DNA of 64,000 nucleotides from a virus: IMG/VR virus record IMGVR_UViG_3300045988_144682; one strand, given 5' to 3'. The notes below the pieces were generated by a model. It was given only the letters and a program-made list of their open reading frames with translations, made no database searches and was not told where the DNA came from. A program made the position numbers and the translations under genes. Positions within the stretch are counted from its first letter, which is position 1. The number at the start of each line of letters is the position of its first letter. Below are positions 1 to 64,000 of this stretch, in pieces.

Positions 1-7
1 TTTAAAA

Positions 8-1867
8 ATGGCGTTACGTTCACAGAATCCAGGACTTGATAGAACTGATAGAATTATTAAAAACAATTATACATTTGAGTATAATGGCGATTTTACATCT
101 ATAAATGATGTTGTGTTGCAAGGCTTTTCAATGGGGCATTTTCAGTCAAAATGGATTGATAAGATCGTGAATAAAAAGCGAAAGATGTATGATATCCAGA
201 ATATGCCATTTTCTGAAATGCAACCAAACAAAAAAATAGCAAAGTGGCTTGATGAGTTCACATTGATGGATGATGAAAGAACTGTAAAGCTGAATGATGC
301 TCAGAAAGCAGATCTGAATCTATTTATTCAGAAACCGTATAGCTTCATACAGTGGGAACAAGGAAGTGGTAAAACATTCGCCGGAATTGCAATAGGTAAA
401 TATCGTTTGCAACACGATCATGTGAAAAATGTGTTTATTGTGAGTACGGCAATCTCAATCAAGAACAACTGGCAGGATGTATTGGATCAGTACGGTATTG
501 ATTTTGTTATGATTGAAAGCCTTGCAGATATTCAAAATATCAAAGAAGGTCAGTTTGTAATTATCACTTTAAATATGATGTGTAAATATCATAAATTCAT
601 CAAGCGATATGTAAAATCAATCTGCCAGAAAGCCGTTTTGATTTTTGACGAGTCGGATAATATGAGTAATCAGGACAGTAAACGGACAAAAGCCGTATTA
701 AATGCTTTTCGCCGGTTGAAGTATAAAACACTGATGACGGGTACAAGCACAAGGAATAATATCACTGAAATTTATCCTCAGTTTGAATTATTGTACAACA
801 ATTCTATCAATATGTTGTCTGAATGTGAGTATATTATGGAACGCAACAAAGATGGAGAACTGGAAGATCAGATAAATGAATATTATTTACAGCCATATCC
901 AGCATATCGTAAGGGTAGTAAGTTATTTGCAGCGAGTCATATTCCAGAGAAAATCACTGTATTTGGCGTATCTCAGTTCACACAAGATATTCTTAATGCA
1001 GACATTTTGAAACAGATGATTGATAAGACGATTATCACACGTACATTTGAAGAAATTACTGGCAAACAGCTTTATGAGATTAAACAGATTGCTTGTGAAA
1101 TGGGAGAAGAAGAGAAGCGTCTGTATAAGGTTGCATTGGATGAGTTCTATAAAATGGAATATCTGTTTGCGAAAACTGGGAACAGCCGGAAAGATGCAAT
1201 GCTGAAAATTTTGAATCAGTTGCTTGCACTTTTGAAGATTTGCGCTGCGCCTCAGACGTTGAGAGAGTACAATCAGTCGATAATGCCGGAAAAATTCAAA
1301 ACTGTATTATCACTTTTAGACGAATTTTCTGATGAAAGAGTTGCTATTGGTGTGCGTCATATTTCAGTAGTAAATGCATATGCAAAGGAAATCAGAAAAG
1401 CGTTTCCGGGCAGACCTATATTTGTGATTACTGGAAATGAAACTACATTGAAACAGAGAAAGAAAATTGTCAAAGAGTTAAAAGAAACAACAAACGGAAT
1501 TCTGATAAGCACACAGCAGAGCTTATCTGCAAGTATGAATATTGATTTTGTGAATAAGTGTATTATTCCAGAATTGCACTGGAACAACTCTAGCATGAGT
1601 CAGTATTATTTCCGCTTTATTCGTTATACTTCAACGGAATTCAAGCAAGTGTATTTTGTAACTTATGAGAATAGTATTGAAAGCAATCTGTTAAAAATGA
1701 TTCTTGTAAAAGACAAATTGAATCTGTTTATGAAGGATCAGGATTTGACAGACGATGAACTATATGAACGTTTTGGAGTGGATAGTAATATGCTGCAGAA
1801 CCTCATGTACAAAGAAAAAACGGAAGAAGGTTATGTAATAAGATGGGGAAATCAAAAAGTATCGTAA
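8..1867 (+). CDS. SNF2-family (superfamily 2) helicase/ATPase
   Basis: 619-aa ORF with Walker A-like QGSGKT, DExD-like IFDESDN, motif III MTGTS and a C-terminal helicase lobe. Motif recall only. Confidence 0.8.
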   Translation: MALRSQNPGLDRTDRIIKNNYTFEYNGDFTSINDVVLQGFSMGHFQSKWIDKIVNKKRKMYDIQNMPFSEMQPNKKIAKWLDEFTLMDDERTVKLNDAQKADLNLFIQKPYSFIQWEQGSGKTFAGIAIGKYRLQHDHVKNVFIVSTAISIKNNWQDVLDQYGIDFVMIESLADIQNIKEGQFVIITLNMMCKYHKFIKRYVKSICQKAVLIFDESDNMSNQDSKRTKAVLNAFRRLKYKTLMTGTSTRNNITEIYPQFELLYNNSINMLSECEYIMERNKDGELEDQINEYYLQPYPAYRKGSKLFAASHIPEKITVFGVSQFTQDILNADILKQMIDKTIITRTFEEITGKQLYEIKQIACEMGEEEKRLYKVALDEFYKMEYLFAKTGNSRKDAMLKILNQLLALLKICAAPQTLREYNQSIMPEKFKTVLSLLDEFSDERVAIGVRHISVVNAYAKEIRKAFPGRPIFVITGNETTLKQRKKIVKELKETTNGILISTQQSLSASMNIDFVNKCIIPELHWNNSSMSQYYFRFIRYTSTEFKQVYFVTYENSIESNLLKMILVKDKLNLFMKDQDLTDDELYERFGVDSNMLQNLMYKEKTEEGYVIRWGNQKVS

Positions 1868-2253
1868 AGAAACAACCATATATAAGGAAAGAAATATATT
1901 CCATTGATGAAGTGTATAACGCTGTAAAAGATGGACTCTTTGAAGAGAAAAAGACATTTGTTGATATGGATGGAGATATGATTAAAGCAAATAGTCAGAG
2001 ATATCAGACGTTTTTCACAAAAGGAATTAAGTGTTGCCGGTGTGGAATCGAAGGTAGATATTTTGCAAAAGAGAAAAATCCGAATGCAAGAAGATATCAT
2101 TTGAATCTGTATGCGGTAGATCAAGATGGGGAAGAAGTGATGATGACAAAAGATCATATCATCCCCGTTTCCAAAGGTGGCAAGAATACGCTTGAAAATT
2201 ACCAGACAATGTGCAGAAAATGCAACGTGCAAAAGGGGAATAAATTGGTTTGA
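1843..2253 (+). CDS. HNH endonuclease
   Basis: 136-aa ORF with HNH core DHIIPVSKGGKNTLENYQTMCRKCNVQKG and an upstream CCRCG knuckle. Overlaps the helicase 3' end by 25 nt. Confidence 0.85.
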   Translation: MGKSKSIVKKQPYIRKEIYSIDEVYNAVKDGLFEEKKTFVDMDGDMIKANSQRYQTFFTKGIKCCRCGIEGRYFAKEKNPNARRYHLNLYAVDQDGEEVMMTKDHIIPVSKGGKNTLENYQTMCRKCNVQKGNKLV

Positions 2254-2666
2254 CATATGATAGAGAAAATATGCGATGGATAGAATACACAAAACTATCT
2301 AATGGACAATCGGCGGTAATCTGTTTTGATAAGAACTATAGACATGAAATAGGAAGTGGATATGATTATGCAGTTGCTTTTGCTATTGCTAATAAAAAGA
2401 AAGTTTTAAGGCAGTGGCTTAATAGTGACGGTTACGGCGATTTAGATATGACAACAACTGGGAAATGTGGTGTTGAGGGATTATTGTGGGCTTTTAAAAT
2501 GGTTCGTGAATTTATAGGAACACATATGTATGAAAATGATAGAATCATTGTATATGGTTCAGATGCAAGAAGACAAAAGGTATATAGACATTTTCTCACT
2601 ACTAGATTAGGGTTTGAAGAAATACTTGATCCATATTGGGGAAGATGCCTTGCAAAAAACTTATAA
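2250..2666 (+). CDS. hypothetical protein
   Basis: 138-aa ORF with a TTG start in the track (first ATG at 2271). No recognisable motif. Confidence 0.55.
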   Translation: MTYDRENMRWIEYTKLSNGQSAVICFDKNYRHEIGSGYDYAVAFAIANKKKVLRQWLNSDGYGDLDMTTTGKCGVEGLLWAFKMVREFIGTHMYENDRIIVYGSDARRQKVYRHFLTTRLGFEEILDPYWGRCLAKNL

Positions 2667-2683
2667 ACAAACCAAAATAAATG

Positions 2684-2712
2684 TTGACACAATAATAAAA
2701 ATGTGGTATCTT
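2684..2712 (+). promoter_or_regulatory. sigma-70/sigA-type promoter
   Basis: TTGACA at 2684-2689, 17-nt spacer, extended -10 TGgTATCTT at 2704-2712. Lies upstream of the 2761 start. Confidence 0.6.
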
Positions 2713-2760
2713 ATATATAAAGAAAAACACAACTAATAAAAATTCACGGAGGTATTAAAA

Positions 2761-3924
2761 ATGAAGAAATCAACAATCCCTTACACAGTTATGCAGTTAA
2801 AGAAAATGTATGAGAAATCTGGAATCCTGGATTTTGATTGCCCTATTCAGAGAAGATATGGAATGTGGGACGATTATAAAAAGAGTCTGTTACCACATTC
2901 AATGCTTATCGGGTTTGTCATTCCACCATTGTATTTTACAAAAGAAAACAAAGGCACAAGAGATAAAAAGAACAGACCAGTATCTAATTATTCTTGCATT
3001 GACGGTCAGCACAGACTTTGCAGCTTATTCAGTTTTATCAATGATGAGTATGCACTGCATCCAGAAACGCCGGAAGTTGAAATTGATGGAGAAACTTATG
3101 AAATCGCTGGATTGAAATTCTCAGAGCTGCCGGAAGAAATTCAGCAGATGATTAACGGATATGTTTTCACGAATTATAACTTAGAAGAATGCACAGATGA
3201 AGAAATCGAGGAAATGTTCTTTAGACTGAATAACGGATCTGGATTAAGTAAAACTCAGATTGCCAATGTAAAACTGGGTATGAATCTGGCAAAATTTGTT
3301 AAAGAGATTCTTGCCGGAAAGTTCTTTGAAGATGTTTGTCATTTTACACCAGCTCAGTATCGTAGAGCAGCAGACGAAAAGACACTTTTACAAGCTATGA
3401 TGCTGTTAGATGTAAAAGACGGAGATTACGAACTTACTTCTATCTCAGAAGGTCAGGTAACAAAGTATGCGGAAAAACTGCATGATTCTTATACAGATGA
3501 AAAGCGTGAACGTCTTCTTAAAATTGTTAAGTATCTGGAAGACGGATTCGACCAGAAAGAAAAATTTATGAAGGTTGTAAATATTCCGATTTTCATGTAC
3601 ATGGCAGATGAGGCAATCAACAACGATATTAAAGCAGAAGATTTCTACAAATGGTTTGAGATCTTTGCAGACAAATATAACCCGGATTGTGCCTATGCAC
3701 AGTATTGTTCTACTGGATCTGTCAAGAAAGAGAAGGTGGAGGGAAGAATTTCTGTTATGAGTAAAGATTTCAGAGATTATTTCAAACTTAATGATAACAA
3801 TAATGAGGTAGAAGAAACAGAAATGGAAGAATCTGATGAATCCAGCGAACAGGTTACAGAGTCTAAAACTCCACTGACTGACGATTTCATGGATGATTTA
3901 GATAATGAACTTCCATTTTGCTAA
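2761..3924 (+). CDS. DUF262 / ParB-nuclease-superfamily protein with SSB-like acidic C-terminal tip
   Basis: 387 aa. GGAGG RBS. N-terminal signature FDCPIQRRYGMW ... IDGQHRL. C-terminus DDFMDDLDNELPFC. Confidence 0.75.
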   Translation: MKKSTIPYTVMQLKKMYEKSGILDFDCPIQRRYGMWDDYKKSLLPHSMLIGFVIPPLYFTKENKGTRDKKNRPVSNYSCIDGQHRLCSLFSFINDEYALHPETPEVEIDGETYEIAGLKFSELPEEIQQMINGYVFTNYNLEECTDEEIEEMFFRLNNGSGLSKTQIANVKLGMNLAKFVKEILAGKFFEDVCHFTPAQYRRAADEKTLLQAMMLLDVKDGDYELTSISEGQVTKYAEKLHDSYTDEKRERLLKIVKYLEDGFDQKEKFMKVVNIPIFMYMADEAINNDIKAEDFYKWFEIFADKYNPDCAYAQYCSTGSVKKEKVEGRISVMSKDFRDYFKLNDNNNEVEETEMEESDESSEQVTESKTPLTDDFMDDLDNELPFC

Positions 3925-4009
3925 AAAGATTTGAGCGGTGTATGGTAGGTAAATCCTGCCACGCCGTAAAAATAAATTAAAATCAAACGAAAATAAAGGA
4001 GAATACACA

Positions 4010-4774
4010 ATGAAATTATTTAAAAACAAGAAAACAGGGAAAATGTATGTAACACTTTCAGAGGAAAAAGATTGCCTGGTGGGATTTGATGGAATTCCGT
4101 ATACAGGATCTTCGGACGATGTTGAGGAAGTTTCGACAACAGCATCAGCACAGGATTTTCGCAGATTACATGAAGAGGCAAATGGTTTTTCTATTGGTTG
4201 TAGTGTAAATGTAGAAGATCCTACAAAAGTGACAATAGAAATTACGCATAGTGTAACAAATGAAAATAAAAGAAAATACAAAGTGGGGGATAAGTTTTCG
4301 TTTTCTTTAAAGAATGGAGAAAGTGTGACAGCACTTGCGGTTAAGGAAGAAACGGATGGAATGGTCTTCATCTTTGAAGACTGTTTAAGTAAAGCATACC
4401 CTATGAATGACAATCTGATGGATATGCTCAATAATGAGTTGTATAAATTATTTCCTGATAAGATTCGAGATGCTATGGTTTCTTTTGATGGCAATAGCAT
4501 GATTAGAATTCCAACCGAAAAAGAAATTTTTGGTGTTAATAAATATGGCGAGAAAGAATCTGATGATGTAAAGCAGTTTGAGCCGATGAAAAATAGAAGA
4601 AACAGAATTGCATTTAGGAACAATGAATTTGAATGGTACTGGTTGAAAAACCGTGGTGTTAGGAGTGCGACTCACTTCGCTCTTGTGAACTCCAACGGTA
4701 CTGCGAACATCAGCAGCGCCTCTTATTCTATTGGTGTTCGCCCGCTTTTCAAAATCAGATTTGTAGAAATCTGA
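4010..4774 (+). CDS. hypothetical protein
   Basis: 254-aa ORF with AAGGAG RBS. The C-terminal WYWLKNRGVRSATHFALVNSNG...IGVRPLF pattern resembles a repeat-associated domain of Firmicutes proteins, but this is a weak recollection. Confidence 0.6.
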   Translation: MKLFKNKKTGKMYVTLSEEKDCLVGFDGIPYTGSSDDVEEVSTTASAQDFRRLHEEANGFSIGCSVNVEDPTKVTIEITHSVTNENKRKYKVGDKFSFSLKNGESVTALAVKEETDGMVFIFEDCLSKAYPMNDNLMDMLNNELYKLFPDKIRDAMVSFDGNSMIRIPTEKEIFGVNKYGEKESDDVKQFEPMKNRRNRIAFRNNEFEWYWLKNRGVRSATHFALVNSNGTANISSASYSIGVRPLFKIRFVEI

Positions 4775-4786
4775 AATCTTTAATCT

Positions 4787-4806
4787 TACCGCCATTTATG
4801 GCGGTA
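4787..4806 (+). terminator. stem-loop after the 4010 gene (weak terminator candidate)
   Basis: TACCGCC-ATTTAT-GGCGGTA: 7-bp stem, no clear U-tract. Confidence 0.3.
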
Positions 4807-4847
4807 TGTTAAAGGCTGTAATTAAGAGAATAGGAGCGTAAAAGGAA

Positions 4848-5144
4848 ATGAAGAAAATTCGTAAAATGATTTGCATTGCAACTATTACATTGATGGCTTG
4901 TTTCGCTTGTACGGCTTGTGGGACTACATACTAGGAAGCGGTATCAGAAGAATATGCCACAGATGATAGTATATGTGGAAACTATTTCACAACTATCACG
5001 GAATGGGATGATACCACGGCATATTACAAAATCGCATATGCAAAAGATACTAAAGTGAAATACCTAATTATTGTATCTGGATATAAATTTGGAATAACAC
5101 CATTGTATAACGCCGATGGTACATTACAGGTATATGAAGAATAA
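4848..5144 (+). CDS. putative small lipoprotein interrupted by an in-frame TAG (4932-4934)
   Basis: AAAAGGA RBS. The N-terminus MKKIRKMICIATITLMAC carries a lipobox. The frame stays open through TAG for 70 more codons to TAA at 5142-5144. It is missing from the ORF track because both halves are under 60 aa. Confidence 0.5.
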
Positions 5145-5203
5145 ATAAAAGCAGTTTTTTATCTTAAAATAAATACAATATATAGTATTTTAATGTTAGT
5201 GAA

Positions 5204-5503
5204 ATGCAATATATAGAGTGCGAGGTGTACACAAATATGCAACCTTTTAAAAAATGGAAAGAGGCATCAGATAATAAGTATAAAAGAAGAATGTTCGGTG
5301 TAATCAATAGCTCTAGTGATGAGAAACTGATAGAACTTAACAAAGAATTCTATAATGGAATTGAGTTTGATAGAAGATTAGGAAAAAAGGTTTCTAAAGT
5401 GACTATCGAAATTGACGGGCTAATAAATGAAGAGATGCGTAAAAGAGGGCTTAAAACATGTGACGATATCGAGGAAGATATTTGGTTTAGTCAGCATAGA
5501 TAA
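5204..5503 (+). CDS. hypothetical protein
   Basis: 99-aa ORF with a weak RBS. Confidence 0.45.
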   Translation: MQYIECEVYTNMQPFKKWKEASDNKYKRRMFGVINSSSDEKLIELNKEFYNGIEFDRRLGKKVSKVTIEIDGLINEEMRKRGLKTCDDIEEDIWFSQHR

Positions 5504-5517
5504 TAAAGGAGAAAATT

Positions 5518-6834
5518 ATGAAGTTAGGAAGAATTGTAACAAGTTTATTAGAGAATGATCTGTATAAATTCAGTATGGGACAGGCAATTTATCATCAGTT
5601 CTCAGACTACAAGACAACATGGAGTTTTAAATGCCGGAACAAAGACGTACATTTCACAAAAGAAATGCTGGAAGAAGTCAGAGAGCAGATTAAAGCATAT
5701 TGTGAGCTGCGGTTCACAGAAGACGAACTGAGTTATCTGGACGGTATCAAGTGGATTAAAGGATCTTACGTTGATTTCCTAAGACTCTGGAAACCACGAT
5801 ATGAAGATTTCACAATTACAGATGATGCAGAATGTGGACTTGTCATTGAAACTGCCGGTACATGGTTAAATACTTCTATGTACGAAATCCCGACACTTGC
5901 TATTGTAAATGAAGTGTATTTCAGAATGCAGTATGATTATGATGAGCTGTTAAGTAGCTTCAAGAAAAGACTGGATAACAAGTATGCAAATCTTCGCAAT
6001 GGTCATTGGTATTGTGGCACATTTTCAGAGTTTGGACTTCGCCGGAGATTATCTGCAGAAGCACAGGAACTTGTTGTTGAGAAGTTCTCACACCTGAATG
6101 ATACGGCGCATTGTGCATCAAGATTTATTGGCACTTCAAACGTATTTCTTGCGAAAAAATACGGAGTTACACCAGTTGGCACAATGGCACATGAATGGAT
6201 TATGTGTGTAGGACAGGGAAATCACAAGCACAATCCGGCATATTCTAATTGGTATGCACTTGACGCATGGGTTAAGGAATATGGAGTTTTGAACGGTACA
6301 GCACTGACAGATACAATTACAACCGACTGTTTCTTGGAAGATTTCCAGCTTACATTCGCAACATTGTTTTCTGGCGTTCGTCATGATTCGGGTGATCCGA
6401 TGGTGTGGGGCGAAAAGATGATTAAGCACTATGAAAAACTGGGGATTGATACGAAAACAAAAACATTGCTTTTCTCTGATTCACTGGATTTTGAGAGAGC
6501 AGATAAGATTTGCCGACATTTTTCAAAGAAAGCAAAAGTCGCATTCGGAATCGGCACATATTTGTCAAATGATACTTGCGTAAGTCCACTCAATATCGTT
6601 ATGAAGACTACAAAATGCAATGGTCAGGATGTGGCTAAAATTTCCGATGTTGAAGGAAAGGGAATGTGTAAGAATCCAGAGTATGTGGATTATTTGAGAA
6701 GATCAATTGGTTGGAGAATGGAGTCCTCAAAGAAAGCAGAAATGGACGAAAAACTGACTTCATATTTTAAAAGCAGTTTTACAGGAGAAAAGACACCTGT
6801 TTTAATACAGGGTAGTGGGAAAAGTAGAATGTAA
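5518..6834 (+). CDS. pncB: nicotinate phosphoribosyltransferase
   Basis: 438 aa, collinear with E. coli PncB as I recall it: LLENDLYKFSMGQA, FGLRRR, GTSNV, GTMAHEW, ALTDTITTD, GVRHDSGDP..WGEK...YEKLGID, LLFSD, FGIGT, NIVMK...NG..VAK.SD. Confidence 0.92.
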   Translation: MKLGRIVTSLLENDLYKFSMGQAIYHQFSDYKTTWSFKCRNKDVHFTKEMLEEVREQIKAYCELRFTEDELSYLDGIKWIKGSYVDFLRLWKPRYEDFTITDDAECGLVIETAGTWLNTSMYEIPTLAIVNEVYFRMQYDYDELLSSFKKRLDNKYANLRNGHWYCGTFSEFGLRRRLSAEAQELVVEKFSHLNDTAHCASRFIGTSNVFLAKKYGVTPVGTMAHEWIMCVGQGNHKHNPAYSNWYALDAWVKEYGVLNGTALTDTITTDCFLEDFQLTFATLFSGVRHDSGDPMVWGEKMIKHYEKLGIDTKTKTLLFSDSLDFERADKICRHFSKKAKVAFGIGTYLSNDTCVSPLNIVMKTTKCNGQDVAKISDVEGKGMCKNPEYVDYLRRSIGWRMESSKKAEMDEKLTSYFKSSFTGEKTPVLIQGSGKSRM

Positions 6835-6852
6835 AGAAAGGCGGTATCTGAA

Positions 6853-7596
6853 ATGAGTTTTAATGCAAAAGAAGCAAAAGATAAGTGCGTAGAGTGGATC
6901 AGAGAATGGTTCAAAGAAAATGGGAATCAGTGCAAAGCTGTAATTGGAATCAGTGGAGGTGTTGACTCTTCTGTAGTAGCTGCATTATGTGTGGAAGCAT
7001 TAGGGAAAGAAAGAGTATACGGTGTGTTGATGCCACAGAACAGCCAGGATGACATTGATTATTCTTATGAGTTATGTGAACATCTGGGAATTGAACATTG
7101 TGTTATTGATATTGGTAATACTGTAGAGGATATGTTGACTCTTATGTACATTAAAAGTGGGATTAAAGTTTCTAATCAGACAGAAATAAATATTCCGGCT
7201 AGAGTGAGAATGGTAATGCTGTATGCAATTTCTCAGTCGATTGACGGGCGTGTTGCAAATACATGTAATTTGTCTGAGAACTATGTTGGTTACAGTACAA
7301 AATATGGAGATGCAGCAGGGGACTTTTCGCCACTGGAATCACTGACAAAAACAGAAGTAAAAGCGATTGGTAAAGAACTTGGACTGCCGGAACGTCTGGT
7401 TGTAAAAGTTCCAACTGACGGTTTATGTGGAAAGACAGACGAAGAAAAACTGGGATTTTCATATGATGTACTGGATAAGTATATCAGAACTGGCGAAATT
7501 GAAGACATGCCAAAGAAACGTTCGATTGACACATTGCATATGTTGAATGATTTTAAAATGAAACCTATGGCACATTTTGAGTATACAGGAGAATAG
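6853..7596 (+). CDS. nadE: NH3-dependent NAD+ synthetase
   Basis: 247 aa with PP-loop GISGGVDSS and the downstream YGDAAGDFSPL motif. Ends in TAG, in frame with the next ORF. Confidence 0.88.
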   Translation: MSFNAKEAKDKCVEWIREWFKENGNQCKAVIGISGGVDSSVVAALCVEALGKERVYGVLMPQNSQDDIDYSYELCEHLGIEHCVIDIGNTVEDMLTLMYIKSGIKVSNQTEINIPARVRMVMLYAISQSIDGRVANTCNLSENYVGYSTKYGDAAGDFSPLESLTKTEVKAIGKELGLPERLVVKVPTDGLCGKTDEEKLGFSYDVLDKYIRTGEIEDMPKKRSIDTLHMLNDFKMKPMAHFEYTGE

Positions 7597-7599
7597 CAT

Positions 7600-8001
7600 A
7601 TGAGTAAAAACCACGCAAAAGAACTTTTTGGAAAATTTAATGAGAACACAGATGATTATGACAAGTACATAGACACTGTAAAATATTGCGAATCTATAGA
7701 GGATGAAATTAGATCGGAAGAAAATGTAAAATTTCATGCTAAACTTCGTAGATTAGAAGGTTTGTTAAGTTGTCCTAATTGGAGAGAAAGAAAAAATGAT
7801 ATGTTATCACTTATTCATAAGGTACAGGCAGAGATAGAGCTTAAATATGGGGATTGCATAGCAAAAGAAAGTAAAACAATGTGTTCACAAGTCGGAAAGC
7901 ATATTAAAGGAGAAGATAATGGGAAAAATAATATACGCAGAGAAAATAACTTGTCAGAAGTTTATAAATCTGTTCAAACTTCACGCAAAAACGAAAGATG
8001 A
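7600..8001 (+). CDS. hypothetical protein
   Basis: 133-aa ORF with GGAGA RBS. Its 3' end overlaps the Nudix gene by 83 nt. Confidence 0.5.
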   Translation: MSKNHAKELFGKFNENTDDYDKYIDTVKYCESIEDEIRSEENVKFHAKLRRLEGLLSCPNWRERKNDMLSLIHKVQAEIELKYGDCIAKESKTMCSQVGKHIKGEDNGKNNIRRENNLSEVYKSVQTSRKNER

Positions 8002-8491
8002 AAAAGATATTGAATATATGGTTGCTTCAAGAGCCAAAGAAGTTGATGAACTAAAAGCGATCAATCCAAGTAAACAAGTTGATGCTGTTGCAATTCGTGC
8101 AACAACAGAAGAAGGAAAACTGGTACTTATCAGACAGTACAGATATGCAATCGGTGGTTATATCTATGAACTTCCGGCTGGACTTGTTGACGATGGAGAA
8201 AGTGTTTGTGATGCAGCAATAAGAGAAATGCATGAGGAAACAGGGTTGACACTTGAAATCACAGATTTGCCGATTGGAAATAAGGGTGGTTATTCAAGTG
8301 CCGGAATGACTGACGAAACTTGCACACTTGTAGTAGGCAAGGTAACTGGCGAAATTTCCGATAAATATAAAGAAGCGTCAGAAGAAATTGAAGTATTGCT
8401 TGTAGATAAAAAAGAAGCAGCACGTATCTTAAAAGAAGAAAACGTATGTATCAGATTAGCTCTTGTGCTTATGATGTTTATACATGAGTAG
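7919..8491 (+). CDS. Nudix hydrolase, ADP-ribose pyrophosphatase-like
   Basis: 190 aa with AAAGGAGA RBS. Nudix box GLVDDGESVCDAAIREMHEETGL. The preceding IRQYRY...ELPAG is typical of ADPRases. Confidence 0.8.
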   Translation: MGKIIYAEKITCQKFINLFKLHAKTKDEKDIEYMVASRAKEVDELKAINPSKQVDAVAIRATTEEGKLVLIRQYRYAIGGYIYELPAGLVDDGESVCDAAIREMHEETGLTLEITDLPIGNKGGYSSAGMTDETCTLVVGKVTGEISDKYKEASEEIEVLLVDKKEAARILKEENVCIRLALVLMMFIHE

Positions 8492-8500
8492 GAGGATATT

Positions 8501-8851
8501 ATGAATCTATATGATGGTTGCGAGTCAAATAAAGAAATCATTTATGGTTTTACTTCATTTGATTTTTACGATAAATTAGAAAAACGACAAAATGAAATTT
8601 TATCACAAGGAAAGAAAGTTGTGTTTGTGGAATCAAATACAAGTATTCATTCAGGTGCAAGAGTTGTTATATATTCTGATAAAATTCCCGAAATAATGCA
8701 GAACTATAAACATAGATACGTCAAAATCAATGGTAAGTGGACAAGGAACAGTCTTCTTGGATATTGTGATTGCTGCGGAATGTATACAGAACTTGTATGC
8801 TTAAGTAACAAAGGAAGAACATGTGAAAATTGTTCAGACTGGGATTTCTAA
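8501..8851 (+). CDS. hypothetical Cys-rich protein
   Basis: 116 aa with GGAGG RBS. C-terminal CDCCG...C...CENC cluster. Confidence 0.6.
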   Translation: MNLYDGCESNKEIIYGFTSFDFYDKLEKRQNEILSQGKKVVFVESNTSIHSGARVVIYSDKIPEIMQNYKHRYVKINGKWTRNSLLGYCDCCGMYTELVCLSNKGRTCENCSDWDF

Positions 8852-8942
8852 TAAAACTAAGATTTCAAGAAAAGGAGTGATACAGAAATAGTGCTGGCTC
8901 TACAGAATACAAAGAATTTTATAATTAAACCATAATAAATGG

Positions 8943-8970
8943 TTGACAAATCAAGAAAACATGATATACT
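8943..8970 (+). promoter_or_regulatory. sigA-type promoter
   Basis: TTGACA at 8943-8948, 16-nt spacer, TGaTATACT at 8962-8970. Confidence 0.55.
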
Positions 8971-8995
8971 ATAATCAGAAACGAGGTGATATGAA

Positions 8996-9247
8996 ATGTC
9001 AGGCACGAATTTGAATCGGATTAAAAACAAGCGTATGCAGAAAAATAACACTTCTGGTGTTACCGGCGTTTCTTTTCATTCAGGAATGGGACAATGGTAT
9101 GCAAGAATCTCTTTTAAAGGGAAAACGTATAGCTTGGGTTATTTTGATGAACTTGATGATGCGGTTAAAGCCAGGAGAGATGCGGAAAAGAAGTTGCATG
9201 ATGGTTTCATATCTCAAATAAGCCATAATAAAGTTATAGAAGTGTAA
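8996..9247 (+). CDS. AP2-domain DNA-binding protein
   Basis: 83 aa. SGVTGVSFHSGMGQWYARISFKGKTYSLGYFDELDDAVKARRDAE matches the AP2/integrase-type DNA-binding fold seen in phage and HNH-associated proteins. Confidence 0.75.
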   Translation: MSGTNLNRIKNKRMQKNNTSGVTGVSFHSGMGQWYARISFKGKTYSLGYFDELDDAVKARRDAEKKLHDGFISQISHNKVIEV

Positions 9248-9346
9248 AGGAGAAGAAAGATGATTAAACAGTTAATCTAGACAGAAACAAAAGTATTAAG
9301 CTCAAAGACCGTTATTGATTGTGGCAACGGCGATGTTGCTATCGGT

Positions 9347-10081
9347 ATGGCAGATGTAAAGGGTACGCCAAATGTACTTATTACATTTTCTGATATTCCA
9401 CAGCAGGAAGTCGGATCAAATGTAAAAAATAAAAACGTTATCGGTATACCGGTTGTAATATCCTTTGATTCTGTTGAGAGTATCAAGGTTCTGAATAAGT
9501 TTGTACAGGCTGCAATGAATAAGTTGAAAAAGAAAGAAGAGGTAGCAAAGAGAGCAGCTTTACCGCATTTTGTTGTAAAGACTGAAAGTATTATGATTCC
9601 GAGTTCTTTCAAATGTACAAATCCGAATGCAGAGAAGATCATGAAATGCCAGCAGTATTTCAATGAAAATGAAAAGCTGGACGAAGCCATTGACGTAACA
9701 AGTACCCTTACACTTACAGATGGATATGTGAGATATCTGGTTGCAAAATACAATAAACTGGAAAAGGTAGAAGTTGTTGCAGTAAACGGTATTGATATCA
9801 AGGTCGGAAACCAGGTTATCAAATTTACATCAGACGATATCAGACTTTCTTATGGTCTTGGAAAAGATGATGAAACAGGTGAAAAGAAGTTCTACTTATC
9901 CATTATAAATGGTGGTAAGAGATATGAAATTCCGGCAGAGGATAATGTAGAAGCTGCCACAATGGTTAAGAAGATCACAAATGTATTCGATGCAAAAATC
10001 GGGATTGCAGCAGTTAGCACAATGAACTTTGGATTAAAAGAAAGACTTGAAGAAGCCGGTATTACTGTTGCATACGCATAA
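9347..10081 (+). CDS. hypothetical protein (frame open from 9281; possible true start 9260 with in-frame TAG at 9278-9280)
   Basis: 244-aa ORF from its first ATG, which lacks an SD. A strong AAAGGAGA RBS serves an ATG at 9260 in the same frame, interrupted only by TAG. Confidence 0.6.
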   Translation: MADVKGTPNVLITFSDIPQQEVGSNVKNKNVIGIPVVISFDSVESIKVLNKFVQAAMNKLKKKEEVAKRAALPHFVVKTESIMIPSSFKCTNPNAEKIMKCQQYFNENEKLDEAIDVTSTLTLTDGYVRYLVAKYNKLEKVEVVAVNGIDIKVGNQVIKFTSDDIRLSYGLGKDDETGEKKFYLSIINGGKRYEIPAEDNVEAATMVKKITNVFDAKIGIAAVSTMNFGLKERLEEAGITVAYA

Positions 10082-10107
10082 CAAACAAAAATAAAGGACA
10101 AAACATT

Positions 10108-10584
10108 ATGATTTACAATATAGTTGGAGATTTATTAAAACAGGATAAAGTAGATATAATTTGTCATCAGACAAACTGTAAAGGTGTGATGGGTGCAGGA
10201 ATTGCATTTCAGATTAAAAGAGCTTATCCAGAAGTATTCAAAAAGTACAAAGAGTTTTGTGATGAATATGAAAACATTTTACTTGGAAGAACATTATTCG
10301 TAAATTGTAATGACGGAAAAGTTGTTGCAAATCTGTTTGGTCAGGATAGCTATGGTAGAGGATTCTGCCAGACAGATTATGTGGCACTTGAAAAGGCAAT
10401 TGCTACGGTGGCAAAAACCGCAGCCAAATATAAAAAGAGTGTCGGATTTCCGTACAAAATTGGTTGTGATTTAGCCGGTGGCGATTGGTCAATAGTAAGC
10501 AAAATCATAGAAAAATATTTTATGGATTCTGAGGTGGATTGCTACATCTGTTCGCTAACACAGGAACAGGAGCATGAATGTTAA
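10108..10584 (+). CDS. macrodomain protein (ADP-ribose binding/hydrolase)
   Basis: 158 aa. IICHQTNCKGVMGAGIAFQIKRAYPEVF and the later GCDLAGGDW are typical of phage-type macro domains. Confidence 0.8.
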   Translation: MIYNIVGDLLKQDKVDIICHQTNCKGVMGAGIAFQIKRAYPEVFKKYKEFCDEYENILLGRTLFVNCNDGKVVANLFGQDSYGRGFCQTDYVALEKAIATVAKTAAKYKKSVGFPYKIGCDLAGGDWSIVSKIIEKYFMDSEVDCYICSLTQEQEHEC

Positions 10585-10853
10585 ATAAGAAAGAATTTAT
10601 AAATGTGGTCAGTGGTACTACTGGAAAATCTAAAAAAGAGGTTGAAAGTGCCGTTGACCTGGTGCTTGAAGGTATCAAGTATGCCTACAAGTATTATGAT
10701 GGTGTAAAGTTCGTTGGTTTTGGTACTTTTAAGAAAAAGATAACGAAATCACGAATGGGTACAGATCCAAACACACTTGAACGAATTAAGATAGAGTCAA
10801 ACGTGTTACCAAAATTCATTCCGGGAGCAGAACTGAGAGGAATCTTTGCTTAG
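10578..10853 (+). CDS. HU/IHF-family DNA-binding protein
   Basis: 91 aa. MLNKKEFI...SKKEVESAVDLVLEGI...FGTFKKK..R.GTDPNT...KF.PG..L. Confidence 0.88.
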   Translation: MLNKKEFINVVSGTTGKSKKEVESAVDLVLEGIKYAYKYYDGVKFVGFGTFKKKITKSRMGTDPNTLERIKIESNVLPKFIPGAELRGIFA

Positions 10854-10887
10854 TTCCCGGAAATTCAAAAGAAAGTGCAGATAAATT

Positions 10888-11991
10888 ATGAGAGCGTTCA
10901 GGAGTGGAAAAAGAGACTTTGTAAAAGACGAGATAGTATTTGTTGTTGATAAGCTGGACAATTTTATGAATATATTGATTGGCAAAATCAATACATACGC
11001 TGGTTATGGAAAATACTATGTTGATTTATATACGGTTACGGAGAAAAAAGAAGATATTGATCCGAACCTTAATATCAGAATTGGAGATGATGCTGGTATT
11101 AGAGAGTGGATTAACAGAGGGTATTTAGTATTACGGTCAACCGTTGAACATTACCATAAAAAGCATCCAGATTCTCCATTATATATTGTTGAGCGAAAAG
11201 ATAATATTTTTCATTCTTGGAAAGATTCGGTGGATGAATTTAACCGAAGGAAAGAAGAGAAGAAAGTCGAAGAAGAACGGCGCAGCAATATGACAGAATA
11301 TCAGCTTTGCAGAGAAGACAATGCTGTATATTTGAAAAAGTGTGGTCTTTCCGATGAGGAAATTTCTGAATGTCTCAATTTGATTGATGAAAATGATTCA
11401 CTACCAGATATGGAAGATATTGATATCAGACGTTTTGGGAATGAGGTTCAGTGGAAATATCGTAGTAAATGGGAAAAGTTAATTGAACTTAACCGACCAG
11501 AGGAAGAAAAGCATAGTGAAAAATACTATGCAAATATATACCATGTGTGGGATATGGATCAAGAACCTGTTTTTAGAGGGTATACCAATGAATCGCCGAA
11601 GTCTTTGTTTGAGAAATATAGTGATTATACAGAGTATTATTTTCACGTTGCCAACAAAGAGTGGAGCATCGAAAAAGGTCTTGAAATTCCAGTGGGATAT
11701 GGTAGTTGTGTTGCAGCAGATGAAAATGGAGAGTTAAAACCGGCACTTGTTATAGAGTATTTGACAGAACATGGTTCTTTCGAGCTGGTTGGTGGGGAAC
11801 TTAGACATTTTGACATTTCCATTGATTATAAACATAGCGTAAATACTTTTTGGATTTCTGTGCTTTCAAAAACCAAACTGAGCAACCAGGAAATCCGTGA
11901 ATGGTTCTTAAAGAGAATCGGAAAAGTAACGGGGAAATATGAGGATCTTTTCAAAGAGAAAATCAATGAGCTGGACATCAGAAAAGCATAA
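10888..11991 (+). CDS. hypothetical protein
   Basis: 367-aa ORF with no recognisable motif. Confidence 0.6.
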   Translation: MRAFRSGKRDFVKDEIVFVVDKLDNFMNILIGKINTYAGYGKYYVDLYTVTEKKEDIDPNLNIRIGDDAGIREWINRGYLVLRSTVEHYHKKHPDSPLYIVERKDNIFHSWKDSVDEFNRRKEEKKVEEERRSNMTEYQLCREDNAVYLKKCGLSDEEISECLNLIDENDSLPDMEDIDIRRFGNEVQWKYRSKWEKLIELNRPEEEKHSEKYYANIYHVWDMDQEPVFRGYTNESPKSLFEKYSDYTEYYFHVANKEWSIEKGLEIPVGYGSCVAADENGELKPALVIEYLTEHGSFELVGGELRHFDISIDYKHSVNTFWISVLSKTKLSNQEIREWFLKRIGKVTGKYEDLFKEKINELDIRKA

Positions 11992-12370
11992 GGGGATGAA
12001 ATTGGATTCGATTGGGCATGGAACGGATATAATTCGCAGGAGCGACTACCTAATAGTCAAACTTAAAATAAACGCTGAAGAATTAAGAATGGTAGCGTAA
12101 GCTATATCAGTCTGTGAGATTGGGATATTGGTAACAGGCTGTATTAAGAGCTAATATCCAAAAGGAGAATGTTTTCTCTGTAAGTTGACTCTTCAAAAAA
12201 CAACAGAGTGGTGGACGTTGTAAGAAACCTTTACAAACCCAAAAACGGAGTAGTTACCTGATTCACTGGGGCAACCGTTTTCAAACAAAATGCCCGAATG
12301 AATGGTATTGCGTAAAAGATTATATAATTAGTACGTGTTTAAGACGGGGGTTCGACTCCCCCCATCTCCA
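11992..12370 (+). ncRNA. ssrA: tmRNA (SsrA)-like RNA
   Basis: 5' GGGGATGAAATTGGATTCGA. 3' GGGGGTTCGACTCCCCC-CATCTCC-A. The acceptor GGGGATG/CATCTCC includes a G3:U70 pair. No CCA is encoded. The tag frame is uncertain; the best candidate ends ...NAEELRMVA-TAA at 12098-12100. Confidence 0.75.
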
Positions 12371-12496
12371 CTGTAATAGCTGGTTATTGTTGTTACGGCT
12401 ATTACTAAAAACCTTTCTATCTAAATGGGGCGATGTAAAAATCGTCCCAAATAAAAAAATCACACAACTTTAAACAAACAATAATAAAGAAAATGC

Positions 12497-12525
12497 TTGC
12501 AAAAGTCATAAAAGTATGATAGTAT
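12497..12525 (+). promoter_or_regulatory. sigA-type promoter
   Basis: TTGCAA at 12497-12502, 17-nt spacer, TGaTAGTAT at 12517-12525. Confidence 0.5.
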
Positions 12526-12561
12526 ATATATTGTAAAGAAGAGATAAGAAAGGAATTCAAC

Positions 12562-12822
12562 ATGTCAAAGAAAAGCAAAGAAAAAGGATTGTCATTTGTA
12601 TATGACAGAAATGGTGAGAAAATGCATTGTGGTGTAACATCTATTTCTGAATTTAGAAAATTAGGAAATTCAAATAATCCTTTTGCTCCACAGATGAGCG
12701 AAGCAGTAAAGGGTGTCTTTATTTTTGGTGTGGAATTTCCGCAGTATGATGGATATACTGTAAAAGAACTTATCAAAGTTTTAGAAGAAATTGATTTTAC
12801 ATCAAAATTAACAAGAGAATAG
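12562..12822 (+). CDS. hypothetical protein
   Basis: 86-aa ORF with AAAGGA RBS. Confidence 0.55.
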   Translation: MSKKSKEKGLSFVYDRNGEKMHCGVTSISEFRKLGNSNNPFAPQMSEAVKGVFIFGVEFPQYDGYTVKELIKVLEEIDFTSKLTRE

Positions 12823-12833
12823 GAGAGTGAAAA

Positions 12834-13259
12834 ATGTATTCAATTAACAGACAGGAAACAATTAACCCAGACTTTGATATGATTAACAGAATTGTGGACA
12901 AGCTCAATTCAAAGTTTGATCCAAACGATGCATACCATCACAGTAATGCAGAATCAGAAATGTTTGAGTTCCAGATGAAGATAGACGATAAACGCCGGGA
13001 AGCATGGCAGATCGTATTCATGGGGCATCATACAGTAGCAAGTGGTAGCTTTTTTGGATTTGATTATTCAGATTGCCAGGAAGAAGAGTATATTACACTG
13101 GAAGGAAAAAATGAAAGAAAAATTTATATGCTTGCAGTGTCAAATACGGTTAATGTAATCACAAAATTCATTGAATTTATTTCAATGTCTGACACCTCTT
13201 ATCAGAACAAAAAGAAATGGATTGACACATTAAAGAAAGGTCTTGAAGACGAAGAGTAA
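12834..13259 (+). CDS. hypothetical protein
   Basis: 141-aa ORF with AGGAGAG RBS. Confidence 0.6.
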   Translation: MYSINRQETINPDFDMINRIVDKLNSKFDPNDAYHHSNAESEMFEFQMKIDDKRREAWQIVFMGHHTVASGSFFGFDYSDCQEEEYITLEGKNERKIYMLAVSNTVNVITKFIEFISMSDTSYQNKKKWIDTLKKGLEDEE

Positions 13260-13286
13260 GCCATAATAGCAGAAAGGAGCAGCATT

Positions 13287-14006
13287 ATGGAAGGATATAT
13301 TATTGATGGAACATCTGCAAGAATCATCAATTTTCCGACAGTAGAGAAGACTTTAGAAGTAGTTGAAAAACCAGAAAAGAAGGGTAACTACAAGAAAAAT
13401 TATAAAGTTGGCGAAAAACAGGAAGTATATCCGTTCCGTACTCAGGAGGATCTGGAACTGATGTATAACCATTTCGTAGAGAAAAAACAGTATCGCAATG
13501 CTTTAATGTTCGTTATTGGAATCAATGTAGGGCTTAGAGCAAGTGATTTGTTGGAATTGAAATGGAGTCAGATTTTCGATGAAGATGGTAGTATTGCGAA
13601 TGGAATTACAGTCAAAGAAGATAAGACTGAGAAGTTCCGTACATTTTATCTTAATGAATCATGTAAAACTGCCATTATTGAATATTATAACGGTTTAAAG
13701 AAAAAACCGGCAAAAAACGAATATGTTTTCAGTAGTCGAAAAGGAGATGGACATATAGAAGTTCGTCCGGCTGGTCTTATTCTGAAAAACGCTGCAAAAG
13801 CTGTAGGTATCAAGTATAATGTCGGCACTCATTCAATGAGAAAGACTTTTGGTTATTGGCAGTTACAAGCTCATAAAGATGATGCTTTGTTTTTATGTCA
13901 TTTGCAGGAGATGTTCAATCATTCAAGCCCACAGATTACATTGAGGTATTGTGGTTTGGCAGAAGAGGAAATGGAACAATATTACAATGATGTAAATTTG
14001 TTATAG
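13287..14006 (+). CDS. tyrosine recombinase (catalytic domain only, short)
   Basis: 239 aa with the catalytic set GLRASD (R), HSMRKTF (H-x-x-R), NHSS (H) and LRY (Y). No N-terminal core-binding domain is evident. Confidence 0.8.
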   Translation: MEGYIIDGTSARIINFPTVEKTLEVVEKPEKKGNYKKNYKVGEKQEVYPFRTQEDLELMYNHFVEKKQYRNALMFVIGINVGLRASDLLELKWSQIFDEDGSIANGITVKEDKTEKFRTFYLNESCKTAIIEYYNGLKKKPAKNEYVFSSRKGDGHIEVRPAGLILKNAAKAVGIKYNVGTHSMRKTFGYWQLQAHKDDALFLCHLQEMFNHSSPQITLRYCGLAEEEMEQYYNDVNLL

Positions 14007-14032
14007 TAAAATCAAACGTAAATAAAGGAGGT

Positions 14033-15010
14033 ATGATGATGATTTCGTGTAAAGAGTATGCTCAGGTTATGAAAGAAACTCTTAGAAAAAGAATTGAAAC
14101 AATGGATAAGAAACCAGCTCTTTCAATTATTCAAGTTGGTGATGACCAGGCTTCAGATGCTTATATAAGAGGTAAGATAAAAGACTGCGAAGAAGTCGGG
14201 ATTAGATATATTGTACAGAAACTTAGCGAAAATGTTAGCGAAGAAAATTTGCTGTATAATATTGAATTAGCTTCATGCGTTGCAGATGGGATTATTGTTC
14301 AGTTACCATTACCAAGACATATTAACGTAACTCATGTTAAAAATGCAATTCCTAAAGAAAAAGATGTAGATGGTTTTCGCCGGGACAGTTTGTTTGAGTG
14401 TTGCACTCCAAAAGGAATTATTGATTGGCTTGATTTTAACGAATATGAATTGTGCGGTAAAAATGCCGTTGTTCTTGGCAGGAGTGAAATTGTAGGAAAA
14501 CCACTCGTAAATATGTTGATTGATCGAGGTGCGACAGTTACATGCTGCAATAGCCACACAGATTTATTTTTAGAATCAGAATTGTCAAATAAAGCAGATA
14601 TAGTAATTTCAGCAATTGGAAAAGCAAAATTTTTAGACTGGATGAATTTTGGCACTGATTGTGATGTGATTGTTGATGTCGGAATCAACAGAGATGAAAA
14701 TGGAAAACTGTGTGGAGATGTTGATAGAGATTCTATTGAAAAATTAAAAGATGGAATCTATGTTACACCTGTTCCTGGTGGAGTTGGGTTGCTGACAAGA
14801 GTTACACTTCTGAAAAATATAGTTGAAGCGTGCGAAAATGGATATACAGAAAACACCGTAAAAGATGCAATCTCATTTCTGAAAAAGAAGGACTATTTTG
14901 TTAGAAAAATACCAAATAATTTGTGCGAGAATGCAAAAGAATGTCTTGAAACGGGACACGGAGAATGCGATTATTGTAGTTGTTTCGCATGTTTGGTTGG
15001 CAATGAGTAA
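14033..15010 (+). CDS. folD: bifunctional methylenetetrahydrofolate dehydrogenase/cyclohydrolase with Cys-rich C-terminal extension
   Basis: 325 aa. YIRGKIKDCEEVGI, VQLPLP, DVDGF, GKNAVVLGRSEIVGKP, VIDVGINR, TPVPGGVG. Extra tail CLETGHGECDYCSCFAC. Confidence 0.88.
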   Translation: MMMISCKEYAQVMKETLRKRIETMDKKPALSIIQVGDDQASDAYIRGKIKDCEEVGIRYIVQKLSENVSEENLLYNIELASCVADGIIVQLPLPRHINVTHVKNAIPKEKDVDGFRRDSLFECCTPKGIIDWLDFNEYELCGKNAVVLGRSEIVGKPLVNMLIDRGATVTCCNSHTDLFLESELSNKADIVISAIGKAKFLDWMNFGTDCDVIVDVGINRDENGKLCGDVDRDSIEKLKDGIYVTPVPGGVGLLTRVTLLKNIVEACENGYTENTVKDAISFLKKKDYFVRKIPNNLCENAKECLETGHGECDYCSCFACLVGNE

Positions 15011-15275
15011 CAGATATACAAGACTTGAAGAAAAATGCCCATTACTGGGAGATTATTGTAATCAGGAAGAAAAGGATTGCGATAAATGCATCAATCAAGA
15101 AAAAGCATGGCAAGATATACAGTGCTACATTGAATGTCACGATTATGGCATATCTTGTGGTTTTCTTGAAAAGTATTACAAGATGTTCTATTTGCCTGGA
15201 TTTTATGTGAATCCTATAATCCTTGATATTATTGAGAATAACAAGGAAGCGTGCAAATTATTATTTGAAGATTAG
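15003..15275 (+). CDS. hypothetical Cys-rich protein
   Basis: ATG at 15003 overlaps the folD stop. 90 aa with several CxxC-like pairs. Confidence 0.5.
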   Translation: MSNRYTRLEEKCPLLGDYCNQEEKDCDKCINQEKAWQDIQCYIECHDYGISCGFLEKYYKMFYLPGFYVNPIILDIIENNKEACKLLFED

Positions 15276-15285
15276 AGGTAAGAAA

Positions 15286-16059
15286 ATGGTCGGGTATAGT
15301 TACGACAAAGAAAATAAGCAAAGAGATTACACCTATATGGCAAGAGAAAAGAGGTCAAGAGATCTTGTTTGTGGGTATGTCGCAATTCATAAACCGTGGT
15401 ATGAACCAGAAAGTAACTGGACGTATTATATGTTTTATGACAGCTATCGTCCTGGTGGTTTCTGTGGTGGTGCTATAAATGAAGGACTTAAAAAGGTTGA
15501 AATTGATCCGAATACAATCGTGCCATATACTCAGGTTGCGGAGATTATAAGTGTTCTGCAGTCCGGCGATACCGTACATATAGAAGGTAAAGATTTGCCG
15601 GAAATGATGACTACAGCAATGATTGTAAGTGTTGATGATATGTACAGATATTACAACCGTAAAGACATTGATTATGTGGTCGAAAGATTTGGAGAGCCAG
15701 CCAAAGAGAAAGAATTTATAAATGTCAGAAAGATAGGGCATTTTCAGGATTTCGTTGATGGAATAATCGAAAAACAGAAAACCGCAAAAAGAAGTGAATT
15801 GCTTGCAGCTATAACAGATTTTTGGAATGCGTGGAAATCTATTTACAGTGAAGTTATCATTGGCACTGGTGGAGAATATGACTATGAGTATATCGAAGAG
15901 GAAGATGGTAAGTTTACCAGTTCTTTGTTAGATGGAGAATATGACAGTTTTGATGAAATTGTCAAAGATTTCTGCAAAGTTGTTGATCCAGATGATGTTG
16001 CCGGTTTTAATTATGGCAAGAGAAGGGTAAAAGAGCAATGCGAGAAGCAAAAGTGTTAA
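15286..16059 (+). CDS. hypothetical protein
   Basis: ATG at 15286 after AGAGGTAAG. 257 aa. Confidence 0.6.
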   Translation: MVGYSYDKENKQRDYTYMAREKRSRDLVCGYVAIHKPWYEPESNWTYYMFYDSYRPGGFCGGAINEGLKKVEIDPNTIVPYTQVAEIISVLQSGDTVHIEGKDLPEMMTTAMIVSVDDMYRYYNRKDIDYVVERFGEPAKEKEFINVRKIGHFQDFVDGIIEKQKTAKRSELLAAITDFWNAWKSIYSEVIIGTGGEYDYEYIEEEDGKFTSSLLDGEYDSFDEIVKDFCKVVDPDDVAGFNYGKRRVKEQCEKQKC

Positions 16060-16436
16060 ATAAGTACAATTTAACATTAAAAACCGCCAGAAAACTTGAA
16101 GTTGGCGATGAATCAAAAATCTGTGAACCTCTGTTTTGGCGAAACAATGTAATCAATGCATGGTGTATCAGCCGGAGTATTGGAACAGATGCAGACAGAA
16201 AGTTTTGTAACGACAATGAGATATGGATAGGAATTTACGATGAACCATATTATCGCAGGAGAGTTCATATTCATGTGAATTGTTGGGGCGGTATGGGAAA
16301 ATATGAATTTTGTGATTTCTACAATTATAAGGAAATTGAGAATGAAAGAGATTTGCAGACTCAGGAAAAACTTCTGGAAGTTCTCAATATGCTTATAGAT
16401 GAAGGAGTCTTAAAAATTTCAACAAACAAACCATAA
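16038..16436 (+). CDS. hypothetical protein
   Basis: 132-aa ORF that overlaps the upstream gene end. Confidence 0.55.
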   Translation: MREAKVLNKYNLTLKTARKLEVGDESKICEPLFWRNNVINAWCISRSIGTDADRKFCNDNEIWIGIYDEPYYRRRVHIHVNCWGGMGKYEFCDFYNYKEIENERDLQTQEKLLEVLNMLIDEGVLKISTNKP

Positions 16437-16449
16437 TAAATGTAAGGAA

Positions 16450-16671
16450 GTGATGAAAATGAATAGTGAAGAGTTCATACAGACATGCAGCTCAATGGGA
16501 TATTCGTCAAAGAAACTGGCGAAGAAATACGTTGAGAAAAACCAGAAAGATACTTATGACATGGACGATATTATAAATGTACATAGAAAAAGCGGTAATT
16601 TCAAGGGTAATCATACATGTGGATTAAGCAATATTCCAAATGGGAAAACGACAGCATTTCAGAACGCTTAA
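16450..16671 (+). CDS. hypothetical protein
   Basis: 73-aa ORF with AAGGAAG RBS. Confidence 0.5.
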   Translation: MMKMNSEEFIQTCSSMGYSSKKLAKKYVEKNQKDTYDMDDIINVHRKSGNFKGNHTCGLSNIPNGKTTAFQNA

Positions 16672-16683
16672 TAGGAGATTAAA

Positions 16684-16947
16684 ATGAAAATAGATTATTT
16701 ATACCGGCACAAGGAATTCAAGAAAGTTTTAGAGAAAGAGCTTGATAGACTAATCGAAGGGAAAATCAACCAAATAAGAATCAAAAATATTCCGTCTGAT
16801 ATATTTTGTGAAGCAACGGGATGCGAAGCCAATGATTTTAACGGCTGGCAGTGTGATTGGTGGGGACATTTCCAGTATAAAGGATATAAGTTCGGCGTTT
16901 GCGGTTGTGCCTGGGATGGAACGGTTGGCGTGAACTTAGAAAGGTAG
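16684..16947 (+). CDS. hypothetical protein
   Basis: 87-aa ORF with AGGAGA RBS. Confidence 0.55.
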   Translation: MKIDYLYRHKEFKKVLEKELDRLIEGKINQIRIKNIPSDIFCEATGCEANDFNGWQCDWWGHFQYKGYKFGVCGCAWDGTVGVNLER

Positions 16948-16953
16948 GTATGT

Positions 16954-17214
16954 ATGTCAGCATTTGAAGAGATGTTCGGAGATTATCTCAATGCATATAA
17001 AAATACATCTCAGTATAGAGATAATAGCATGTTGGATATTGCACTCAGAAAATCAGAGTTTGAGAAAAACTTAGATGAAATGTGGGCGATTTATTCAAGA
17101 GGATGTACGCAGCAGATTATTGAGTATAACAAGGGTGTTGAGCAGATTAAGAGTGCAGGATTTAAAGTGTATAGAAATTCTGTTGGGAAACACAAGATTG
17201 TAATACCTAAGTGA
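16954..17214 (+). CDS. hypothetical protein
   Basis: 86-aa ORF. Confidence 0.55.
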
Positions 17215-17519
17215 TGGAGGCAGAAATGAGAATACATAAAGGCGATGTTGTAAAACATTTTAAAAGAGAAAATCTTACAGAAGAGCAAGTAAAAAATAAC
17301 AGTGAATTATATCTGTATAAGGTTTTGGATTTTGCAAGGCATACAGAAACCGGTGAATTACTTGTGATTTATGAAGCATTGTATGATGGTAGAGAAATCG
17401 GTTGTGATGTTCATTATGGAGATAAATTTGCACGACCATTTGATATGTTCATGAGTGAAGTAGACCATGAGAAATATCCTAATATCAATAAGTGCAAATA
17501 TAGATTTGAGAAGGTATAA
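17211..17519 (+). CDS. DUF1653-like protein
   Basis: 102 aa. HFKRE...[28 protein letters not shown]...FARPFDMF...YRFEKV resembles DUF1653 as I remember it. Confidence 0.55.
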
Positions 17520-17536
17520 GAAAAGAGAGTAACGTA

Positions 17537-18061
17537 ATGGGAAAAGAAAAAATAAGTGAATTACATTTCGGTGATAAATTTATAACTCAACTCGGTGAAT
17601 TCACAGTGATTGAAAAAATGCAAAATGACACAATTAAAGTTGCATCATGTGACTATTATGGAGATTATTTGGGAAAATTTAGTTCTTCGATTATACCAGA
17701 TTATGACACAAGTAATATAAGAGGGTACATTGAGGAAAAGATTTTGCCTAAATTTGAAGATTATTTTGGTGATAATCTTGAGGATTGTGATTTGAAAAAT
17801 GGATATAGAATGAGAGCAATTTCGAGCGAAGAGTGTCTGTTGTTTAGCAGCCACTATGGACATCCAATTAGTAAAGAATGCTGGACTTCAACAGTCACAC
17901 AAGATGGGGAAAAGGTATACTATTTTAATAATTATGGAGTGATAAAAAGTTGCGAACCACATAAAAATTTCAAACGAATAATGATTGTGTTTGGTTTGAA
18001 TAAAGATACTTTTGTGGAAAAGATTAAAAAGGAAATTGGATTAGTTAAAGCAAAGATATAG
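17537..18061 (+). CDS. hypothetical protein
   Basis: 174-aa ORF. Confidence 0.6.
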   Translation: MGKEKISELHFGDKFITQLGEFTVIEKMQNDTIKVASCDYYGDYLGKFSSSIIPDYDTSNIRGYIEEKILPKFEDYFGDNLEDCDLKNGYRMRAISSEECLLFSSHYGHPISKECWTSTVTQDGEKVYYFNNYGVIKSCEPHKNFKRIMIVFGLNKDTFVEKIKKEIGLVKAKI

Positions 18062-18074
18062 GAGAGTGCATGAA

Positions 18075-18521
18075 ATGAACAAGCAAGAATTAGTAAGAAA
18101 TGAAATGGTCAAAGCCATGAAAGAAAAAGACAAACCTAAAAAGGAAACGCTTTCTCTCTTACTGGCAGCATTAAAGAATGCGGAAATTGACAAAATGGGA
18201 ATTTTATCTGAATCTGAAGAAGATGCAGTAGTCCAGAAGGAAATCAAACAGACAAAAGAAACCCTGGATCTTGCACCGGCAGATAGAACAGATATCATTC
18301 AGGAGTGTAAATATCGTATTGAAGTGCTGAGTCAGTTCGCACCGAAGATGATGACAGAAGAAGAGATTGAGGCTATAATCGCTGGTGTGCTGAGTGATTT
18401 AGGTATCGAGAATCCGACCAAAAAAGAAAAAGGTAAAATCATGAAGACACTTATGCCGATGGTCAAGGGCAAAGCTGACGGGAAATTGGTAAATCAGATT
18501 TTGGAAAAGAAACTGGCATAA
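18075..18521 (+). CDS. GatB/YqeY-domain protein
   Basis: ATG at 18075 (the track uses GTG at 18066). AMKEKDK..L..LLAALKNAEIDK...VVQKEIKQ..E........R.D...E....I.VL..FAPKMM.EEEI...I...L...G...K.KGKIMK.LMP.VKGKADGKLVNQ. Confidence 0.8.
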   Translation: MNKQELVRNEMVKAMKEKDKPKKETLSLLLAALKNAEIDKMGILSESEEDAVVQKEIKQTKETLDLAPADRTDIIQECKYRIEVLSQFAPKMMTEEEIEAIIAGVLSDLGIENPTKKEKGKIMKTLMPMVKGKADGKLVNQILEKKLA

Positions 18522-18526
18522 TTGTT

Positions 18527-19120
18527 ATGTATATTGGAAGTTATGTTTTTATCAAAGAGCGTTGTATATCAGAACTTAGAAAGAAAGATCCAGAACTGGC
18601 AAGTAGTTTGGCATATAAGGTGGGTAAAATCGTTGGGTTTGATGGTACAACATGGACATTTAATGTCAAATTTGGCGATGAAGAATATTCACTTAGAAGA
18701 TATCAGTTGGAGGAAATATCTGAAAAAGAGTTGCAATTAGTTAATTCCATTTCAGGTAATTGGAAGAAAATGAGTTCAGTGCAGAGTTATTATGTGATTG
18801 CCGGAATGGATTTATCTGCATTTAAAACAGATAAATATAAAGGATGGCAATGGTCTGAGGCATGGGAGAACTACACATGTAATCAGTCAAGAGGAAAAAT
18901 TCAGTTGTTCGATGATCCAACGTATTTATATATTGGATATATTCTGGCAGCAGGAGATGAATACGGTTTTAATACCGCTATGATAAAGCCAGAAGAAGTC
19001 AAAGAACATCAACAGCAAGTAATCGAGGAAATAAAACGACTGGTAAAAATTGGGGTTATATCTGAAAAAGTATTAGACTCTATTGATTACGGTCTGATTG
19101 TTTTTGCAGATTACAGATAG
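18527..19120 (+). CDS. hypothetical protein
   Basis: 197-aa ORF. Confidence 0.55.
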   Translation: MYIGSYVFIKERCISELRKKDPELASSLAYKVGKIVGFDGTTWTFNVKFGDEEYSLRRYQLEEISEKELQLVNSISGNWKKMSSVQSYYVIAGMDLSAFKTDKYKGWQWSEAWENYTCNQSRGKIQLFDDPTYLYIGYILAAGDEYGFNTAMIKPEEVKEHQQQVIEEIKRLVKIGVISEKVLDSIDYGLIVFADYR

Positions 19121-19127
19121 GAGTATT

Positions 19128-19667
19128 ATGAAAATAGTAAATAATTGCATTGATTGCGTATATGATTTTCAAATGAGAGAATCATGTCGTGATAAACTTG
19201 TACATGCAATGCCAACAGATTTAATAGCAAGAATGACTTCTATTTTGGTTATCAAACCGTATGGGGATAAATTCTATGTTGTAAAATCAAGATACGAGAG
19301 GGAACTTTTTTATAACAAATTACTTAAAGAAGATTTTAAGGTAATTTCCAATTCGGATTTTGAAGGTTGTAAGGATTGGATTGAATTTGCGGAAAGAGTA
19401 AGAGAGCTAATCAATCCAGGAGAATGTGTCATATATAAGATGAACAACAAGAAGTTCGATGAAAATTATAATCTGGTGCGGAATACAAATTACAGTACAA
19501 ATATCTATTCGTTGTATAAGAGGGTTATGAAACGTGATCCGAGAGCCATTGATGAAATCGAATCTCTTGAAGAAGCAAAAGAAATTATAGGTATGATGCT
19601 TGGAAACCACTATATGCATAATACGGCATATGAAATGCTCAAAATTTTTGGAGGGAAACAACGATGA
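19128..19667 (+). CDS. hypothetical protein
   Basis: ATG at 19128 after TAGGAG. 179 aa. Confidence 0.55.
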   Translation: MKIVNNCIDCVYDFQMRESCRDKLVHAMPTDLIARMTSILVIKPYGDKFYVVKSRYERELFYNKLLKEDFKVISNSDFEGCKDWIEFAERVRELINPGECVIYKMNNKKFDENYNLVRNTNYSTNIYSLYKRVMKRDPRAIDEIESLEEAKEIIGMMLGNHYMHNTAYEMLKIFGGKQR

Positions 19668-20422
19668 TTTATATTACGGGAGATATTCACGGTAGCCCGG
19701 AACGCCTGGGTATGCATTCCTTTTATGAACAGAAGGAAATGACAAGAGATGATATCGTGATTATTTGCGGAGATTTTGGTATGGTCTGGGAAAAAAGTGG
19801 AGAATCTGCATCTGAGCAGTATTGGCTGAAATGGCTAGAAGATAAGCCGTTTACAACCGTGTTCGTGTGCGGAAACCATGAAAATTTTGACAGACTATAT
19901 CAGTACCCAGTGAAAGAGTGGCATGGTGGTAAAGTTCATGAAATTCGCCCACATGTATTACATTTAATGCGTGGAGAAATTTTTGATATTGAAGGATTGA
20001 AATTTTTCGCATTTGGTGGGGCAAGCAGCCATGATATCAGAGATGGTATTATTGATCCGGCAGAAGATGAAAACTGGCGTGAGATAGCTAAAGAATGGTA
20101 TAAAGCCGGGAAGATGTATCGCATTAAAGGGATTTCATGGTGGGAACAGGAGCTTCCGACACAAAAGGAAATGGATAATGGTATTAAGAATCTTGAACGT
20201 GTTGGAAATAAAGTAGATTACATTATCACTCATTCGCCATCTGCAAGTGTGATTGCACTGTTAGGGCATGGATTGTATGAACAAGATGTACTTACAAGAT
20301 ACTTGGAAGATATTCGATCTAAGGTAGAGTATAAGAAACATTTCTGCGGTCATATGCATGTAGATAAGGCAGTTAATGAAAAAGACATTATTCTGTATGA
20401 GCAGATCATCCGGCTTGCTTGA
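19664..20422 (+). CDS. calcineurin-like metallophosphoesterase
   Basis: 252 aa. ITGDIHG, ICGDFG, GNHENF, and later GHMH. Confidence 0.82.
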   Translation: MIYITGDIHGSPERLGMHSFYEQKEMTRDDIVIICGDFGMVWEKSGESASEQYWLKWLEDKPFTTVFVCGNHENFDRLYQYPVKEWHGGKVHEIRPHVLHLMRGEIFDIEGLKFFAFGGASSHDIRDGIIDPAEDENWREIAKEWYKAGKMYRIKGISWWEQELPTQKEMDNGIKNLERVGNKVDYIITHSPSASVIALLGHGLYEQDVLTRYLEDIRSKVEYKKHFCGHMHVDKAVNEKDIILYEQIIRLA

Positions 20423-20446
20423 CAAATTTGTAATCTATGCTATAAT
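20419..20446 (+). promoter_or_regulatory. sigA-type promoter (first of tandem pair)
   Basis: TTGACA at 20419-20424, 16-nt spacer, TGcTATAAT at 20438-20446. Confidence 0.6.
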
Positions 20447-20467
20447 ATTAACATGCAAAAATAAAGG

Positions 20468-20496
20468 TTGACAGTCAACAAATAATATGATATCTT
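20468..20496 (+). promoter_or_regulatory. sigA-type promoter (second of tandem pair)
   Basis: TTGACA at 20468-20473, 17-nt spacer, TGaTATCTT at 20488-20496. Confidence 0.6.
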
Positions 20497-20512
20497 ATAG
20501 GAGAAGCAAATA

Positions 20513-20797
20513 GTGAATATAGTATTGATTATTATTTTGTTCGGCTTTATATATGGAAGCAGCTATTTCAGATTTCATGAACCATACGGATTGAATAATA
20601 CATACAATGCTTTAGGTTATTATATGTTATCAGTAAAATGGTGGAATATTGAATTCAACTGGTGTACATACAAAAACAAATGGCAAGTTGATATTAAGCT
20701 GAGATTTATAAGAAAATGGAAGCCGAGAAGATATAAAGAGGTATATGTGATATTTAATAGTGCAGGAGTAAGAACCTACACTTTAAATATATATTAA
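20513..20797 (+). CDS. hypothetical small membrane protein
   Basis: GTG start after AGGAGA. 94 aa with a hydrophobic N-terminus IVLIIILFGFIYG. Confidence 0.5.
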   Translation: MNIVLIIILFGFIYGSSYFRFHEPYGLNNTYNALGYYMLSVKWWNIEFNWCTYKNKWQVDIKLRFIRKWKPRRYKEVYVIFNSAGVRTYTLNIY

Positions 20798-20824
20798 ACA
20801 AACAATAATAAAGGAGAAAGACAA

Positions 20825-23458
20825 ATGAGAACAGGATTAACAAGCTCTCAGGTAACAAAGAACAGAGAAAAATATGGTTCAAATAAGTTACCAGAAAAGA
20901 AACTAAAAACAGGATTTCAGTTTTTCATGGAAACATTTGAAGATAGACTGAACCAGATTCTTTTAGCAATGATGATTGTGTTTACGGTTTTAGCCGTATT
21001 CGGACAAGGATCGTATTCAGAGCCGATAGGTGTTGCGGTAGTATTACTTGCAATTGCATTTATTGGAATGAATACAGGATTGAAAAGCCAGAAAAGTGCA
21101 AAAGAATTGAAAGACAGAACTTCGATTCATTATTGTAATGTAATCCGTGATGGAAAGGTTGAGCATATCAACTCAAATGATTTGGTTGTTGGCGATCTTG
21201 TAATTATTCAGTCCGGCGAAGCAATTTATGCAGACGGATATTTAGTAGAAGGAAATGTAAAAGTTGATAACTCCGTTTTAAATGGGGAATCAGATCCTTG
21301 TAAAAAGACACCGTGGGAAAATGAAGATTCATCCCCAATTATTATAGGTGGGAAACGACATGCAAATTCAAATGATTATGTAGATTCGTATTCATTATTT
21401 GCTGGCACAACAGTAACAGACGGAGAAGGAAAGATGATCGTTACAAACGTAGGTGTTAATACTGTAAACGGTCAGACAATTTCCACGATTGATGAAATCG
21501 AAGAAACAAAGACATCACTGGAAATTCAGTTAGATGATCTTGCCGGGCAGATTAGTAAATTCGGATATATTGGAGCAGCTATCATCGTTGTTGCACTGAT
21601 TGTAACAAATATCATTCAGCTTGGTGGTATTGCTGAATACCTCAATATCGGGTGGATTGGTATTTTGAAAAATGTCCTTACAGTAGCAGTTACGGCACTT
21701 ACAATTATTGTTGCAGCAGTTCCAGAAGGACTTCCATTGATTATTAACCTTATTACAGCACAGAATGCGAAAGTAATGATTAAACATAACGTGCTTGCGA
21801 AACATACAAATAAGATCCCGGAAGCCGGAAACATTCAGTTGCTTTGCACAGATAAGACAGGAACTCTTACGGTAGGTAAACTTGTACCAGTTGAAAATGT
21901 GATGGGCGATAAAAATGAAGTACCGAAAGATTCAGTAATTGAAAATATGTTTAAGTTAAACGTAGCGTTAAATAGTAGTGCTATGTATGATGAAAATAAA
22001 AATATTGTTGGTGGTAACGCTACAGAACGTGCATTACTTACAATGATTTCAGATAGAGAGTATAAAGACTTTACGGATTCTGTAGAAGTCACAAACAGAA
22101 AAATTTTCAATAGTGCAAATAAGTTTAGTGCTATTGAAACGAGTGGAAAAGATGGAAAGATTACCTATTATAAAGGTGCGCCTGAAAAATTGATTGATGC
22201 AGCAGTTTCTTATGAAACAACAGATGGAATCAAACCAATTGAAAAGGAAAAATTAAAAGAAATCGTTAAATCATATGCTACAAAAGCTATGAGGGTAATC
22301 GCAACTGGATATAGTAAATCCGTATTACCAGAGGAAGGATTCCCGGATGATTTAGTTCTTGTTTCTTTGGTTGCTATTCGTGATGATGTTCGTCCAGAAG
22401 TACCGGAAGCAGTTGCAAAAATGCATGAAGCCGGTGTACAGGTAATGATGGTAACAGGAGATGTCATTGATACTGCTAAAGCTATTGCTAAAGATGCAGG
22501 ACTTATTACAAGTGATTCTGATATCGCAATGTCAGCTATTGATTTTGATGCCTTATCAGACGAAGAAGCAAAAGAGAAACTTCCGTATATCAAAGTAATT
22601 GCAAGAGCTACGCCAAATACGAAACTGAGAATTGTAAGACTTGCACAGGAGATTGGTCTTTGCGTTGGAATGACAGGAGATGGAACAAATGATGCACCAG
22701 CTTTAAAGGCTGCAGATGTAGGATTTTCAATGGGATCTGGTACGGATGTTTGCAAAGAAGCAGGAGATATCATTATTACAGATGATAACTTTGTATCTAT
22801 TACAGATGCCGTTCTATTAGGAAGAACATTCATGCACAATGTTATGAAGTTCCTGAAATTCCAGCTACCTATCAATGTAGGGTTAGTAATTTTGAGTATT
22901 TTATATCCGATTATTATGGCAGTAGAAGCTGTGGCAGCAGTACAGATTCTTGTAATCAATATTGTAATGGACTCTCTTAATTCTCTTTCGTTTGGTGGAG
23001 AACCAGCAAAAGATGAGTATATGAAAGAAAAGCCTATTCCAAAAGGATCGAAACTTCTTTCAAGAGAAACTATTGGACAGATTGCAGTATCAGTTGTAGC
23101 ATTTATCGGAATTTTTGGAATTACATTACTGCCACCAATTCAGAAAGTATTTGGAAATGATGAAACCGTTTATGCGACAGTAAGGTTTGCGCTTCTTGTT
23201 ATGATGGCAACATTTAATGGATTTAACATCAGAACCGATGGATTCAATTTATTTAAAGGAATTGGAAAGAATAAGCTCTTTGTTGAGATTGCGGTAGCAA
23301 TTTTTGTACTGACATTTGTTCTTGCTCAGTTTGGTGGAGCAATTATGGGATGCGCAGCACTGACAGCTACACAGTGGGGCATTACAGTTGGGCTTGCATT
23401 CATGATTATCCCAATTGATCTGGTAAGAAAAGCCGTTATCAGAGTAAAAAGAAAGTAG
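20825..23458 (+). CDS. P-type (P2, Ca2+-type) cation-transporting ATPase
   Basis: 877 aa. Phosphorylation site CTDKTGTLT, actuator-like NGES, M4 VPEGLPLI, MVTGD, hinge TGDGTNDAPALK, and multiple TM helices. Confidence 0.92.
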   Translation: MRTGLTSSQVTKNREKYGSNKLPEKKLKTGFQFFMETFEDRLNQILLAMMIVFTVLAVFGQGSYSEPIGVAVVLLAIAFIGMNTGLKSQKSAKELKDRTSIHYCNVIRDGKVEHINSNDLVVGDLVIIQSGEAIYADGYLVEGNVKVDNSVLNGESDPCKKTPWENEDSSPIIIGGKRHANSNDYVDSYSLFAGTTVTDGEGKMIVTNVGVNTVNGQTISTIDEIEETKTSLEIQLDDLAGQISKFGYIGAAIIVVALIVTNIIQLGGIAEYLNIGWIGILKNVLTVAVTALTIIVAAVPEGLPLIINLITAQNAKVMIKHNVLAKHTNKIPEAGNIQLLCTDKTGTLTVGKLVPVENVMGDKNEVPKDSVIENMFKLNVALNSSAMYDENKNIVGGNATERALLTMISDREYKDFTDSVEVTNRKIFNSANKFSAIETSGKDGKITYYKGAPEKLIDAAVSYETTDGIKPIEKEKLKEIVKSYATKAMRVIATGYSKSVLPEEGFPDDLVLVSLVAIRDDVRPEVPEAVAKMHEAGVQVMMVTGDVIDTAKAIAKDAGLITSDSDIAMSAIDFDALSDEEAKEKLPYIKVIARATPNTKLRIVRLAQEIGLCVGMTGDGTNDAPALKAADVGFSMGSGTDVCKEAGDIIITDDNFVSITDAVLLGRTFMHNVMKFLKFQLPINVGLVILSILYPIIMAVEAVAAVQILVINIVMDSLNSLSFGGEPAKDEYMKEKPIPKGSKLLSRETIGQIAVSVVAFIGIFGITLLPPIQKVFGNDETVYATVRFALLVMMATFNGFNIRTDGFNLFKGIGKNKLFVEIAVAIFVLTFVLAQFGGAIMGCAALTATQWGITVGLAFMIIPIDLVRKAVIRVKRK

Positions 23459-23466
23459 GTAATAAT

Positions 23467-23697
23467 ATGGTCATGAGAGATAGAGAATACAAAACGGTTG
23501 AAAATATTGTATTGATTTGTTATACAGTTGGATTAGTCCTTACATGCGTAACAAAATTTATACCATTTATATTTTTAACGGTTGCAGCATATCCTATTTC
23601 ACTTGCTATATTAAACAATAATAAATGTGGGAACAGAACAAAAAACTGTTCCCAGAAAACAAAAAAGTTCAATAAGAAGGAGAGAACATTATGGTAA
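23467..23697 (+). CDS. hypothetical small membrane protein
   Basis: 76 aa with two hydrophobic helices and a basic tail. Confidence 0.5.
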
Positions 23698-24257
23698 GTT
23701 TGGTAAAAGGACAGAAAGTTGATCTTACAAAAGGAAACGCAGGGTTAAAGAAAATTCTTGTCGGTTTAGGATGGGACACAAATAAGTACGATGGAGATGA
23801 TTTCGATTTAGACGCATCTGCATTTCTGCTTGATAAAAATGGAAAAGTGACAACTGATAAAGACTTTGTATTCTTCAACAATCTGGTACATCCGAGTGGA
23901 GCAGTAAAACATATGGGAGATAACCTTACTGGATCTGGCGATGGAGATGATGAACAGATTATTGTTGACCTGGCAAAGATCCCGGAAAATATCGAAAAGA
24001 TTGCATTTACAGTAACAATTTATGAAGCAGACAGTAGAATGCAGAATTTCGGTATGGTGTCTAATGCGTATATTCGTATGTCAAACGAGGAAACAGGCGA
24101 AGAAATGATTAGATACGATCTTGGAGAAGATTATTCTACAGAAACATCTATGGTTCTTGGAGAGTTGTATCGTCATAATGGCGAGTGGAAATTCAATGCG
24201 ATTGGTGCTGGTTATGCTGGCGGTTTAACTGCACTTTGCAATGGATATGGATTATAA
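23691..24257 (+). CDS. TerD-family protein (paralog 1)
   Basis: 188 aa. [39 protein letters not shown]. Confidence 0.92.
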
Positions 24258-24272
24258 AGGGAGGAAACGAAA

Positions 24273-24884
24273 ATGGCAGTTAGTTTAACAAAAGGTGAAA
24301 AGGTAAATCTTTCAAAAGTGGTGGAGAAACTGGCGAATGTAACCGTTGGTCTTGGTTGGGATGCAGCGGAATACGGAGATAGTATTGATTGTGATTCTTC
24401 TGTATTTGTACTTAAAAATGTAGTTGGAAAGTCTGGAATGTTCGGCTTATTTAAGAAAGAAGAGAAAGCAAGATTAGTAAATGATGAGGATATCATTTAC
24501 TATGGTCACAAAAAACATTCAAATGGTTGTATCAAACATCATGGAGATAATTTGGTTGGTGGCAGTGTAGGTGATGATGAGCAGATTTCAATAAATTTGA
24601 AAGAAATGCCGGAAGATGTTACTAGACTGGCTGTTGTAATCAATATCTATAATTGTAGAAATAGAGGGCAACATTTTGGCATGATTAAAAACTGTTTTGC
24701 ACGTATTGTAGATGATGCGACCAAAGAAGAAATCTGCCGATATAATTTATCAAATGACTATAACGGTTGTACAGCACTGATTGTGGCTGAGTTCTACAGA
24801 GAAGATGGAGAATGGCATTTTGAAGCTGTTGGAAAAGGCACACATGATGGCAGTATTTCAGAACTTGCAAGAAGATACAAATAG
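24273..24884 (+). CDS. TerD-family protein (paralog 2, divergent with insert)
   Basis: 203 aa. GLGWD, CDSSVFVL, GDNLVGGSVGDDEQI, WHFEAVGKG. Confidence 0.88.
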   Translation: MAVSLTKGEKVNLSKVVEKLANVTVGLGWDAAEYGDSIDCDSSVFVLKNVVGKSGMFGLFKKEEKARLVNDEDIIYYGHKKHSNGCIKHHGDNLVGGSVGDDEQISINLKEMPEDVTRLAVVINIYNCRNRGQHFGMIKNCFARIVDDATKEEICRYNLSNDYNGCTALIVAEFYREDGEWHFEAVGKGTHDGSISELARRYK

Positions 24885-24900
24885 AGTGGAGGAAAAGTAG

Positions 24901-25479
24901 ATGTCAGTAAGTTTGAATAAAGGCGATAGAGTCGAACTTTCAAAGGACAGCAGAGTGAATGCAGTTTCCGTGTGTTTAGGTTGGGACACAGCTAAATACG
25001 ATGATGATGGAGATTTTGATTTGGATGCGTCTGCATTTGTTATCGGTAGAAATGGCATGACAAGAAGAGATGAGGATTTCATTTTTTACAATAATCTGCA
25101 GCATCCTAGTGGTGGTATCACTCACAGTGGAGATAACCTTACCGGCGGTGGAGATGGGGATGATGAAGTAATCAAAGTCGTTCTTGATAAACTTCCAAAA
25201 TATGCCGAAAAGGTTGTGTTCTGTGTAACAATTCACGAAGCAGAGAGAAGAATGCAGAACTTTGGAATGGTCGAAAACTCTTTTATTAGGGTGGTTGATG
25301 ACAATACTGGTTGTGAGATTACACGTTACGACTTAAAAGAGAAATTCGGAGATTCTACTGCAATTATCGCAGGTGAAATCTACAGAGATGGATCTGGTTG
25401 GAAATTCCATGCTGTAGGGGATGGATTCAATGGTGGACTTTTTGACTTATGTGAAAAATTTGGAATTGAGGTAAAGTAG
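24901..25479 (+). CDS. TerD-family protein (paralog 3)
   Basis: 192 aa. LGWD, DLDASAFVI, GDNLTGGGDGDDEVI, WKFHAVGDGF. Confidence 0.92.
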   Translation: MSVSLNKGDRVELSKDSRVNAVSVCLGWDTAKYDDDGDFDLDASAFVIGRNGMTRRDEDFIFYNNLQHPSGGITHSGDNLTGGGDGDDEVIKVVLDKLPKYAEKVVFCVTIHEAERRMQNFGMVENSFIRVVDDNTGCEITRYDLKEKFGDSTAIIAGEIYRDGSGWKFHAVGDGFNGGLFDLCEKFGIEVK

Positions 25480-25480
25480 A

Positions 25481-26248
25481 ATGACAGTAGGTACAAGTAA
25501 TTTAGTGATATTCGTTATTGCTATTATCCTGGTTGTTGGAATTATTGCACTGATTTTGAATAAGACATTTTTCAAACAGCTTGTGATTAAATACAGAGGA
25601 AGAACAGAAGAGATTGCAAGACAAGATGCAGCGACACCACAAGGTGCAACGGATTATTTCAATAATGCAATCAGAGAAAAAGAAACTTTATATGGGGATG
25701 CAGAACGTTCATATGTTGAGATTGCTGGAAAATTAGACGAGTCCGAAAAGGAACAGTATCATTTGAAGAAAGAACTCATGAAGATTGATAAATCTATCAA
25801 TGATTGTCTGGACGCAAATGACGAAAACGGTGCTAGACAGTATGCAATGAAGAAAATCACAGTTCAGCAGAAAATTGATACTCTGAAAGATACAATCGAA
25901 GAGTTTAAGAAAGCGAAAGATCAGCAGGATGAAATCAGAAAAGCGGTGAAACAGGAACTTGACGAACTCAAAGAAGAGAAAGAAAGAACCGTTTATCAGA
26001 TGGAAGCAGATCAGCAGATTATTCAGCTTCATGAAGGTATGAATGCAAGTGCAAGTTCAAGTGAAAGCGATCACATGTTGGAAAGAGTGCGTGAAGGTGC
26101 TAAAAAGACCAGAGAACGTGCAGCCGGAGCGCAGATTGCCTATGATACAAGTGCAAAAGCACAGGATCGTAGACTGGAAGCCCAGGCAAGAAACAGAGAG
26201 GCTGATGAACTTCTGGCAGAAATGAAAAGAAAAAGAGGTAACAACTAA
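25481..26248 (+). CDS. membrane-anchored coiled-coil protein, PspA/IM30-like (weak)
   Basis: 255 aa with an N-terminal TM helix followed by a long heptad-rich region. Similarity to PspA is loose (..NGARQYAMKKI.VQQKIDTLK..). Confidence 0.35.
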   Translation: MTVGTSNLVIFVIAIILVVGIIALILNKTFFKQLVIKYRGRTEEIARQDAATPQGATDYFNNAIREKETLYGDAERSYVEIAGKLDESEKEQYHLKKELMKIDKSINDCLDANDENGARQYAMKKITVQQKIDTLKDTIEEFKKAKDQQDEIRKAVKQELDELKEEKERTVYQMEADQQIIQLHEGMNASASSSESDHMLERVREGAKKTRERAAGAQIAYDTSAKAQDRRLEAQARNREADELLAEMKRKRGNN

Positions 26249-26337
26249 TGATTGTACTTAATATTGGAGTTTTCTGCTTGTGTATAGTTGTTCCGTTTGT
26301 AACTGGCTACTGCGTAGGACGCAAGAAAAGAAAGTAG
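26248..26337 (+). CDS. 29-aa hydrophobic peptide
   Basis: ATG overlaps the upstream TAA (TAATG). Sequence MIVLNIGVFCLCIVVPFVTGYCVGRKKRK. Below the track cutoff. Confidence 0.35.
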   Translation: MIVLNIGVFCLCIVVPFVTGYCVGRKKRK

Positions 26338-26343
26338 TATGAA

Positions 26344-26377
26344 GTAGTAGTTGGTGAAATATCCAACTACTATTTTT
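26344..26377 (+). terminator. Rho-independent terminator
   Basis: GTAGTAGTTGG-TGAAATAT-CCAACTACTA(T) stem followed by TTTTT. Confidence 0.7.
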
Positions 26378-26393
26378 AAAATGAGGTAAATAA

Positions 26394-26873
26394 ATGAGAG
26401 TAATTGATCCGAATTTGGACGGAATCACTCATATCAATGTGTATAGTGGAAGTAGGACAGAGCTTGGTAGAATGCTGAGTAATTTCTGTCTGGAAGAGAT
26501 ATATACAAAAGATGGGCGGTTTATGTCAGTTGAGGCATATTGGTTTTGGCTAGGTATTTCGCCGGATTGTAAAGAAAGAGAATGTATGCGTGATTTATTC
26601 GGTTATCAGGCAAAGGCAAAAGGTACATATTTGAGAGAAGTATATCCCGGAGAGCAGATAGAAGATTTTCAGGACAGAATCATTCGGGCGATATGGTACA
26701 AAGCCAAAAGACATACAGACTTATTTTTGCCGGAATATGAAAATCTGCCACTGAAACATTACTATGTCAACAGAAACGGATCAGTGAGAGATGTGTATGG
26801 CAAATACTGGTGGATGATAGAAGCTGAAGAAAAAATGAAGAAATACATTTATGAGGTTAAGAAACAGCTATGA
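26394..26873 (+). CDS. NADAR (YbiA/DUF1768)-like protein
   Basis: 159 aa. INVYSGSRTELGRMLSNFCLEEIYTKDGRFMSVEAYWFW aligns by eye with E. coli YbiA INFYSTSDDYGDFSNFAAWPIKVDGKTWPTSEHYFQ. The C-terminal half is less clear. Confidence 0.45.
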   Translation: MRVIDPNLDGITHINVYSGSRTELGRMLSNFCLEEIYTKDGRFMSVEAYWFWLGISPDCKERECMRDLFGYQAKAKGTYLREVYPGEQIEDFQDRIIRAIWYKAKRHTDLFLPEYENLPLKHYYVNRNGSVRDVYGKYWWMIEAEEKMKKYIYEVKKQL

Positions 26874-27694
26874 AGAAATTGAAAGTAGTTGCGTTATTAG
26901 TAGTTATGATGTGCGGATTGGTCGGGTGTAAGGAAGACGTAGAAGTACATACAGAATATGTCAAAGCACAGCCGTTACAATTATATACAGAGGAAGTCGT
27001 GCAAGAAACCGTAGAACAAGCAAAAGTAAGTGCTGAGATTGCTATAGAGGAAGTGGAGAAGGAATTTTCGCCATATTATGTAGCGGTCAGTTCTTTGAAT
27101 ATCAGACAAGCACCAGATACAAATTCTTCATTGGTTGGCAGCTTGGTATTTGGCGATTATATAAATGCGTATGTAGATGGAGAATGGGCAGAACTTGATA
27201 ACGGTACATATGTAAGTGCAGAGTATTTGACAAGTGAATTGCTATATACAGCTTATGCAGCACCATATACAAGCGGAATGAAAAGCTATATGCCGTATAG
27301 TGTTAGAGATAGAAGTATTTTCGTACAATCAAGTAATCAGTACAAATTACAAGAATTATGCAACACTGGGAATTACGGCATCCGGCAATATAAGGGCAGA
27401 TATTGTGTGGCAATTGGTAGTTATTTTGGAACTACAATCGGACAGTATTTTGACTTGATTTTAGAGAATGGCGTTTCAATACCTTGTATCATGGCAGATC
27501 AAAAAGCAGATTGCCATACAGATGACAGTAATATTATTACGGTTGCCAATGGTTGCATGACAGAATTTGTAGTTGATTTTGACAATCTTAATAGTGATGC
27601 AAAACGAATGGGGGATATATCCTACTGTTCCGAAGATTGGAAATCAAGAGTTGTAGAAGTAAGAGTGTATGATATGAATGCACTTTCTGAATAG
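26870..27694 (+). CDS. lipoprotein with SH3b domain (possible cell-wall-binding/hydrolase)
   Basis: 274 aa. Signal plus lipobox LVGC. SH3b-like LNIRQAPDTNSSLVGSLVFGDYINAYVDGEWAEL..GTYVSAEYL. Confidence 0.55.
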   Translation: MKKLKVVALLVVMMCGLVGCKEDVEVHTEYVKAQPLQLYTEEVVQETVEQAKVSAEIAIEEVEKEFSPYYVAVSSLNIRQAPDTNSSLVGSLVFGDYINAYVDGEWAELDNGTYVSAEYLTSELLYTAYAAPYTSGMKSYMPYSVRDRSIFVQSSNQYKLQELCNTGNYGIRQYKGRYCVAIGSYFGTTIGQYFDLILENGVSIPCIMADQKADCHTDDSNIITVANGCMTEFVVDFDNLNSDAKRMGDISYCSEDWKSRVVEVRVYDMNALSE

Positions 27695-28073
27695 GAGAAT
27701 TGAAGTGGACAAAGAAGATATTAAGAAATTATGTGAAGAACGTGGAATTATATATAAAGCGGATTTCATGGATGGATTAAGCGAAAAGCAGTTTGATGAG
27801 GGATGTATCAAGCTCTATATACCGGCAGATGGAAACGGTGGTTGTGGAGAAGGAATCTGGGGTTGGATTACGCCGGAAGATAAAGAGAAGTATATGGACG
27901 ATAATTTCTACGGAGAGATTAAAGCTGTACTTTGCAATAATCCAATTAACTATTTTGGAATCCTGTTTTGGGGTTGTGAAATCCCGATTATTTGCCAGGG
28001 AGAAGATAGACCAATACTTTCGGAAGACTACATTAAAAATGTGTTACTTCCAATCGTAAACAAGCAAAAATAA
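27678..28073 (+). CDS. hypothetical protein
   Basis: 131-aa ORF. An alternative GTG start at 27706 follows AGGAGA. Confidence 0.5.
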   Translation: MHFLNRRIEVDKEDIKKLCEERGIIYKADFMDGLSEKQFDEGCIKLYIPADGNGGCGEGIWGWITPEDKEKYMDDNFYGEIKAVLCNNPINYFGILFWGCEIPIICQGEDRPILSEDYIKNVLLPIVNKQK

Positions 28074-28076
28074 TGA

Positions 28077-29252
28077 ATGGAGAACATGATGAGTGAATTA
28101 GATATGAACTGGGAAATTTTAGCGAATAAGGATTATGCATTTTTGACAGAAAGCCCCCTCTTAGGTAATAATATTCTTCTTTTGACTTTGGGCGGTTCTC
28201 ATGCATATGGAACGAATGTGGAAACGTCAGATATTGATGTTAGAGGAATTACTTATAATCCAGTTGATTCTCTGCTTGGGAACAGAGTTTTTGAGCAGTA
28301 CGAAGACGAAGCGACAGATACCGTTGTATATGGATTAAATAAAATGTTTAAGTTGTTATTGGAGTGTAACCCAAACACTATCGAGCAGCTTGGTTCTAAA
28401 CCAGAACATTATATTATTCTCAATGATGACGGTAAAAAGCTGATTGAAAACAGGAAAATCTTTCTTTCTAAAAGAGCGATTTATACTTTTGGCGGTTACG
28501 CAAATTCACAGTTACGCCGGTTGCAGAATGCGTTGGCAAGAGACAGTTATCCACAGGCAGAGAAAGAAAAACATATTCTTGGATCAATCAGAAGTGCAAT
28601 GAACAGTATTATTGAGAAATTCCATACAGTTAATGGAAAGTTGATTGAATATAATTTTGCCAATGACAATGGAAAAATGGTTCATGCATATAAGGAATAC
28701 AACCAAAAAATGCAAGAGATGGAACAGTTTAAGGACTTTGAGTATGGATCACTCAACCTTTACCCGGATAAATCCGATAGAGAGGGGATGGACGTTGAAA
28801 TCTATATGGACGCTTGCTTACATCATTATCCATTGAGAGATTACAAGGGTATCTGGAACGGTATGAATACTATCGTAAAAGATTACGAAAAACTGGGTAA
28901 GCGAAATACGAAGAAAGATGACATGCATCTTAATAAGCACGCACAACATTTAGTCAGACTGTATCTTATGTGTATTGACATTCTTACAAAAGAAGAAATC
29001 ATTACATATCGTGCCGATGAACATGATTTGCTTATGAGCATTAGAAATGGAGAGTTCCAGAAGCCGGAAGGTGGTTATCGCCCAGAATTCTTTGAACTGG
29101 TTGATGATTTGGAAAAGAAAATGAAAGATGCAGCAGAAAACACAAGTCTGCCGGATTGCCCAGATACAGAAGCAGCTTATGAAATGCTTGTGGAAATGAA
29201 CAAAAATCATATTCTGAAGATGGAGGATTATTATGACGGAAGCACATATTAA
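28077..29252 (+). CDS. Pol-beta-fold nucleotidyltransferase, RlaP-type (RNA-repair associated)
   Basis: 391 aa. LLLTLGGSHAYGTNVETSDIDVRGI is the GS..YG...SD.D signature of this nucleotidyltransferase family. Confidence 0.65.
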   Translation: MENMMSELDMNWEILANKDYAFLTESPLLGNNILLLTLGGSHAYGTNVETSDIDVRGITYNPVDSLLGNRVFEQYEDEATDTVVYGLNKMFKLLLECNPNTIEQLGSKPEHYIILNDDGKKLIENRKIFLSKRAIYTFGGYANSQLRRLQNALARDSYPQAEKEKHILGSIRSAMNSIIEKFHTVNGKLIEYNFANDNGKMVHAYKEYNQKMQEMEQFKDFEYGSLNLYPDKSDREGMDVEIYMDACLHHYPLRDYKGIWNGMNTIVKDYEKLGKRNTKKDDMHLNKHAQHLVRLYLMCIDILTKEEIITYRADEHDLLMSIRNGEFQKPEGGYRPEFFELVDDLEKKMKDAAENTSLPDCPDTEAAYEMLVEMNKNHILKMEDYYDGSTY

Positions 29253-29640
29253 AGAAGCAACAAAAATGTTAGGTTGGTTCTTCGATAGATGCGGTAAAGT
29301 TCCGCACTATAAGGGAATGATGTACGTGAAAAACGCCGATAACTTAAAGGTATTACTTGATTCTGTTGTTGGTCGGATTGAGAAAGAAAATTCACAGCAG
29401 ATTGAGAAAATCTATAATGAAGAAAATTCATATACGGTACATTTCAAGAACGGAAGTCATTTCTCTTTTGTGGTTGTTGATACAGTGGTAGTAGTTGGAG
29501 AACATTGCCATGTACTGTTTGTGGACAGTAAAATCAGAGAACTTGAATTGAGAAGCCTTGCGCCGGTAATTGATCCGTGTACAATGCCGGAAGGAAATGT
29601 AATGCTTAATCCGAAACCACTTTATTTGAGTATGGATTAA
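29233..29640 (+). CDS. hypothetical protein
   Basis: 135-aa ORF that overlaps the upstream gene end. Confidence 0.55.
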   Translation: MTEAHIKEATKMLGWFFDRCGKVPHYKGMMYVKNADNLKVLLDSVVGRIEKENSQQIEKIYNEENSYTVHFKNGSHFSFVVVDTVVVVGEHCHVLFVDSKIRELELRSLAPVIDPCTMPEGNVMLNPKPLYLSMD

Positions 29641-29650
29641 GGAGAAAGCA

Positions 29651-30001
29651 ATGCAGATAGATAGAATTAAATATACAATGAAACATAGAAAAGCGTTCCG
29701 AGCAGTTGAAAAACAATTGCTCGGACACAATACAATTCGTGGTTACTTGCACGACCTGGATAAAGTGTTTCTGTATATGATTATGGACTATAAGCGTGCC
29801 CATAAGACACATAGAAGCCATTCTAGACACCACACTTTGAAAGCAAGGACACATGCGGATTATGTACAAATGGTTATAGACTGGGAATGTGCCAGACTTA
29901 CAAAGCCGGACAAGCAGATGAATGCCAGAGAAACACTGGATAAGCTATATCCTGAGTTAAAAGATAAGGTTTTGCCGGTAATTGAAGAACTTGGATTATA
30001 A
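29651..30001 (+). CDS. hypothetical His-rich protein
   Basis: 116 aa with AAGGAGA RBS. Contains HDLDK...HKTHRSHSRHH. Confidence 0.55.
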   Translation: MQIDRIKYTMKHRKAFRAVEKQLLGHNTIRGYLHDLDKVFLYMIMDYKRAHKTHRSHSRHHTLKARTHADYVQMVIDWECARLTKPDKQMNARETLDKLYPELKDKVLPVIEELGL

Positions 30002-30092
30002 CCAGATAAAAAGTAAATTTTATTTAGAAATAAGTGCTATATATTGTATTTTGAGATAGTTATTATACCATATATAGTATATATGTGGAGGA

Positions 30093-31013
30093 ATGATTAT
30101 GGTATTACCGATTGTGGTAAATACAGATAGGAAAATTGCCATTGATAAATCAGAATATAATCATGGTATGGAAAATGGGTTATTTCTGACAGAAGATGGT
30201 TCGCTTGGCATAAAAAGAAAAAATGGTGAGTGTTTTGATTTGTACGGAAAAGAACTGAATGTATCTGGGGAGATGGGATATAAATGTTATGTAGAAGGTG
30301 GAATTAAAGGTATTGGTATTGAAGGTCAAACTAGAGAAAGTTGGTGTGGCGATAAAATGTCAACACATTCTGGATATGGAGTAATGACTATAACACGCCA
30401 ACAAGTAAATCCACCTACAGCATTGTTCGGTAGTTCAATTAAGCATGGAAATGTTATCAATGTTACTGTTTCTCATGCAGATTTAAAACGTGGAATAAAT
30501 CACGACTGGTATCATGCCAATGGAAGAATATGTGAAATTGAATTATCTTTATCTCAATTTGCAGATATGATTACATCTATTGGAAATGGCGATGGTGTTC
30601 CTTGTACTATCCATTTTACAGAACGTGACGGATATATTCCACAAATTGATTATGAAAGCAAGATTGAACAGCATCGTGGTGAATTCAAGGATCAGTTGTC
30701 AGATGTTAAAAGTTCGATTAAAAATGCGTATGATATAGCTGAAGAATTATTTTCATCGAAGAAAACATTGAATAAAGCAGATAAGCAGAAAATTTTAGAT
30801 GTATTGGCAAAAGCAAATAGAGATATTGGTTGCAATGCCGAATATGCTCTTGATTGTTTCAATGAACAGATGGAAAAATCAGTAACAGAAGCTAGAGGCG
30901 AAATCGAAGCATTTATGCAGAATCAGATTCAAAATATAGCAATGAAAGCTATTGGAACGAATGTTGATGAAAACGGATTGCCGGATTTCAATAAGATGAT
31001 TGCAATAGAATAG
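30093..31013 (+). CDS. hypothetical protein
   Basis: 306-aa ORF with GGAGGA RBS. Confidence 0.6.
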   Translation: MIMVLPIVVNTDRKIAIDKSEYNHGMENGLFLTEDGSLGIKRKNGECFDLYGKELNVSGEMGYKCYVEGGIKGIGIEGQTRESWCGDKMSTHSGYGVMTITRQQVNPPTALFGSSIKHGNVINVTVSHADLKRGINHDWYHANGRICEIELSLSQFADMITSIGNGDGVPCTIHFTERDGYIPQIDYESKIEQHRGEFKDQLSDVKSSIKNAYDIAEELFSSKKTLNKADKQKILDVLAKANRDIGCNAEYALDCFNEQMEKSVTEARGEIEAFMQNQIQNIAMKAIGTNVDENGLPDFNKMIAIE

Positions 31014-31020
31014 GAGAAAT

Positions 31021-31260
31021 ATGAGTGTAATAATTGGAAATAGAAATTATATAAGAAATGCAGTCATTGGAGATAATGGAGAATCTATACAAAATATTGA
31101 AAATGACGGAATTATTATTGATGGGAAAAAGATTCCACCATGCCCAACGCCGATGAACAACTGTACGATTATTGATAACCATGTATTCATAGATGGATAT
31201 GAATGGAAAAATAGTAAATGGAAGAAAACTCTCAGAGCTTTATATCATAAATATTTTTAA
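31021..31260 (+). CDS. hypothetical protein
   Basis: 79-aa ORF with AGGAGA RBS. Confidence 0.5.
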   Translation: MSVIIGNRNYIRNAVIGDNGESIQNIENDGIIIDGKKIPPCPTPMNNCTIIDNHVFIDGYEWKNSKWKKTLRALYHKYF

Positions 31261-31276
31261 CATGATGGAGGAAGAT

Positions 31277-31843
31277 ATGAATAAACCATATGATGTAGGA
31301 TTTATTTGCGGACGTTTCCAAACGTTCCACAAAGGACATGAAAAATTAGTTGAAACTGGGTTAATGCTTTGTGACAGACTTTTAATTTTTATTGGAAGTT
31401 CTCAGGAAGACGGAACAGAAAGAAATCCGTTCAACATTACAACCAGAGAAAAAATGTTAAAAGAGATATACGGTGGGCGTGACGATATCATGATTTACGG
31501 CTTACCAGACTTAACCACTGAAAATGATATTACTCCGGCGTGGGGAAGTTATCTACTGGATAAGGTAGACAGATATATTTATAAGAAGCCGGATATTATG
31601 ATTTATGGGAATGATGAGAGTAGATCTGCCTGGTTCTCCAAAGAAGACCTTAAAGGAATGACAGAGCTTATTATCAATCGTTCAGATTTGCCGATTTCTG
31701 CCACAATGGTAAGAGATTATATGGTTCACGATCAGAGAAAAGAATGGATGCAACTTGTAAATCCAAAACTTCATAAGATGTATGATGAATTGCGTATGCA
31801 GCTTATGTCCGTTGAATACTACAAAAAAGTAGCGGAGGTATAA
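31277..31843 (+). CDS. nicotinamide/nicotinate mononucleotide adenylyltransferase (NadM/NadR-type)
   Basis: ATG at 31277 after GGAGGA (the track ORF starts at 31193). GFICGRFQTFHKGHEKLV is the (H/T)xGH cytidylyltransferase-fold motif in the GRFQPFH form. C-terminal ISATMVR. Confidence 0.8.
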   Translation: MNKPYDVGFICGRFQTFHKGHEKLVETGLMLCDRLLIFIGSSQEDGTERNPFNITTREKMLKEIYGGRDDIMIYGLPDLTTENDITPAWGSYLLDKVDRYIYKKPDIMIYGNDESRSAWFSKEDLKGMTELIINRSDLPISATMVRDYMVHDQRKEWMQLVNPKLHKMYDELRMQLMSVEYYKKVAEV

Positions 31844-31845
31844 AA

Positions 31846-32250
31846 TTGAAAATTTGTCAAAAATTTCATTTAAAACAGATGTATCATGAGATAACATTTT
31901 ATGCTTATGATATAGAGAAGATTGAGAAAATAACACCATATAATTTATCAAGGATATATGTGCCGGAATGCGCAGATAGAGCCAATAAAAGGTGTGATTT
32001 TTGGAAAGTAAAAGAGGTTTGTTGTCAATGTTGCGCTCCGCATTTACAAGAATTACTTTTAGATGGTTGGTATGTAGGGGATAAAAATGGATTTTTGACA
32101 GATGATTCATATTATGCTCTGTTACAGACAGGGATTAGAGTTCCCGTAAATAAAGAAATATATAGGGAATGGAAAAAAGGTTGGTCTTCCAAACCATCAA
32201 CACAAGATGATAAAGTGTATGAGTTAGGAGTAGATTATGAAAAGAAATAG
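31846..32250 (+). CDS. hypothetical Cys-rich protein
   Basis: TTG start after GGAGG. 134 aa. Confidence 0.5.
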   Translation: MKICQKFHLKQMYHEITFYAYDIEKIEKITPYNLSRIYVPECADRANKRCDFWKVKEVCCQCCAPHLQELLLDGWYVGDKNGFLTDDSYYALLQTGIRVPVNKEIYREWKKGWSSKPSTQDDKVYELGVDYEKK

Positions 32251-32527
32251 CCAGTTTTGGCATTTGAAATTTGCCGATGATTACGATAAATCAAAGGAAA
32301 CATTCCGGGAATACAGATGTAATCATGAGTTATATTACGACCATGACAAGAAAATGTGGGTACATCGTGCAGAATATACAGGCAGTTGGTATCCAGCAAC
32401 ATTCCCTTGTGGAAGTTATAAAGCTGCATTACGACATTTGAGAAAGCATGATGAGATACCAAAGGGTACACGATTTGTTTTAGTTAGTCGTTTTGTTGGT
32501 GGTGATAGAGTTTTAATGAAGAGGTAG
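32237..32527 (+). CDS. hypothetical protein
   Basis: 96-aa ORF with AGGAG RBS. Confidence 0.55.
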   Translation: MKRNSQFWHLKFADDYDKSKETFREYRCNHELYYDHDKKMWVHRAEYTGSWYPATFPCGSYKAALRHLRKHDEIPKGTRFVLVSRFVGGDRVLMKR

Positions 32528-32530
32528 AAC

Positions 32531-32902
32531 ATGAGAACGAATGATATTTTATTAGACGGATTTAATGATATCCGCACACTTCAAAGATATCTTTATATGT
32601 CAGATGAACATTATATTGAGATAGAAAATGTTATTGGAGTGAAACTGAGAATTAGAATGGGAGAAAACTTACATTATTATTGTAAGAACATGAATTTCCC
32701 AGATTTGCCAGATGCATGTTTTTCGGAATCAATGACGAATAAAACTATGTTAGGTATTATTGACCAGTTGAAAGAGAATCCGGCAACTGAATATCCAAAC
32801 AGTTTTAAGAATAGATGGGATGAGATAGTATCAATAACATCTGCAAACGTAGCTCAGAACGAATATAAATGGGCGAATGGAAGATACAGAGGGAGTGTGT
32901 AA
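32531..32902 (+). CDS. hypothetical protein
   Basis: 123-aa ORF. Confidence 0.55.
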   Translation: MRTNDILLDGFNDIRTLQRYLYMSDEHYIEIENVIGVKLRIRMGENLHYYCKNMNFPDLPDACFSESMTNKTMLGIIDQLKENPATEYPNSFKNRWDEIVSITSANVAQNEYKWANGRYRGSV

Positions 32903-32903
32903 G

Positions 32904-34136
32904 ATGAAAGACATCAAAATGCCAGAAAATGTAAAAATGATTCTTGATAAATTATCAAGTGAAGGGCATGAAGCTGTTATAATTGGTGGTTGCGTGCGTG
33001 ATTCTATCATGGGGATCGAACCGCATGATTGGGATATTGCCACATCTGCCCAACCAGAAGAAATAATGGAATGTTTCAAGAGATATAATCTAATGAAAGC
33101 TGGATTAAAACATGGGACAGTAACCGTTATTATTGACCATGAGCCGTATGAAATCACTACTTACAGAATTGATGGGGAGTATTCAGATCATCGAAGACCT
33201 GATTCTGTTGATTTTACATGTGATTTAGCAGAAGACATTATGCGCCGGGATTTCACAATCAATGCTATCGCATATGACGGAGAAAATATTATTGACTTGC
33301 ATGATGGTATTGGAGATTTGCAGAAAGGGATTATCCGTTGTGTTGGTAATGCAAATACAAGATTCAGAGAAGATCCGCTTAGAATTCTCCGGGCGATTCG
33401 ATTTGCTGCACGATTTGGCTTTGAGATTGAAGAATTAACTAAAAAAGCAATGTTTGATAATTGTGATATGTTGCGACTCATTGCAACGGAGAGAAGACAG
33501 AGTGAATTTACAAAAACACTTTGCAGTGAGCATGTCAGTATCATCAAGGATTATGCTAAAATACTGAAATATGGTTTACCATGTATTGACAGCATTAAGG
33601 ATTTTGATAAGGCAGTACGTGCAATAGAAATGTGCCAGGATATCAGTGAAAAATTGGCAATTTTGATTGACGGATTATCATTATCAGAGTATAATAAAGC
33701 TGTTAAAGCAATTTTGACAGGAATGAGATATCCGAATAAAGTAATTGTATCTGTTCAAAATATTTTTGCTGCAAAGAAAATGGTAATTACTAACTCAGAT
33801 GCGTGTATCAAAAATATGTTGTACAAGTTTTCACTGGAAGATGTGAAACATATTTTAAGATATAAACACGCTAAAATAAATGCAAGTGATAATATAAATA
33901 AAGAAACACTTGAAAAAGTAGAGGATATGATTGAACGTGCAGAAGAATTGGCTGAATCAGATGAATGCTACAACTTAAAAGGTCTTGCAATTAACGGAAA
34001 TGATTTAAAACGCCTGGGAGTGAAAGATCTTGACATTAAGTGGATGTTAGATGGACTGTTAAAATTAGTAACCACAAATCAAGTAGAAAATTCGAGGGAC
34101 GTATTGATCGAGGTGGCAAAAATTTCCATGTTATAA
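32904..34136 (+). CDS. cca: CCA-adding tRNA nucleotidyltransferase
   Basis: ATG at 32904 after GAGGGAG. IIGGCVRDSIMG..PHDWDIAT (head domain), TYR.DG.Y.DHR, RRDFTINA, DPLRILRAIRFAARF. Confidence 0.88.
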   Translation: MKDIKMPENVKMILDKLSSEGHEAVIIGGCVRDSIMGIEPHDWDIATSAQPEEIMECFKRYNLMKAGLKHGTVTVIIDHEPYEITTYRIDGEYSDHRRPDSVDFTCDLAEDIMRRDFTINAIAYDGENIIDLHDGIGDLQKGIIRCVGNANTRFREDPLRILRAIRFAARFGFEIEELTKKAMFDNCDMLRLIATERRQSEFTKTLCSEHVSIIKDYAKILKYGLPCIDSIKDFDKAVRAIEMCQDISEKLAILIDGLSLSEYNKAVKAILTGMRYPNKVIVSVQNIFAAKKMVITNSDACIKNMLYKFSLEDVKHILRYKHAKINASDNINKETLEKVEDMIERAEELAESDECYNLKGLAINGNDLKRLGVKDLDIKWMLDGLLKLVTTNQVENSRDVLIEVAKISML

Positions 34137-34151
34137 TTTGGTTTATTATTA

Positions 34152-34180
34152 TTGACTTTAGTAAGGTTGATATGTATAAT
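34152..34180 (+). promoter_or_regulatory. sigA-type promoter
   Basis: TTGACT at 34152-34157, 17-nt spacer, TATAAT at 34175-34180. Confidence 0.55.
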
Positions 34181-34240
34181 AAGAACATACGTTCTAAGTG
34201 GAACTTTCGCTACCTGGATGTCGGAAAGGGGAAAAAGATA

Positions 34241-34528
34241 ATGTTTTTTATTTACGAAAAGAATGAGTACCATGTAAATGTGAAAGATGAATTTGCAAAA
34301 GCTACGTCTGGTGATTATATAGACATGCTTGATGCATTTGGCATTGTGTTACATAGTTTATCTGACAATCCAGAATTCGGCAATTCTACTGTTATGTTAA
34401 TGATGTATAATAATGGAAGAATTACCATTGAAATTGTTGATGCAAAGGAAGATGATTGTGAAATCATTGATCCAACATACACACAGGAGGAATATAGAGA
34501 AATAGAAGAATATTTAAAACTCGAATAA
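34241..34528 (+). CDS. hypothetical protein
   Basis: ATG at 34241 lies downstream of the 34152 promoter. 95 aa. The track ORF extends upstream into the cca 3' end. Confidence 0.5.
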   Translation: MFFIYEKNEYHVNVKDEFAKATSGDYIDMLDAFGIVLHSLSDNPEFGNSTVMLMMYNNGRITIEIVDAKEDDCEIIDPTYTQEEYREIEEYLKLE

Positions 34529-34573
34529 TTGAATATCTACTATCAGATAAAAATAAAGTATTACCGGAAAAAC

Positions 34574-34602
34574 TTGACATCTCTGTTTTCTGGTGGTATT
34601 AT
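34574..34602 (+). promoter_or_regulatory. sigA-type promoter
   Basis: TTGACA at 34574-34579, 17-nt spacer, TGgTATTAT at 34594-34602. Confidence 0.6.
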
Positions 34603-34638
34603 TAAAGTACAAACAAAATATGGAAAGGGGACGCACAT

Positions 34639-35958
34639 ATGAAAGCATCTGATAGTAGAGAGCATCTAATTACTAAAATTGAGAATTTAGTTTTAAACTC
34701 AAGTCCAGATAAAATAAACAAAATTGAAGAAGAAGTTAGACATGACGGTAAAATCTCATTAGGCAGTTTTCTTAGAATAGTATCAGGGAGAGCCGATTTA
34801 GATGAACTGAGTGATGCCGAATTATATTGGCTGACTTTTGCCATATCTAAAGTATCAAAAAATTTTGGTGTGCCGGAAGATTATTTTGAAGACGTAGAAA
34901 TTCAGAATTATAAATATTATGATCCACAAACAGATAATAATAAAAAAATTGGTTATCCGTTAGTTTTTAGAAATGTTTCAAAATTGGCAGATAATCAGTA
35001 TATGTTTCCATTAAGTGTCAGAGAAATTAAAGAATTAAAGAGTGCAAATCTTTTGCAAATTATTCCAGAGCTGCAGCGTAACCACAAAAAGGATAAATAT
35101 GGAGATTTAAAAACAAAGGTTAATCGCCAAACAGCGCAACAGATTTCTAATCTTATCAATGAGGGAAGTTTTTTCTATAACGGAATTCGTTTCAATTTAA
35201 TGGATGACGGTGATAGTGATATTCCAGTTTATGACGAAGAAGCAAAAACATTAACTGTTTCAAATGGTATTATTATCGTTCCAGATGGAAACCATAGAAC
35301 AATAAGTTGTGAATTAGCAAATAAACATTTAGATGATTGTTTTGGTGTATTTTTCACATATTTCTCACCACAGAAGACGAGAGAATTGCTTAATCAGGAA
35401 TGGACAACAGTGCCGATTCCGAAACGACACAGAGAGGCGATGAAGCCTACAGTTGCAAATAAGATTGTAGATTCAATTATGAGAAGCAGTGATGCCGATG
35501 AAATCTATGTAAAAGGTATCGTGAAAGATGGAATGGAACTCCGGGCAAATAATGGATTCATTCTTTATATTGAATTGGCAACGGCAATTTCAAGATACTA
35601 TGATACAGATAATCTTACATTCAAAGCACAGCAAGATGAATTGAGAGACTGGCTGATTACTTACATGAATTATCTTACAATGTTATTGCACGATGATTTT
35701 ATGAATTATAAGAAAGCGAAGAGAACCTCTTGGTCTGTACACTATATGGCATGGCATTATTATATAATGATTAGCAGATATATAAAAGGCGATGACAACT
35801 GGCGTGAAGAGCTAAAGAGAATTATAGCTGAAACCGACTTTTCAGATCAAGAAATTAGAGAATTCTTTGTTAAAAATAATCGCAGGAAAGTATATGAATT
35901 CTGCAATGAGAAGGAGGAACAGTTATGTACAACTCTGAACAAAAACAAACTTTCTTAA
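34639..35958 (+). CDS. ParB/sulfiredoxin-fold protein of the DGQHR (DndB-like) type
   Basis: 439 aa. The central IIIVPDGNHRTISCELA follows a QR-containing segment (IPELQRNHK), resembling the DGQHR-domain layout. Confidence 0.4.
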   Translation: MKASDSREHLITKIENLVLNSSPDKINKIEEEVRHDGKISLGSFLRIVSGRADLDELSDAELYWLTFAISKVSKNFGVPEDYFEDVEIQNYKYYDPQTDNNKKIGYPLVFRNVSKLADNQYMFPLSVREIKELKSANLLQIIPELQRNHKKDKYGDLKTKVNRQTAQQISNLINEGSFFYNGIRFNLMDDGDSDIPVYDEEAKTLTVSNGIIIVPDGNHRTISCELANKHLDDCFGVFFTYFSPQKTRELLNQEWTTVPIPKRHREAMKPTVANKIVDSIMRSSDADEIYVKGIVKDGMELRANNGFILYIELATAISRYYDTDNLTFKAQQDELRDWLITYMNYLTMLLHDDFMNYKKAKRTSWSVHYMAWHYYIMISRYIKGDDNWREELKRIIAETDFSDQEIREFFVKNNRRKVYEFCNEKEEQLCTTLNKNKLS

Positions 35959-36893
35959 ATACTATTACAAATGATAATTCATATAGATCATTCCAAAGAG
36001 TTTTCAAAGCTGTACAGGATATGGAAGAAAAATTTGGAAAAGATATTTGTGAGATGAATGTTGATGAACTTCTAACTGTTCTGGATTTCAAAACGGGAGT
36101 GCGAATTACAAATACCGAACAAACAATGAGCTTATTGCGTTCATATGTTGATTGGTGTATTCAAAATGGTAAGACAACTAGCGAAAATAATTTTGATAAA
36201 ATCAGTTCTTCCGAAGTAGATAAGACTAGAACTTGTCGGGCGAGATATGTCAAATCGCCGGTAGAATTTGAGGAAATGATTAAAATTGCATTTGGTATGA
36301 ATGTTGATTACAATGAAAGCACTGAAATACCAAACGAGTTAATGGTAAGGTTATGTTATGTTGGCTTAGAGAATGAAGAGATTGTACTTTTAGAAAAGGC
36401 TAATGTAGATTACGAAGCAAAGACGATTAAAAGCCCACTTTATGATTGCGTTTATCATGTTTCCGATAGGATTCTGAAACTTTGTAAATTTTGTGCGGAG
36501 CAAGAAGAAGTATTGCTTATGGCGAAGTTCGGTATGCGAAAAGAAAGAGTATGCAGCAACAAGTATTTATTTAGAAATCGACTTGGTACATTACGTGGAA
36601 AATCTGAAGATTCTCCACTGAATAAATTAGTTATCCCTAGAAAAGTAAAGGCATTTAGCGATGCGTATGTTGAAAGTACAGGAAATTATAAAGCTATATC
36701 TTGTGATAAATTACGTGAGAGCAAGATGCTTTATAATATCTATGAATCTGGTGAAACTTTTGATGTGTATTTTAACCAAGTAATTCTTCCAGATATTAAA
36801 ATGCGCAACCCGGAATATACAGAGCGGAAAATCCAGGAGAGAAGACGTATTCTCAAAGGTATGTATGATTTATATAAGGAAACTTTCTATTAA
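35925..36893 (+). CDS. hypothetical protein
   Basis: 322-aa ORF with GGAGGA RBS that overlaps the upstream gene by 34 nt. The N-terminus looks like a SAM-like core-binding fold, but no RHRY catalytic set was found. Confidence 0.55.
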   Translation: MYNSEQKQTFLNTITNDNSYRSFQRVFKAVQDMEEKFGKDICEMNVDELLTVLDFKTGVRITNTEQTMSLLRSYVDWCIQNGKTTSENNFDKISSSEVDKTRTCRARYVKSPVEFEEMIKIAFGMNVDYNESTEIPNELMVRLCYVGLENEEIVLLEKANVDYEAKTIKSPLYDCVYHVSDRILKLCKFCAEQEEVLLMAKFGMRKERVCSNKYLFRNRLGTLRGKSEDSPLNKLVIPRKVKAFSDAYVESTGNYKAISCDKLRESKMLYNIYESGETFDVYFNQVILPDIKMRNPEYTERKIQERRRILKGMYDLYKETFY

Positions 36894-36970
36894 GGAAAGG
36901 CGAGACTGGGATCTCGCCAAAACCTTGCGATAAACAACCGAAAATAAATGAAAAAACTTTTAAAAACCTA

Positions 36971-36998
36971 TTGACATTTTCCTGAAATATGGTATTAT
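36971..36998 (+). promoter_or_regulatory. sigA-type promoter driving the RNA array
   Basis: TTGACA at 36971-36976, 16-nt spacer, TGgTATTAT at 36990-36998. Confidence 0.6.
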
Positions 36999-37024
36999 AT
37001 AATTGTTCAAAGGAACAGAGAAAA

Positions 37025-37082
37025 ACACTGGAAAAGCTAATAAGGTAGCTTAAGAAAATAGGTTCGATTCCTAATCCATGTG
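37025..37082 (+). ncRNA. D-armless mini tRNA-like element (unit 0)
   Basis: Hand fold. Acceptor ACA(C)TGGA/TCCATGT has one bulge. Single hairpin AAGCT-AATAAGGT-AGCTT. T arm (A)TAGG-TTCGATT-CCTA(A). Confidence 0.35.
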
Positions 37083-37085
37083 ATC

Positions 37086-37152
37086 GACATTTCGGGGCTT
37101 ATCTCCGTGAAAAAGTTGTGTTTGTTTGTAGAACGGACAACTCCGAAATGTC
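37086..37152 (+). ncRNA. long imperfect hairpin RNA
   Basis: GACATTTCGGGG at 37086-37097 pairs with CTCCGAAATGTC at 37141-37152. An inner TCCGT/ACGGA helix is present. Confidence 0.35.
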
Positions 37153-37186
37153 TTTAAAAATAATATAAACAAGCAATAATAAATGA

Positions 37187-37304
37187 GCTGATGTAGTTCA
37201 ACTGGTAGAACATTTGATTATGAAAAATGCACTTCGTACAATAAGTGCTAACAGCAATAGCAAAGCCACTCAAACAGTTGTTGGTTCGAGTCCAACCGTC
37301 AGCA
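37187..37304 (+). tRNA. tRNA-scaffold gene with 52-nt anticodon-loop region (unit A)
   Basis: Acceptor GCTGATG/CGTCAGC. D arm GTTC-AACTGGTA-GAAC. Stem TTTGA (37213-17) / TCAAA (37270-74). Variable CAGTT. T arm GTTGG-TTCGAGT-CCAAC. The insert holds hairpin GCACTT/AAGTGC followed by ACAGCAAT (37251-58). Confidence 0.55.
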
Positions 37305-37425
37305 TTCGGCAGAAATGCCATAAATGTATGAGAAAGACACATGCAGCAAATTCAAAAGGATAAAGCAAAACTCTACAAGTTTAGTGAAGTGGTTCAAATC
37401 CACAAAAATGAAGTGTCTTGAAAAT
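37305..37425 (+). ncRNA. structured RNA, paralog of the 40246-40330 element (unit B)
   Basis: CAGAAATGCC (37310-19). AAGACAC (37334-40) followed by AT-GCAGCAAAT. An AAACT-CTACA-AGTTT hairpin. T-arm-like GTGG-TTCAAAT-CCAC. GTGTCTT (37413-19) is complementary to AAGACAC. Confidence 0.4.
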
Positions 37426-37433
37426 GTGAATAT

Positions 37434-37549
37434 GGGAGTGATCCGGCGGTGCTTTTTAAGGCGCATCGGGTGGAGAGCGCATACAGCAATTTTACATAAA
37501 AGGAAACTCTTCAAAAGTTTTAGTTACGGTTCGACTCCGTACACTCCCA
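37434..37549 (+). tRNA. tRNA-like gene with intact UCA anticodon arm and extra sequence around the D arm (unit C)
   Basis: Acceptor GGGAGTG/CACTCCC. D-arm-like GCGC-ATCGGGTGGAGA-GCGC (37461-80) followed by AT-ACAGCAAT. Anticodon arm AAACT-CTTCAAA-AGTTT (37504-20, anticodon TCA at 37511-13). T arm TACGG-TTCGACT-CCGTA. Confidence 0.55.
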
Positions 37550-37570
37550 CAATTCCACCAATTAAAAAAT

Positions 37571-37706
37571 GGGTAAGTGGCGAAATAGGCACACGCAACG
37601 GCAATTTTTATACACATGTGTTTAGTTGACAAACACATACAGCAATTTATTTAAGTAGAAGAAATCAGGAAGCCGTGTCTTGCAGGTTCGAGTCCTGTCT
37701 TACCCG
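37571..37706 (+). tRNA. tRNA-scaffold gene with 69-nt anticodon-loop region (unit D)
   Basis: Acceptor GGGTAAG/CTTACCC. Leu-like D arm TG-GCG-AAATAGGCACA-CGC. Stem ACGGC (37598-602) / GCCGT (37672-76). T arm GCAGG-TTCGAGT-CCTGT. Insert hairpin ATGTGTTT-AGTTGAC-AAACACAT followed by ACAGCAAT (37639-46). Confidence 0.55.
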
Positions 37707-37862
37707 TTAGCACCATGAAAGTATGCAACTTTGTTTAGTTGGAAATGAAAGAATATCGCACCACAAGAATCGTATGTTTTGTGTGATTAAATGTAGCGAA
37801 AAGGTATCGTGAAAGGCTAATCCATTGGAGGTCGTGCATGGCTTCGCTTTATGGTGCAACCA

Positions 37863-37936
37863 GGATCATTAGCTCAGTTGGTTAGAGCATCCGGCTCATA
37901 ACCGGGCGGTCACTGGTTCGAGTCCAGTATGATCCA
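37863..37936 (+). tRNA. tRNA with CAT anticodon (Met, or Ile2 if lysidinylated)
   Basis: Canonical cloverleaf GGATCAT-TA-GCTC-AGTTGGTTA-GAGC-A-TCCGG-CTCATAA-CCGGG-CGGTC-ACTGG-TTCGAGT-CCAGT-ATGATCC-A. No CCA is encoded. Confidence 0.9.
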
Positions 37937-38068
37937 TTTGAGCAATTTCAAACGCTCAACATTTTGATTTTTGTAGCTTGGTTTTAGCGAAAGCTGTGGA
38001 AACTATCTGTAAAATAGGGAGATAGTGTGTCTCATATGTGAGGTTTGTATGAGAAAAATTAAATATTT

Positions 38069-38194
38069 GCCACCGTAGCTCAACTAGATAGAGCAACGTA
38101 AATCGAAAAACGTGTCTAGTATTAGACACAGACAGCAATTTTTCAAGATAGCATGTTAAGCCGTAGGTTATAGGTTCGACTCCTATCGGTGGCG
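38069..38194 (+). tRNA. tRNA-scaffold gene with about 74 nt replacing the anticodon arm (unit F)
   Basis: Acceptor GCCACCG/CGGTGGC. D arm GCTC-AACTAGATA-GAGC. T arm ATAGG-TTCGACT-CCTAT. Internal hairpin GTGTCT-AGTATT-AGACAC followed by AG-ACAGCAAT (38132-39). No clean anticodon stem found. Confidence 0.5.
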
Positions 38195-38197
38195 TTG

Positions 38198-38332
38198 GCG
38201 AGAGTATGCAAGAGGCTTAAGCAAATGATACAAAAATGTGCTTAGTTCTAGCACACACAGCAAAATTCTCAGAAGAAAACATTGATTCAAAATTGTAAGT
38301 TGAATTCGTGGGTTCAAATCCCACCTCTCGCC
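38198..38332 (+). tRNA. class-II-like tRNA-scaffold gene with insert (unit G)
   Basis: Acceptor GCGAGAG/CTCTCGC. Ser/Leu-like D arm TGC-AAGAGGCTTAA-GCA. T arm GTGGG-TTCAAAT-CCCAC. Long arm ATTCAA-AATTGTAAG-TTGAAT. Hairpin GTGCT-TAGTTCT-AGCAC followed by AC-ACAGCAAA (38257-64). Confidence 0.5.
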
Positions 38333-38333
38333 C

Positions 38334-38418
38334 TGGTGAAATGGTAATGGATTAGAATGGCAGCAATTCATATAGTTCCCCTGTAAAAACAAGGTTGCCA
38401 CTGATTCTTGCCACACCA
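38334..38418 (+). ncRNA. small structured RNA without T arm (unit H)
   Basis: TGGTG (38334-38) / CACCA (38414-18) closing helix. Contains CAGCAAT (38361-67). Has GGCAG/TTGCC internal pairing. Confidence 0.3.
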
Positions 38419-38421
38419 TAA

Positions 38422-38557
38422 GCGTATGTAGCTCAGTAGGTTAGAGCGTCCACAAAAATTTTATAGAGCCTTGTATAAGGCTTGAACCGCAAATATTTTT
38501 AAAGAATTTGAAATTGAGGAAGGTGGAAGGTCACAAGTTCAAGTCTTGTCATACGCA
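38422..38557 (+). tRNA. tRNA-scaffold gene with 69-nt anticodon-loop region (unit I)
   Basis: Acceptor GCGTATG/CATACGC. D arm GCTC-AGTAGGTTA-GAGC. Stem TCCAC (38449-53) / GTGGA (38523-27). Variable AGGTC. T arm ACAAG-TTCAAGT-CTTGT. Insert hairpin AGCCTT-GTAT-AAGGCT followed by TGAA-CCGCAAAT. Confidence 0.55.
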
Positions 38558-38651
38558 CTTATTCTAATTTTTATATACTTACAGCATAATCAAACAATAA
38601 TAAAGTATGTAGGAATTATGAAATATAATTCAAAATTAGGAGGAATTGAAC

Positions 38652-40205
38652 ATGGGTTTCATGAATTCAATGAAAAGTACGTTGAATGAAGATTTCAACG
38701 AAAGCTACACAGAAAACGGCGCACTTGGATATAGAACAACAGGTAAACACTTGCTTGATTTGAATTTCAAGGTCGCATCTCTGAGAAAAGCTGATGCAGA
38801 AACAATCATTTCTGGATTCGATAAAGCGTTTTCAGAAGACCATATTCACGCACTCAAATGGTTATTCTATTTGCGTGATGCGAGAGAAGGTCTGGGGGAA
38901 CGTAGATCATTCAGAATCATCATGTCTCATTTGGCAAATGTTGAGCCGGAAATCAGTAAAGTGCTGATTGGTTTAATCGCTGAATACGGACGTAGTGATG
39001 ATCTTCTCTCCCTGTTAGGTACAGAGTGTGAAAAAGACACACTGGAACTTATCAAAAATCAGCTAATGAAAGATTTAGAAGCAAAAAAAGCGAACAAACC
39101 AGTATCATTGTTTGCTAAGTGGTTGCCAAGTTGTAATGCAACTTCCCACAAAACAAGAGAAAATGCTGCAGTAATTCGTAAGTATTTGGGATTCACAGAA
39201 AGACAATATCGTAAGATTCTTTCGGAACTGAGAGAGTATATTGATGTTGTTGAAAGAAAGATGTCTGCTAAGAAATGGGGCGAAATCAATTACGAAGCCG
39301 TTCCGTCAAAAGCAAATCTTATTTACAACAATGCATTCCTCAAAAACGATGAGGAACGCAGACGAGAGTATCTGGATAAGCTGGAAAAGGGAGAGGCGAA
39401 AATCAACTCTTCTACAAACTTCCCACATGATATCGTACATAGTTATCTGAAAGGTCGTAGCTATTACAGATCCAATATAAAAGAGAACAAAGCTCTGGAA
39501 GCATTATGGAAAGCACTTCCTGATACAGTACAGGGTGATGGAAATACTCTTGTTGTCAGAGATGGTTCTGGAAGTATGATGTGTAGTGTTGATCCAAACA
39601 GCAGCATTACTGCACTGGAAGTCGCAACAGCACTTGCTATTTACTTCTCTGAGAGATGTTCTGGCGAATTCAAAGATAACTTTATCACATTCAGTTCAAG
39701 ACCTGAGTTGATTGATCTTTCAGCGTGTAGTTCACTGGCAGAAAAAATCAGAAGATGTTATGCAGAAAATGACTGTTCTAACACAGACATTGAAAAAACA
39801 TTTGATCTTATTCTGCAGACAGCTATCAATACTAATATGAAACAGGAAGACATGCCAAAGAATATCCTGATTATCAGTGATATGGAATTTGACCAGGCAA
39901 CCTATTCATATGGATGGGGAGGTAGCGCAAGCACAGTAAATGAAACACTGTTCAAGACAATTGGCAGAAAATTTGAGAAAGCTGGATATCAGCTTCCGAG
40001 ACTTGTGTTCTGGAATGTAAACTCACGTACCGGCACAATCCCTGTCAAGGAAAACGCTTTGGGTGTTGCTCTTGTAAGTGGATTCTCAGTCAATGTTGCG
40101 AAAATGGTATTAAGCGGAGAACTTGATCCGTATAAATGTCTGATTGAGCAGCTTGACACAGAGAGATATGCACCGATTGAGGCAGCAATCAAAGATTTAA
40201 AATAA
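38652..40205 (+). CDS. vWA-domain protein of the DUF2828 / TROVE (Ro60)-like architecture
   Basis: ATG at 38652 after AGGAGGA. A helical N-terminal about 300 aa beginning ..YTENGALGY.TTGK.LLDLNF. C-terminal vWA with MIDAS VVRDGSGSM and ISDMEFD. The family assignment is from memory. Confidence 0.6.
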   Translation: MGFMNSMKSTLNEDFNESYTENGALGYRTTGKHLLDLNFKVASLRKADAETIISGFDKAFSEDHIHALKWLFYLRDAREGLGERRSFRIIMSHLANVEPEISKVLIGLIAEYGRSDDLLSLLGTECEKDTLELIKNQLMKDLEAKKANKPVSLFAKWLPSCNATSHKTRENAAVIRKYLGFTERQYRKILSELREYIDVVERKMSAKKWGEINYEAVPSKANLIYNNAFLKNDEERRREYLDKLEKGEAKINSSTNFPHDIVHSYLKGRSYYRSNIKENKALEALWKALPDTVQGDGNTLVVRDGSGSMMCSVDPNSSITALEVATALAIYFSERCSGEFKDNFITFSSRPELIDLSACSSLAEKIRRCYAENDCSNTDIEKTFDLILQTAINTNMKQEDMPKNILIISDMEFDQATYSYGWGGSASTVNETLFKTIGRKFEKAGYQLPRLVFWNVNSRTGTIPVKENALGVALVSGFSVNVAKMVLSGELDPYKCLIEQLDTERYAPIEAAIKDLK

Positions 40206-40245
40206 AACAACTTCATACGTGGCAAAACAACCAAAGTAAAAAGTA

Positions 40246-40330
40246 CAGAAATGCCTTGTAAGACACGTACAGCAAATAATAATGCAATCAACTTTTAATT
40301 GATAACCGCAAACTAAGTGTCTTGAAGAAC
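40246..40330 (+). ncRNA. structured RNA, paralog of unit B (unit J)
   Basis: CAGAAATGCC (40246-55). AAGACAC (40260-66) followed by GT-ACAGCAAAT (40269-77). Inner hairpin ATCAA-CTTTTAA-TTGAT. GTGTCTT (40317-23) followed by GAAG. Followed by a strong terminator. Confidence 0.45.
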
Positions 40331-40344
40331 GTATATTCCATAAT

Positions 40345-40391
40345 GGTTAGACGAAGTGGCAGTGGTTGTAAGCACTTCTTCTAACCTTTTT
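40345..40391 (+). terminator. Rho-independent terminator
   Basis: GGTTAGACGAAGTG / CACTTCTTCTAACC: a 14-bp stem with one mismatch, followed by TTTTT. Confidence 0.75.
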
Positions 40392-40422
40392 GAATAGATA
40401 TTTTTCAACATAGAGGTTATAC

Positions 40423-41517
40423 ATGAGAAAGTTAGCAACAATTCGTGAAATCGCAGAAATCAAGCCGATTCCTGATGCTGACAGAATCGAAGTAGCAAGA
40501 ATTGATGGTTGGGAAGTTGTCGTGTCAAAGAAAGACAATTTTCATGTTGGCGATAGAGTGGTATATGTCGAGATTGACAGTAAGATGCCGGAAACGCCAG
40601 AGTATGAATTCTTGAAATCAAGAAAGTATGTTGTAAAGACTATCGTAATGAGAGGACAGGTTTCACAAGGATTAGTGATGCCGTTATCCATTCTTCCGGT
40701 AGGTGAATACAAACTTGGTCAGGATGTTACGGATGTCTTAGGAATCATTAAGTATGATCCACAGCTTGAAGAAGAAAATGCGGTTTTCGAGGAAAACAGA
40801 AAGAAAACCAGGAATCCAGTTGTGAAATTTTTAATGAGATATGCATGGTTCAGAAAAATCTATCTCAAGAAGAATACGCACACAGAGTTTCCAAACTTTA
40901 TTAAAAAGACAGATGAAGAAAGAATTCAGAATATGCCTGAGTTATACGAAAGGCTGAAGAATGAACAAACCAATCTGATAGTGACAGAAAAAGTTGACGG
41001 ATGTTCCGGCACTTATTTTTTACGCAAAATTCCGAGAAAATTCGGAAAAGCGAAGTACGAATTCGGAGTTTGCAGCAGAAATAGGAGATTGCCACAGCCG
41101 GATAACAGCTACTATTGGAAAATCGCCAACAAATACAAAATTCGCAGCGTTCTTGAAAAATTGATAGACGATGAGGATTATATAGTATTACAAGGCGAAA
41201 TTACTGGTGCAAAAATCCAGGGAAACAAATATCATGAGAAAGATTGCCAGTTATGGGCATTCAACCTCATAGCCCCCTCAAAGAAATATAATACCATTGA
41301 GATGCAAGACATTCTCATTAAGCATGGTATTCATACAGTACCAATTGTTGAGATTGGTTACAATGTAAAAGGTGATATACAAGATATTGTAAAGTATGTG
41401 AAAGGCAAGTCACAAATTGTAGATAGGGAAAGAGAAGGATGTGTTTTTAGAAATACTGATAAGAATATCAGTTTCAAATGTATTAACCCAAACTTCTTAA
41501 TCAAGAATAATGAGTAG
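40423..41517 (+). CDS. ATP-dependent RNA ligase (Rnl5/DraRnl-like, N-terminal OB-type extension)
   Basis: 364 aa. The N-terminus MRKLATIREI.EIKPIPDADRIEVA.IDGW.VV is typical of this ligase clade. Nucleotidyl-lysine motif TEKVDG. Confidence 0.72.
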   Translation: MRKLATIREIAEIKPIPDADRIEVARIDGWEVVVSKKDNFHVGDRVVYVEIDSKMPETPEYEFLKSRKYVVKTIVMRGQVSQGLVMPLSILPVGEYKLGQDVTDVLGIIKYDPQLEEENAVFEENRKKTRNPVVKFLMRYAWFRKIYLKKNTHTEFPNFIKKTDEERIQNMPELYERLKNEQTNLIVTEKVDGCSGTYFLRKIPRKFGKAKYEFGVCSRNRRLPQPDNSYYWKIANKYKIRSVLEKLIDDEDYIVLQGEITGAKIQGNKYHEKDCQLWAFNLIAPSKKYNTIEMQDILIKHGIHTVPIVEIGYNVKGDIQDIVKYVKGKSQIVDREREGCVFRNTDKNISFKCINPNFLIKNNE

Positions 41518-41612
41518 CCTTGAAAATATAATATCTTTTGCAATATGTCTTCTTGTTTTGGTCGTGTGTTTACGATTCTTAATTGTAGAAACACGGGAAG
41601 CAAGAAAATTTT

Positions 41613-42518
41613 ATGGGAAGGGAAATGAGAATGGATCGGAGCAGTATTGGTACGAGAATGAAATCTTATGAAGATGCTCAGAAAACGTACTTAACAAGAA
41701 GAATGCCAGTAATGATTAGAGTGGATGGAAATGCTTTTCATACATTCACCAGAGGTTTTGAAAGACCTTTTGACAGCATTATGGCAGAATCAATGCAGCG
41801 CACAATGAAATATATGTGCGAAAACATTTCTGGATGTGTCTTAGGATATACACAGAGCGATGAAATCACATTACTTCTGATTGATTACAAGAAAAAGAAT
41901 CAGGGAGCATGGTTTGGATATGTAAAGCGAAAGGTAGAAACTATCGCAGCGAGTATGGCAACAATGGCTTTCAATGAGGCTTTTTCAGATGTAATTACGG
42001 AAAAGATATCAGAAGACATTATGAAAGTTCAGAATGATGAAGAAGCCGAAAAAGTAAAGGATTACTATTTCAAATATGTAAAGAAATGTGGAAGGGCAAT
42101 GTTTGATGCTAGAGCATTTAATATCCCAGAATTTGAAGTAGTCAATGAATTTATTTGGAGGCAGCAGGATTGTACAAGAAATTCAATTCAGTCAGTTGGT
42201 CATGCAAATTTTTCAGATAAGAAAATGCATAAGAAAAATATGAGTCAGATTCAAGACATGCTCATGTTGAAGAAAGGAATCAACTGGAATGATTTTCCGA
42301 CTTTTCTGAAAAGAGGATCTTGTTGTATCAAAGAAGATTATTTCATTCCAGAAAATGAGCTTCCAGAAAATCACAGAAACAATTTATCCCCACGGACATT
42401 AGATCCAGAAGAAGATGAATATGGTGTGTGGAGATCACGTTGGGTTATCGACAAAGAAATTCCAATTTTCACACAGAACAAAAACTATGTTAATAATTTG
42501 TTTTTAAACAAGTATTAA
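41613..42518 (+). CDS. Thg1-like protein (tRNA 3'-5' nucleotidyltransferase/5'-end repair)
   Basis: 301 aa. RMKSYE....YL.RRMPVMIRVDGNAFHTFTRGFERPFD and GYTQSDEITLLL. The start may be the ATG at 41631. Confidence 0.82.
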   Translation: MGREMRMDRSSIGTRMKSYEDAQKTYLTRRMPVMIRVDGNAFHTFTRGFERPFDSIMAESMQRTMKYMCENISGCVLGYTQSDEITLLLIDYKKKNQGAWFGYVKRKVETIAASMATMAFNEAFSDVITEKISEDIMKVQNDEEAEKVKDYYFKYVKKCGRAMFDARAFNIPEFEVVNEFIWRQQDCTRNSIQSVGHANFSDKKMHKKNMSQIQDMLMLKKGINWNDFPTFLKRGSCCIKEDYFIPENELPENHRNNLSPRTLDPEEDEYGVWRSRWVIDKEIPIFTQNKNYVNNLFLNKY

Positions 42519-42550
42519 ACAAGCAATAATAAAGGAGAAAACAAAGCAAG

Positions 42551-43456
42551 ATGAAAACAAGTTATTCAGAAATCGTAAATGAAAACTACATCGGCAAAAC
42601 TGAAAATCCCATTCCGATGAATGAAATTCTGAAAAAAGCAAACGAAGAAAAGTTAGAGCCATCTTCAAGCAGTCTTGAAAAAGTGCTGTTTTTGGGAATT
42701 GATGTGCAGCAGGACTTCATGGATAACGGAGCGTTAGGTGTTCCCGGCGCACATGAAGATGTTGCTAGAATGACTAAGTTCATTTATAACAACATGGAGA
42801 AAATCTCGCACATTTCAGTATCTATTGATACTCACATTCCACACCAGATTTTCCATCCGTGTTGGTGGATTGATGAAAACGGCAATAATCCAGCACCTTA
42901 CACTGTTATTACATTAGCAGATTTGGATTCTGGAAAATGGCGTCCTATTGTTGAACCAATTAAGAGCCGTGAGTATGTAGAGAATCTGGAAAAGAACTCT
43001 AAAAAGAAACTTTGCATTTGGACATATCACTGCTTACAGGGTACAGAAGGTGCAGCACTGGAAAATCAGTTTGCAAATATGATTTACTTCCACAGTGTAG
43101 CAAGAAAATACGCACTGAACCCTATCGTAAAAGGTCAAGATCCACTGTCGGAGATGTACGGTATTATCAAGCCGGAATATGACAGAAGAGGATATGTGAA
43201 CCAGGCACTATTAAACAAGTTCGCAAAATTTGACAAAATCATCATCGGCGGTGAAGCAAGAGATTATTGCGTATACGAATCTCTCTGCCAGATGCTTGAA
43301 TTTTACAAAGATGACACTGATATGCTGAAAAAGTTCTACATTCTGGAAGATTGTATGTCTGCCATTGGTGATAAAGCCGAAGTTGACAAGATGTATGCAG
43401 ATCTTCAGAAAAAGTACAAATTCAACATTGTACGCAGCACTGAATTCAAACTGTAA
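42551..43456 (+). CDS. pncA: isochorismatase-family hydrolase, nicotinamidase-like
   Basis: 301 aa. FLGIDVQQDFMDNGALGVPGA, WTYHCLQGTEGA, IIGGEARDYCV (catalytic Cys context). Confidence 0.65.
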   Translation: MKTSYSEIVNENYIGKTENPIPMNEILKKANEEKLEPSSSSLEKVLFLGIDVQQDFMDNGALGVPGAHEDVARMTKFIYNNMEKISHISVSIDTHIPHQIFHPCWWIDENGNNPAPYTVITLADLDSGKWRPIVEPIKSREYVENLEKNSKKKLCIWTYHCLQGTEGAALENQFANMIYFHSVARKYALNPIVKGQDPLSEMYGIIKPEYDRRGYVNQALLNKFAKFDKIIIGGEARDYCVYESLCQMLEFYKDDTDMLKKFYILEDCMSAIGDKAEVDKMYADLQKKYKFNIVRSTEFKL

Positions 43457-43467
43457 GGAGTAGAAAG

Positions 43468-44127
43468 ATGGAAGAAATTATTATTGATGGATTAGACGAA
43501 ATCGAAATGCAGAATACAGCCGTTGATGATATCGACAGTGAAAATGTCAATCTGATTTTCATTGGAATTGACAAATCTGGATCAATGTCCCCATACAGAG
43601 GTGATATGGTTTCTTGTCTGAAAGAGTTCAAACAGGCATTAACCGACTCTAAAGAGGCAGATGAAATTTTAGTAGCAAGAGCAGACTTTAACAGCTCAAT
43701 CAACGTGGGTGGTTACAAGAAAATCACAGAGTTTGATACAAACTACGATGCCAGTGGTATGACAGCACTGTACAATGTCATTGAAGATGGTACACAGAAA
43801 CTTACTGACTACATGGAATATCTGAAACAGCAGGGAGTACGTGTAAAAGCGGTATTTGCAATTTTCAGTGATGGTGAGGATACAGTTTCCAATGATCCGA
43901 GTGAAGCAAAACACAGAATTCAGGATCTAAACAATAAAGAAATTACAACAGCTTTCATTAGTTTTGGTGGTACAGCTACAGGTATTGCAAAGAGCCTGGG
44001 ATTTAGAAATATTCTGGATGTATCAAGTTCTGCATCTGAGCTGAGAAAAGCGTTCGATTGTCTGAGTAAATCTGTAATCGAAAGCTCAAAGAGTGTTGTA
44101 GCCGATGGAGATAACTTCTTCATTTAA
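43468..44127 (+). CDS. vWA-domain protein (TerY-like)
   Basis: 219 aa. MIDAS IGIDKSGSM, later T.L and FSDGEDT. Confidence 0.78.
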   Translation: MEEIIIDGLDEIEMQNTAVDDIDSENVNLIFIGIDKSGSMSPYRGDMVSCLKEFKQALTDSKEADEILVARADFNSSINVGGYKKITEFDTNYDASGMTALYNVIEDGTQKLTDYMEYLKQQGVRVKAVFAIFSDGEDTVSNDPSEAKHRIQDLNNKEITTAFISFGGTATGIAKSLGFRNILDVSSSASELRKAFDCLSKSVIESSKSVVADGDNFFI

Positions 44128-44181
44128 GAATAACAGAATTCGCCCCATTCATTAAGGGTGGGGCGATACACGGAGAAAAAT

Positions 44182-44820
44182 ATGTTTGTAAACAAAATAG
44201 GTTACGATCATTTATCTATCGGAATGAACTGCCAGGATTACGGATTTGAATTGTCGGATTATAAAGTGAAAGTTGTAGCAGATGGTTGTTCTGAGGGATT
44301 ACATTCAGAAGTAGGAGCAAAGACATTTTGCCACCTGTTGTCAAAAGGATATGATATCGAACAGGCTTTTTCTTCTTTGGTTGCTGTATATGGGCAGACA
44401 ATTGAGGATATGAAGAATTTCTTGTGCTTTACATATCTTTCGGTAACAGAAAGTAATGAATATTTCATTACATCAAATTGTGGCGATGGTTTCCTTATTT
44501 TGGAAGATAACGAAGGTAATATATCGTTTGTTGAATTAACCGATGGCGAATATCCGAAATACTATATCTACAACTATATTGACAAAAAATATCTTAATCA
44601 TTATGCAGATGGTGTTTCTGTAGAAAATAAGCTATTCAGCAAGGAAGAATACAAGAATGTAGGTATTGCTTCCGATGGATTGAGATTTATTGTAAATGCA
44701 GATGAAGATATCAAACAGGAATTTATTGAATGTTTAAAGTCTGGGAAAGCAGTGAAAATAAAAAGATTTATTAACCGTAACCAGAAATTATTCAGAGATG
44801 ATATTACAATTGTTTTTTAA
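44182..44820 (+). CDS. PP2C-family protein phosphatase-like
   Basis: ATG at 44182 after GGAG. NCQDYG......VVADGCSEG.HSEVGA, NCGDGF, IASDG. Confidence 0.65.
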   Translation: MFVNKIGYDHLSIGMNCQDYGFELSDYKVKVVADGCSEGLHSEVGAKTFCHLLSKGYDIEQAFSSLVAVYGQTIEDMKNFLCFTYLSVTESNEYFITSNCGDGFLILEDNEGNISFVELTDGEYPKYYIYNYIDKKYLNHYADGVSVENKLFSKEEYKNVGIASDGLRFIVNADEDIKQEFIECLKSGKAVKIKRFINRNQKLFRDDITIVF

Positions 44821-44834
44821 GAAAGGGACATATA

Positions 44835-45800
44835 ATGGGAAAAATTACTGAGAAATCAACAAAAGCACAGATTATGGACGCATATACTCAGGCATTAGCT
44901 GAGTTGGAGAAACTTAAAGCTATGAGCGATTCGCCGGTTGAAAATGCAAAGAAAGAGGCATTGGAAGCATCTATGCAGAATGCAGAAATAGCAGCAAGCA
45001 ATGAAGTATTTTCAGATACGATTGTAAAACAGTACAATGATCTGAAAATTGCGATTGACGAATATCAGAAAGAGTTAGAAGGACTCTACGGTATCAAAGC
45101 TGAAGCTGACGGTCTGGCAGCAGCTATCAATGCTCATAGAGCGAAAGTAGCTGAAATGAACGATGAGTATAAACAGAAGAAAGCGGATCTCGATGCAGAG
45201 CTGGCACGGAAGACAGTAGAAGTAAAAGAAAAGATTGCAGATTTGGAAAAGAGTGTTCAGAAAGCTAAGAAACAGGCTGATGAAGAAGTAAAAGAGTATA
45301 ATACCGATATCAACAAGAAACGTAATCGTGAGAAAGATGAGTATGACTACAATCTGAAGATGGATCGTAAGGCAGATGCCGACACTTGGGCAGAAGAAAA
45401 AGAAAAGCGTGAAGCAGAAATTCAGGCAAAAGATGATGCCGTAACAGAGCGTGAAGAAGCGATTGCTGCGAAAGAAGAAGAAATCCAGGCTATGAAAGCA
45501 CAGATTGAAGCATTCCCGGATAAACTGGCAGAAGCCAAAGAGGACGCAGCGAAAGAGGCAAAGGCTAAAGCGGACAAGAGTTTTGCATTTGAAAAACGTG
45601 CGTTAGAATCTGATAAAAAACATGCAGAGGAAATGGCAGATGCAAAAATCAAGAATCTGGAATCTCAGGTTGAAGCACTGACACAGAGCAATGCGGAACT
45701 TTCCAATAAACTTGATGCAGCATATGCTCAGATGAAAGACATGGCAACCGCTACTGTCCAGGCTGGCGCAACTGTAAAGGTCGTATCAAGCGACAAGTAA
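44835..45800 (+). CDS. Ala/Glu/Lys-rich coiled-coil protein
   Basis: 321-aa low-complexity heptad-rich ORF sitting between the phosphatase and the kinase. Confidence 0.6.
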   Translation: MGKITEKSTKAQIMDAYTQALAELEKLKAMSDSPVENAKKEALEASMQNAEIAASNEVFSDTIVKQYNDLKIAIDEYQKELEGLYGIKAEADGLAAAINAHRAKVAEMNDEYKQKKADLDAELARKTVEVKEKIADLEKSVQKAKKQADEEVKEYNTDINKKRNREKDEYDYNLKMDRKADADTWAEEKEKREAEIQAKDDAVTEREEAIAAKEEEIQAMKAQIEAFPDKLAEAKEDAAKEAKAKADKSFAFEKRALESDKKHAEEMADAKIKNLESQVEALTQSNAELSNKLDAAYAQMKDMATATVQAGATVKVVSSDK

Positions 45801-45823
45801 AATAAAAGAAAGCCGATAGAGAA

Positions 45824-47515
45824 ATGATTTTAAAAAGTAACATAACAAGATTGCCGGTATTAGCCGAAGGTGGAGAAGGAATTATATATGAATATGGAGA
45901 TAAGCTGATAAAGGCTTATAAATCCCATGTGAATATGCCAACCAAAGAGAAAAAGATTAAACTCTTAATGGCGAAGAATTTACCGGCAGAAGTCATTTCT
46001 CCGATTGATATTGTCTATGACAGCCGGAATAAATTTGTTGGTTACATCATGGACAAAGTAGACGGAGAAGAATTCAAGAAATTGTCAAATAAAAAATTCG
46101 TGAAAGCGAATGGAATTACAAAGAAAGAGATTCTTGCCATGCTTGACAGATTGTTTGATGTTTTGGCTGATTTGCATAAGCAGGGCATATACATTGGCGA
46201 TTTGAACGATCAGAACATTTTGTTTGATAAGCACTATAATATCTCTATCATTGACTGCGATAGTTGGTCAATTGATTCTGAGAAATGTGATGTTGCTATG
46301 GATTTATTCAAAGATCCGTTACTGGTTTCAAATAACTTTGACCAAAAAACAGATACATATGCATTCAGTGTATTGAGTTGGAAATCTCTGACACGAATTC
46401 ATCCGTTTGGTGGGACAATGCAGCCGGATATGAATATTATGGAACGTATGAAGAAAGGTATATCCGTGATAGACAATCTGGCGGTAAAGATTCCGAAAAC
46501 AATCGGATCATGGGCTGGTCTATCGCCAGAGCTTATCAGTGCGCTCAAAGCAGTTTTCGAGAATAAAAGCCGGGAACTTCACGGTGAAATTCATGAGCTA
46601 AGTTGTCATTTGAAATACTGTGATACAGATAAGGATTATTACTATGATAAATACAATGTCTGCCCAGTATGTGATAACTCTGCAAGGATCAATAGAAAGC
46701 CGATAAATCAGGGCGTACAGTCTGGATTACAGCTTGTAGAACTGTTGGTTAAATCAAGCATTAAAGCGGTTGTCGATGAGAATATGTACATTGATACCGA
46801 TGATAATGTTGTAGATATCAAGAGTGGCAAGAAATATAAGCACAAAAACTTGATAAAATATCATTTTCATTCAGATGGATATTTGATTGAGGATGATAAT
46901 AATACGATTGTCATTCACAGCGAAAAAGATTATGAGCTTGATAAAAAGTTCAAATCAAGAGTAGTTGTTGATGGGGATAAGATGTATTACATTTCAAAGC
47001 AGAACACCTTGACAGAAGTGACTATTACGAAGGATGGGAATAGCTTTAGAAATCTTTGTAAATGCAGCGATAGTTGTTATTTTGAAGTAAGCAATGGAAA
47101 GTATTTCGTTGTCAACTATTATCAGAGCAAAATAATCTTTGATATCAATGGCATAAACCACATTTATAAATATGACGGAAGGATTACAAATTATGGTATT
47201 CACTATGATGTTGCCACTGATAAGTGGTTAGTAGTCTTGGAAAATGAAACTGGAAGTTTCTTAACTCTTGTATTTAAAGGAAATGATATTCAATATGAAT
47301 GTAATGAAATTAAGTATGAGTGTTCGCTTGGAAACATGTGTATGAGTAATAACACAATCTTTTTCCCGATTGATGGAAAAATAAGAGGTTTTGCTTATGC
47401 AAAAGATATGTTTAAAGATTTTCAGTGTGGTGTTGTAAATTATGATAGCAAATTGATTAAGAGTGGCAAAAAAATCATTATCGTCAACGATGAAAATATA
47501 TATGCTCTATCATAG
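45824..47515 (+). CDS. Ser/Thr protein kinase-like protein with C-terminal beta-rich domain
   Basis: 563 aa. Gly-loop-like GGEGIIYEY, IKAYK, catalytic-loop-like LHKQGIYIGDLNDQNILF, IIDCDSW (DFG-equivalent), and a CPVC zinc knuckle. Confidence 0.7.
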   Translation: MILKSNITRLPVLAEGGEGIIYEYGDKLIKAYKSHVNMPTKEKKIKLLMAKNLPAEVISPIDIVYDSRNKFVGYIMDKVDGEEFKKLSNKKFVKANGITKKEILAMLDRLFDVLADLHKQGIYIGDLNDQNILFDKHYNISIIDCDSWSIDSEKCDVAMDLFKDPLLVSNNFDQKTDTYAFSVLSWKSLTRIHPFGGTMQPDMNIMERMKKGISVIDNLAVKIPKTIGSWAGLSPELISALKAVFENKSRELHGEIHELSCHLKYCDTDKDYYYDKYNVCPVCDNSARINRKPINQGVQSGLQLVELLVKSSIKAVVDENMYIDTDDNVVDIKSGKKYKHKNLIKYHFHSDGYLIEDDNNTIVIHSEKDYELDKKFKSRVVVDGDKMYYISKQNTLTEVTITKDGNSFRNLCKCSDSCYFEVSNGKYFVVNYYQSKIIFDINGINHIYKYDGRITNYGIHYDVATDKWLVVLENETGSFLTLVFKGNDIQYECNEIKYECSLGNMCMSNNTIFFPIDGKIRGFAYAKDMFKDFQCGVVNYDSKLIKSGKKIIIVNDENIYALS

Positions 47516-48032
47516 GGATCTTGTATTGCCGACAGAAAAATATTATGTGTATATCCACAGAAATCCTTTAACACACAAAATATTTTATGTTGGTTCTGCA
47601 AAAGGAAACCCATTGAGAGCATATGAATTTGGAAAACATAGAAATCAATCTTGGAAGAATGAGGTAATATCATTTGGAGGGACATGCAATATCATAGTTG
47701 AAATAGTACAGTATTGTGAAGATCCAATCCAGGCGCAAGAGGCTGAGTTTCAACTGATTTATAAATTGAAAAAATGTGGTGAAGCATATTGTTGTAATGA
47801 AGGAGATACGTCTTTTAAGAGAAAATATCCAAAATTACAGTACCATTTATTCATCGGAAGTACACATATAAAATTCACAAGAAAAATGGAATTATTTTCG
47901 TATTGTAAGAAAGAGTATGGTCTTAGTAGAAATATAGTGAATCTTCTGATTGAAAACGATGGTGAATACAACGGTTCACACCAACAGGCGTGTGGGCTGA
48001 AAATCATAAGAGAAGGAAAGGAACATCAATAA
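47490..48032 (+). CDS. GIY-YIG homing endonuclease
   Basis: YYVYIHRNPLTHKIFYVGSAKGNPLRAYE (GIY...YVG...R) followed by E in QEAEF. The start overlaps the kinase 3' end. Confidence 0.7.
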   Translation: MKIYMLYHRDLVLPTEKYYVYIHRNPLTHKIFYVGSAKGNPLRAYEFGKHRNQSWKNEVISFGGTCNIIVEIVQYCEDPIQAQEAEFQLIYKLKKCGEAYCCNEGDTSFKRKYPKLQYHLFIGSTHIKFTRKMELFSYCKKEYGLSRNIVNLLIENDGEYNGSHQQACGLKIIREGKEHQ

Positions 48033-48349
48033 TGGAAGAATTATTGTTAAGATTATTAAAGGAGTCACCAGAGAGCTTTGTAGGGCTTGTTCATGGATAT
48101 ATTGAAAAATATAAACCGGCAGTCTATGAAGTTGGTAAAGAAATTGTAAACGTAGCAAGAGACTATGCAAATAACACAGAGATTTGTGAAATTGCTGCAA
48201 TCAAAAAGAAAAACCAGTTTGATGCATATGTTAAAGTCGGTTTTACAGAAGAACAGGCAACTGCATTCATTCTGAGTGATAATCTGCAGCTTGTTAAGAA
48301 CATGGAAAAATTAAGTTCAAATTCTTCTGCAAAAGTTAATGCAAAGTAG
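48032..48349 (+). CDS. hypothetical protein
   Basis: ATG at 48032 overlaps the upstream stop. 105 aa. Confidence 0.5.
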   Translation: MEELLLRLLKESPESFVGLVHGYIEKYKPAVYEVGKEIVNVARDYANNTEICEIAAIKKKNQFDAYVKVGFTEEQATAFILSDNLQLVKNMEKLSSNSSAKVNAK

Positions 48350-48377
48350 TTGACAAATTTGGAAATCGTGGTACTAT
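48350..48377 (+). promoter_or_regulatory. sigA-type promoter
   Basis: TTGACA at 48350-48355, 16-nt spacer, TGgTACTAT at 48369-48377. Immediately followed by the AAACAAGCAATAATAAA motif. Confidence 0.6.
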
Positions 48378-48413
48378 AAACAAGCAATAATAAATGAAGA
48401 AAGGAATAAAGAA

Positions 48414-49034
48414 ATGGACGAAAAGAATTATTTCCAGGAATTGTACGATGTGGATGTTCGTGAGAAGACAAAACAGAAAAACGGTCTGAACTACCTGTCA
48501 TGGGCTGCAGCTTGGGCAGAAGTAAAAAAGAAATTCCCAGATGCAACATTCAAAATCTATGAACAGACAATGGATGACAAGGGGAACACAAGACCGTGGT
48601 TTGATGACGGACGTACTGGTTGGGTTAAGACTGGTGTAACGATCAATGGCATGGAATTGATTGAAGAACTTCCTATTATGGATTTTCGCAATAAATCTAT
48701 TCCAGCAGATTCTATTACATCAACGGATGCTAATAAATCTATTCAAAGATCACTCACAAAAGCGTGTGCCCGTCACGGATTGGGATTATATATCTACGAG
48801 GGAGAGGATCTTCCTGAAGAAGAAAAGAAGAAAGAAGCAAAAAAACAGGCTGAAAAATCAGAACTTGATAAAGTAAACCTTGAATGTTTCAATCTTGCAA
48901 AAGAGAAATCCAAGACTCATAACGATGCAGTGACAGAACTTTGTAAGAAGTATGTAGCTAATGGAAACCCGAAGAGAATCACAAATATTGATGATTCCAA
49001 AGCACTGTTAGAAGAGTTAAAAGCACTTAAATAA
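48414..49034 (+). CDS. Rad52-like single-strand annealing protein (Sak/DUF1071-type)
   Basis: 206 aa. KNGLNYLSWAAAWAEVKKKFPDATFKIYE. Position directly upstream of ssb. Confidence 0.6.
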   Translation: MDEKNYFQELYDVDVREKTKQKNGLNYLSWAAAWAEVKKKFPDATFKIYEQTMDDKGNTRPWFDDGRTGWVKTGVTINGMELIEELPIMDFRNKSIPADSITSTDANKSIQRSLTKACARHGLGLYIYEGEDLPEEEKKKEAKKQAEKSELDKVNLECFNLAKEKSKTHNDAVTELCKKYVANGNPKRITNIDDSKALLEELKALK

Positions 49035-49052
49035 AAAAGGAGATATTACAGA

Positions 49053-49496
49053 ATGAATAATGTAAATTTAGTAGGTCGTTTAGCAAGAGATCCAGAGGTT
49101 CGTTATTCCCAGGGCGGTAACGCAACATGTGTAGCAAGATATACGCTTGCCGTATCACGCCCATTTAAAAACGGAGAAGGTAAGCAGGAAGCAGATTTTA
49201 TTTCTTGTGTTGCATTCGGTAAAGCCGGAGAGTTTGCAGAAAAGTATCTTACAAAAGGAATGATGATCGGTGTTACTGGTAGAATTCAGACAGGAAGCTA
49301 CGATGATAAAGACGGTAAAAAAGTCTATACAACAGATGTAATCGTGGCAACTCAGGAGTTCTGTGAGAAAAAAGGAAGTACAGATAATGGGAATTCTTCT
49401 GCTGCACCTAAATCAAACAATAATAAAGGAAAGAAAACAGATGACGGTTTCATGAACATTCCAGACGATGTGGATGACGAACTTCCATTTAACTAA
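49053..49496 (+). CDS. ssb: single-stranded DNA-binding protein
   Basis: 147 aa. MNNVNLVGRLARDPEVRY...FI.CVAFGK.AE....YL.KG..I.V.GR.QTGSY, and an acidic tip DDVDDELPFN. Confidence 0.93.
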   Translation: MNNVNLVGRLARDPEVRYSQGGNATCVARYTLAVSRPFKNGEGKQEADFISCVAFGKAGEFAEKYLTKGMMIGVTGRIQTGSYDDKDGKKVYTTDVIVATQEFCEKKGSTDNGNSSAAPKSNNNKGKKTDDGFMNIPDDVDDELPFN

Positions 49497-49510
49497 GCCG
49501 GAGGATATAA

Positions 49511-50131
49511 ATGAGCGAAAATAAAGACAGGTTTGTTAGTCTTGTACGCTCAATAAACAGAGAAGGGATAAACGAATTAGTGGAATTCTTGGAAAAATCG
49601 GACTTTTACACAGCACCAGCAAGTACAAGATTCCACTGTTCAATCCCAGAAGGGTTATTGATACATAGTTTGAATGTGTATAACATGTTCGAGCAAAAAC
49701 GCAAGACAGAACCATATAAAACAGTTTTAGGCAATATTTCAGATGATTCCAGCAAAATAATCACTCTTTTCCATGATATTTGCAAGACATACATGTATGA
49801 AACTGATTATAAGAACAAGAAAATTTACAGTGAAACAGGTTCTAAGAAGGACGAAAAAGGTAGATTCGATTGGCAAGCGGTAGAGTTTTACAAAGTAAAT
49901 GATCTTGTTCCTTATGGTCACGGCGAAAAGAGCGTCATGATGCTTGAAGAGTTTATTAAATTACAACCGATTGAAAGATATGCTATCCGATGGCATATGG
50001 GGTTCACAGAGCCTAAAGAAAACTGGAACACTCTTGGTTCAGCGATTGAAAAATATCCAGTGATTTTAGCTCTCCATGAATCTGATCTGGAAGCCACATA
50101 TCTTTTAGAAAAAGATATGAAGTCAGAATAA
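49511..50131 (+). CDS. HD-domain phosphohydrolase
   Basis: 206 aa. H..(IHSL) ... LFHDICK ... GHGEKS ... W-H. Confidence 0.6.
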   Translation: MSENKDRFVSLVRSINREGINELVEFLEKSDFYTAPASTRFHCSIPEGLLIHSLNVYNMFEQKRKTEPYKTVLGNISDDSSKIITLFHDICKTYMYETDYKNKKIYSETGSKKDEKGRFDWQAVEFYKVNDLVPYGHGEKSVMMLEEFIKLQPIERYAIRWHMGFTEPKENWNTLGSAIEKYPVILALHESDLEATYLLEKDMKSE

Positions 50132-50135
50132 CAAC

Positions 50136-50167
50136 AGAGGGAGGGCAATAGCTTTCCCTCTTTTATT
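50136..50167 (+). terminator. Rho-independent terminator
   Basis: AGAGGGAGGGC-AATA-GCTTTCCCTCT: an 11-bp stem with two G:U pairs, followed by TTTTATT. Confidence 0.8.
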
Positions 50168-50185
50168 ATAGAAAGGAACTTGAAA

Positions 50186-50725
50186 ATGAAACATTATAAA
50201 TGCGGATTTTCCCACTGCGCACATGCTGATGGAAAAGTGCCAGAAAATGAAGCTGTGAAAATTGGCACACGTTACTGGCATAAAGATTGTTATGAGATAT
50301 CTGAAACAATCAAGGATATCAGAGAAACTTATCTTGATAAAATTAGCAGCTCTGTGGTTGTCAGTGCCTTAAACAAGATAATCAATAATATTGTTTTTGG
50401 TAAGAAACTGGAAAATAAAAAACTCACAAAAGCACAGTCAAATTTGGAAGCAGCAAGATATCTGCAGTTCTGTATTGACTATGCATTGGAGCATAAAATT
50501 CCAATCACACATGCGCCGGGATTATATTATCTGATTGATAACGTAAGAGTTAAAAAAGCATACGAGAAAAAGAATGAATTGGAAATGCAAAAAGAAATGA
50601 AAAAGCAAATGGATGTTGGTATCGAATCAAAGCCAGTTGATACAACGGTTAAGCCAACTACTAATTTTTCTGCTGGTGGCGGTAACTTTGGATTTGGAAA
50701 CATTCTGGGAGGCATGAATGAATAA
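50186..50725 (+). CDS. hypothetical protein with N-terminal Cys/His cluster
   Basis: ATG at 50186. HYKCGFSHCAH....YWHKDC. Its position before dnaB suggests a replication accessory role (inference). Confidence 0.5.
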   Translation: MKHYKCGFSHCAHADGKVPENEAVKIGTRYWHKDCYEISETIKDIRETYLDKISSSVVVSALNKIINNIVFGKKLENKKLTKAQSNLEAARYLQFCIDYALEHKIPITHAPGLYYLIDNVRVKKAYEKKNELEMQKEMKKQMDVGIESKPVDTTVKPTTNFSAGGGNFGFGNILGGMNE

Positions 50726-52061
50726 CGAGTTAGAAAAACTGTCTGATACACAAGCGGAAGCCGGGATTATTGCCACATTGGTTTATCATCCAGATTTTAT
50801 TTTACATTCTGATGTTCTAAAGGCAGGGTATTTCTATCATAAGGATAATGGTTGTTTATACTGGGCAATTGATGAGCTTATCAAGGCTGGTGTAGATAAT
50901 ATTGATGCATTCAACATTTCAAATATGTTACAGTCAAACAATGCTGTTAAGAAGACACTTGAAAGCGTCAATATGCCAGATATGGACGAATTCATTGAAC
51001 TTTGTAGCGATGCTGCCCGTCATACAATTGCAGAATATCAGCTCTTAGTTATCAGTGTTGTAACCCTTGCATTCAAAAGAGATTTGTATAAATTACTCAA
51101 CAAACTGCAAAAACAGACTCTTACACAAGAACTTGATTTAAACCAGCTTAACAAAATAGTATACGACAGTTTGGAAGATTTAACTGGAAGGTATATGTTT
51201 GATAGTGATTTTCAGATGTTCGGTGAAAAAGTGCCTGGACTCTGGGAAGAAGTTTGTGAGCGAAGAAATAATGATGGAACTATTGGAGTACCATCAAAAT
51301 TTCCACATCTTGCAAGATATTTTTCATACGAAAGTGGAGAGCTTGTTATGGTTTCTGGTCGTATGAAAATGGGTAAGAGTGCATTTATGCTCAATGAAGC
51401 GATGGACAAGATCCAGAGAGGAATCCCGACTATTTATTTCGACACTGAAATGAATGATAGGCTTTTCTATCTTCGTATGTTGGCTAATTTAACTGGAATA
51501 GATCAGAAGAAAATAAAGAGCGGAAATCTTTTGCCGGAAGAACAGAAGATTATTGACGATACAAATGAATGGCTCAAAAAACAGCCATTTGTACATGAGT
51601 TTATTCCAAACGCTACAAATGAGGAATTGTTTAATAAGTGCCGAATGATGAAATACAAAATGGGATTACAGTTTGTAATCTATGATTATTTCAAGAGTGC
51701 AGAAACAGACAGTAGTAATCAGTATAATGACTTAGGTGCAAAATGTGATTTTTTAAAAAACAGAATCGCCGGAGAACTGGATGTCGCTGTTTTGGCTGGT
51801 GCGCAGCTCAACCGTGAAGATAGGGTTGCTGATTCTGATAAATTGGAAAGATATGCCAGCGTGAGTGCAAAATGGAGAAAGAAAACAGCCGATGAAATGG
51901 CTAATGATGGAAAAGAATGCGGAAATTATGCATTCCATATTGCTCTTAACAGACTTGGCGAAGGAATGTTTGAGGACGAATATATAGACTTCAAATTTTC
52001 AGGGGCACAAATGAGGATTGAAGAAGCAAAACAACATGAGGAACAGCAAGTTCCATATTAG
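50718..52061 (+). CDS. dnaB: DnaB-family replicative helicase
   Basis: 447 aa. N-terminal AEAGIIATL..., Walker A SGRMKMGKSAF, and RecA-like C-terminal domain motifs. Confidence 0.85.
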   Translation: MNNELEKLSDTQAEAGIIATLVYHPDFILHSDVLKAGYFYHKDNGCLYWAIDELIKAGVDNIDAFNISNMLQSNNAVKKTLESVNMPDMDEFIELCSDAARHTIAEYQLLVISVVTLAFKRDLYKLLNKLQKQTLTQELDLNQLNKIVYDSLEDLTGRYMFDSDFQMFGEKVPGLWEEVCERRNNDGTIGVPSKFPHLARYFSYESGELVMVSGRMKMGKSAFMLNEAMDKIQRGIPTIYFDTEMNDRLFYLRMLANLTGIDQKKIKSGNLLPEEQKIIDDTNEWLKKQPFVHEFIPNATNEELFNKCRMMKYKMGLQFVIYDYFKSAETDSSNQYNDLGAKCDFLKNRIAGELDVAVLAGAQLNREDRVADSDKLERYASVSAKWRKKTADEMANDGKECGNYAFHIALNRLGEGMFEDEYIDFKFSGAQMRIEEAKQHEEQQVPY

Positions 52062-52072
52062 GAGCGAAACAC

Positions 52073-53083
52073 ATGAAAGAATACAGCGATGACCTGATCG
52101 AAGAAATAAAAGAGAATATTGACATCGTTGATTTCATCGGAGAGTATGTTGACCTTACAAGAAAAGGGAAGGAATATTTTGGGAAATGCCCATTACACGA
52201 TGAAAGAACTGGTTCGTTCAGTGTTACACCAAGTAAAAATATGTATTACTGCTTTGGTTGCAAAAAGGGTGGAGATGTAATTACTTTCTGCCAGGAACAT
52301 TTGAATATGTCATATGAGCGTGCTGTTTCATATTTGTGTGGGGTTGCTGGATTGAGTGATGAAAAGACAGAGATATCAACTACAGTTAGGTATCTCAAAA
52401 AAGCAGCCAGAAAAAAGAAAAAGCAACAACTGCCGGTAACACATCCAATTCTGGACGAAAAAATCTTAAATGATTTTGAACACCGGCGAATAACAAAATG
52501 GATTGAAGAGGGAATACCACAAAGCATCATGGAAAAATATGGTGTTCGGTATGATAAAAGAGCCAATCGTATTGTATATCCTGTATATGATAATGACGGA
52601 AATTTGATAAATGTAAAGGGGAGAACTCTTTACGATGGTTATAAAGACTTTGATCCACCGATTCCAAAATACATGAATTATTATCCTGTGGGCGATTTAG
52701 ATTACCTTCAAGGATTTTGTTTTAAGAAAGATATCATACAGCAGTACAAGGAAATCATTATTTTTGAATCACTGAAATCTGTTATGAAACTTGATAGTTA
52801 TGGTCAACCCAATTCAGTTTCATCAGAAACCAGTGAGCTTACAATTTTTCAGATAAAGACGATTATTAGTCTACATTGCGATGTGGTAATTGCTTTTGAT
52901 AATGACGTTTCACTTGAAAAAATATTAGAGAAAGAGACAATTCAGTTACTTATGAGATTTGTGAATGTGTATGTTGTGATTGATAAAAATGAATTACTGG
53001 GGAAAGTGAGTGATAAAAATTCGCCCGTAGATAAAGGGAAAGATATTTGGGATCGCCTATATCAAACTAAAATAAAGTTATGA
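52073..53083 (+). CDS. dnaG: DNA primase
   Basis: 336 aa. CHC2 zinc finger CPLHDERTGSFSV.....YYCFGCKKGGD, followed by a TOPRIM-like region. Confidence 0.88.
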   Translation: MKEYSDDLIEEIKENIDIVDFIGEYVDLTRKGKEYFGKCPLHDERTGSFSVTPSKNMYYCFGCKKGGDVITFCQEHLNMSYERAVSYLCGVAGLSDEKTEISTTVRYLKKAARKKKKQQLPVTHPILDEKILNDFEHRRITKWIEEGIPQSIMEKYGVRYDKRANRIVYPVYDNDGNLINVKGRTLYDGYKDFDPPIPKYMNYYPVGDLDYLQGFCFKKDIIQQYKEIIIFESLKSVMKLDSYGQPNSVSSETSELTIFQIKTIISLHCDVVIAFDNDVSLEKILEKETIQLLMRFVNVYVVIDKNELLGKVSDKNSPVDKGKDIWDRLYQTKIKL

Positions 53084-53091
53084 GGTAAATA

Positions 53092-53880
53092 ATGTCAGAA
53101 TATAACTTTTTGATAGATAACATGATTTGGTCTTTTAGTAGACTGAATTCATTTTGCATCTGCAAATATGAATGGTATTTGCAGTATATAGAAGAGGCAG
53201 AAGGAACAAACAACTTCTATGCGGAGTTTGGAAAGTTCTGTCACAAGATTCTTGAAATGTATGCAAAAGGTGAGCTTGGCTTATTTGAACTGTCTGACTA
53301 CTTTGTTGAACACTATGATGAAGAAGTAAAAGAGTTCGTATACCACAAAACCGCAGACATCAGAGAGAATTACAAACAGAAAGCAATTGAATATTTCGAT
53401 AACATTGATATTGATTTCAGTAAGTATGAGATTCTTGGTATCGAAAAGAAATGTGATTTTGAAATCAATGGGTATAAATTCACTGGATATATTGACTTGC
53501 TTTTAAGAGAGAAAGATACAGGAAAAATTATTCTCATTGACCATAAATCGTCAAAATATCCCTATGGGAAGAAAGGAAAGCTACTGAAATCTGAAAAGGA
53601 TAAATTTCAGCAGTACAAAAGGCAGCTATATCTCTATTCAATACAGGTATTCAATGAGTACGGTGTATTCCCAGACCGTATAGGTTGGAATTACTTTGGA
53701 GATAGAAAGTGGGATTTTCTTGATTTTAACAAAGAAGATTATGAAGAAGCTAAGAAATGGGCGATAGATACCCTGGAAGAAGTCAGAAATACAAGTGAAT
53801 TTCCACCGACTGTAGATTTCTATTACTGCCACAATCTGTGTAAATTCAGAAATTCATATTGCGAATATAAGAATTACTAG
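53092..53880 (+). CDS. PD-(D/E)XK nuclease, Cas4/RecB-like
   Basis: 262 aa. GYIDLLLRE...IILIDHKS (D...D.K) and Q..LY. One N-terminal Cys plus a C-terminal YYCHNLCKFRNSYC cluster. Confidence 0.68.
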   Translation: MSEYNFLIDNMIWSFSRLNSFCICKYEWYLQYIEEAEGTNNFYAEFGKFCHKILEMYAKGELGLFELSDYFVEHYDEEVKEFVYHKTADIRENYKQKAIEYFDNIDIDFSKYEILGIEKKCDFEINGYKFTGYIDLLLREKDTGKIILIDHKSSKYPYGKKGKLLKSEKDKFQQYKRQLYLYSIQVFNEYGVFPDRIGWNYFGDRKWDFLDFNKEDYEEAKKWAIDTLEEVRNTSEFPPTVDFYYCHNLCKFRNSYCEYKNY

Positions 53881-53889
53881 GAGGTAGGT

Positions 53890-56800
53890 ATGGACAATTA
53901 TGTAGTATATCATCTCCATAGTGATCTCTCAAATGGAGTAACCAATGTAGATAGCGTTACAAAGTTTGGTGAATACATAGAGGCAGCAAAAAAAATGGGA
54001 ATGAAAGCTATGGCTTTTAGCGAACACGGCAATATCTTTGAGTGGTTTCACAAAAAAGAAGCCATTGAAAATGCCGGAATGAAATATATTCATGCGGTGG
54101 AAGCCTATATAACAGAAGACAATAACTCTGACCACAAACGAACAGTATATAGTGCCATTGATTTGTTCACTTCGAGTACGGCTAAGAAAGATGTGAGAAT
54201 ATCTTTTGAAAATTATTACAAAAGAGAAGATGGCATGTATTTGGCAAAATGCATAGATGATGATAAGACATATCCGATAGATCCAGAAAGTATCAGAGAA
54301 GAAAAAGTTGTAAAGACGAGGGACAACTATCACTGTGTTTTAATCGCAAAAAATCATGCTGGTGTTAGAGAAATCAATAGATTGACTTCACAATCATTTT
54401 GCAGAACAGACAGTCATTTTTATTACATGCCGAGAATATATCTTGACGATCTATTGAATACCTCTGATAACGTGATAGTTACGTCTGCTTGTCTTGGTGG
54501 TATCTTATCGAAAGGTACAGATGAAGTAAAAGAGAGATTTTTGGATTTCTGTATAAAAAATAAGCATAGGTGCTACTTGGAAATTCAGCACCATAATGTT
54601 GAAGACCAAAAAAACTATAATAAAGAATTATATGCATTAAGCAGGGAGTACGGTATTCCGTTAATTGCTGGAACAGACACACATGCATTGAATGATACAC
54701 ATATGGAAGGTAGAAAGATTCTACAGCTCAGTAAGGGTGTTCATTTTGCAGAAGAAGACGCATGGGATTTAACATTTAAGTCTTTTGAAACGTTGTGTGA
54801 AGCATATAAGAGGCAAGATTCATTGCCGGAAGAAGTGTGGATGGAAGCCATTATGAATACAAACAGAATGGCAGATTGTGTTGAAACATTTGAGTTGGAT
54901 AGGAATACAAAATATCCGAAGATATACGATCATCCACTCCAAACTTATAAACAAAAAATCAATCAGGCATATAAGGTACATCCATATGTCCGTAAGAGGT
55001 ATAAGTCGGAAGAAATCAATCCAATCATAAGAGATGAGGTTGATGTATACGAAAAAACTAAATCCATTGACTTTATGTTGCTGCAGACCTATTTGAGAGA
55101 ATGGGAAACAAAACATGATATCTTTTGTGGATATGGTCGTGGATCTGTATCTGGAAGCGAAGTTGCATACATACTTGGAATCACTCAAATGGACAGTAAA
55201 AAATTCGGATTGAACTTCTTCCGTTTTATGAATCCAAGCCGTGTTACAAATGCTGATATTGATACAGATTATTCTTCCAGAGATAGAGATATTATTAAGC
55301 AATTCATTCTGAGGGATCACATGGATCTTCCGAACATTCGAGCGAGTGAGATTATCACGTTCAACACGATTGCATTAAAAGGCGCAATTAAAGATGTGGG
55401 ACGAGCATTGAGAATGTCCATCGTAGAAACGTCTGCGATATCAGAAGCAGTGTATTTGGAAGATGGCAAATGGATTATTGATGATGTATTTCGTGAACGA
55501 TATCCAGACTTATTCAAATATGTAGATATCGTAAGTGGAACAATCGTTTCTATCGGATCACATCCGTCTGGCGTTTTGGTAAGTGATTTAAACATTGATG
55601 AAGAAGTCGGAATGTGTAGTTTGTCAACATCTGACTATCCAGTGTCCGTATTAAATATGAAGGAACTGGATGCACTTATGTATGTCAAGTTGGATATTCT
55701 TGGACTTGATAATATTGGTGTAATCAATGAAACATGTAAACTTGCCGGAATTGAACGAATGACACCAGATAATGTTGATTTGGATGATGAAGATGTGTGG
55801 AGAGATATTAGGGAAGATACGACCTTGATATTCCAGTGGGAGTCAGCTTCAGCCCAAGCATATCTTAAAAGATTCATGTCGGACGAAACTATTGCAATTG
55901 CGAAAAGTAATAACAAAGACTTTTCCTATATTAAATGGTTTTCATTTGGAAATGGTCTGCTTAGACCAGGGTGTGCAAGTTTCCGTGATGACGTTGCGGA
56001 AGGTCATGTGTTGGTTACTGGATTCAAAGAGTTGGATGATTTCTTATCAACAACTTCCGGGCGAATCACCATGCAGGAAGATATCATGAAATTCTTGGTA
56101 AACTTCTGTGGCTATTCGGATGCAGAGTCAGATACAGTCCGGCGAGGAATTGCAAAGAAATATGGAACTGAAAAATTCATTGATGAAATACATGACAGAT
56201 TTATAAGCTATTCCAATGAAACATACGGTGCGCCAAAAGAACAGCTTGAAGAAATTTTCCCACCAATTAAACAGGGTATTCTTGATGCAACACGATACGC
56301 TTTCTCATGGAATCATTCAGACGCTTATTCATGTGTTGGATATATATGCGGATATTTGCGGTATTATTACCCATTGGAATTCTTGACAGCAGCGTTGAAT
56401 ACATTCGAGGGTAAAGAAGAAAAGACACTAAATATCACCAATTATACTAAGAAAAAAGGTATAAAGGTCGAAGGTGTTAAATTCCGGCATTCCACAAGTG
56501 AGTATACATTTAATAAGGAAGAAAATGTGATTTATAAGGGAATTGCTTCTATAAAATATCTTAACTCAAAAGTAGCAGATGCTTTTCAGTCTATAAAAGA
56601 TATGAAATTTCAGGACTTTATTCATTTGTTGGCTGTTGTAAAAGAAAAATCGTTGCCGGTCAATTCAAAGCAGATGAAAATTCTGATACAACTAAACTTC
56701 TTTGAAGAATTTGGAGAAGTAAAATATCTGTTGAAACAGTATGATTACTTTGATTTGCTATACGGTAAAAAACAGATGAAAAAGGATAAAGCTAATTCGC

Positions 56801-57252
56801 TTGGTATTCCGTATGAAATTATCAAACGTAATTCCGAAAAGGAAAGTGAAAAAACATTTACGAAAGTAAATATGATGGGTGTTTTACATGATTATATAAA
56901 TGTAATGCCATATGATAGGACAACATTCGTTGATCGTGTGGGATATCAGCTTGAGAACTTAGGATATATCGACATCGTGGATAATCAGTATAAAGGATAT
57001 GTAGTCGTTCTGGAAACTGAAACTAAGTATACTCCAAAAGTCAAGGTATATGCATTGGCAAATGGAAACACGCTGACAGTTAAAGTTGCCAAAAAGGACT
57101 TTAACAGAAATCCGCTGCAAAAAGGTGACATTGTACATATCACCAACCAAAAGAAAAAAGCAAGGATGAAAATGTCGGCAGAAGGAAAGTTTGTGCCAGT
57201 TGAAGGTGAATTTGATTGGTGGGCTACAAAATATGAAATGGTAGGTAAGTAA
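53890..57252 (+). CDS. dnaE: DNA polymerase III alpha subunit (DnaE-type)
   Basis: 1120 aa. PHP start HLHSDLSNG, SEHGN, GTDTH. Palm and fingers region GRGS..GS.VAY.LGIT and DID.D. Confidence 0.88.
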   Translation: MDNYVVYHLHSDLSNGVTNVDSVTKFGEYIEAAKKMGMKAMAFSEHGNIFEWFHKKEAIENAGMKYIHAVEAYITEDNNSDHKRTVYSAIDLFTSSTAKKDVRISFENYYKREDGMYLAKCIDDDKTYPIDPESIREEKVVKTRDNYHCVLIAKNHAGVREINRLTSQSFCRTDSHFYYMPRIYLDDLLNTSDNVIVTSACLGGILSKGTDEVKERFLDFCIKNKHRCYLEIQHHNVEDQKNYNKELYALSREYGIPLIAGTDTHALNDTHMEGRKILQLSKGVHFAEEDAWDLTFKSFETLCEAYKRQDSLPEEVWMEAIMNTNRMADCVETFELDRNTKYPKIYDHPLQTYKQKINQAYKVHPYVRKRYKSEEINPIIRDEVDVYEKTKSIDFMLLQTYLREWETKHDIFCGYGRGSVSGSEVAYILGITQMDSKKFGLNFFRFMNPSRVTNADIDTDYSSRDRDIIKQFILRDHMDLPNIRASEIITFNTIALKGAIKDVGRALRMSIVETSAISEAVYLEDGKWIIDDVFRERYPDLFKYVDIVSGTIVSIGSHPSGVLVSDLNIDEEVGMCSLSTSDYPVSVLNMKELDALMYVKLDILGLDNIGVINETCKLAGIERMTPDNVDLDDEDVWRDIREDTTLIFQWESASAQAYLKRFMSDETIAIAKSNNKDFSYIKWFSFGNGLLRPGCASFRDDVAEGHVLVTGFKELDDFLSTTSGRITMQEDIMKFLVNFCGYSDAESDTVRRGIAKKYGTEKFIDEIHDRFISYSNETYGAPKEQLEEIFPPIKQGILDATRYAFSWNHSDAYSCVGYICGYLRYYYPLEFLTAALNTFEGKEEKTLNITNYTKKKGIKVEGVKFRHSTSEYTFNKEENVIYKGIASIKYLNSKVADAFQSIKDMKFQDFIHLLAVVKEKSLPVNSKQMKILIQLNFFEEFGEVKYLLKQYDYFDLLYGKKQMKKDKANSLGIPYEIIKRNSEKESEKTFTKVNMMGVLHDYINVMPYDRTTFVDRVGYQLENLGYIDIVDNQYKGYVVVLETETKYTPKVKVYALANGNTLTVKVAKKDFNRNPLQKGDIVHITNQKKKARMKMSAEGKFVPVEGEFDWWATKYEMVGK

Positions 57253-57254
57253 AA

Positions 57255-57791
57255 ATGATGTTAGGAAAGTATAAGTATACTGAAGCCGAAGAAAAAGAGC
57301 TTCTATCATCAATTGTCATTCTGGTTGATACGAAAGAAAAGGTCAACAACCATATCACTGATTACTTCGATGCTCACGGTATTCCGTACAAGAAGAAAGC
57401 ATTGCAGAATGGCGATTACAGTTTTTACGTTCCAAAAAATGAGAAGTTATCAATTATGAGAGATACCTATTTCAATGATGAAATATTCATTGAGAGAAAG
57501 GCGAATCTTGAAGAGTTGTCTGCAAATCTCTCAGCCGAAAGAGCTAGATTTGAAAAAGAAATGGCAACGGCAAAAGCGAAGAAGAAGTATTTGCTTATTG
57601 AAAATGCAGGATATGAAGATGTGGTAAATGGAAATTATGACACTCAGTACAATAAGAAAAGTTATCTTGGAAGTATTCATAGTTTTAACCACAAATATGA
57701 TCTTCAGATCGTTTTCATGAAGGAACGTGCATACACTCCAATTTATATTTATGGGGTTATGCAGTATTATTTGAGAGGTCAAATTAGATAG
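57255..57791 (+). CDS. ERCC4-type (XPF/Mus81-like) nuclease
   Basis: 178 aa. GDYSF .... ERKANLEELSANL signature. Confidence 0.65.
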   Translation: MMLGKYKYTEAEEKELLSSIVILVDTKEKVNNHITDYFDAHGIPYKKKALQNGDYSFYVPKNEKLSIMRDTYFNDEIFIERKANLEELSANLSAERARFEKEMATAKAKKKYLLIENAGYEDVVNGNYDTQYNKKSYLGSIHSFNHKYDLQIVFMKERAYTPIYIYGVMQYYLRGQIR

Positions 57792-57848
57792 TACAAAAAC
57801 AAACAATAATAAAGTGGGTGCGTAAAGTGCCCACTTATAGGAGGAAAA

Positions 57849-59831
57849 ATGTCAAGACAAGATGATTTAAAAGAGATACGAGAACTAACCATTAAATTAA
57901 ATCAATGGTGTTATGAGTATTATGCACTCTCAAAACCGTCTGTTTCTAATGATGTGTTCGATCAAAATTTTGACCGGCTCAAATATTTAGAAGATAAAAC
58001 AGGGTTCTTTTTCTCTGGTAGTCCAGTAAGAACCGTTGGATTCAGAGTAAGTTCGGAACTTCCTAAAATTAAACACAGTTCTCCATTGTTGAGTCTGGAT
58101 AAGACGAAAGATAGAAAGGTTGCAATGGATTTTACTAAAAATCGGGAAGCACTTCTTATGTATAAACTGGATGGATTAACAATTTGCCTGGAATATGAAG
58201 ATGGTAAATTGGTAAGAGCAGCAACAAGAGGAAACGGCGAAGAAGGAAGCATTATTACCGATAATGCAAAAACGTTTGTAAATGTGCCACTTCAAATAGA
58301 ATATGAAGGGTACTTAAAAGTTACCGGCGAAGGAATCATTCATAGAGATGATTTTGAAGCCATAAATGCTCAGATTCCTAATGCGGATGACAGATATAAG
58401 ACACCACGAAATTTGGCAAGTGGATCAGTGCAACAACTTGATTCAGGTGTTTGTGCAAAGAGAAAAGTATATTTTTATGCGTTCAATGTTCTTGAAGGAT
58501 TAGAAGAGATCAATTCTCTGAATGGTAGATTGACACGGATTAAAGAGTTTGGTTTCGATGTGTGCAAATACAGAATGTTCAACCCAAAAGATATTGAATT
58601 TGAAACATTTGACTTTATGATGGATAGCATGGTAATGGAAGCTCAAAAAGAGAACATACCCATTGATGGTCTTGTTGTTATGTATGACGATATTGAGTAT
58701 GGAAAGAAACAGGGCAGAACAGGACACCATTATAGAAATGGTATCGCATTCAAATTTAAGGAAGAAGAGGAAGAGAGTGTAATCCATAGCATTGATTGGC
58801 AAGTTGGAAGAACGGGAAAGATTACGCCGGTTGCAGTTTTCGATACAGTTATTCTTGATGGTACAGACGTTAGTAGAGCATCATTACACAATCTCAGTAT
58901 CATTAAAGAACTTGGAATTAAAAATGGTGCAAAAGTAACTATTGTCAAGAAGAATGAAATCATACCGCAAATAATAAAAGCCACTGGTGGAACAGAAGAT
59001 TTTGAAGTGCCAAAAGTATGCCCTATTTGTGGAGGTACTACAACTCAGTGTTCAGATGGTGGAAGCGTATCATTATATTGCAGAAATATTGATTGTGCAG
59101 CACAAAATATTAGAAAGATTGCTTATTTTGCATCAAAAGAATGTATGAACATAGATGGTCTTTCTGAAAAAACGGTAGAGAAATTCATTGATGCCGGGAT
59201 TATCAAGAATATTTTAGATATCTACAAACTGGAAAACCACCATGATGAAATCGTTGGTTTTGAAGGTATGGGAGAAAAATCATTTGCAAAATTACTTTCT
59301 GCCATTGAGAAGAGTAAAAATGTGAAATTGGAAAATTTCATTGCCGGACTTGGAATACAGAATATCGCATTAAGCAAAGCAAAGATTATTAGCAGACGGT
59401 TTGACGGTGACTGGGATTTATTTGAAAATGCGTTGAAATCAAGATTTGATTTTACAGAATTGGAGTCATTTGGAACAGAAGTAAATAAGTGTATCTATGA
59501 GTTTTTCGATAATGTATTTTTAAAGAACGATATGTATTCCGAGTTGGTATCGTATATGCATTTTGTAAAAGAAGAGAAAAATTCCGATGTCTTTGCCGGA
59601 AATATCTTTGTAATTACTGGTAGCCTTAATATCTTCTCAAACAGAAAAGAGCTACAAGAAAAGATCGAATCACTTGGAGGAAAGGTAGCTGGTGGAGTTT
59701 CAAAGAAAACAACGTATTTAATCAATAATGATATTGAAAGTTCTTCGAGTAAGAATCGTGATGCTAAAAAGAATAATGTGCCGATTATTACAGAAGAAGA
59801 ATTTTTAAATATGATAAACAGACAAAAATAA
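57849..59831 (+). CDS. ligA: NAD+-dependent DNA ligase
   Basis: 660 aa. Adenylation YKLDGL, TRGNG..G, Zn finger CPICGG...C....C, HhH region, and a C-terminal BRCT (FVITGSL). Confidence 0.93.
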   Translation: MSRQDDLKEIRELTIKLNQWCYEYYALSKPSVSNDVFDQNFDRLKYLEDKTGFFFSGSPVRTVGFRVSSELPKIKHSSPLLSLDKTKDRKVAMDFTKNREALLMYKLDGLTICLEYEDGKLVRAATRGNGEEGSIITDNAKTFVNVPLQIEYEGYLKVTGEGIIHRDDFEAINAQIPNADDRYKTPRNLASGSVQQLDSGVCAKRKVYFYAFNVLEGLEEINSLNGRLTRIKEFGFDVCKYRMFNPKDIEFETFDFMMDSMVMEAQKENIPIDGLVVMYDDIEYGKKQGRTGHHYRNGIAFKFKEEEEESVIHSIDWQVGRTGKITPVAVFDTVILDGTDVSRASLHNLSIIKELGIKNGAKVTIVKKNEIIPQIIKATGGTEDFEVPKVCPICGGTTTQCSDGGSVSLYCRNIDCAAQNIRKIAYFASKECMNIDGLSEKTVEKFIDAGIIKNILDIYKLENHHDEIVGFEGMGEKSFAKLLSAIEKSKNVKLENFIAGLGIQNIALSKAKIISRRFDGDWDLFENALKSRFDFTELESFGTEVNKCIYEFFDNVFLKNDMYSELVSYMHFVKEEKNSDVFAGNIFVITGSLNIFSNRKELQEKIESLGGKVAGGVSKKTTYLINNDIESSSSKNRDAKKNNVPIITEEEFLNMINRQK

Positions 59832-59843
59832 AGGAGAAACAAT

Positions 59844-60263
59844 ATGAAGATTGCAGAGTTAGAAATCAACATTATGGCAGTACCACAGGGATATTACTTA
59901 GCACAAGGAATTTCCAGAGATCTCAATTTTAAGGTTGGTCTTCCGGCAGTATTTGAGAAGACATACAATCTGAAAGAAAAGTTGACTGATAAGTACGATG
60001 AGATTGAGTGTGGAGAAACATATCTTATTGATAATGTTTATTCTCTGGTTGTAAAAGATAGCAGCTATGACAGCCCGGATAGAGATCTTCTTATGGAAGC
60101 ACTGGTTAATCTGAGAGATCAGATGGAAGAAAACAAGGTTACAAAACTTGCCATTCCACGACTTTGTTGTGGTAGAGGTGGTCTTGACTGGGACGATGTG
60201 AAAGCAATGATTGGATTTGTTTTCGGAGATGCGGATATTCAGATTCTTGTTTGTGTGCAATAG
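59844..60263 (+). CDS. macrodomain protein, TARG1/OARD1-like
   Basis: 139 aa. Aligns by eye to human TARG1: ..LAQGISRDLNFKVGLPAVF.., YSLVVKDSSYDSP, L..AL..L.......VTKLAIPRLCCGRGGLDWDDVKAMI..VF. Confidence 0.7.
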   Translation: MKIAELEINIMAVPQGYYLAQGISRDLNFKVGLPAVFEKTYNLKEKLTDKYDEIECGETYLIDNVYSLVVKDSSYDSPDRDLLMEALVNLRDQMEENKVTKLAIPRLCCGRGGLDWDDVKAMIGFVFGDADIQILVCVQ

Positions 60264-60272
60264 GAGGTAACT

Positions 60273-60575
60273 ATGGAAGAGAAATCACCAGTTTACCTTG
60301 TTATGGTAACAACAAACAATAATAATAAATATTATCGCATGATTCCACATGGTGATACTTTCGAGGCTGAATATGGTCGTGTTGGTGCAAGTTGCCAGCA
60401 CGCCTCCTATTCAATGTCACAGTGGAATAAGAAGTACAATGAGAAAATTAAAAAAGGATATGTGGATCAGACACATCTTGTACAGGATTTGATTCAGAAA
60501 GAAAAACCAAAAGGAAAAGACGGTTATAAAGAAATTGAAAATAAAGTAATTGCAGAAATCGTTCAAAGACTTTAA
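60273..60575 (+). CDS. WGR-domain protein
   Basis: 100 aa. KYYRM......FEAEYGRVGA......Y....W...Y.EKIKKGY. Ends with TAA, in frame with the next ORF. Confidence 0.78.
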   Translation: MEEKSPVYLVMVTTNNNNKYYRMIPHGDTFEAEYGRVGASCQHASYSMSQWNKKYNEKIKKGYVDQTHLVQDLIQKEKPKGKDGYKEIENKVIAEIVQRL

Positions 60576-60578
60576 GAT

Positions 60579-61487
60579 ATGGCTCATCAGAAAATCCAGG
60601 CGAACTATAAGGTTTCATCTCAGCAAGTAACGCAAGCTATGGTGGACGAAGCACAGAAGGTAATTGATAAGCTCATGCAGCGAGAAGAAGTAGAGGACTT
60701 CAATAATACTTTGCTAGAGTTGTTTAGTGTAATTCCACGAAAAATGGGAAATGTCAATGATTATCTTTCCAGAAGCAAAGAAGATTTCGCACGCATTCTC
60801 AAAGATGAACAGGATCTACTTGATGTAATGAGAGGTCAGGTTGTTACACATACAGTACAGGATGAGCCAGACACCGATGATGTGGAAGAGAAGCAAGAAA
60901 CCATTATTGAAGCAATGGGGCTTGAATTTGAGGAAGTAACAGAAGACGATGTGCGAATGATTAAGAGTCTGCTTGGAGATTGTCGAGATAAATTCTATAG
61001 AGCATGGCGTGTCAAGAATATTAAGACACAAAAACGATTTGATGAGTTTGTCAACAAAGAACATATTTCAAAAACTAAGCTGTTATGGCATGGAAGTAGA
61101 AATGAGAACTGGTGGTCAATCATCAATACTGGTCTTGTTTTACGTCCGACAAATGCGGTTATTACAGGGAAGATGTTTGGATTTGGTATTTACTATGCCC
61201 CAAAAGCAAGAAAATCGTTAGGTTATACATCTTTGAGCGGATCATACTGGGCGAGAGGAAATTCAAATTCGGCATTTATGGCACTTATGGATGTGGCATA
61301 TGGAAAGCCATATGATGTACATTCTTTTGATAGTAAATATTATGATTTCAATTATGAACGATTACAGAAGACATGCCCAGGTGCGAATTGCTTACATGCT
61401 CATGCTGGTAGTATGTTGAGAAATGATGAAATTATCGTATATAAAGAAGACCAGTGTACAATCAAATATTTAGTTGAACTGAGATAA
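60579..61487 (+). CDS. PARP-family ADP-ribosyltransferase (helical regulatory + catalytic domain, H-Y-E intact)
   Basis: 302 aa. LLWHGSRNENWWSIINTGL, GKMFGFGIYYAP, NDEIIVY...IKYLVEL (compare PARP1 LLWHGSR / GKGIYFA / YNEYIVY). No SD. The ATG lies 3 nt after the WGR stop, in the same frame. Confidence 0.88.
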   Translation: MAHQKIQANYKVSSQQVTQAMVDEAQKVIDKLMQREEVEDFNNTLLELFSVIPRKMGNVNDYLSRSKEDFARILKDEQDLLDVMRGQVVTHTVQDEPDTDDVEEKQETIIEAMGLEFEEVTEDDVRMIKSLLGDCRDKFYRAWRVKNIKTQKRFDEFVNKEHISKTKLLWHGSRNENWWSIINTGLVLRPTNAVITGKMFGFGIYYAPKARKSLGYTSLSGSYWARGNSNSAFMALMDVAYGKPYDVHSFDSKYYDFNYERLQKTCPGANCLHAHAGSMLRNDEIIVYKEDQCTIKYLVELR

Positions 61488-61499
61488 GGAGAGATGATT

Positions 61500-61646
61500 A
61501 TGGTAGTAAAAAATTGTAGAGAATGCGAACACACAAATAACTGTAGATCATATTATAGTGGACTCGGCTGTAAAAAGCGTGATGAAATTCTCAAACATAT
61601 TGCAGAGTTAGAAGCTGAAAAGAAAGAAGGTAAAGCAAATGATTAA
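61500..61646 (+). CDS. 48-aa Cys-rich peptide
   Basis: AAGGAGAG RBS. MVVKNCRECEHTNNCRSYYSGLGCKKR... Below the track cutoff. Confidence 0.4.
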   Translation: MVVKNCRECEHTNNCRSYYSGLGCKKRDEILKHIAELEAEKKEGKAND

Positions 61647-61758
61647 AATAGGATTGGCTTTAATTGGTGTAGCGGTAGTTGTAGGTTTGTATTCTTGTGT
61701 TGTGGCTGGTAAAAATACAGACAATGCGATGCATGATTACTTTGAAAAATATAAATAA
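61639..61758 (+). CDS. 39-aa membrane peptide
   Basis: MIKIGLALIGVAVVVGLYSCVVAG... Overlaps the upstream stop. Confidence 0.4.
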   Translation: MIKIGLALIGVAVVVGLYSCVVAGKNTDNAMHDYFEKYK

Positions 61759-61799
61759 AATATGTTTTTTATTTTGTTGAGAAATATCCCCACTTTTAG

Positions 61800-61828
61800 T
61801 TGATATATTGCCGTTATTTTGGTATAAT
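61800..61828 (+). promoter_or_regulatory. sigA-type promoter with about 140-nt leader
   Basis: TTGATA at 61800-61805, 17-nt spacer, TGgTATAAT at 61820-61828. Confidence 0.6.
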
Positions 61829-61971
61829 TCACCATTTTCAATAGTATTCTCTGCCATAATACAATCTATTCCTCCACTATTTAAACGCATTTGCATGAAC
61901 TTATCTTAGAACCACCGATATTTAGCTGATTTGCGGTATAAGATAAAAAACATATTCACACAGAAAGTAGT

Positions 61972-62892
61972 TTGAAATTACTTCAAGCACTTCCTTTGGA
62001 TTTGAAGATTGCGAAGACTCAGAATAGAATCAGAGAGTGGTATAATTATTATGGTGGAGAAGTATATGTAAGTTTTTCTGGTGGAAAAGACAGTACAGTA
62101 TTATTGGATATTGTAAGAGGATTATACCCAGATATAGATGCGGTATATGTAGACACTGGACTTGAATATCCAGAATTGAGAGATTTTGTGAAAACGATTG
62201 ATAATGTCACATGGTTAAAACCAAAAAAGAATTTCAAGAGTGTTATTCAAGAATATGGATATCCAATCGTCAGTAAAGAAGTGGCAAATAAGGTTCATGG
62301 TGCGAAACCTGGAAATACAAGGTGGCAGCAACTTCATGGTACATACATTGATAATAATACCGGCAAGTTATCTACGCATTATAATTATAAGAAATGGGAG
62401 TATTTGCTTGATGCTGACTTTAAGATATCAGATCAGTGTTGTGCAATTATGAAAAAACGCCCATCTCTACAGTATGAGAAACAAACTGGTAAAAAACCAA
62501 TCTTGGGACTCATGGCAGCAGAAAGCCAAAAGAGAAAAACAGATTATATGAAAACTGGTTGCAATGCTTTTGATAAAGAGCGTCCACAGAGTCAACCTAT
62601 GGGATTTTGGACTGAACAAGACGTTTTACAATATCTGTATGAAAAGAAAATTCCGTATGCATCAGTCTATGGAGATATAGTATTGGAAGATGGAAAATAT
62701 CGCACGACTGGATGTAACAGAACCGGCTGTATTTTTTGTGGCTTTGGCTGCCACCTCGAAAAAGAACCAAACAGATTCCAAATGTTAAAGCAAACACACC
62801 CGAAATTATGGGAATATTGTATGAAACCGATTGAATCTGGTGGATTGGGAATGAGAAACGTAATGGAATATATCAATGTTCCTATAGAATAA
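61972..62892 (+). CDS. PAPS-reductase-family (PP-loop ATPase) protein
   Basis: 306 aa. TTG start in the track. VSFSGGKDSTVLLD PP-loop. C-terminal CNRTGCIFCGFGC cluster. Confidence 0.78.
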   Translation: MKLLQALPLDLKIAKTQNRIREWYNYYGGEVYVSFSGGKDSTVLLDIVRGLYPDIDAVYVDTGLEYPELRDFVKTIDNVTWLKPKKNFKSVIQEYGYPIVSKEVANKVHGAKPGNTRWQQLHGTYIDNNTGKLSTHYNYKKWEYLLDADFKISDQCCAIMKKRPSLQYEKQTGKKPILGLMAAESQKRKTDYMKTGCNAFDKERPQSQPMGFWTEQDVLQYLYEKKIPYASVYGDIVLEDGKYRTTGCNRTGCIFCGFGCHLEKEPNRFQMLKQTHPKLWEYCMKPIESGGLGMRNVMEYINVPIE

Positions 62893-62909
62893 ACAAGCAA
62901 AAATAAATG

Positions 62910-62937
62910 TTGACATTTACAAGAATGATGATATAAT
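62910..62937 (+). promoter_or_regulatory. sigA-type promoter
   Basis: TTGACA at 62910-62915, 16-nt spacer, TGaTATAAT at 62929-62937. Confidence 0.6.
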
Positions 62938-63010
62938 GTAAGGGAAAAGTGAATAGAGTCTATTTTTCTTTTATATTATAATCAAACAATAATAAAGGAA
63001 ACAACCAATA

Positions 63011-63671
63011 ATGAAAACAAATGAAATATATAATATGGATTGCATGTCATTCCTCCATAGCGTAGATGGGGGGGCAATTTGACTTAACACTAACAGATAT
63101 CCCATATGGTGAAGTGAATCGTTCCAGTAATGGGCTGAGGAATCTGGATAAAGAGGATGCTGATATATTGACCTTTAACCTACAAGACTTCTTAAAAGAG
63201 ATTTATGAGGTTACAAAAAGTACGATCATAATATTTTGTGGGAAAGAACAGATGTCGGAAATTCATAAATTTTTTTCTGAAAAACAGAAGAAAGGAAAAG
63301 GAACAGTCCGGCAGCTTGTATGGAAGAAAACGAATCCTTCACCTATGAATGGGCAGAATATCTATCTTTCCGGCATTGAAAATGCTGTGTGGTTCAAGAA
63401 GCGTGGCGGTACATTCAATGCTCACTGCAAAAATACAGTGTTTGAATATCCGTGTGGAAGAAACAAATTACACCCTACAGAAAAGAACCATGAGTTATTG
63501 CGAGAGCTGATAAGAGATAACAGTAATGAGGGCGATATAGTTTTTGATCCATGTTGCGGAAGTGGCGCACACTGTTTAGTTGCGAAGGAAGAGAATAGAA
63601 ATTACATAGGTGTTGAGCTGAAAAATCAATATTATGAAATTGCAAAGGAAAGGTTGAAAAATGTCTCATAA
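63011..63671 (+). CDS. DNA methyltransferase (beta-class, N6A/N4C type) frameshifted at a G7 tract
   Basis: ATG at 63011 gives MKTNEIYNMDCMSFLHSVDGGAI-stop. The ORF 63066-63671 continues in another frame with FDLTLTDIPYG (motif IV) ... FDPCCGSGAH (motif I). Removing one G from 63068-63074 fuses them. Confidence 0.75.
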
Positions 63672-63867
63672 ACATAACGACTTTGAAATGTCTAATGAGT
63701 TTAAAGGCATATACAAAGGAATGATAGGAATGCCAATGAACGAAATAGAAGAACGATTTAGAAAACATGGCAAAAAGTTATACCATGTAAATTTTGCTAA
63801 AATTGTGAGGATAATGTATGAGAAACAGAGCTTGGCGAAGAAAGAAGAACTTTTCAAAAGGTCGTAG
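63661..63867 (+). CDS. hypothetical protein
   Basis: 68-aa ORF that overlaps the methyltransferase stop. Confidence 0.45.
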   Translation: MSHKHNDFEMSNEFKGIYKGMIGMPMNEIEERFRKHGKKLYHVNFAKIVRIMYEKQSLAKKEELFKRS

Positions 63868-64000
63868 AAAGAAACGTATTGCAATAGCGGTTTGCCGGAA
63901 CTGGTGGTATGAACATGATGGGCAGTATATTAAGGGTAAAATCCATTGCTCATGTCCTTCATGTAGCCCAAAGACAAATAATCATGGACATGGAGCTGCA
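63818..64000 (+). CDS. hypothetical basic/Cys-rich protein, 3'-truncated by the window edge
   Basis: ATG at 63818 after TGAGGA. The frame is open to the end of the window (MRNRAWRRKKNFSKGRRKKR...CSCPSC...). Not in the track because there is no stop. Confidence 0.35.
   Translation, partial: MRNRAWRRKKNFSKGRRKKRIAIAVCRNWWYEHDGQYIKGKIHCSCPSCSPKTNNHGHGAA

Follow-up and report, generated by a model that had tools for sequence, protein, structure and literature searches.

Genes for NAD+ Salvage in the Phage Genome

The stretch of DNA analyzed here (the window) covers 64 kb of the genome, roughly 150–175 kb long, of a large uncultured phage whose host, judging from the names of homologues, is probably a gut Lachnospiraceae. 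All five open reading frames for which a first-pass annotation had proposed a role in NAD+ metabolism were found, all on the + strand:

5518..6834, + strand: pncB, nicotinate phosphoribosyltransferase (nicotinate + PRPP to NaMN)
6853..7596, + strand: nadE, single-domain ammonia-dependent NAD+ synthetase (NaAD to NAD+)
7919..8491, + strand: Nudix hydrolase of the ADP-ribose/ADP-sugar pyrophosphatase type (ADPR to AMP + ribose-5-phosphate)
31277..31843, + strand: NadM/archaeal-type pyridine-mononucleotide adenylyltransferase, 188 aa
42551..43456, + strand: long-form nicotinamidase-like amidohydrolase, 301 aa (would convert nicotinamide to nicotinate + NH3)

These are real genes and not chance ORFs, and the assembly collection has 342 blocks that list the identical PncB protein. 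All five products could be assigned by profile, motif or fold; the NadM-type, Nudix and nicotinamidase-like proteins score below the NCBIfam equivalog cut-offs.

The pncB and nadE Genes

PncB is recognized by the curated models NF003704 (479.5 bits, cut-off 379) and TIGR01514 (419.4 bits, cut-off 269.55), contains both Pfam NAPRTase domains (PF17767 and PF04095), and its gene is preceded by the ribosome-binding site AAAGGAGAA. NadE matches TIGR00552 (192.5 bits, cut-off 63.65) as well as PF02540, and is a short form of 247 aa in which the PP-loop ISGGVDSS is present. The adjacency of the two genes, which had been noted at first pass, was confirmed together with the identity of their products, both of which exceed curated equivalog cut-offs, and is found in 78 of 80 IMG/VR relatives, that is, in every relative whose locus reaches that far.

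The NadM-Type Adenylyltransferase and the Order of the Last Steps

The 188-aa adenylyltransferase, initially described as NadM/NadR-type, is of the NadM/archaeal type and carries no fused Nudix or kinase domain. It matches PF01467, its best NCBIfam matches are archaeal/NadM NMN adenylyltransferases (NF002243, 58.9 bits, cut-off 127; TIGR01527, 56.4 bits) and its best PDB match is the M. jannaschii NMNAT, 1F9A. Both signature motifs, GRFQTFHKGH and ISATMVR, are present, a GGAGG ribosome-binding site lies upstream of 31277, and orthologues with 66–71% identity adjoin nadE in about 30 other viral contigs.

Archaeal NadM accepts NaMN as well as NMN, and the NadE of archaea acts as an NAD synthetase (De Ingeniis et al., 2012, PMC3376133). 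In Francisella, where NadM has replaced NadD, NadE works as an NMN synthetase instead (PMC3376133), and the phage enzymes might follow the same order, with NadE converting NaMN to NMN and NadM then NMN to NAD+, so that NaAD is never made. NMN is well used by enzymes of the NadM family (PMC3376133), the phage NadE is of the short form, and the Francisella enzyme 3FIU is its third-best PDB match (113 bits), after the archaeal NadE of P. horikoshii 2E18 (150 bits) and 3P52. Nevertheless, we consider this order improbable: the best match is archaeal, the NadE of M. jannaschii has NAD synthetase but no NMN synthetase activity in an organism type whose NadM is bifunctional (PMC3376133), and the NadE of the window is 60% identical to the NadE encoded directly after NadD in sister phages, where the substrate must be NaAD, which argues that NaAD is also the substrate here. 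The first-pass annotation had made the route dependent on an adenylyltransferase not restricted to NMN; this does not hold, since with an NMN-only enzyme the route could still be completed if NadE came before NadM, the order known from Francisella (NaMN to NMN to NAD+; PMC3376133).

The Nudix ADP-Ribose Pyrophosphatase

The Nudix gene starts at 7919, as originally annotated: the ribosome-binding site AAAGGAGAA is found upstream of this start, and all 190 aa of the protein are covered by relatives and bacterial homologues. The start at 8018 preferred by gene callers, which lacks a ribosome-binding site, was rejected. One further small gene lies between nadE and the Nudix gene:

7600..8001, + strand: orf133, a small ORF

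At its 3′ end it runs 83 nt into the Nudix gene, and it has no match in Pfam or PHROG. The 8 assemblies with identical PncB all carry it, but among 13 IMG/VR contigs of the same species only 3 do; in those without it the Nudix gene directly follows nadE.

The protein matches PF00293 (52.5 bits) and contains the Nudix box GLVDDGESVCDAAIREMHEETGL. In its predicted structure (pLDDT 87.9) residues 1–37 form three strands (3–9, 17–24 and 30–37; block pLDDT 86–92), which we take to be the N-terminal beta-sheet of ADP-ribose pyrophosphatases. In a profile search of the PDB, ADPR/ADP-sugar pyrophosphatases or NudF/NudE account for 24 of the first 26 sequences, the remaining two being deposited as ‘methanol dehydrogenase activator’ (8zr8) and ‘MutT/Nudix family protein’ (2w4e), and the fold matches listed, 50 in all, consist of ADP-ribose pyrophosphatases and close Nudix relatives, headed by NUDT5 (TM 0.73–0.76). 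By profile and predicted fold, the full 190-aa protein is thus an ADP-ribose pyrophosphatase, as had been claimed. A 54–57% identical orthologue also follows nadE in contigs L022 and L086. The main substrate could still be a different ADP-linked compound, for example NADH, NAD-capped RNA or an immune signal derived from ADPR, since its score against the curated ADP-ribose pyrophosphatase model TIGR00052 (33.8 bits) is under the cut-off of 79.55 and the family takes in broad ADP-sugar hydrolases, e.g., NUDT5 and NudE; moreover, phage enzymes that degrade ADPR-based signals have been reported (PMC13232231). We regard this as rather unlikely in view of the search results above, of the linkage to nadE, kept in two lineages, and of a Nudix-NadM fusion in a relative (L082) that recalls the known bifunctional NadM-ADP-ribose pyrophosphatase.

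The Long-Form Nicotinamidase and Its Neighbors

The 301-aa protein has no Pfam or PHROG match and scores only 35 bits against PRK11609. The first-pass annotation had described it as nicotinamidase-like, and the catalytic triad is kept: in an alignment with P. horikoshii PncA, D51 corresponds to D10, D93 to D52, H95 to H54 and H160 to H71, while K194 lies in a VKGQD motif and C240 in an ARDYCV motif. Each residue of the catalytic D51/K194/C240 and of the metal site D93/H95/H160 is at least 90% conserved in 50 homologues. The family profile retrieves nicotinamidases first, yeast Pnc1 (E 9e-24) and then 29iv, 1ILW and 2WT9, and the ten best fold matches of the predicted structure (pLDDT 97.6) are nicotinamidases. 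On these grounds of sequence and modeled structure the protein is a long-form nicotinamidase, presumably with nicotinamide as its amide substrate. Its isochorismatase-like fold, Asp/Lys/Cys triad and Asp-x-His...His metal site are those of canonical PncA/Pnc1 (1ILW, 2H0R, 2WT9, 3PL1), but it exceeds these enzymes in length by about 100 residues, is extended by 45 aa at the N terminus, carries about 65 additional aa between the metal ligands, is only 13–20% identical, falls below Pfam and NCBIfam thresholds, and has a vWA-like gene as its conserved neighbor. The genes downstream are:

43468..44127, + strand: vWA-like protein with a DxSxS motif, context outside the pathway
44158–44820: PP2C
45824–47515: Ser/Thr kinase

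The vWA-like gene (58–71% identity) follows the PncA-like gene in nearly all diverged relatives, in which a DUF2828/DUF7788 protein and PP2C are also neighbors. Prophage contigs from Lachnospiraceae have a comparable island, in which the PncA-like gene lies between RecT and a run of RNA ligase, PP2C, Gad2-like and kinase genes, with no other NAD genes in the about 17 kb read from these temperate phages. Conservation beside this island rather than beside NAD genes makes the dedication of the protein to the NAD+ route uncertain. The phage pathway could consist of pncB, nadM and nadE only, starting from nicotinate, with the PncA-like protein, whose insert, extension and lack of a Pfam match set it apart from canonical PncA, acting on another amide within the island or alone with host enzymes. 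We think this unlikely, because the nicotinamidase-specific metal site and the triad are conserved, and nicotinamidases rank above all other isochorismatase-fold enzymes in both profile and fold searches. Furthermore, a canonical pncA lies in or right beside the pncB cluster of sister phages (contiguous in L022 and L082, one to two genes upstream in the NadD group), which indicates that the nicotinamidase step is under selection in the clade, and the short pncA is absent from the window of this lineage.

Contiguous Clusters in Sister Phages

In 60 of the 80 IMG/VR relatives, short pncA, orf188, pncB, nadD and nadE are found inside a locus of about 13 kb. Other arrangements are (Nudix-NadM fusion)-pncA-pncB-nadE, in L082 and L085, and pncA-(170-aa HxGH adenylyltransferase)-pncB-nadE-nudix, in L022. 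The set of 80 contigs with NadD does not overlap with those bearing NadM or the long PncA, and pncB, nadM and long pncA occur together in eight same-species contigs; neither NadD nor a short PncA is detectable in the 64-kb window, though either might lie elsewhere in the genome. Sister phages keep the same steps contiguous, a context that backs the pathway reading, and this genome appears to carry a dispersed version of their cluster, with NadM in the place of NadD and the long PncA in that of the short one.

NAD+ Consumers and Possible Sources of ADP-Ribose

Two NAD+ consumers named in the first-pass annotation, LigA and PARP, were verified by their Pfam domains, and two macro-domain proteins are also encoded:

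10108..10584, + strand: macro domain protein, DarG-like (PF01661; phrog_335, 145 bits; NF048014 DarG, 67 bits, below cut-off)
57849..59831, + strand: LigA, NAD+-dependent DNA ligase (PF01653, PF03120, BRCT)
59844..60263, + strand: second, weaker macro-domain protein between LigA and PARP (PF01661, 22.7 bits, cut-off 22)
60579..61487, + strand: PARP-catalytic-domain protein (PF00644, 86 bits)

The DarG-like protein may remove ADP-ribose and is a possible source of ADPR. No PRPP synthetase or PRPS-like gene, ribosylnicotinamide kinase domain or PnuC was seen among the ORFs scanned in the window; a PRPP synthetase may be encoded in the rest of the genome.

Relation to Known NAD+ Pathways

The first-pass annotation had presented the deamidated route as a distinct solution, the published phage pathways using other chemistries. 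The latter is correct for the experimentally characterized NARP1, NARP2 and NARP3; however, complete Preiss-Handler pncB-nadD-nadE clusters have already been described computationally in gut jumbo phages, with LigA and PARP as consumers, a proposed counter-defence against NAD+ depletion and a mention of phage pncA (Li et al., 2024, Microbiome, PMC11662467), so the route itself is not new. This phage shares with them pncB, nadE and an adenylyltransferase in a large gut phage, the LigA/PARP consumers and the purposes proposed, namely independent NAD+ supply and possible counter-defence, and its sister contigs have the exact pncB-nadD-nadE arrangement. Here, instead, an unlinked enzyme of the NadM type takes the part of NadD, a third locus encodes the nicotinamidase in its long form of 301 aa, and an ADP-ribose pyrophosphatase is attached to the cluster; moreover, contigs reach only about 175 kb, against a threshold of 200 kb in that study, and the phage probably infects Lachnospiraceae, not Bacteroidota.

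NARP2 (Nampt + Nmnat; Osterman et al., 2024, bioRxiv 10.1101/2024.02.11.579819) is likewise phage-encoded and starts from nicotinamide and PRPP, with an adenylyltransferase for its last step, but it is amidated throughout and requires two enzymes (nicotinamide to NMN to NAD+), whereas here deamidation and re-amidation are required and a NAPRTase equivalog (479 bits) serves as phosphoribosyltransferase in place of Nampt. The rebuilding of NAD+ during infection would be common also to NARP1 (Adps + Namat) and NARP3 (PnuC + NadR; PMC13464706). NARP1 re-uses ADPR directly via ADPR-PP, while this phage would split it into AMP and ribose-5-phosphate; NARP3 relies on the import of nicotinamide riboside. 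Among cellular networks, those of archaea, Acinetobacter and Francisella (PMC3376133) have NadM for NadD and a single-domain NadE, and their functional coupling of NadM to a Nudix ADP-ribose pyrophosphatase is shared by the phage; bacterial NadM is usually fused to the Nudix domain, while here the three genes are separate and phage-borne.

A Probable Dispersed Preiss-Handler Route and Its Possible Role

The gene identities support the original proposal that the enzymes together can span nicotinamide to NAD+, and we consider it probable that they make up a functional salvage route of the deamidated (Preiss-Handler) kind, with genes at three loci of the phage genome. The long-form nicotinamidase (42551) would convert nicotinamide to nicotinate and ammonia, PncB (5518) nicotinate and PRPP to NaMN, the NadM-type enzyme (31277) NaMN to NaAD, and the ammonia-dependent NadE (6853) NaAD to NAD+; the ADP-ribose pyrophosphatase (7919) would clear ADPR to AMP and ribose-5-phosphate, returning carbon towards PRPP. 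The deamidated route costs more ATP than Nampt plus Nmnat. Nicotinamide and ADPR feeding this flux might come from host NADase defence effectors and also from the phage's own PARP/macro-domain cycle.

The route may serve counter-defence against NAD+-depleting systems. It may instead consist of ordinary auxiliary metabolic genes that top up NAD+ for LigA and PARP in the replication of a large genome, with no specific anti-defence role, an explanation to which we give appreciable, though minority, credence: the window itself codes for LigA and PARP, another phage-like contig has a LigA two genes away from a 76% identical NadM, and Li et al. (PMC11662467) see the pathway in the first place as a means of supplying phage-encoded consumers with NAD+ independently. 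On the other hand, nicotinamide and ADPR, with which the pathway begins, are precisely what NADase effectors produce, and NARP1, NARP2 and NARP3 demonstrate that phage NAD+ synthesis genes can serve counter-defence. The two roles are compatible with each other, and the benefit of the Preiss-Handler route to the phage would be that NAD+ is kept up during infection for its LigA and PARP and buffered against depletion.

Genomic Context of the NAD+ Genes

The window is coding on one strand, has a GC content of 35% and comes from a large phage, whose replication genes in this stretch are those of DnaB, DnaG, DnaE, SSB, Sak and LigA. A first-pass annotation had read five of its ORFs as a Preiss-Handler route to NAD+ with an attached ADP-ribose pyrophosphatase, directed against NADase defences, and all five were found with the boundaries it had assigned to them:

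5518-6834, coding strand, PncB
6853-7596, coding strand, NadE
7919-8491, coding strand, Nudix protein
31277-31843, coding strand, NadM-type adenylyltransferase
42551-43456, coding strand, long nicotinamidase-like protein (long PncA)

In the assembly collection 342 blocks list an identical PncB, and 146 IMG/VR stretches encode relatives at least 80% identical. The contigs carrying the identical PncB reach 175 kb and the largest same-species IMG/VR contigs 164 kb, to be set against the 200-kb jumbo criterion with the reservation that contigs may be incomplete. In GenBank phages pncB is annotated in a few cases; a megablast of positions 5000-9000 against them gave no match, and therefore no annotated close relative exists there, while tblastn with PncB returned only 14 distant records (31-43% identity), among them those of Atu_ph07 and the LR7565xx huge phages.

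Between 4700 and 9400, a promoter scan returned 28 promoter-like sites against 18.6 expected, which is uninformative, and a terminator scan gave none that was convincing within the NAD cluster; we infer co-transcription of the cluster only from its intergenic gaps of 3-18 nt. The region ahead of the cluster (8-3924) encodes an SNF2/DEAD helicase truncated by the start of the window, which in full contigs is a 987-aa N6-methyltransferase-helicase fusion, and, close to the cluster, an HNH endonuclease and a GmrSD_N-domain protein; this neighbourhood is possibly anti-restriction or defence-related.

Two other gene sets of the window deserve mention. The first is a tellurite-resistance-type stress module, unusual for a phage, in which a cation ATPase is followed by three tandem TerD paralogues (211-291 bits):

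20825-23458, coding strand, P-type cation ATPase, 877 aa
23691-24257, coding strand, TerD paralogue
24273-24884, coding strand, TerD paralogue
24901-25479, coding strand, TerD paralogue

The second is a dense collection of genes for RNA repair and the rescue of translation, spread over 11992-12371, 28077-29252, 32877-34136, 37863-37936 and 38646-42518, whose members are a tmRNA (tag AEELRMVA), an RlaP-like nucleotidyltransferase, a CCA-adding enzyme, a tRNA-Met, a DUF2828/DUF7788 (TROVE-like) protein, an RNA ligase and a Thg1-like guanylyltransferase.

PncB, NadE and the Nudix Protein

The pncB and nadE calls of the first-pass annotation both lie above curated cut-offs. PncB scores 479.5 bits with NF003704 (cut-off 379) and 419.4 with TIGR01514 (cut-off 269.55), matches both NAPRTase domains (PF17767 and PF04095) and contains the motif GTMAHEW, whose His may correspond to the autophosphorylated His of ATP-coupled NAPRTases such as those of E. 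coli and Salmonella. NadE scores 192.5 bits with TIGR00552 (cut-off 63.65) and consists of one 247-aa domain with the PP-loop ISGGVDSS and without a glutaminase domain. The two genes are adjacent in 78 of the 78 loci that reach that far, among the 80 retrieved.

The Nudix gene raises the question of its start, which automatic gene callers place, on identical contigs, at 8018, giving a protein of 157 aa. An ORF of the window, orf133 (7600-8001), has been inserted after nadE and ahead of the Nudix gene and is carried by only 3 of the 13 IMG/VR contigs of this species; it shares its last 83 nt, in a different frame, with the beginning of the Nudix gene, and the gene callers therefore shorten the protein. 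The 157-aa form is rejected here for the 190-aa form starting at 7919, as first annotated, because position 7919 is preceded by a AAAGGAGAA ribosome-binding site, as are pncB and the gene at 42551, and 8018 by none; because relatives devoid of orf133 have a complete 190-codon Nudix gene directly after nadE; because bacterial and phage homologues (47-92% identity) span nearly the entire 190-aa query; and because in the structural model (pLDDT 87.9) residues 3-37 form three beta-strands in a block of pLDDT 86-92. We take these strands to be the N-terminal sheet of ADP-ribose pyrophosphatases.

The product of 7919-8491 shows a visible Nudix box and stays below the curated cut-offs of TIGR00052 (33.8 against 79.55), PRK10729 (34.9 against 248) and NudE (41.4 against 169). 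When the PDB was searched with the family profile, ADPR/ADP-sugar pyrophosphatases or NudF/NudE made up 24 of the first 26 sequences, the remaining two being deposited under other names. Each of the 50 fold matches listed is likewise an ADP-ribose pyrophosphatase or a near Nudix relative, and NUDT5 is the best of them over the full length (TM 0.73-0.76). We accept the protein as a Nudix hydrolase of the ADP-ribose pyrophosphatase type, with ADPR as its probable substrate.

The NadM-Type Adenylyltransferase

The adenylyltransferase at 31277-31843 is preceded by a GGAGG ribosome-binding site and has 188 aa, without a fused Nudix or kinase domain. Its motifs GRFQTFHKGH and ISATMVR align to the M. 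jannaschii NMNAT (1F9A) and the Francisella NadM (2QJT), and its top matches are the archaeal 1F9A, the NadM proteins of Francisella and Synechocystis and the NCBIfam NMNAT models, of which NF002243 (58.9 against a cut-off of 127) and TIGR01527 (56.4 against 181.2) are matched below their curated thresholds. Homologues at 75-79% identity are abundant, some of them labelled Lachnospiraceae, and orthologues at 66-71% identity adjoin nadE in about 30 other viral contigs. On a phage-like contig that also encodes RlaP, ClpP and a YonG_N domain (locus L310, 4518-7564), a 76%-identical NadM-type gene is found two genes downstream of an NAD+-dependent LigA, an arrangement tying the adenylyltransferase to a consumer of NAD+.

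The Long Nicotinamidase-Like Protein and Its Island

The 42551 protein was initially the weakest link of the five-gene set: it has no Pfam and no PHROG match, and reaches 35.3 bits with PRK11609 against a cut-off of 174. Since Pfam and PHROGs gave nothing, though some close homologues carry a precomputed PF00857 match, the protein was assigned from its family profile, its residues and its fold. An Asp-x-His plus a distal His forms the metal site that sets nicotinamidases apart from the other isochorismatase-fold hydrolases. In a phmmer search against the PDB, D51, D93, H95 and H160 pair with D10, D52, H54 and H71 of the P. horikoshii PncA; the catalytic triad, whose absence the first-pass annotation would have counted against the route, is present as D51, K194 and C240 and aligns to 1ILW and 29iv, and the motifs VKGQD and ARDYCV are matched in a second nicotinamidase. 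These six residues are each at least 90% conserved among 50 diverse homologues. The family is large (1372 representative clusters at E<=1e-10), and its profile ranks nicotinamidases first, with yeast Pnc1 at 9e-24 followed by 29iv, 1ILW, 2WT9 and 3PL1, other isochorismatase-fold enzymes scoring far lower. The ten best PDB fold matches of the AlphaFold model (pLDDT 97.6) are all nicotinamidases, nine with a target TM of 0.77-0.82 and a longer Drosophila enzyme with 0.54. Unlike canonical PncA, the 42551 protein is extended by 45 aa at its N terminus and carries about 65 additional aa between the metal ligands. From sequence and model we assign it as a long-form nicotinamidase-like enzyme, which would hydrolyse nicotinamide.

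The gene stands at the head of a conserved island:

43468-47515, coding strand, run from a vWA-like (DxSxS) protein to a 563-aa Ser/Thr kinase
44158-44820, coding strand, PP2C phosphatase, within this run
321-aa ORF (orf321), coding strand, between the PP2C and kinase genes

The gene after the long pncA encodes, in nearly all diverged relatives, a homologue of the 43468 vWA-like protein (58-71% identity), and genes for a DUF2828/DUF7788 protein and for a PP2C phosphatase flank the two there. On Lachnospiraceae prophage contigs the order is RecT, PncA-like, RNA ligase, a 228-aa ORF, PP2C, Gad2-like and kinase, with no other NAD genes in the roughly 17 kb that were read, and the order in the window is similar (RNA ligase, Thg1, PncA-like, vWA, PP2C, orf321, kinase). 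The long nicotinamidase-like gene always heads such an island, in the window as in the contigs L110, L141 and L227; in Lachnospiraceae prophage contigs the similar island, with a Gad2-like protein and the RNA ligase, lies beside RecT and SSB. The run in the window resembles a TerY-P triad of the kind reported by Anantharaman et al. (2012).

This association lowers confidence that the long PncA is dedicated to the phage pathway, though not that it is a nicotinamidase: the protein may act on its own alongside host enzymes, or may have another role.

Cluster Variants in Sister Phages

Of the 80 retrieved loci, 60 carry short pncA, orf188, pncB, nadD and nadE, the short pncA encoding about 174 aa with the canonical residues, and in the loci read such NadD-type clusters are contiguous, bar an occasional extra gene. 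Other loci depart from this order: L082 and L085 have a Nudix-NadM fusion followed by pncA-pncB-nadE, and L022 has pncA, a 170-aa HxGH adenylyltransferase, pncB, nadE and nudix, the last 57% identical to the Nudix protein of the window; in L086, pncA, pncB, nadE and nudix are matched as in L022. The fusion, which in L082 (3930-5384) lies directly upstream of pncA-pncB-nadE, is a 484-aa protein with an N-terminal Nudix domain, a middle region and a C-terminal NadM-type adenylyltransferase, the opposite of the classical bacterial NadM-Nudix order. Between pncA and pncB some sister clusters hold two extra genes, possibly accessory to NAD synthesis: a 220-aa CxxxCxxC radical-SAM-like gene (4728-5402 in locus L039, 4192-4851 in L033) and orf188, a conserved 188-aa protein (5433-5999 in L023).

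In the window, tblastn for nadD and the short pncA gave a best match of only E 0.35. A pattern-based NadD scan of IMG/VR, in which 80 of 93 matches were kept, included no same-species contig, and the 80 NadD-bearing contigs do not overlap with those bearing NadM or the long PncA. In eight same-species contigs pncB and nadM occur with the long pncA, at the spacing seen in the window. Such a distribution would be expected had NadM and the long PncA displaced NadD and the short PncA, and it is the strongest support for the pathway first proposed.

Order of Steps and Proposed Pathway

With a NadM and NadE pair two orders are possible, either NaMN to NaAD to NAD+ or, as in Francisella, NaMN to NMN to NAD+ (PMC3376133). 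The nearest PDB relative of the phage NadE is the archaeal 2E18 (150 bits, against 113 for the Francisella 3FIU); the archaeal M. jannaschii NadE is an NAD synthetase without NMN synthetase activity, and archaeal NadM is bifunctional, accepting both NaMN and NMN (PMC3376133). In sister phages, moreover, a NadE 60% identical to that of the window comes after NadD, the maker of NaAD. For these reasons the classical order via NaAD appears distinctly the better supported of the two. An adenylyltransferase confined to NMN, which the first-pass annotation had counted against the route, would not speak against it, since either order closes the pathway, as Francisella shows (PMC3376133).

Most likely, then, nicotinamide would be converted in the phage to nicotinate, NaMN, NaAD and NAD+, and ADPR would be split to AMP and ribose-5-phosphate. 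The ammonia released by nicotinamidase is the co-substrate of NadE. The substrates would come from host NADases and from the phage PARP and its two macro-domain proteins, and the benefit would be a steady supply of NAD+ for LigA and PARP and a buffer against depletion. That the pathway works as drawn we regard as reasonably probable. In a tight run at 57849-61487, LigA is followed by a weak macro-domain protein (59844-60263), by orf100 and by the PARP-domain protein, and a second, DarG-like macro protein (10108-10584) is encoded 1.6 kb downstream from the Nudix gene; the run and this second macro protein look like a writer and eraser set for ADP-ribosylation.

Relation to Known Systems and Significance

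Depletion of NAD+ is a major anti-phage strategy of bacteria. The phage pathways shown experimentally to rebuild NAD+ are NARP1 (Adps and Namat), NARP2 (Nampt and Nmnat) and NARP3 (PnuC and NadR), none of them deamidated; the papers describing them do not discuss PncB or NadE, and a literature search for "NARP4" or for an experimentally tested phage PncA, PncB or NadE returned nothing relevant. Membership of the locus in these systems was rejected. As for NARP2, the only PF04095 protein found is the NAPRTase equivalog (479 bits, against 66.9 to the PHROG Nampt family). As for NARP1 and NARP3, a Pfam scan covering 60 distinct ORFs of the window found neither a PRPS-like Adps with Namat nor PnuC with a NadR bearing a ribosylnicotinamide kinase domain, the adenylyltransferase of 188 aa being without a kinase domain.

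The view that the locus is a distinct solution thus stands as regards the demonstrated pathways, and falls as regards the concept, which is published at the bioinformatic level only: among 668 gut jumbo phages, 174 encode a salvage or Preiss-Handler pathway in full, some of it as pncB-nadD-nadE clusters, with LigA and PARP as consumers, a proposed counter-defence against Sir2-type depletion and a mention of phage pncA (Li et al., 2024; PMC11662467). In those NAD-jumbo clusters pncB, nadD and nadE occur together, whereas here pncB and nadE are adjacent and a NadM-type enzyme takes the place of nadD. Particular to this locus are the exchanges of NadM for NadD and of the long for the short PncA, the scattering of its genes, the ADP-ribose pyrophosphatase attached to its cluster, a genome that appears to be smaller than 200 kb and a host that is probably Lachnospiraceae.

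A bolder reading, which we put forward tentatively, is that the deamidated five-enzyme set (nicotinamidase, PncB, NadM/NadD, NadE and ADP-ribose pyrophosphatase) might be a fourth phage NAD+ reconstitution pathway rescuing infection from Thoeris, DSR and SIR2-HerA, and that the long-form nicotinamidase (about 300 aa, beside the vWA/PP2C/kinase island in many Lachnospiraceae phages) might be a stand-alone counter-defence gene feeding host Preiss-Handler enzymes. That the pathway is a bona fide counter-defence seems to us rather doubtful. If it is not, the locus would count as an ordinary auxiliary metabolic module such as has been catalogued before; if it is, classical Preiss-Handler chemistry would join the phage arsenal, ADPR cleavage would be tied to the rebuilding of NAD+, and a large nicotinamidase-like family would gain a function. 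The phage clade is apparently abundant in metagenomes and offers several natural versions of the pathway, which differ in having NadD or NadM, in the length of PncA (short or long) and in whether an ADP-ribose pyrophosphatase is present, and which could be compared side by side, as for NARP1, NARP2 and NARP3.

Follow-up and report, generated by a model that had tools for sequence, protein, structure and literature searches.

A conserved Ca2+-pump, TerD and PspA-like operon from a large gut phage with probable clostridial hosts

Organization of the locus

The window (the whole 64,000-nucleotide stretch of viral DNA that was analyzed, IMG/VR record IMGVR_UViG_3300045988_144682) derives from a large gut phage whose hosts are probably Clostridia. 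It carries a conserved operon with the following features:

20419-20446, + strand: promoter P1, a perfect sigma-70 consensus (TTGACA-16-TATAAT, 12/12) with an extended -10 TG
20468-20496, + strand: promoter P2 (TTGACA-17-TATCTT, 10/12), with TG
20513-20797, + strand: 94-aa ORF with a GTG start, an AGGAGA ribosome-binding site and an N-terminal TM helix
20825-23458, + strand: pump, 877 aa, PMCA-type (P2B) Ca2+-ATPase by homology
23467-23697, + strand: 76-aa protein, a two-TM hairpin by hydropathy
23691-24257, + strand: TerD1, Pfam TerD
24273-24884, + strand: TerD2, Pfam TerD, a diverged paralogue
24901-25479, + strand: TerD3, Pfam TerD
25481-26248, + strand: PspA/Vipp1(IM30)-like coiled-coil protein, 255 aa, membrane-anchored
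26248-26337, + strand: 29-aa peptide with a single TM segment
26341-26377, + strand: intrinsic terminator, an AT-rich 14-bp hairpin (26341-26376) overlapping a T5 run

An earlier note had described the genes at 20825-26337 as an operon in which a pump is followed without gaps by a small two-TM protein, three TerD-family genes, a membrane-anchored coiled-coil protein with loose PspA/IM30 resemblance and a 29-aa hydrophobic peptide, with tandem promoters at 20419 and 20468 and a strong terminator at the end. All of these ORFs were found at the above coordinates in an ORF listing, and the spacers between successive genes from the pump to the 29-aa peptide (8, -7, 15, 16, 1 and -1 nt) agree with the gapless arrangement. 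The start of the unit was revised: because a conserved 94-aa ORF lies between the promoters and the pump, the unit begins at ca. 20419-20513, not at 20825. The locus is one operon, extending from the promoters at 20419/20468 to the terminator at ca. 26377, and purifying selection acts on all of its main genes (dN/dS 0.05-0.18).

Both tandem promoters were located. Perfect consensus promoter sites occur twice in the whole 64 kb, compared to 0.1 expected. When the upstream regions of relatives were aligned, P1 was confined to close relatives, and P2 was the only promoter kept in divergent ones; the TTGACA and TGATAT of P2 are invariant in loci L016 and L018, whose downstream ORF has an identity of only 44%. 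The terminator was confirmed by folding, with a hairpin dG of -17.8 kcal/mol (z -5.5; 0 of 200 shuffles folded equally well). A consensus terminator scan made no call at 26341-26377, because the stem is G+C-poor.

The phage origin of the DNA was borne out by a replication module, an NAD ligase, an RNA ligase and a Ro-like gene in the window, and by 45 related IMG/VR viral contigs. High-quality relatives of the phage also occur in the huge-phage collection of PMC12880540. The G+C content of the window is about 35%, and the nearest relatives of its TerD proteins, in Lachnospiraceae, indicate that the host probably belongs to the gut Clostridia. Directly downstream of the operon lies a gene cluster in which a lipobox-bearing SH3b lipoprotein is predicted (26870-27694), and the SH3 protein gave a weak, sub-threshold match to an amidase PHROG. 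Neither in the unit nor next to it was a holin or endolysin identified, and no PADLOC defence model matched any cassette protein.

The calcium pump

All three of the motifs reported earlier are present in the 877-aa ORF: PEGLP (residues 300-304), DKTGTLT (343-349) and GDGTNDAPALK (618-628). The best NCBIfam model was TIGR01517 (PMCA-type), which scored 518.4 bits against a cutoff of 507.05; the second-best, the PMR1-type, scored 396 bits against a cutoff of 798. The most related solved structures are ACA8, LMCA1 and PMCA1/2. The ion site retains the Glu of PEGLP in M4 as well as Asn and Asp in M6; in M5, Leu occupies the position of SERCA Glu771. By homology, the protein is a PMCA-type (P2B) Ca2+-ATPase with site II intact and without site I, its ion specificity being predicted on the same ground; the Ca2+-type assignment was therefore upheld, and the pump does not group with the Mg2+, K+ or heavy-metal subfamilies. 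Because the site-I glutamate is absent from M5, one Ca2+ would be transported per cycle.

The phage pump is homologous over its full length to Listeria LMCA1, eukaryotic PMCA and plant ACA8 (E 1e-104 to 1e-108), with which it shares a ten-TM architecture, DKTGT, PEGLP, the M6 Asn and Asp, and the lack of a site-I glutamate in M5. Like LMCA1, it is short (877 aa) and has no calmodulin-binding extension. It differs from all three in being phage-encoded and embedded with TerD and PspA-like partners, and in its A-domain loop, which reads LNGES in place of TGES (Thr to Asn). Every pump that was extracted, from 76 phage-locus and 62 bacterial loci, keeps the motifs. The dN/dS of the pump is about 0.07, and no other large gene of the cassette is as well conserved.

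The TerD proteins

All three genes assigned to the TerD family in the first reading match Pfam TerD (TerD1, E 5e-87; TerD2, E 2e-62; TerD3, E 5e-73). It had also been claimed that each retains the Ca2+-binding motif, and this held in part. In an alignment, both Ca2+-site motifs are intact in TerD1 (including DLDAS) and in TerD3 (DLDAS and GDNLTGGGDGDDE), and these two proteins retain the acidic motifs of the solved Klebsiella TerD (2kxt/2kxv), a demonstrated Ca2+ binder. TerD2 is diverged and carries an insertion; its motif reads GDNLVGGSVGDDE, with Gly-to-Ser and Asp-to-Val changes and the loss of one acidic ligand (Asp). Degeneration of the motifs, which the earlier note had named as evidence against its reading, is thus partial and confined to TerD2.

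TerD1 matches Klebsiella TerD 2kxt with an E of 6e-70 and shares 68-74% identity with TerD proteins from gut Clostridia. TerD2 is nearest to the pump-proximal TerD of bacterial arrays (41-46% identity). The dN/dS values are about 0.1 for TerD1, 0.15-0.18 for TerD2 and 0.07-0.08 for TerD3. Type-B cassettes have a single TerD, in which the Ca2+ motif is strongly diverged.

The PspA-like protein and the small membrane proteins

The coiled-coil protein is a distant, TM-anchored relative of PspA/Vipp1. Pfam PspA_IM30 (PF04012) aligned with residues 58-252 over profile positions 26-218 of 220, at 20.3 bits, under the gathering score of 33.9; the same profile matched 23 of 41 diverse members of the protein's family (best E 1.6e-9). 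An AF2 model (pLDDT 78.8) features a helical hairpin (53-111/115-222), and the top 13 matches of this model in a Foldseek search of the PDB were all Vipp1/PspA. The loose resemblance noted earlier was thereby substantiated, as was the membrane anchor, since hydropathy places one TM helix at the N-terminus. A profile of the family reached 232 clusters (50% identity), mostly from phage and metagenome contigs, and did not merge with canonical PspA. The dN/dS of the protein is 0.05-0.07. The protein bears no relation to TelA. The long helical hairpin predicted for the phage protein is shared with the PspA/Vipp1 (IM30)/ESCRT-III superfamily; however, it has a true TM helix instead of the N-terminal amphipathic helix of PspA/Vipp1, and no PspBC, PspF or LiaIH partners were seen with it.

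Hydropathy also supported the two TM segments of the 76-aa protein that follows the pump, as first described, and a single TM segment in the 29-aa peptide. The 76-aa protein is 45-100% identical across type-A and type-B cassettes (dN/dS 0.2-0.6) and found no family match in profile searches; it may be a candidate small, pump-associated membrane subunit. The 29-aa peptide has a basic C-terminus, and its start shares 1 nt with the stop codon of the gene before it; the peptide is 46-100% identical among relatives, including the divergent locus L043 (dN/dS 0.15 against L016). The 94-aa ORF upstream of the pump is 43-99% identical in type-A relatives (dN/dS 0.2-0.39) and has no match in Pfam, PHROG or PADLOC.

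Conservation and relation to clostridial Ter operons

Linkage was examined in IMG/VR loci fetched by the pump (45) or the PspA-like protein (35), two sets with some overlap, and in Logan and NCBI contigs. The pump, TerD and PspA-like genes occurred together in every adequately flanked locus fetched by the pump or the PspA-like protein, and this linkage persists through module exchange in both directions: pumps that are 85-91% identical lie beside TerD/PspA modules only 31-35% identical, and modules that are 62-81% identical lie beside pumps only 45-48% identical. Many cassette variants also contain a TerF-type vWA gene.

For comparison, the 80 bacterial loci with the closest gut Clostridia TerD proteins (L088-L167) were analyzed. 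A PMCA-type pump lies directly beside the TerD array in about 68 of them, usually in the order YceG-TelA-TerDx2-3, then pump. The placement of a pump beside TerD is not a phage innovation; gut Clostridia usually arrange their Ter operon in this way, and the phage cassette is a shortened, rearranged relative of that stress operon. The TerD paralogue types correspond (a TerD1-like type, 68-74% identical, and a TerD2-like pump-proximal copy). The pumps of both share PEGLP, the M6 N..D pair and an LNGE(S/A)xxC loop in place of TGES, the last being common to the phage pumps and most of the Ter-linked bacterial ones. A TerF-type vWA gene is occasionally present in the clostridial operons, as it is in some relatives of the phage.

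The differences are considerable. The clostridial operon comprises PRTase_2/TRSP, StiP/PELOTA, a C-C lyase, YceG, TelA, two to three TerD, the PMCA-type pump and HAD; the phage has none of TelA, YceG, PRTase, StiP, lyase or HAD, and its pump precedes the TerD genes. Conversely, the PspA-like protein, the two-TM protein, the 94-aa ORF and the 29-aa peptide, all present in the phage, were not found in the clostridial loci (PspA-like matches, 0 of 80). The pumps themselves are only 33-45% identical, and in a neighbour-joining tree (midpoint-rooted, without outgroup or bootstrap) the phage pumps formed a separate clade that was not nested among the sampled bacterial pumps.

Comparison with published phage systems

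The earlier note had called the pump unusual cargo for a phage, a view now out of date: Ca2+-translocating P-type ATPases are present in over 1500 Jug (jumbo gut) phage genomes and in 85 other gut phages (81 other huge phages and 4 smaller ones), with some pumps nearest to Bacillota (Chen et al., Sci Adv 2026, PMC12880540). Jug phages also carry several terD genes, one of which adjoins a pspA-like gene, and both the pump and the terD/pspA-like regions are highly transcribed in the gut (PMC12880540). In Jug phages, however, these are separate operons (PMC12880540), whereas the window has pump, TerD and PspA-like genes in one; physical coupling is therefore not universal. Upstream of the Jug pump lies a small co-transcribed gene of 77-91 aa (PMC12880540), which the 94-aa ORF resembles in position and size. 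Jug phages have genomes of 360-402 kb with 27-30% G+C, predicted Bacteroides or Phocaeicola hosts and pumps nearest to Bacteroidaceae (PMC12880540), as opposed to the higher G+C content and Lachnospiraceae-like TerD genes of the window. The first reports of phage Ca2+ pumps date from 2025-26, and the Jug phage work of that time also covers phage terD genes and a pspA-like neighbour; what is new here is the single cassette and its clostridial Ter relatives. PMC12880540 holds no description of a one-operon cassette, TerF-vWA variants or clostridial Ter-operon relatives.

The Ter modules of jumbo phages (Iyer et al. 2021, PMC7824862), such as that of Acinetobacter phage vB_AbaM_ME3, resemble the present one in being abbreviated, host-derived and located in large phages. 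In ME3, the order of vWA-TerF, membrane transporter and TerD matches that of type-B and vWA-containing cassettes; however, its membrane component is of the TerC family (DUF475/TerC) and not a P-type pump, it retains PRTase and HAD enzymes, and its ter neighbourhood has no PspA gene. Functional P-type Ca2+ pumps are also encoded by Chlorella viruses (M535L and C785L; reference 38 of PMC12880540). These are eukaryotic giant viruses for which no TerD/PspA partners are reported, and they are likened here by description only.

Possible functions

The best explanation, in which we place about even confidence, is that the cassette, a reduced Ter stress operon, gives Ca2+-linked membrane protection to the infected cell. 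Blocking of abortive-infection triggers, control of lysis timing and exclusion of superinfecting phages, the purposes suggested in the earlier note, stand as candidate roles. A tentative alternative is that it was selected for superinfection exclusion or inter-phage competition, with an altered membrane and ions blocking DNA injection by a second phage. Host sigma-70-type promoters fit early expression, and lipoproteins of the SH3b class, like the one predicted directly downstream, often serve phage exclusion. The same role was proposed for the TerD, TerC, TerF and TelA modules of jumbo phages against superinfecting phages (PMC7824862), and phage inhibition and resistance to colicins are among the effects of classical ter operons (PMC8123226, PMC7824862). 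The lack of any PADLOC match among the cassette proteins speaks against it; moreover, it largely overlaps the best explanation, differing in selective cause but not in molecular mechanism. It is unlikely that the genes are an auxiliary metabolic set for general Ca2+ housekeeping, in which the pump would lower cytoplasmic Ca2+ to the benefit of phage replication and packaging, as hypothesized by Chen et al. (PMC12880540), and the TerD and PspA-like genes would be passengers or independent. The separate Jug operons (PMC12880540) and the conservation of the pump favor this idea, but it is at odds with the linkage in all adequately covered loci of the clade despite two-way swaps, with the pump-TerD adjacency in the bacterial loci, and with purifying selection on the TerD and PspA-like genes as strong as that on the pump.

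It is improbable that the pump works physiologically on Mn2+, whether alone or alongside Ca2+. A TerC-family protein holds the membrane-transporter position in other Ter modules (vWA-TerF, TerC-family, TerD in ME3, versus vWA-TerF, pump, TerD in this phage), and TerC is implicated in Mn2+ export; Bacillus yceF encodes a TerC protein. In the representative Ter operon of Clostridia the pump is present and TerC is missing. P2 pumps of the PMR1/SPCA type, which have a single site, transport both ions, and the PMR1-type model ranked second. That model, however, fell far below its cutoff, whereas the PMCA-type model passed; the nearest solved relatives are Ca2+ pumps, and Klebsiella TerD is a Ca2+ binder. 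The TerC-family protein Alx is reported as an Mn2+ exporter (PMC10197570). Very improbable is a role in lysis timing, in which the PspA-like protein and the small TM peptides would restrain holin-type collapse of the membrane so that it does not come before a long cycle has run its course. The unit does encode three small membrane proteins and a membrane-stabilizing fold, and PspA-type proteins maintain the proton-motive force under membrane stress (PMC11237479); yet the sub-threshold amidase match is the only sign of a lysis gene in or beside the unit, and such a role would leave unexplained why pump and TerD, a pairing that comes from bacterial Ter operons, are kept together.

Under the preferred reading, the Ca2+-linked membrane protection that we infer would begin with transcription of the operon by host RNA polymerase, probably early, as the promoter consensus suggests. 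For each ATP the pump would move one Ca2+ out of the cytoplasm, the TerD proteins would bind cytoplasmic Ca2+ as buffers or sensors, and the PspA-like protein would polymerize on the inner face of the membrane and stabilize or seal it. Cytoplasmic Ca2+ would be kept low and the membrane intact and energized over a long infection cycle, and the infected cell may thereby be shielded from membrane perforation of any kind, for example by second-phage injection, pore-forming bacteriocins or host suicide effectors.

Gene content and transcription signals of the cassette

The cassette is encoded on the plus strand, and its parts are as follows.

Features of the cassette
20513-20797, + strand: 94-aa ORF with an N-terminal transmembrane (TM) helix, a GTG start, and an AGGAGA ribosome-binding site, located between the promoters and the pump
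20825-23458, + strand: P-type ATPase ("the pump"), 877 aa (ORF call)
23467-23697, + strand: 76-aa protein with two TM segments (ORF call; hydropathy)
23691-24257, + strand: TerD1 (ORF call; full-length TerD domain)
24273-24884, + strand: TerD2 (ORF call; full-length TerD domain)
24901-25479, + strand: TerD3 (ORF call; full-length TerD domain)
25481-26248, + strand: coiled-coil (PspA-like) protein, 255 aa, with one N-terminal TM helix (ORF call; hydropathy)
26248-26337, + strand: 29-aa peptide with a single TM segment (ORF call; hydropathy)

From the pump through the 29-aa peptide, the intergenic spacers were, in order, 8, -7, 15, 16, 1, and -1 nt. The ORF coordinates in the earlier note were all exact, and its identification of the parts was right; two TM segments in the 76-aa protein, one at the N-terminus of the coiled-coil protein, and one in the 29-aa peptide were supported by hydropathy analysis. 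The extent of the unit was amended: the genes assigned to it were retained, but its start was not at 20825. The 94-aa ORF upstream of the pump is conserved in relatives (43-99% identity), and therefore the unit begins upstream of the pump.

Both of the tandem promoters proposed to precede the unit were found. The first (20419) has a perfect TTGACA-16-TATAAT and an extended -10 TG; the second (20468) matches the consensus at 10 of 12 positions, and the TG is also present. Divergent relatives keep the second promoter only. Two perfect sigma-70 consensus sites were observed in the 64 kb (0.1 expected), and the sole one besides 20419 was located at 62910-62937 (+; TTGACA-16-TATAAT). The proposed terminator was recovered by direct folding as a 14-bp hairpin (26341-26376) overlapping a T5 run (dG of -17.8 kcal/mol, z of -5.5); it was not detected in a consensus terminator scan because the stem is AT-rich. 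A metallophosphoesterase gene lies 5' of the unit (19664-20422 in the window). In some relatives (loci L013 and L035), two tblastn matches to this gene were obtained upstream of the cassette, and they could be a duplication or a split gene.

Assignment of the pump

The three P-type ATPase motifs reported earlier are present in the pump: DKTGTLT (aa 343-349), PEGLP (aa 300-304), and GDGTNDAPALK (aa 618-628). The DKTGT and GDGxNDxP core was invariant in the pumps of 76 phage loci and 62 bacterial loci. The canonical TGES is absent from the A domain of the pump, where the loop reads LNGES (aa 152-156; window 21278-21292), with the Glu kept and the Thr replaced by Asn. An LNGE(S/A)xxC loop was common to nearly all phage pumps and to most of the Ter-linked clostridial pumps (from 80 gut Clostridia TerD loci, L088-L167). 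The LNGE loop marks a pump subgroup and is no argument against membership in the P-type superfamily; the longer pattern may be a signature of the Ter-associated pumps.

The description of the pump as a Ca2+-type ATPase was upheld by HMM comparison, in which it was assigned to the PMCA type (TIGR01517, 518.4 bits vs. a cutoff of 507.05). The rival P-type models scored 396 (PMR1-type), 324 (SERCA-type), 275 (H+), 247 (Mg2+), and at most 206 bits (heavy-metal); all of these, and the K+ model, were far under their own cutoffs. TIGR01517 was also the best match for the divergent phage pumps and the Ter-linked bacterial pumps, some of which were slightly under the cutoff.

The closest solved relatives of the pump were Arabidopsis ACA8, Listeria LMCA1, and human PMCA1/2. 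The ligands of Ca2+ site II are kept, namely the M4 Glu of PEGLP and an Asn and an Asp in M6, where the INIVMD of the pump aligns with VNLIMD of ACA8 and INLVND of LMCA1. In M5 (FQLPINVGL), a Leu occupies the position of SERCA E771, which is Ala in ACA8 and LMCA1; in SERCA numbering, Glu771 is the site I residue of M5. By this alignment the pump has site II only. With the site II ligands present and the site I Glu absent, it should move one Ca2+ per cycle.

The TerD and PspA-like proteins

TerD1, TerD2, and TerD3 matched Pfam TerD (PF02342; cutoff of 25.3 bits) with 290.6, 210.6, and 245.0 bits, respectively, over full-length domains, and TerD1 matched the solved Klebsiella TerD (2kxt) with an E of 6e-70. 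Two predicted Ca2+-binding motifs, D-x-D and GDN-x-T-G-x-GDGDDE, were examined. The D-x-D was invariant (11 of 11 aligned TerD sequences). The acidic motif had been described as kept in all three proteins; it is intact in TerD1 and TerD3, but one Asp has been lost in TerD2, which reads GDNLVGGSVGDDE.

The coiled-coil protein fell under the gathering score of PF04012 (PspA_IM30) when searched by itself (20.3 vs. 33.9 bits). Among 41 diverse members of its family (identities down to 16%), 23 nevertheless matched PF04012 independently (E<=0.01; best 1.6e-9), and no other family recurred more than twice. In an AF2 model of the window's protein, pLDDT was >90 over residues 61-160, and a helical hairpin was formed by residues 53-111 and 115-222. 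When this model was compared to the PDB using Foldseek, ranks 1-13 were all Vipp1/PspA (best E of 2.7e-4; TM-scores of 0.33-0.64, for a fold class in which coiled coils attract spurious matches). A search of a viral structure library was too noisy for use. A family sequence profile returned only insignificant matches among PDB sequences (Vipp1/PspA, E of ~0.3; liver fatty-acid-binding protein, E of 0.12), and the fold was not settled by sequence alone. A diverged TelA was ruled out as the identity of the protein (hhalign probability of 0.2%).

No amphipathic H0 helix was found in the PspA-like protein; residues 1-36 are a strongly hydrophobic TM segment (mean hydropathy of 3.66) followed by basic residues. 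This arrangement points to a permanently membrane-anchored protein whose coiled coil would reside in the cytoplasm. The family profile found only 232 clusters among 1.84 billion representative proteins, nearly all of them 240-260 aa in length including the TM segment. We conclude that the protein belongs to a branch of the PspA/IM30 superfamily that is small and distant and carries a true TM anchor; to date, this branch is known mainly from phage and metagenomic contigs. In Bacillus phage G, gp247 (7878-8618 of locus L004) is a weak homologue of the protein (22% identity). Its neighbours are ABC-transporter and OmpA/MotB genes, and no TerD lies nearby; the PspA-like family is therefore not confined to Ter cassettes.

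Phage setting

All large ORFs of the window are on the plus strand, and they include a helicase, a DnaB-type helicase, a 1120-aa DNA polymerase, an NAD-dependent ligase, an RNA ligase, a Ro-like RNA-binding protein, and NAMPT. The window derives from a large phage; bacterial contamination or mis-assembly was ruled out by the flanking phage genes and by dozens of syntenic viral contigs.

Several other features of the window were recorded. In the gene cluster directly downstream of the cassette, a gene at 26870-27694 (+) codes for a 274-aa protein that has a bacterial SH3 domain in addition to a signal peptide and lipobox (MKKLKVVALLVVMMCGLVGC). This predicted phage lipoprotein is conserved together with the cassette in close relatives, and it may have a role in exclusion or at the envelope. 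Genes for a NAMPT-like nicotinamide phosphoribosyltransferase (phrog_448) and a YqeY-like protein lie at 5518-6834 (+) and 18066-18521 (+), respectively; in L085, a divergent phage contig, YqeY likewise lies close to the cassette. Although binned as a Clostridiales MAG contig, L085 is a phage fragment (integrase, ligase, DnaB, and PolIII alpha subunit). A tmRNA is located at 11992-12373 (+; ARAGORN tag peptide AEELRMVA*; Rfam RF00023, 80.2 bits vs. a gathering score of 47). Two over-long Rfam tRNA matches, at 37187-37304 and 38422-38557 (+; 118 and 136 nt, 57.8 and 53.8 bits), were not called by ARAGORN. They flank a tRNA-Met (37863-37936) just upstream of the Ro-like gene (38646-40205) and the RNA ligase (40423-41517), and because they adjoin a Ro60-like RNA-binding protein, they may represent either tRNAs that contain introns or Y-RNA-like RNAs that include tRNA-like modules.

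Conservation and exchange among phages

In IMG/VR, 45 loci contained the pump (49-99% identity) and 35 contained the PspA-like protein; the two sets partly overlap, and the contigs span 5-222 kb. Chen et al. (PMC12880540) list several of these contigs in their genome table as huge phages of the human gut, with sizes of 212-222 kb, a CheckV rating of complete or high-quality, a G+C content of ~32.5%, and no species-cluster ID in that table. The pump, TerD, and the PspA-like protein occurred together in every IMG/VR locus with enough flanking sequence, and the linkage also held in more divergent Logan and NCBI contigs.

Two layouts were distinguished. Type A comprises the 94-aa ORF, the pump, the two-TM protein, an optional TerF-type vWA gene, three TerD genes, the PspA-like gene, and the 29-aa peptide. 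Type B comprises the pump, the two-TM protein, vWA-TerF, one diverged TerD (with an 8-aa insertion and reading GEHYDE), and the PspA-like gene. The optional gene (PF10138, vWA-TerF-like; E of ~1e-59 to 1e-61) is present in many relatives and missing from the window; for example, it lies between the two-TM gene and TerD1 at 8588-9361 of L037 and 12702-13559 of L012, at the point corresponding to 23697/23691 in the window. It was present or absent among relatives that were otherwise 98-100% identical, and where it was present the two-TM protein was only ~48-57% identical. The two-TM/vWA segment thus looks to have been recently replaced.

Larger exchanges were also evident. In type-B loci, pumps 85-91% identical to that of the window were accompanied by TerD/PspA modules only 31-35% identical; in loci L064, L065, and L069, the modules were 62-81% identical and the pumps only 45-48% identical. 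By these identities, modules have been exchanged in both directions, and the linkage has outlasted all of the exchanges. In comparisons with relatives, dN/dS values of ~0.07 (pump), 0.07-0.18 (TerD genes), and 0.05-0.07 (PspA-like gene) were obtained; constraint was weaker on the small ORFs (0.15-0.6). Synonymous divergence from one close relative, L009, was sharply uneven over the operon (window 20825-26248), with a dS of 0.83 for the pump, 0.66 for TerD1, 0.04 for TerD2 and TerD3, and 0.33 for the PspA-like gene, which indicates recombination breakpoints inside the operon.

A near-identity DNA search of 50,697 GenBank phage records with the cassette gave no match. When the pump was compared to the same records using tblastn, all matches were <60% identical (best listed, 40%). 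These matches were not taken to show phage pumps: most are unannotated, multi-contig "Listeria phage LM" or "Enterococcus phage Efs" records that resemble host contamination. The INPHARED entries OR846xxx-OR849xxx ("Listeria phage LM 4-11-1", "LM 4-14-1", "Enterococcus phage Efs 1-1-1") consist of dozens of unannotated contigs grouped under single phage names, with assorted P-type ATPases (25-32% identity), and also resemble phage submissions contaminated by host genomes. Likewise, locus L002 (MT836648.1, "UNVERIFIED: Bacteriophage sp.", 15.4 kb) is a bacterial fragment that contains MetG, MoaC, TatD, MarR, a complete Ter operon, and then the start of a P-type ATPase.

Relationship to clostridial Ter operons

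The closest 80 cellular relatives of TerD1 (68-74% identity) were almost all from gut Clostridia, mainly Lachnospiraceae. In ca. 68 of these loci, the TerD array is adjoined by a full-length P-type ATPase that is PMCA-type by NCBIfam and shares 33-45% identity with the phage pump. Pairing of a pump with TerD is thus an ordinary feature of clostridial Ter operons. These operons mostly run YceG-TelA-TerDx2-3-pump and are preceded by PRTase_2/TRSP, StiP/PELOTA, and a C-C lyase. A representative operon had no TerC and no PspA, and a homologue of the PspA-like protein was found in none of the 80 loci. A literature search on the linkage of TerD to P-type ATPases in Firmicutes returned nothing relevant; the 2012 Ter-system paper of Anantharaman, Iyer and Aravind was outside its reach.

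The cassette of the window is without TerC, TelA, TerB, PRTase, StiP, and YceG. Whereas the clostridial operon has TelA and the enzymes, the phage unit has the PspA-like protein and small membrane proteins. It is a shortened, rearranged Ter module, i.e. a derivative of the Ter system and no complete member of it. In Acinetobacter phage ME3, the equivalent module is ordered vWA-TerF, TerC-family protein, TerD; by this comparison, the pump takes the slot held elsewhere by TerC. A PspA/IM30 protein of ME3 was considered as an independent TerD-PspA link, which was unsupported among the ten ter neighbours scanned.

In the bacterial arrays, two copies resemble TerD1, and the copy nearest the pump resembles TerD2. 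Although the paralogue types thus correspond, a recent capture of the phage's three TerD genes as one block from a host was rejected, since they are only 41-74% identical and saturated at synonymous sites. In a neighbour-joining pump tree (midpoint-rooted, with neither outgroup nor bootstrap), the sampled phage pumps grouped in a single, deeply bifurcated clade apart from the bacterial pumps that were sampled. This topology fits one old acquisition of the pump followed by exchange among phages; several independent captures were unsupported by it.

Relationship to published phage Ca2+ pumps

Chen et al. (PMC12880540) described Jug phages of 360-402 kb and 27-30% G+C that are assigned to Bacteroides/Phocaeicola hosts and whose pump is nearest those of Bacteroidaceae. 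They reported a co-transcribed small gene upstream of the pump, three terD genes, and a pspA-like gene adjoining one terD; the pump and terD/pspA regions were treated as separate operons. The pump was also counted in 81 other huge phages and 4 smaller phages, some with pumps nearest those of Bacillota. Given these published pumps, the earlier note's view of such a gene as unusual cargo for a phage no longer holds. The cassette studied here, its vWA variants, and its clostridial Ter-operon relatives are not described in that report.

By comparison with the published Jug descriptions, the window appears to be set apart by its G+C content (32-38%, mean of ~35%), the size of its relatives (212-222 kb), and its nearest TerD proteins (Lachnospiraceae). 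Its G+C content and Clostridia-like TerD genes make it most likely one of the "other" pump phages that were counted, not analyzed, by Chen et al. Judging from the TerD relatives, the host is probably a member of the Clostridia, and Bacillota are probably the host group of the phage lineage. What is new here is that pump, TerD, and PspA-like genes (with or without vWA) form one conserved operon in phages of probable Clostridia hosts, and that this operon is related to the Ter operon of Clostridia. These findings add to what was reported on phage Ca2+ pumps in 2025-26: the pump in these phages is part of a Ter-derived envelope-stress module, and no stand-alone auxiliary gene.

Proposed function

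The composition, conservation, and linkage of the unit and its kinship to the clostridial Ter operon were established by the comparisons described here, and a mechanism may be proposed for it. Transcription would occur early, from the host-type promoters. The pump would export Ca2+ from the cytoplasm, the TerD proteins would buffer or sense Ca2+, and the PspA-like polymer would stabilize or seal the inner face of the membrane. The net effect would be low cytoplasmic Ca2+ and an energized membrane through a long infection, with the cell shielded from membrane-perforating attack.

Other selective pressures are rivals to this shielding role. Superinfection exclusion could be what maintains the cassette; a role against superinfecting phages has been proposed for the Ter modules of jumbo phages (Iyer et al. 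2021, PMC7824862). No PADLOC-DB v2 defence model matched any of the seven cassette proteins scanned (i.e. those besides the 29-aa peptide) at E<=0.01. The cassette could also serve plain Ca2+ housekeeping, or it could control the timing of lysis. As the ion carried by the pump, Mn2+ is the rival to Ca2+.

A bolder reading, which we regard as improbable, draws on an analogy to eukaryotic Ca2+-dependent ESCRT-III plasma membrane repair: the cassette might be a Ca2+-triggered membrane-repair kit. Ca2+ would leak in via a membrane lesion and be sensed by the TerD proteins, which would serve a pump without a regulatory tail of its own much as calmodulin or ALG-2 would. Recruited or activated in turn by TerD, the membrane-anchored PspA/ESCRT-III-like polymer would seal the lesion, while the pump would reset cytoplasmic Ca2+. 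The phage would thereby survive pore-forming abortive-infection effectors, bacteriocins, and injection by rival phages.

The native function of TerD and of Ter operons has been elusive for decades, and tellurite resistance is widely viewed as a side effect. The question is now easier to test: TerD arrays of gut Clostridia nearly always adjoin a PMCA-type pump, and a clade of large gut phages has reduced the system to a pump, TerD, and a PspA/Vipp1-like membrane protein, a trio that stayed linked through repeated module exchange and under strong purifying selection. A minimal unit of six to nine genes is thereby defined, which is amenable to cloning and to assays of Ca2+ handling and membrane protection. 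If the membrane-repair reading were true, the native role long sought for TerD and Ter operons would be to protect membrane integrity in a Ca2+-coupled manner, and the phage cassette would be the minimal working core.
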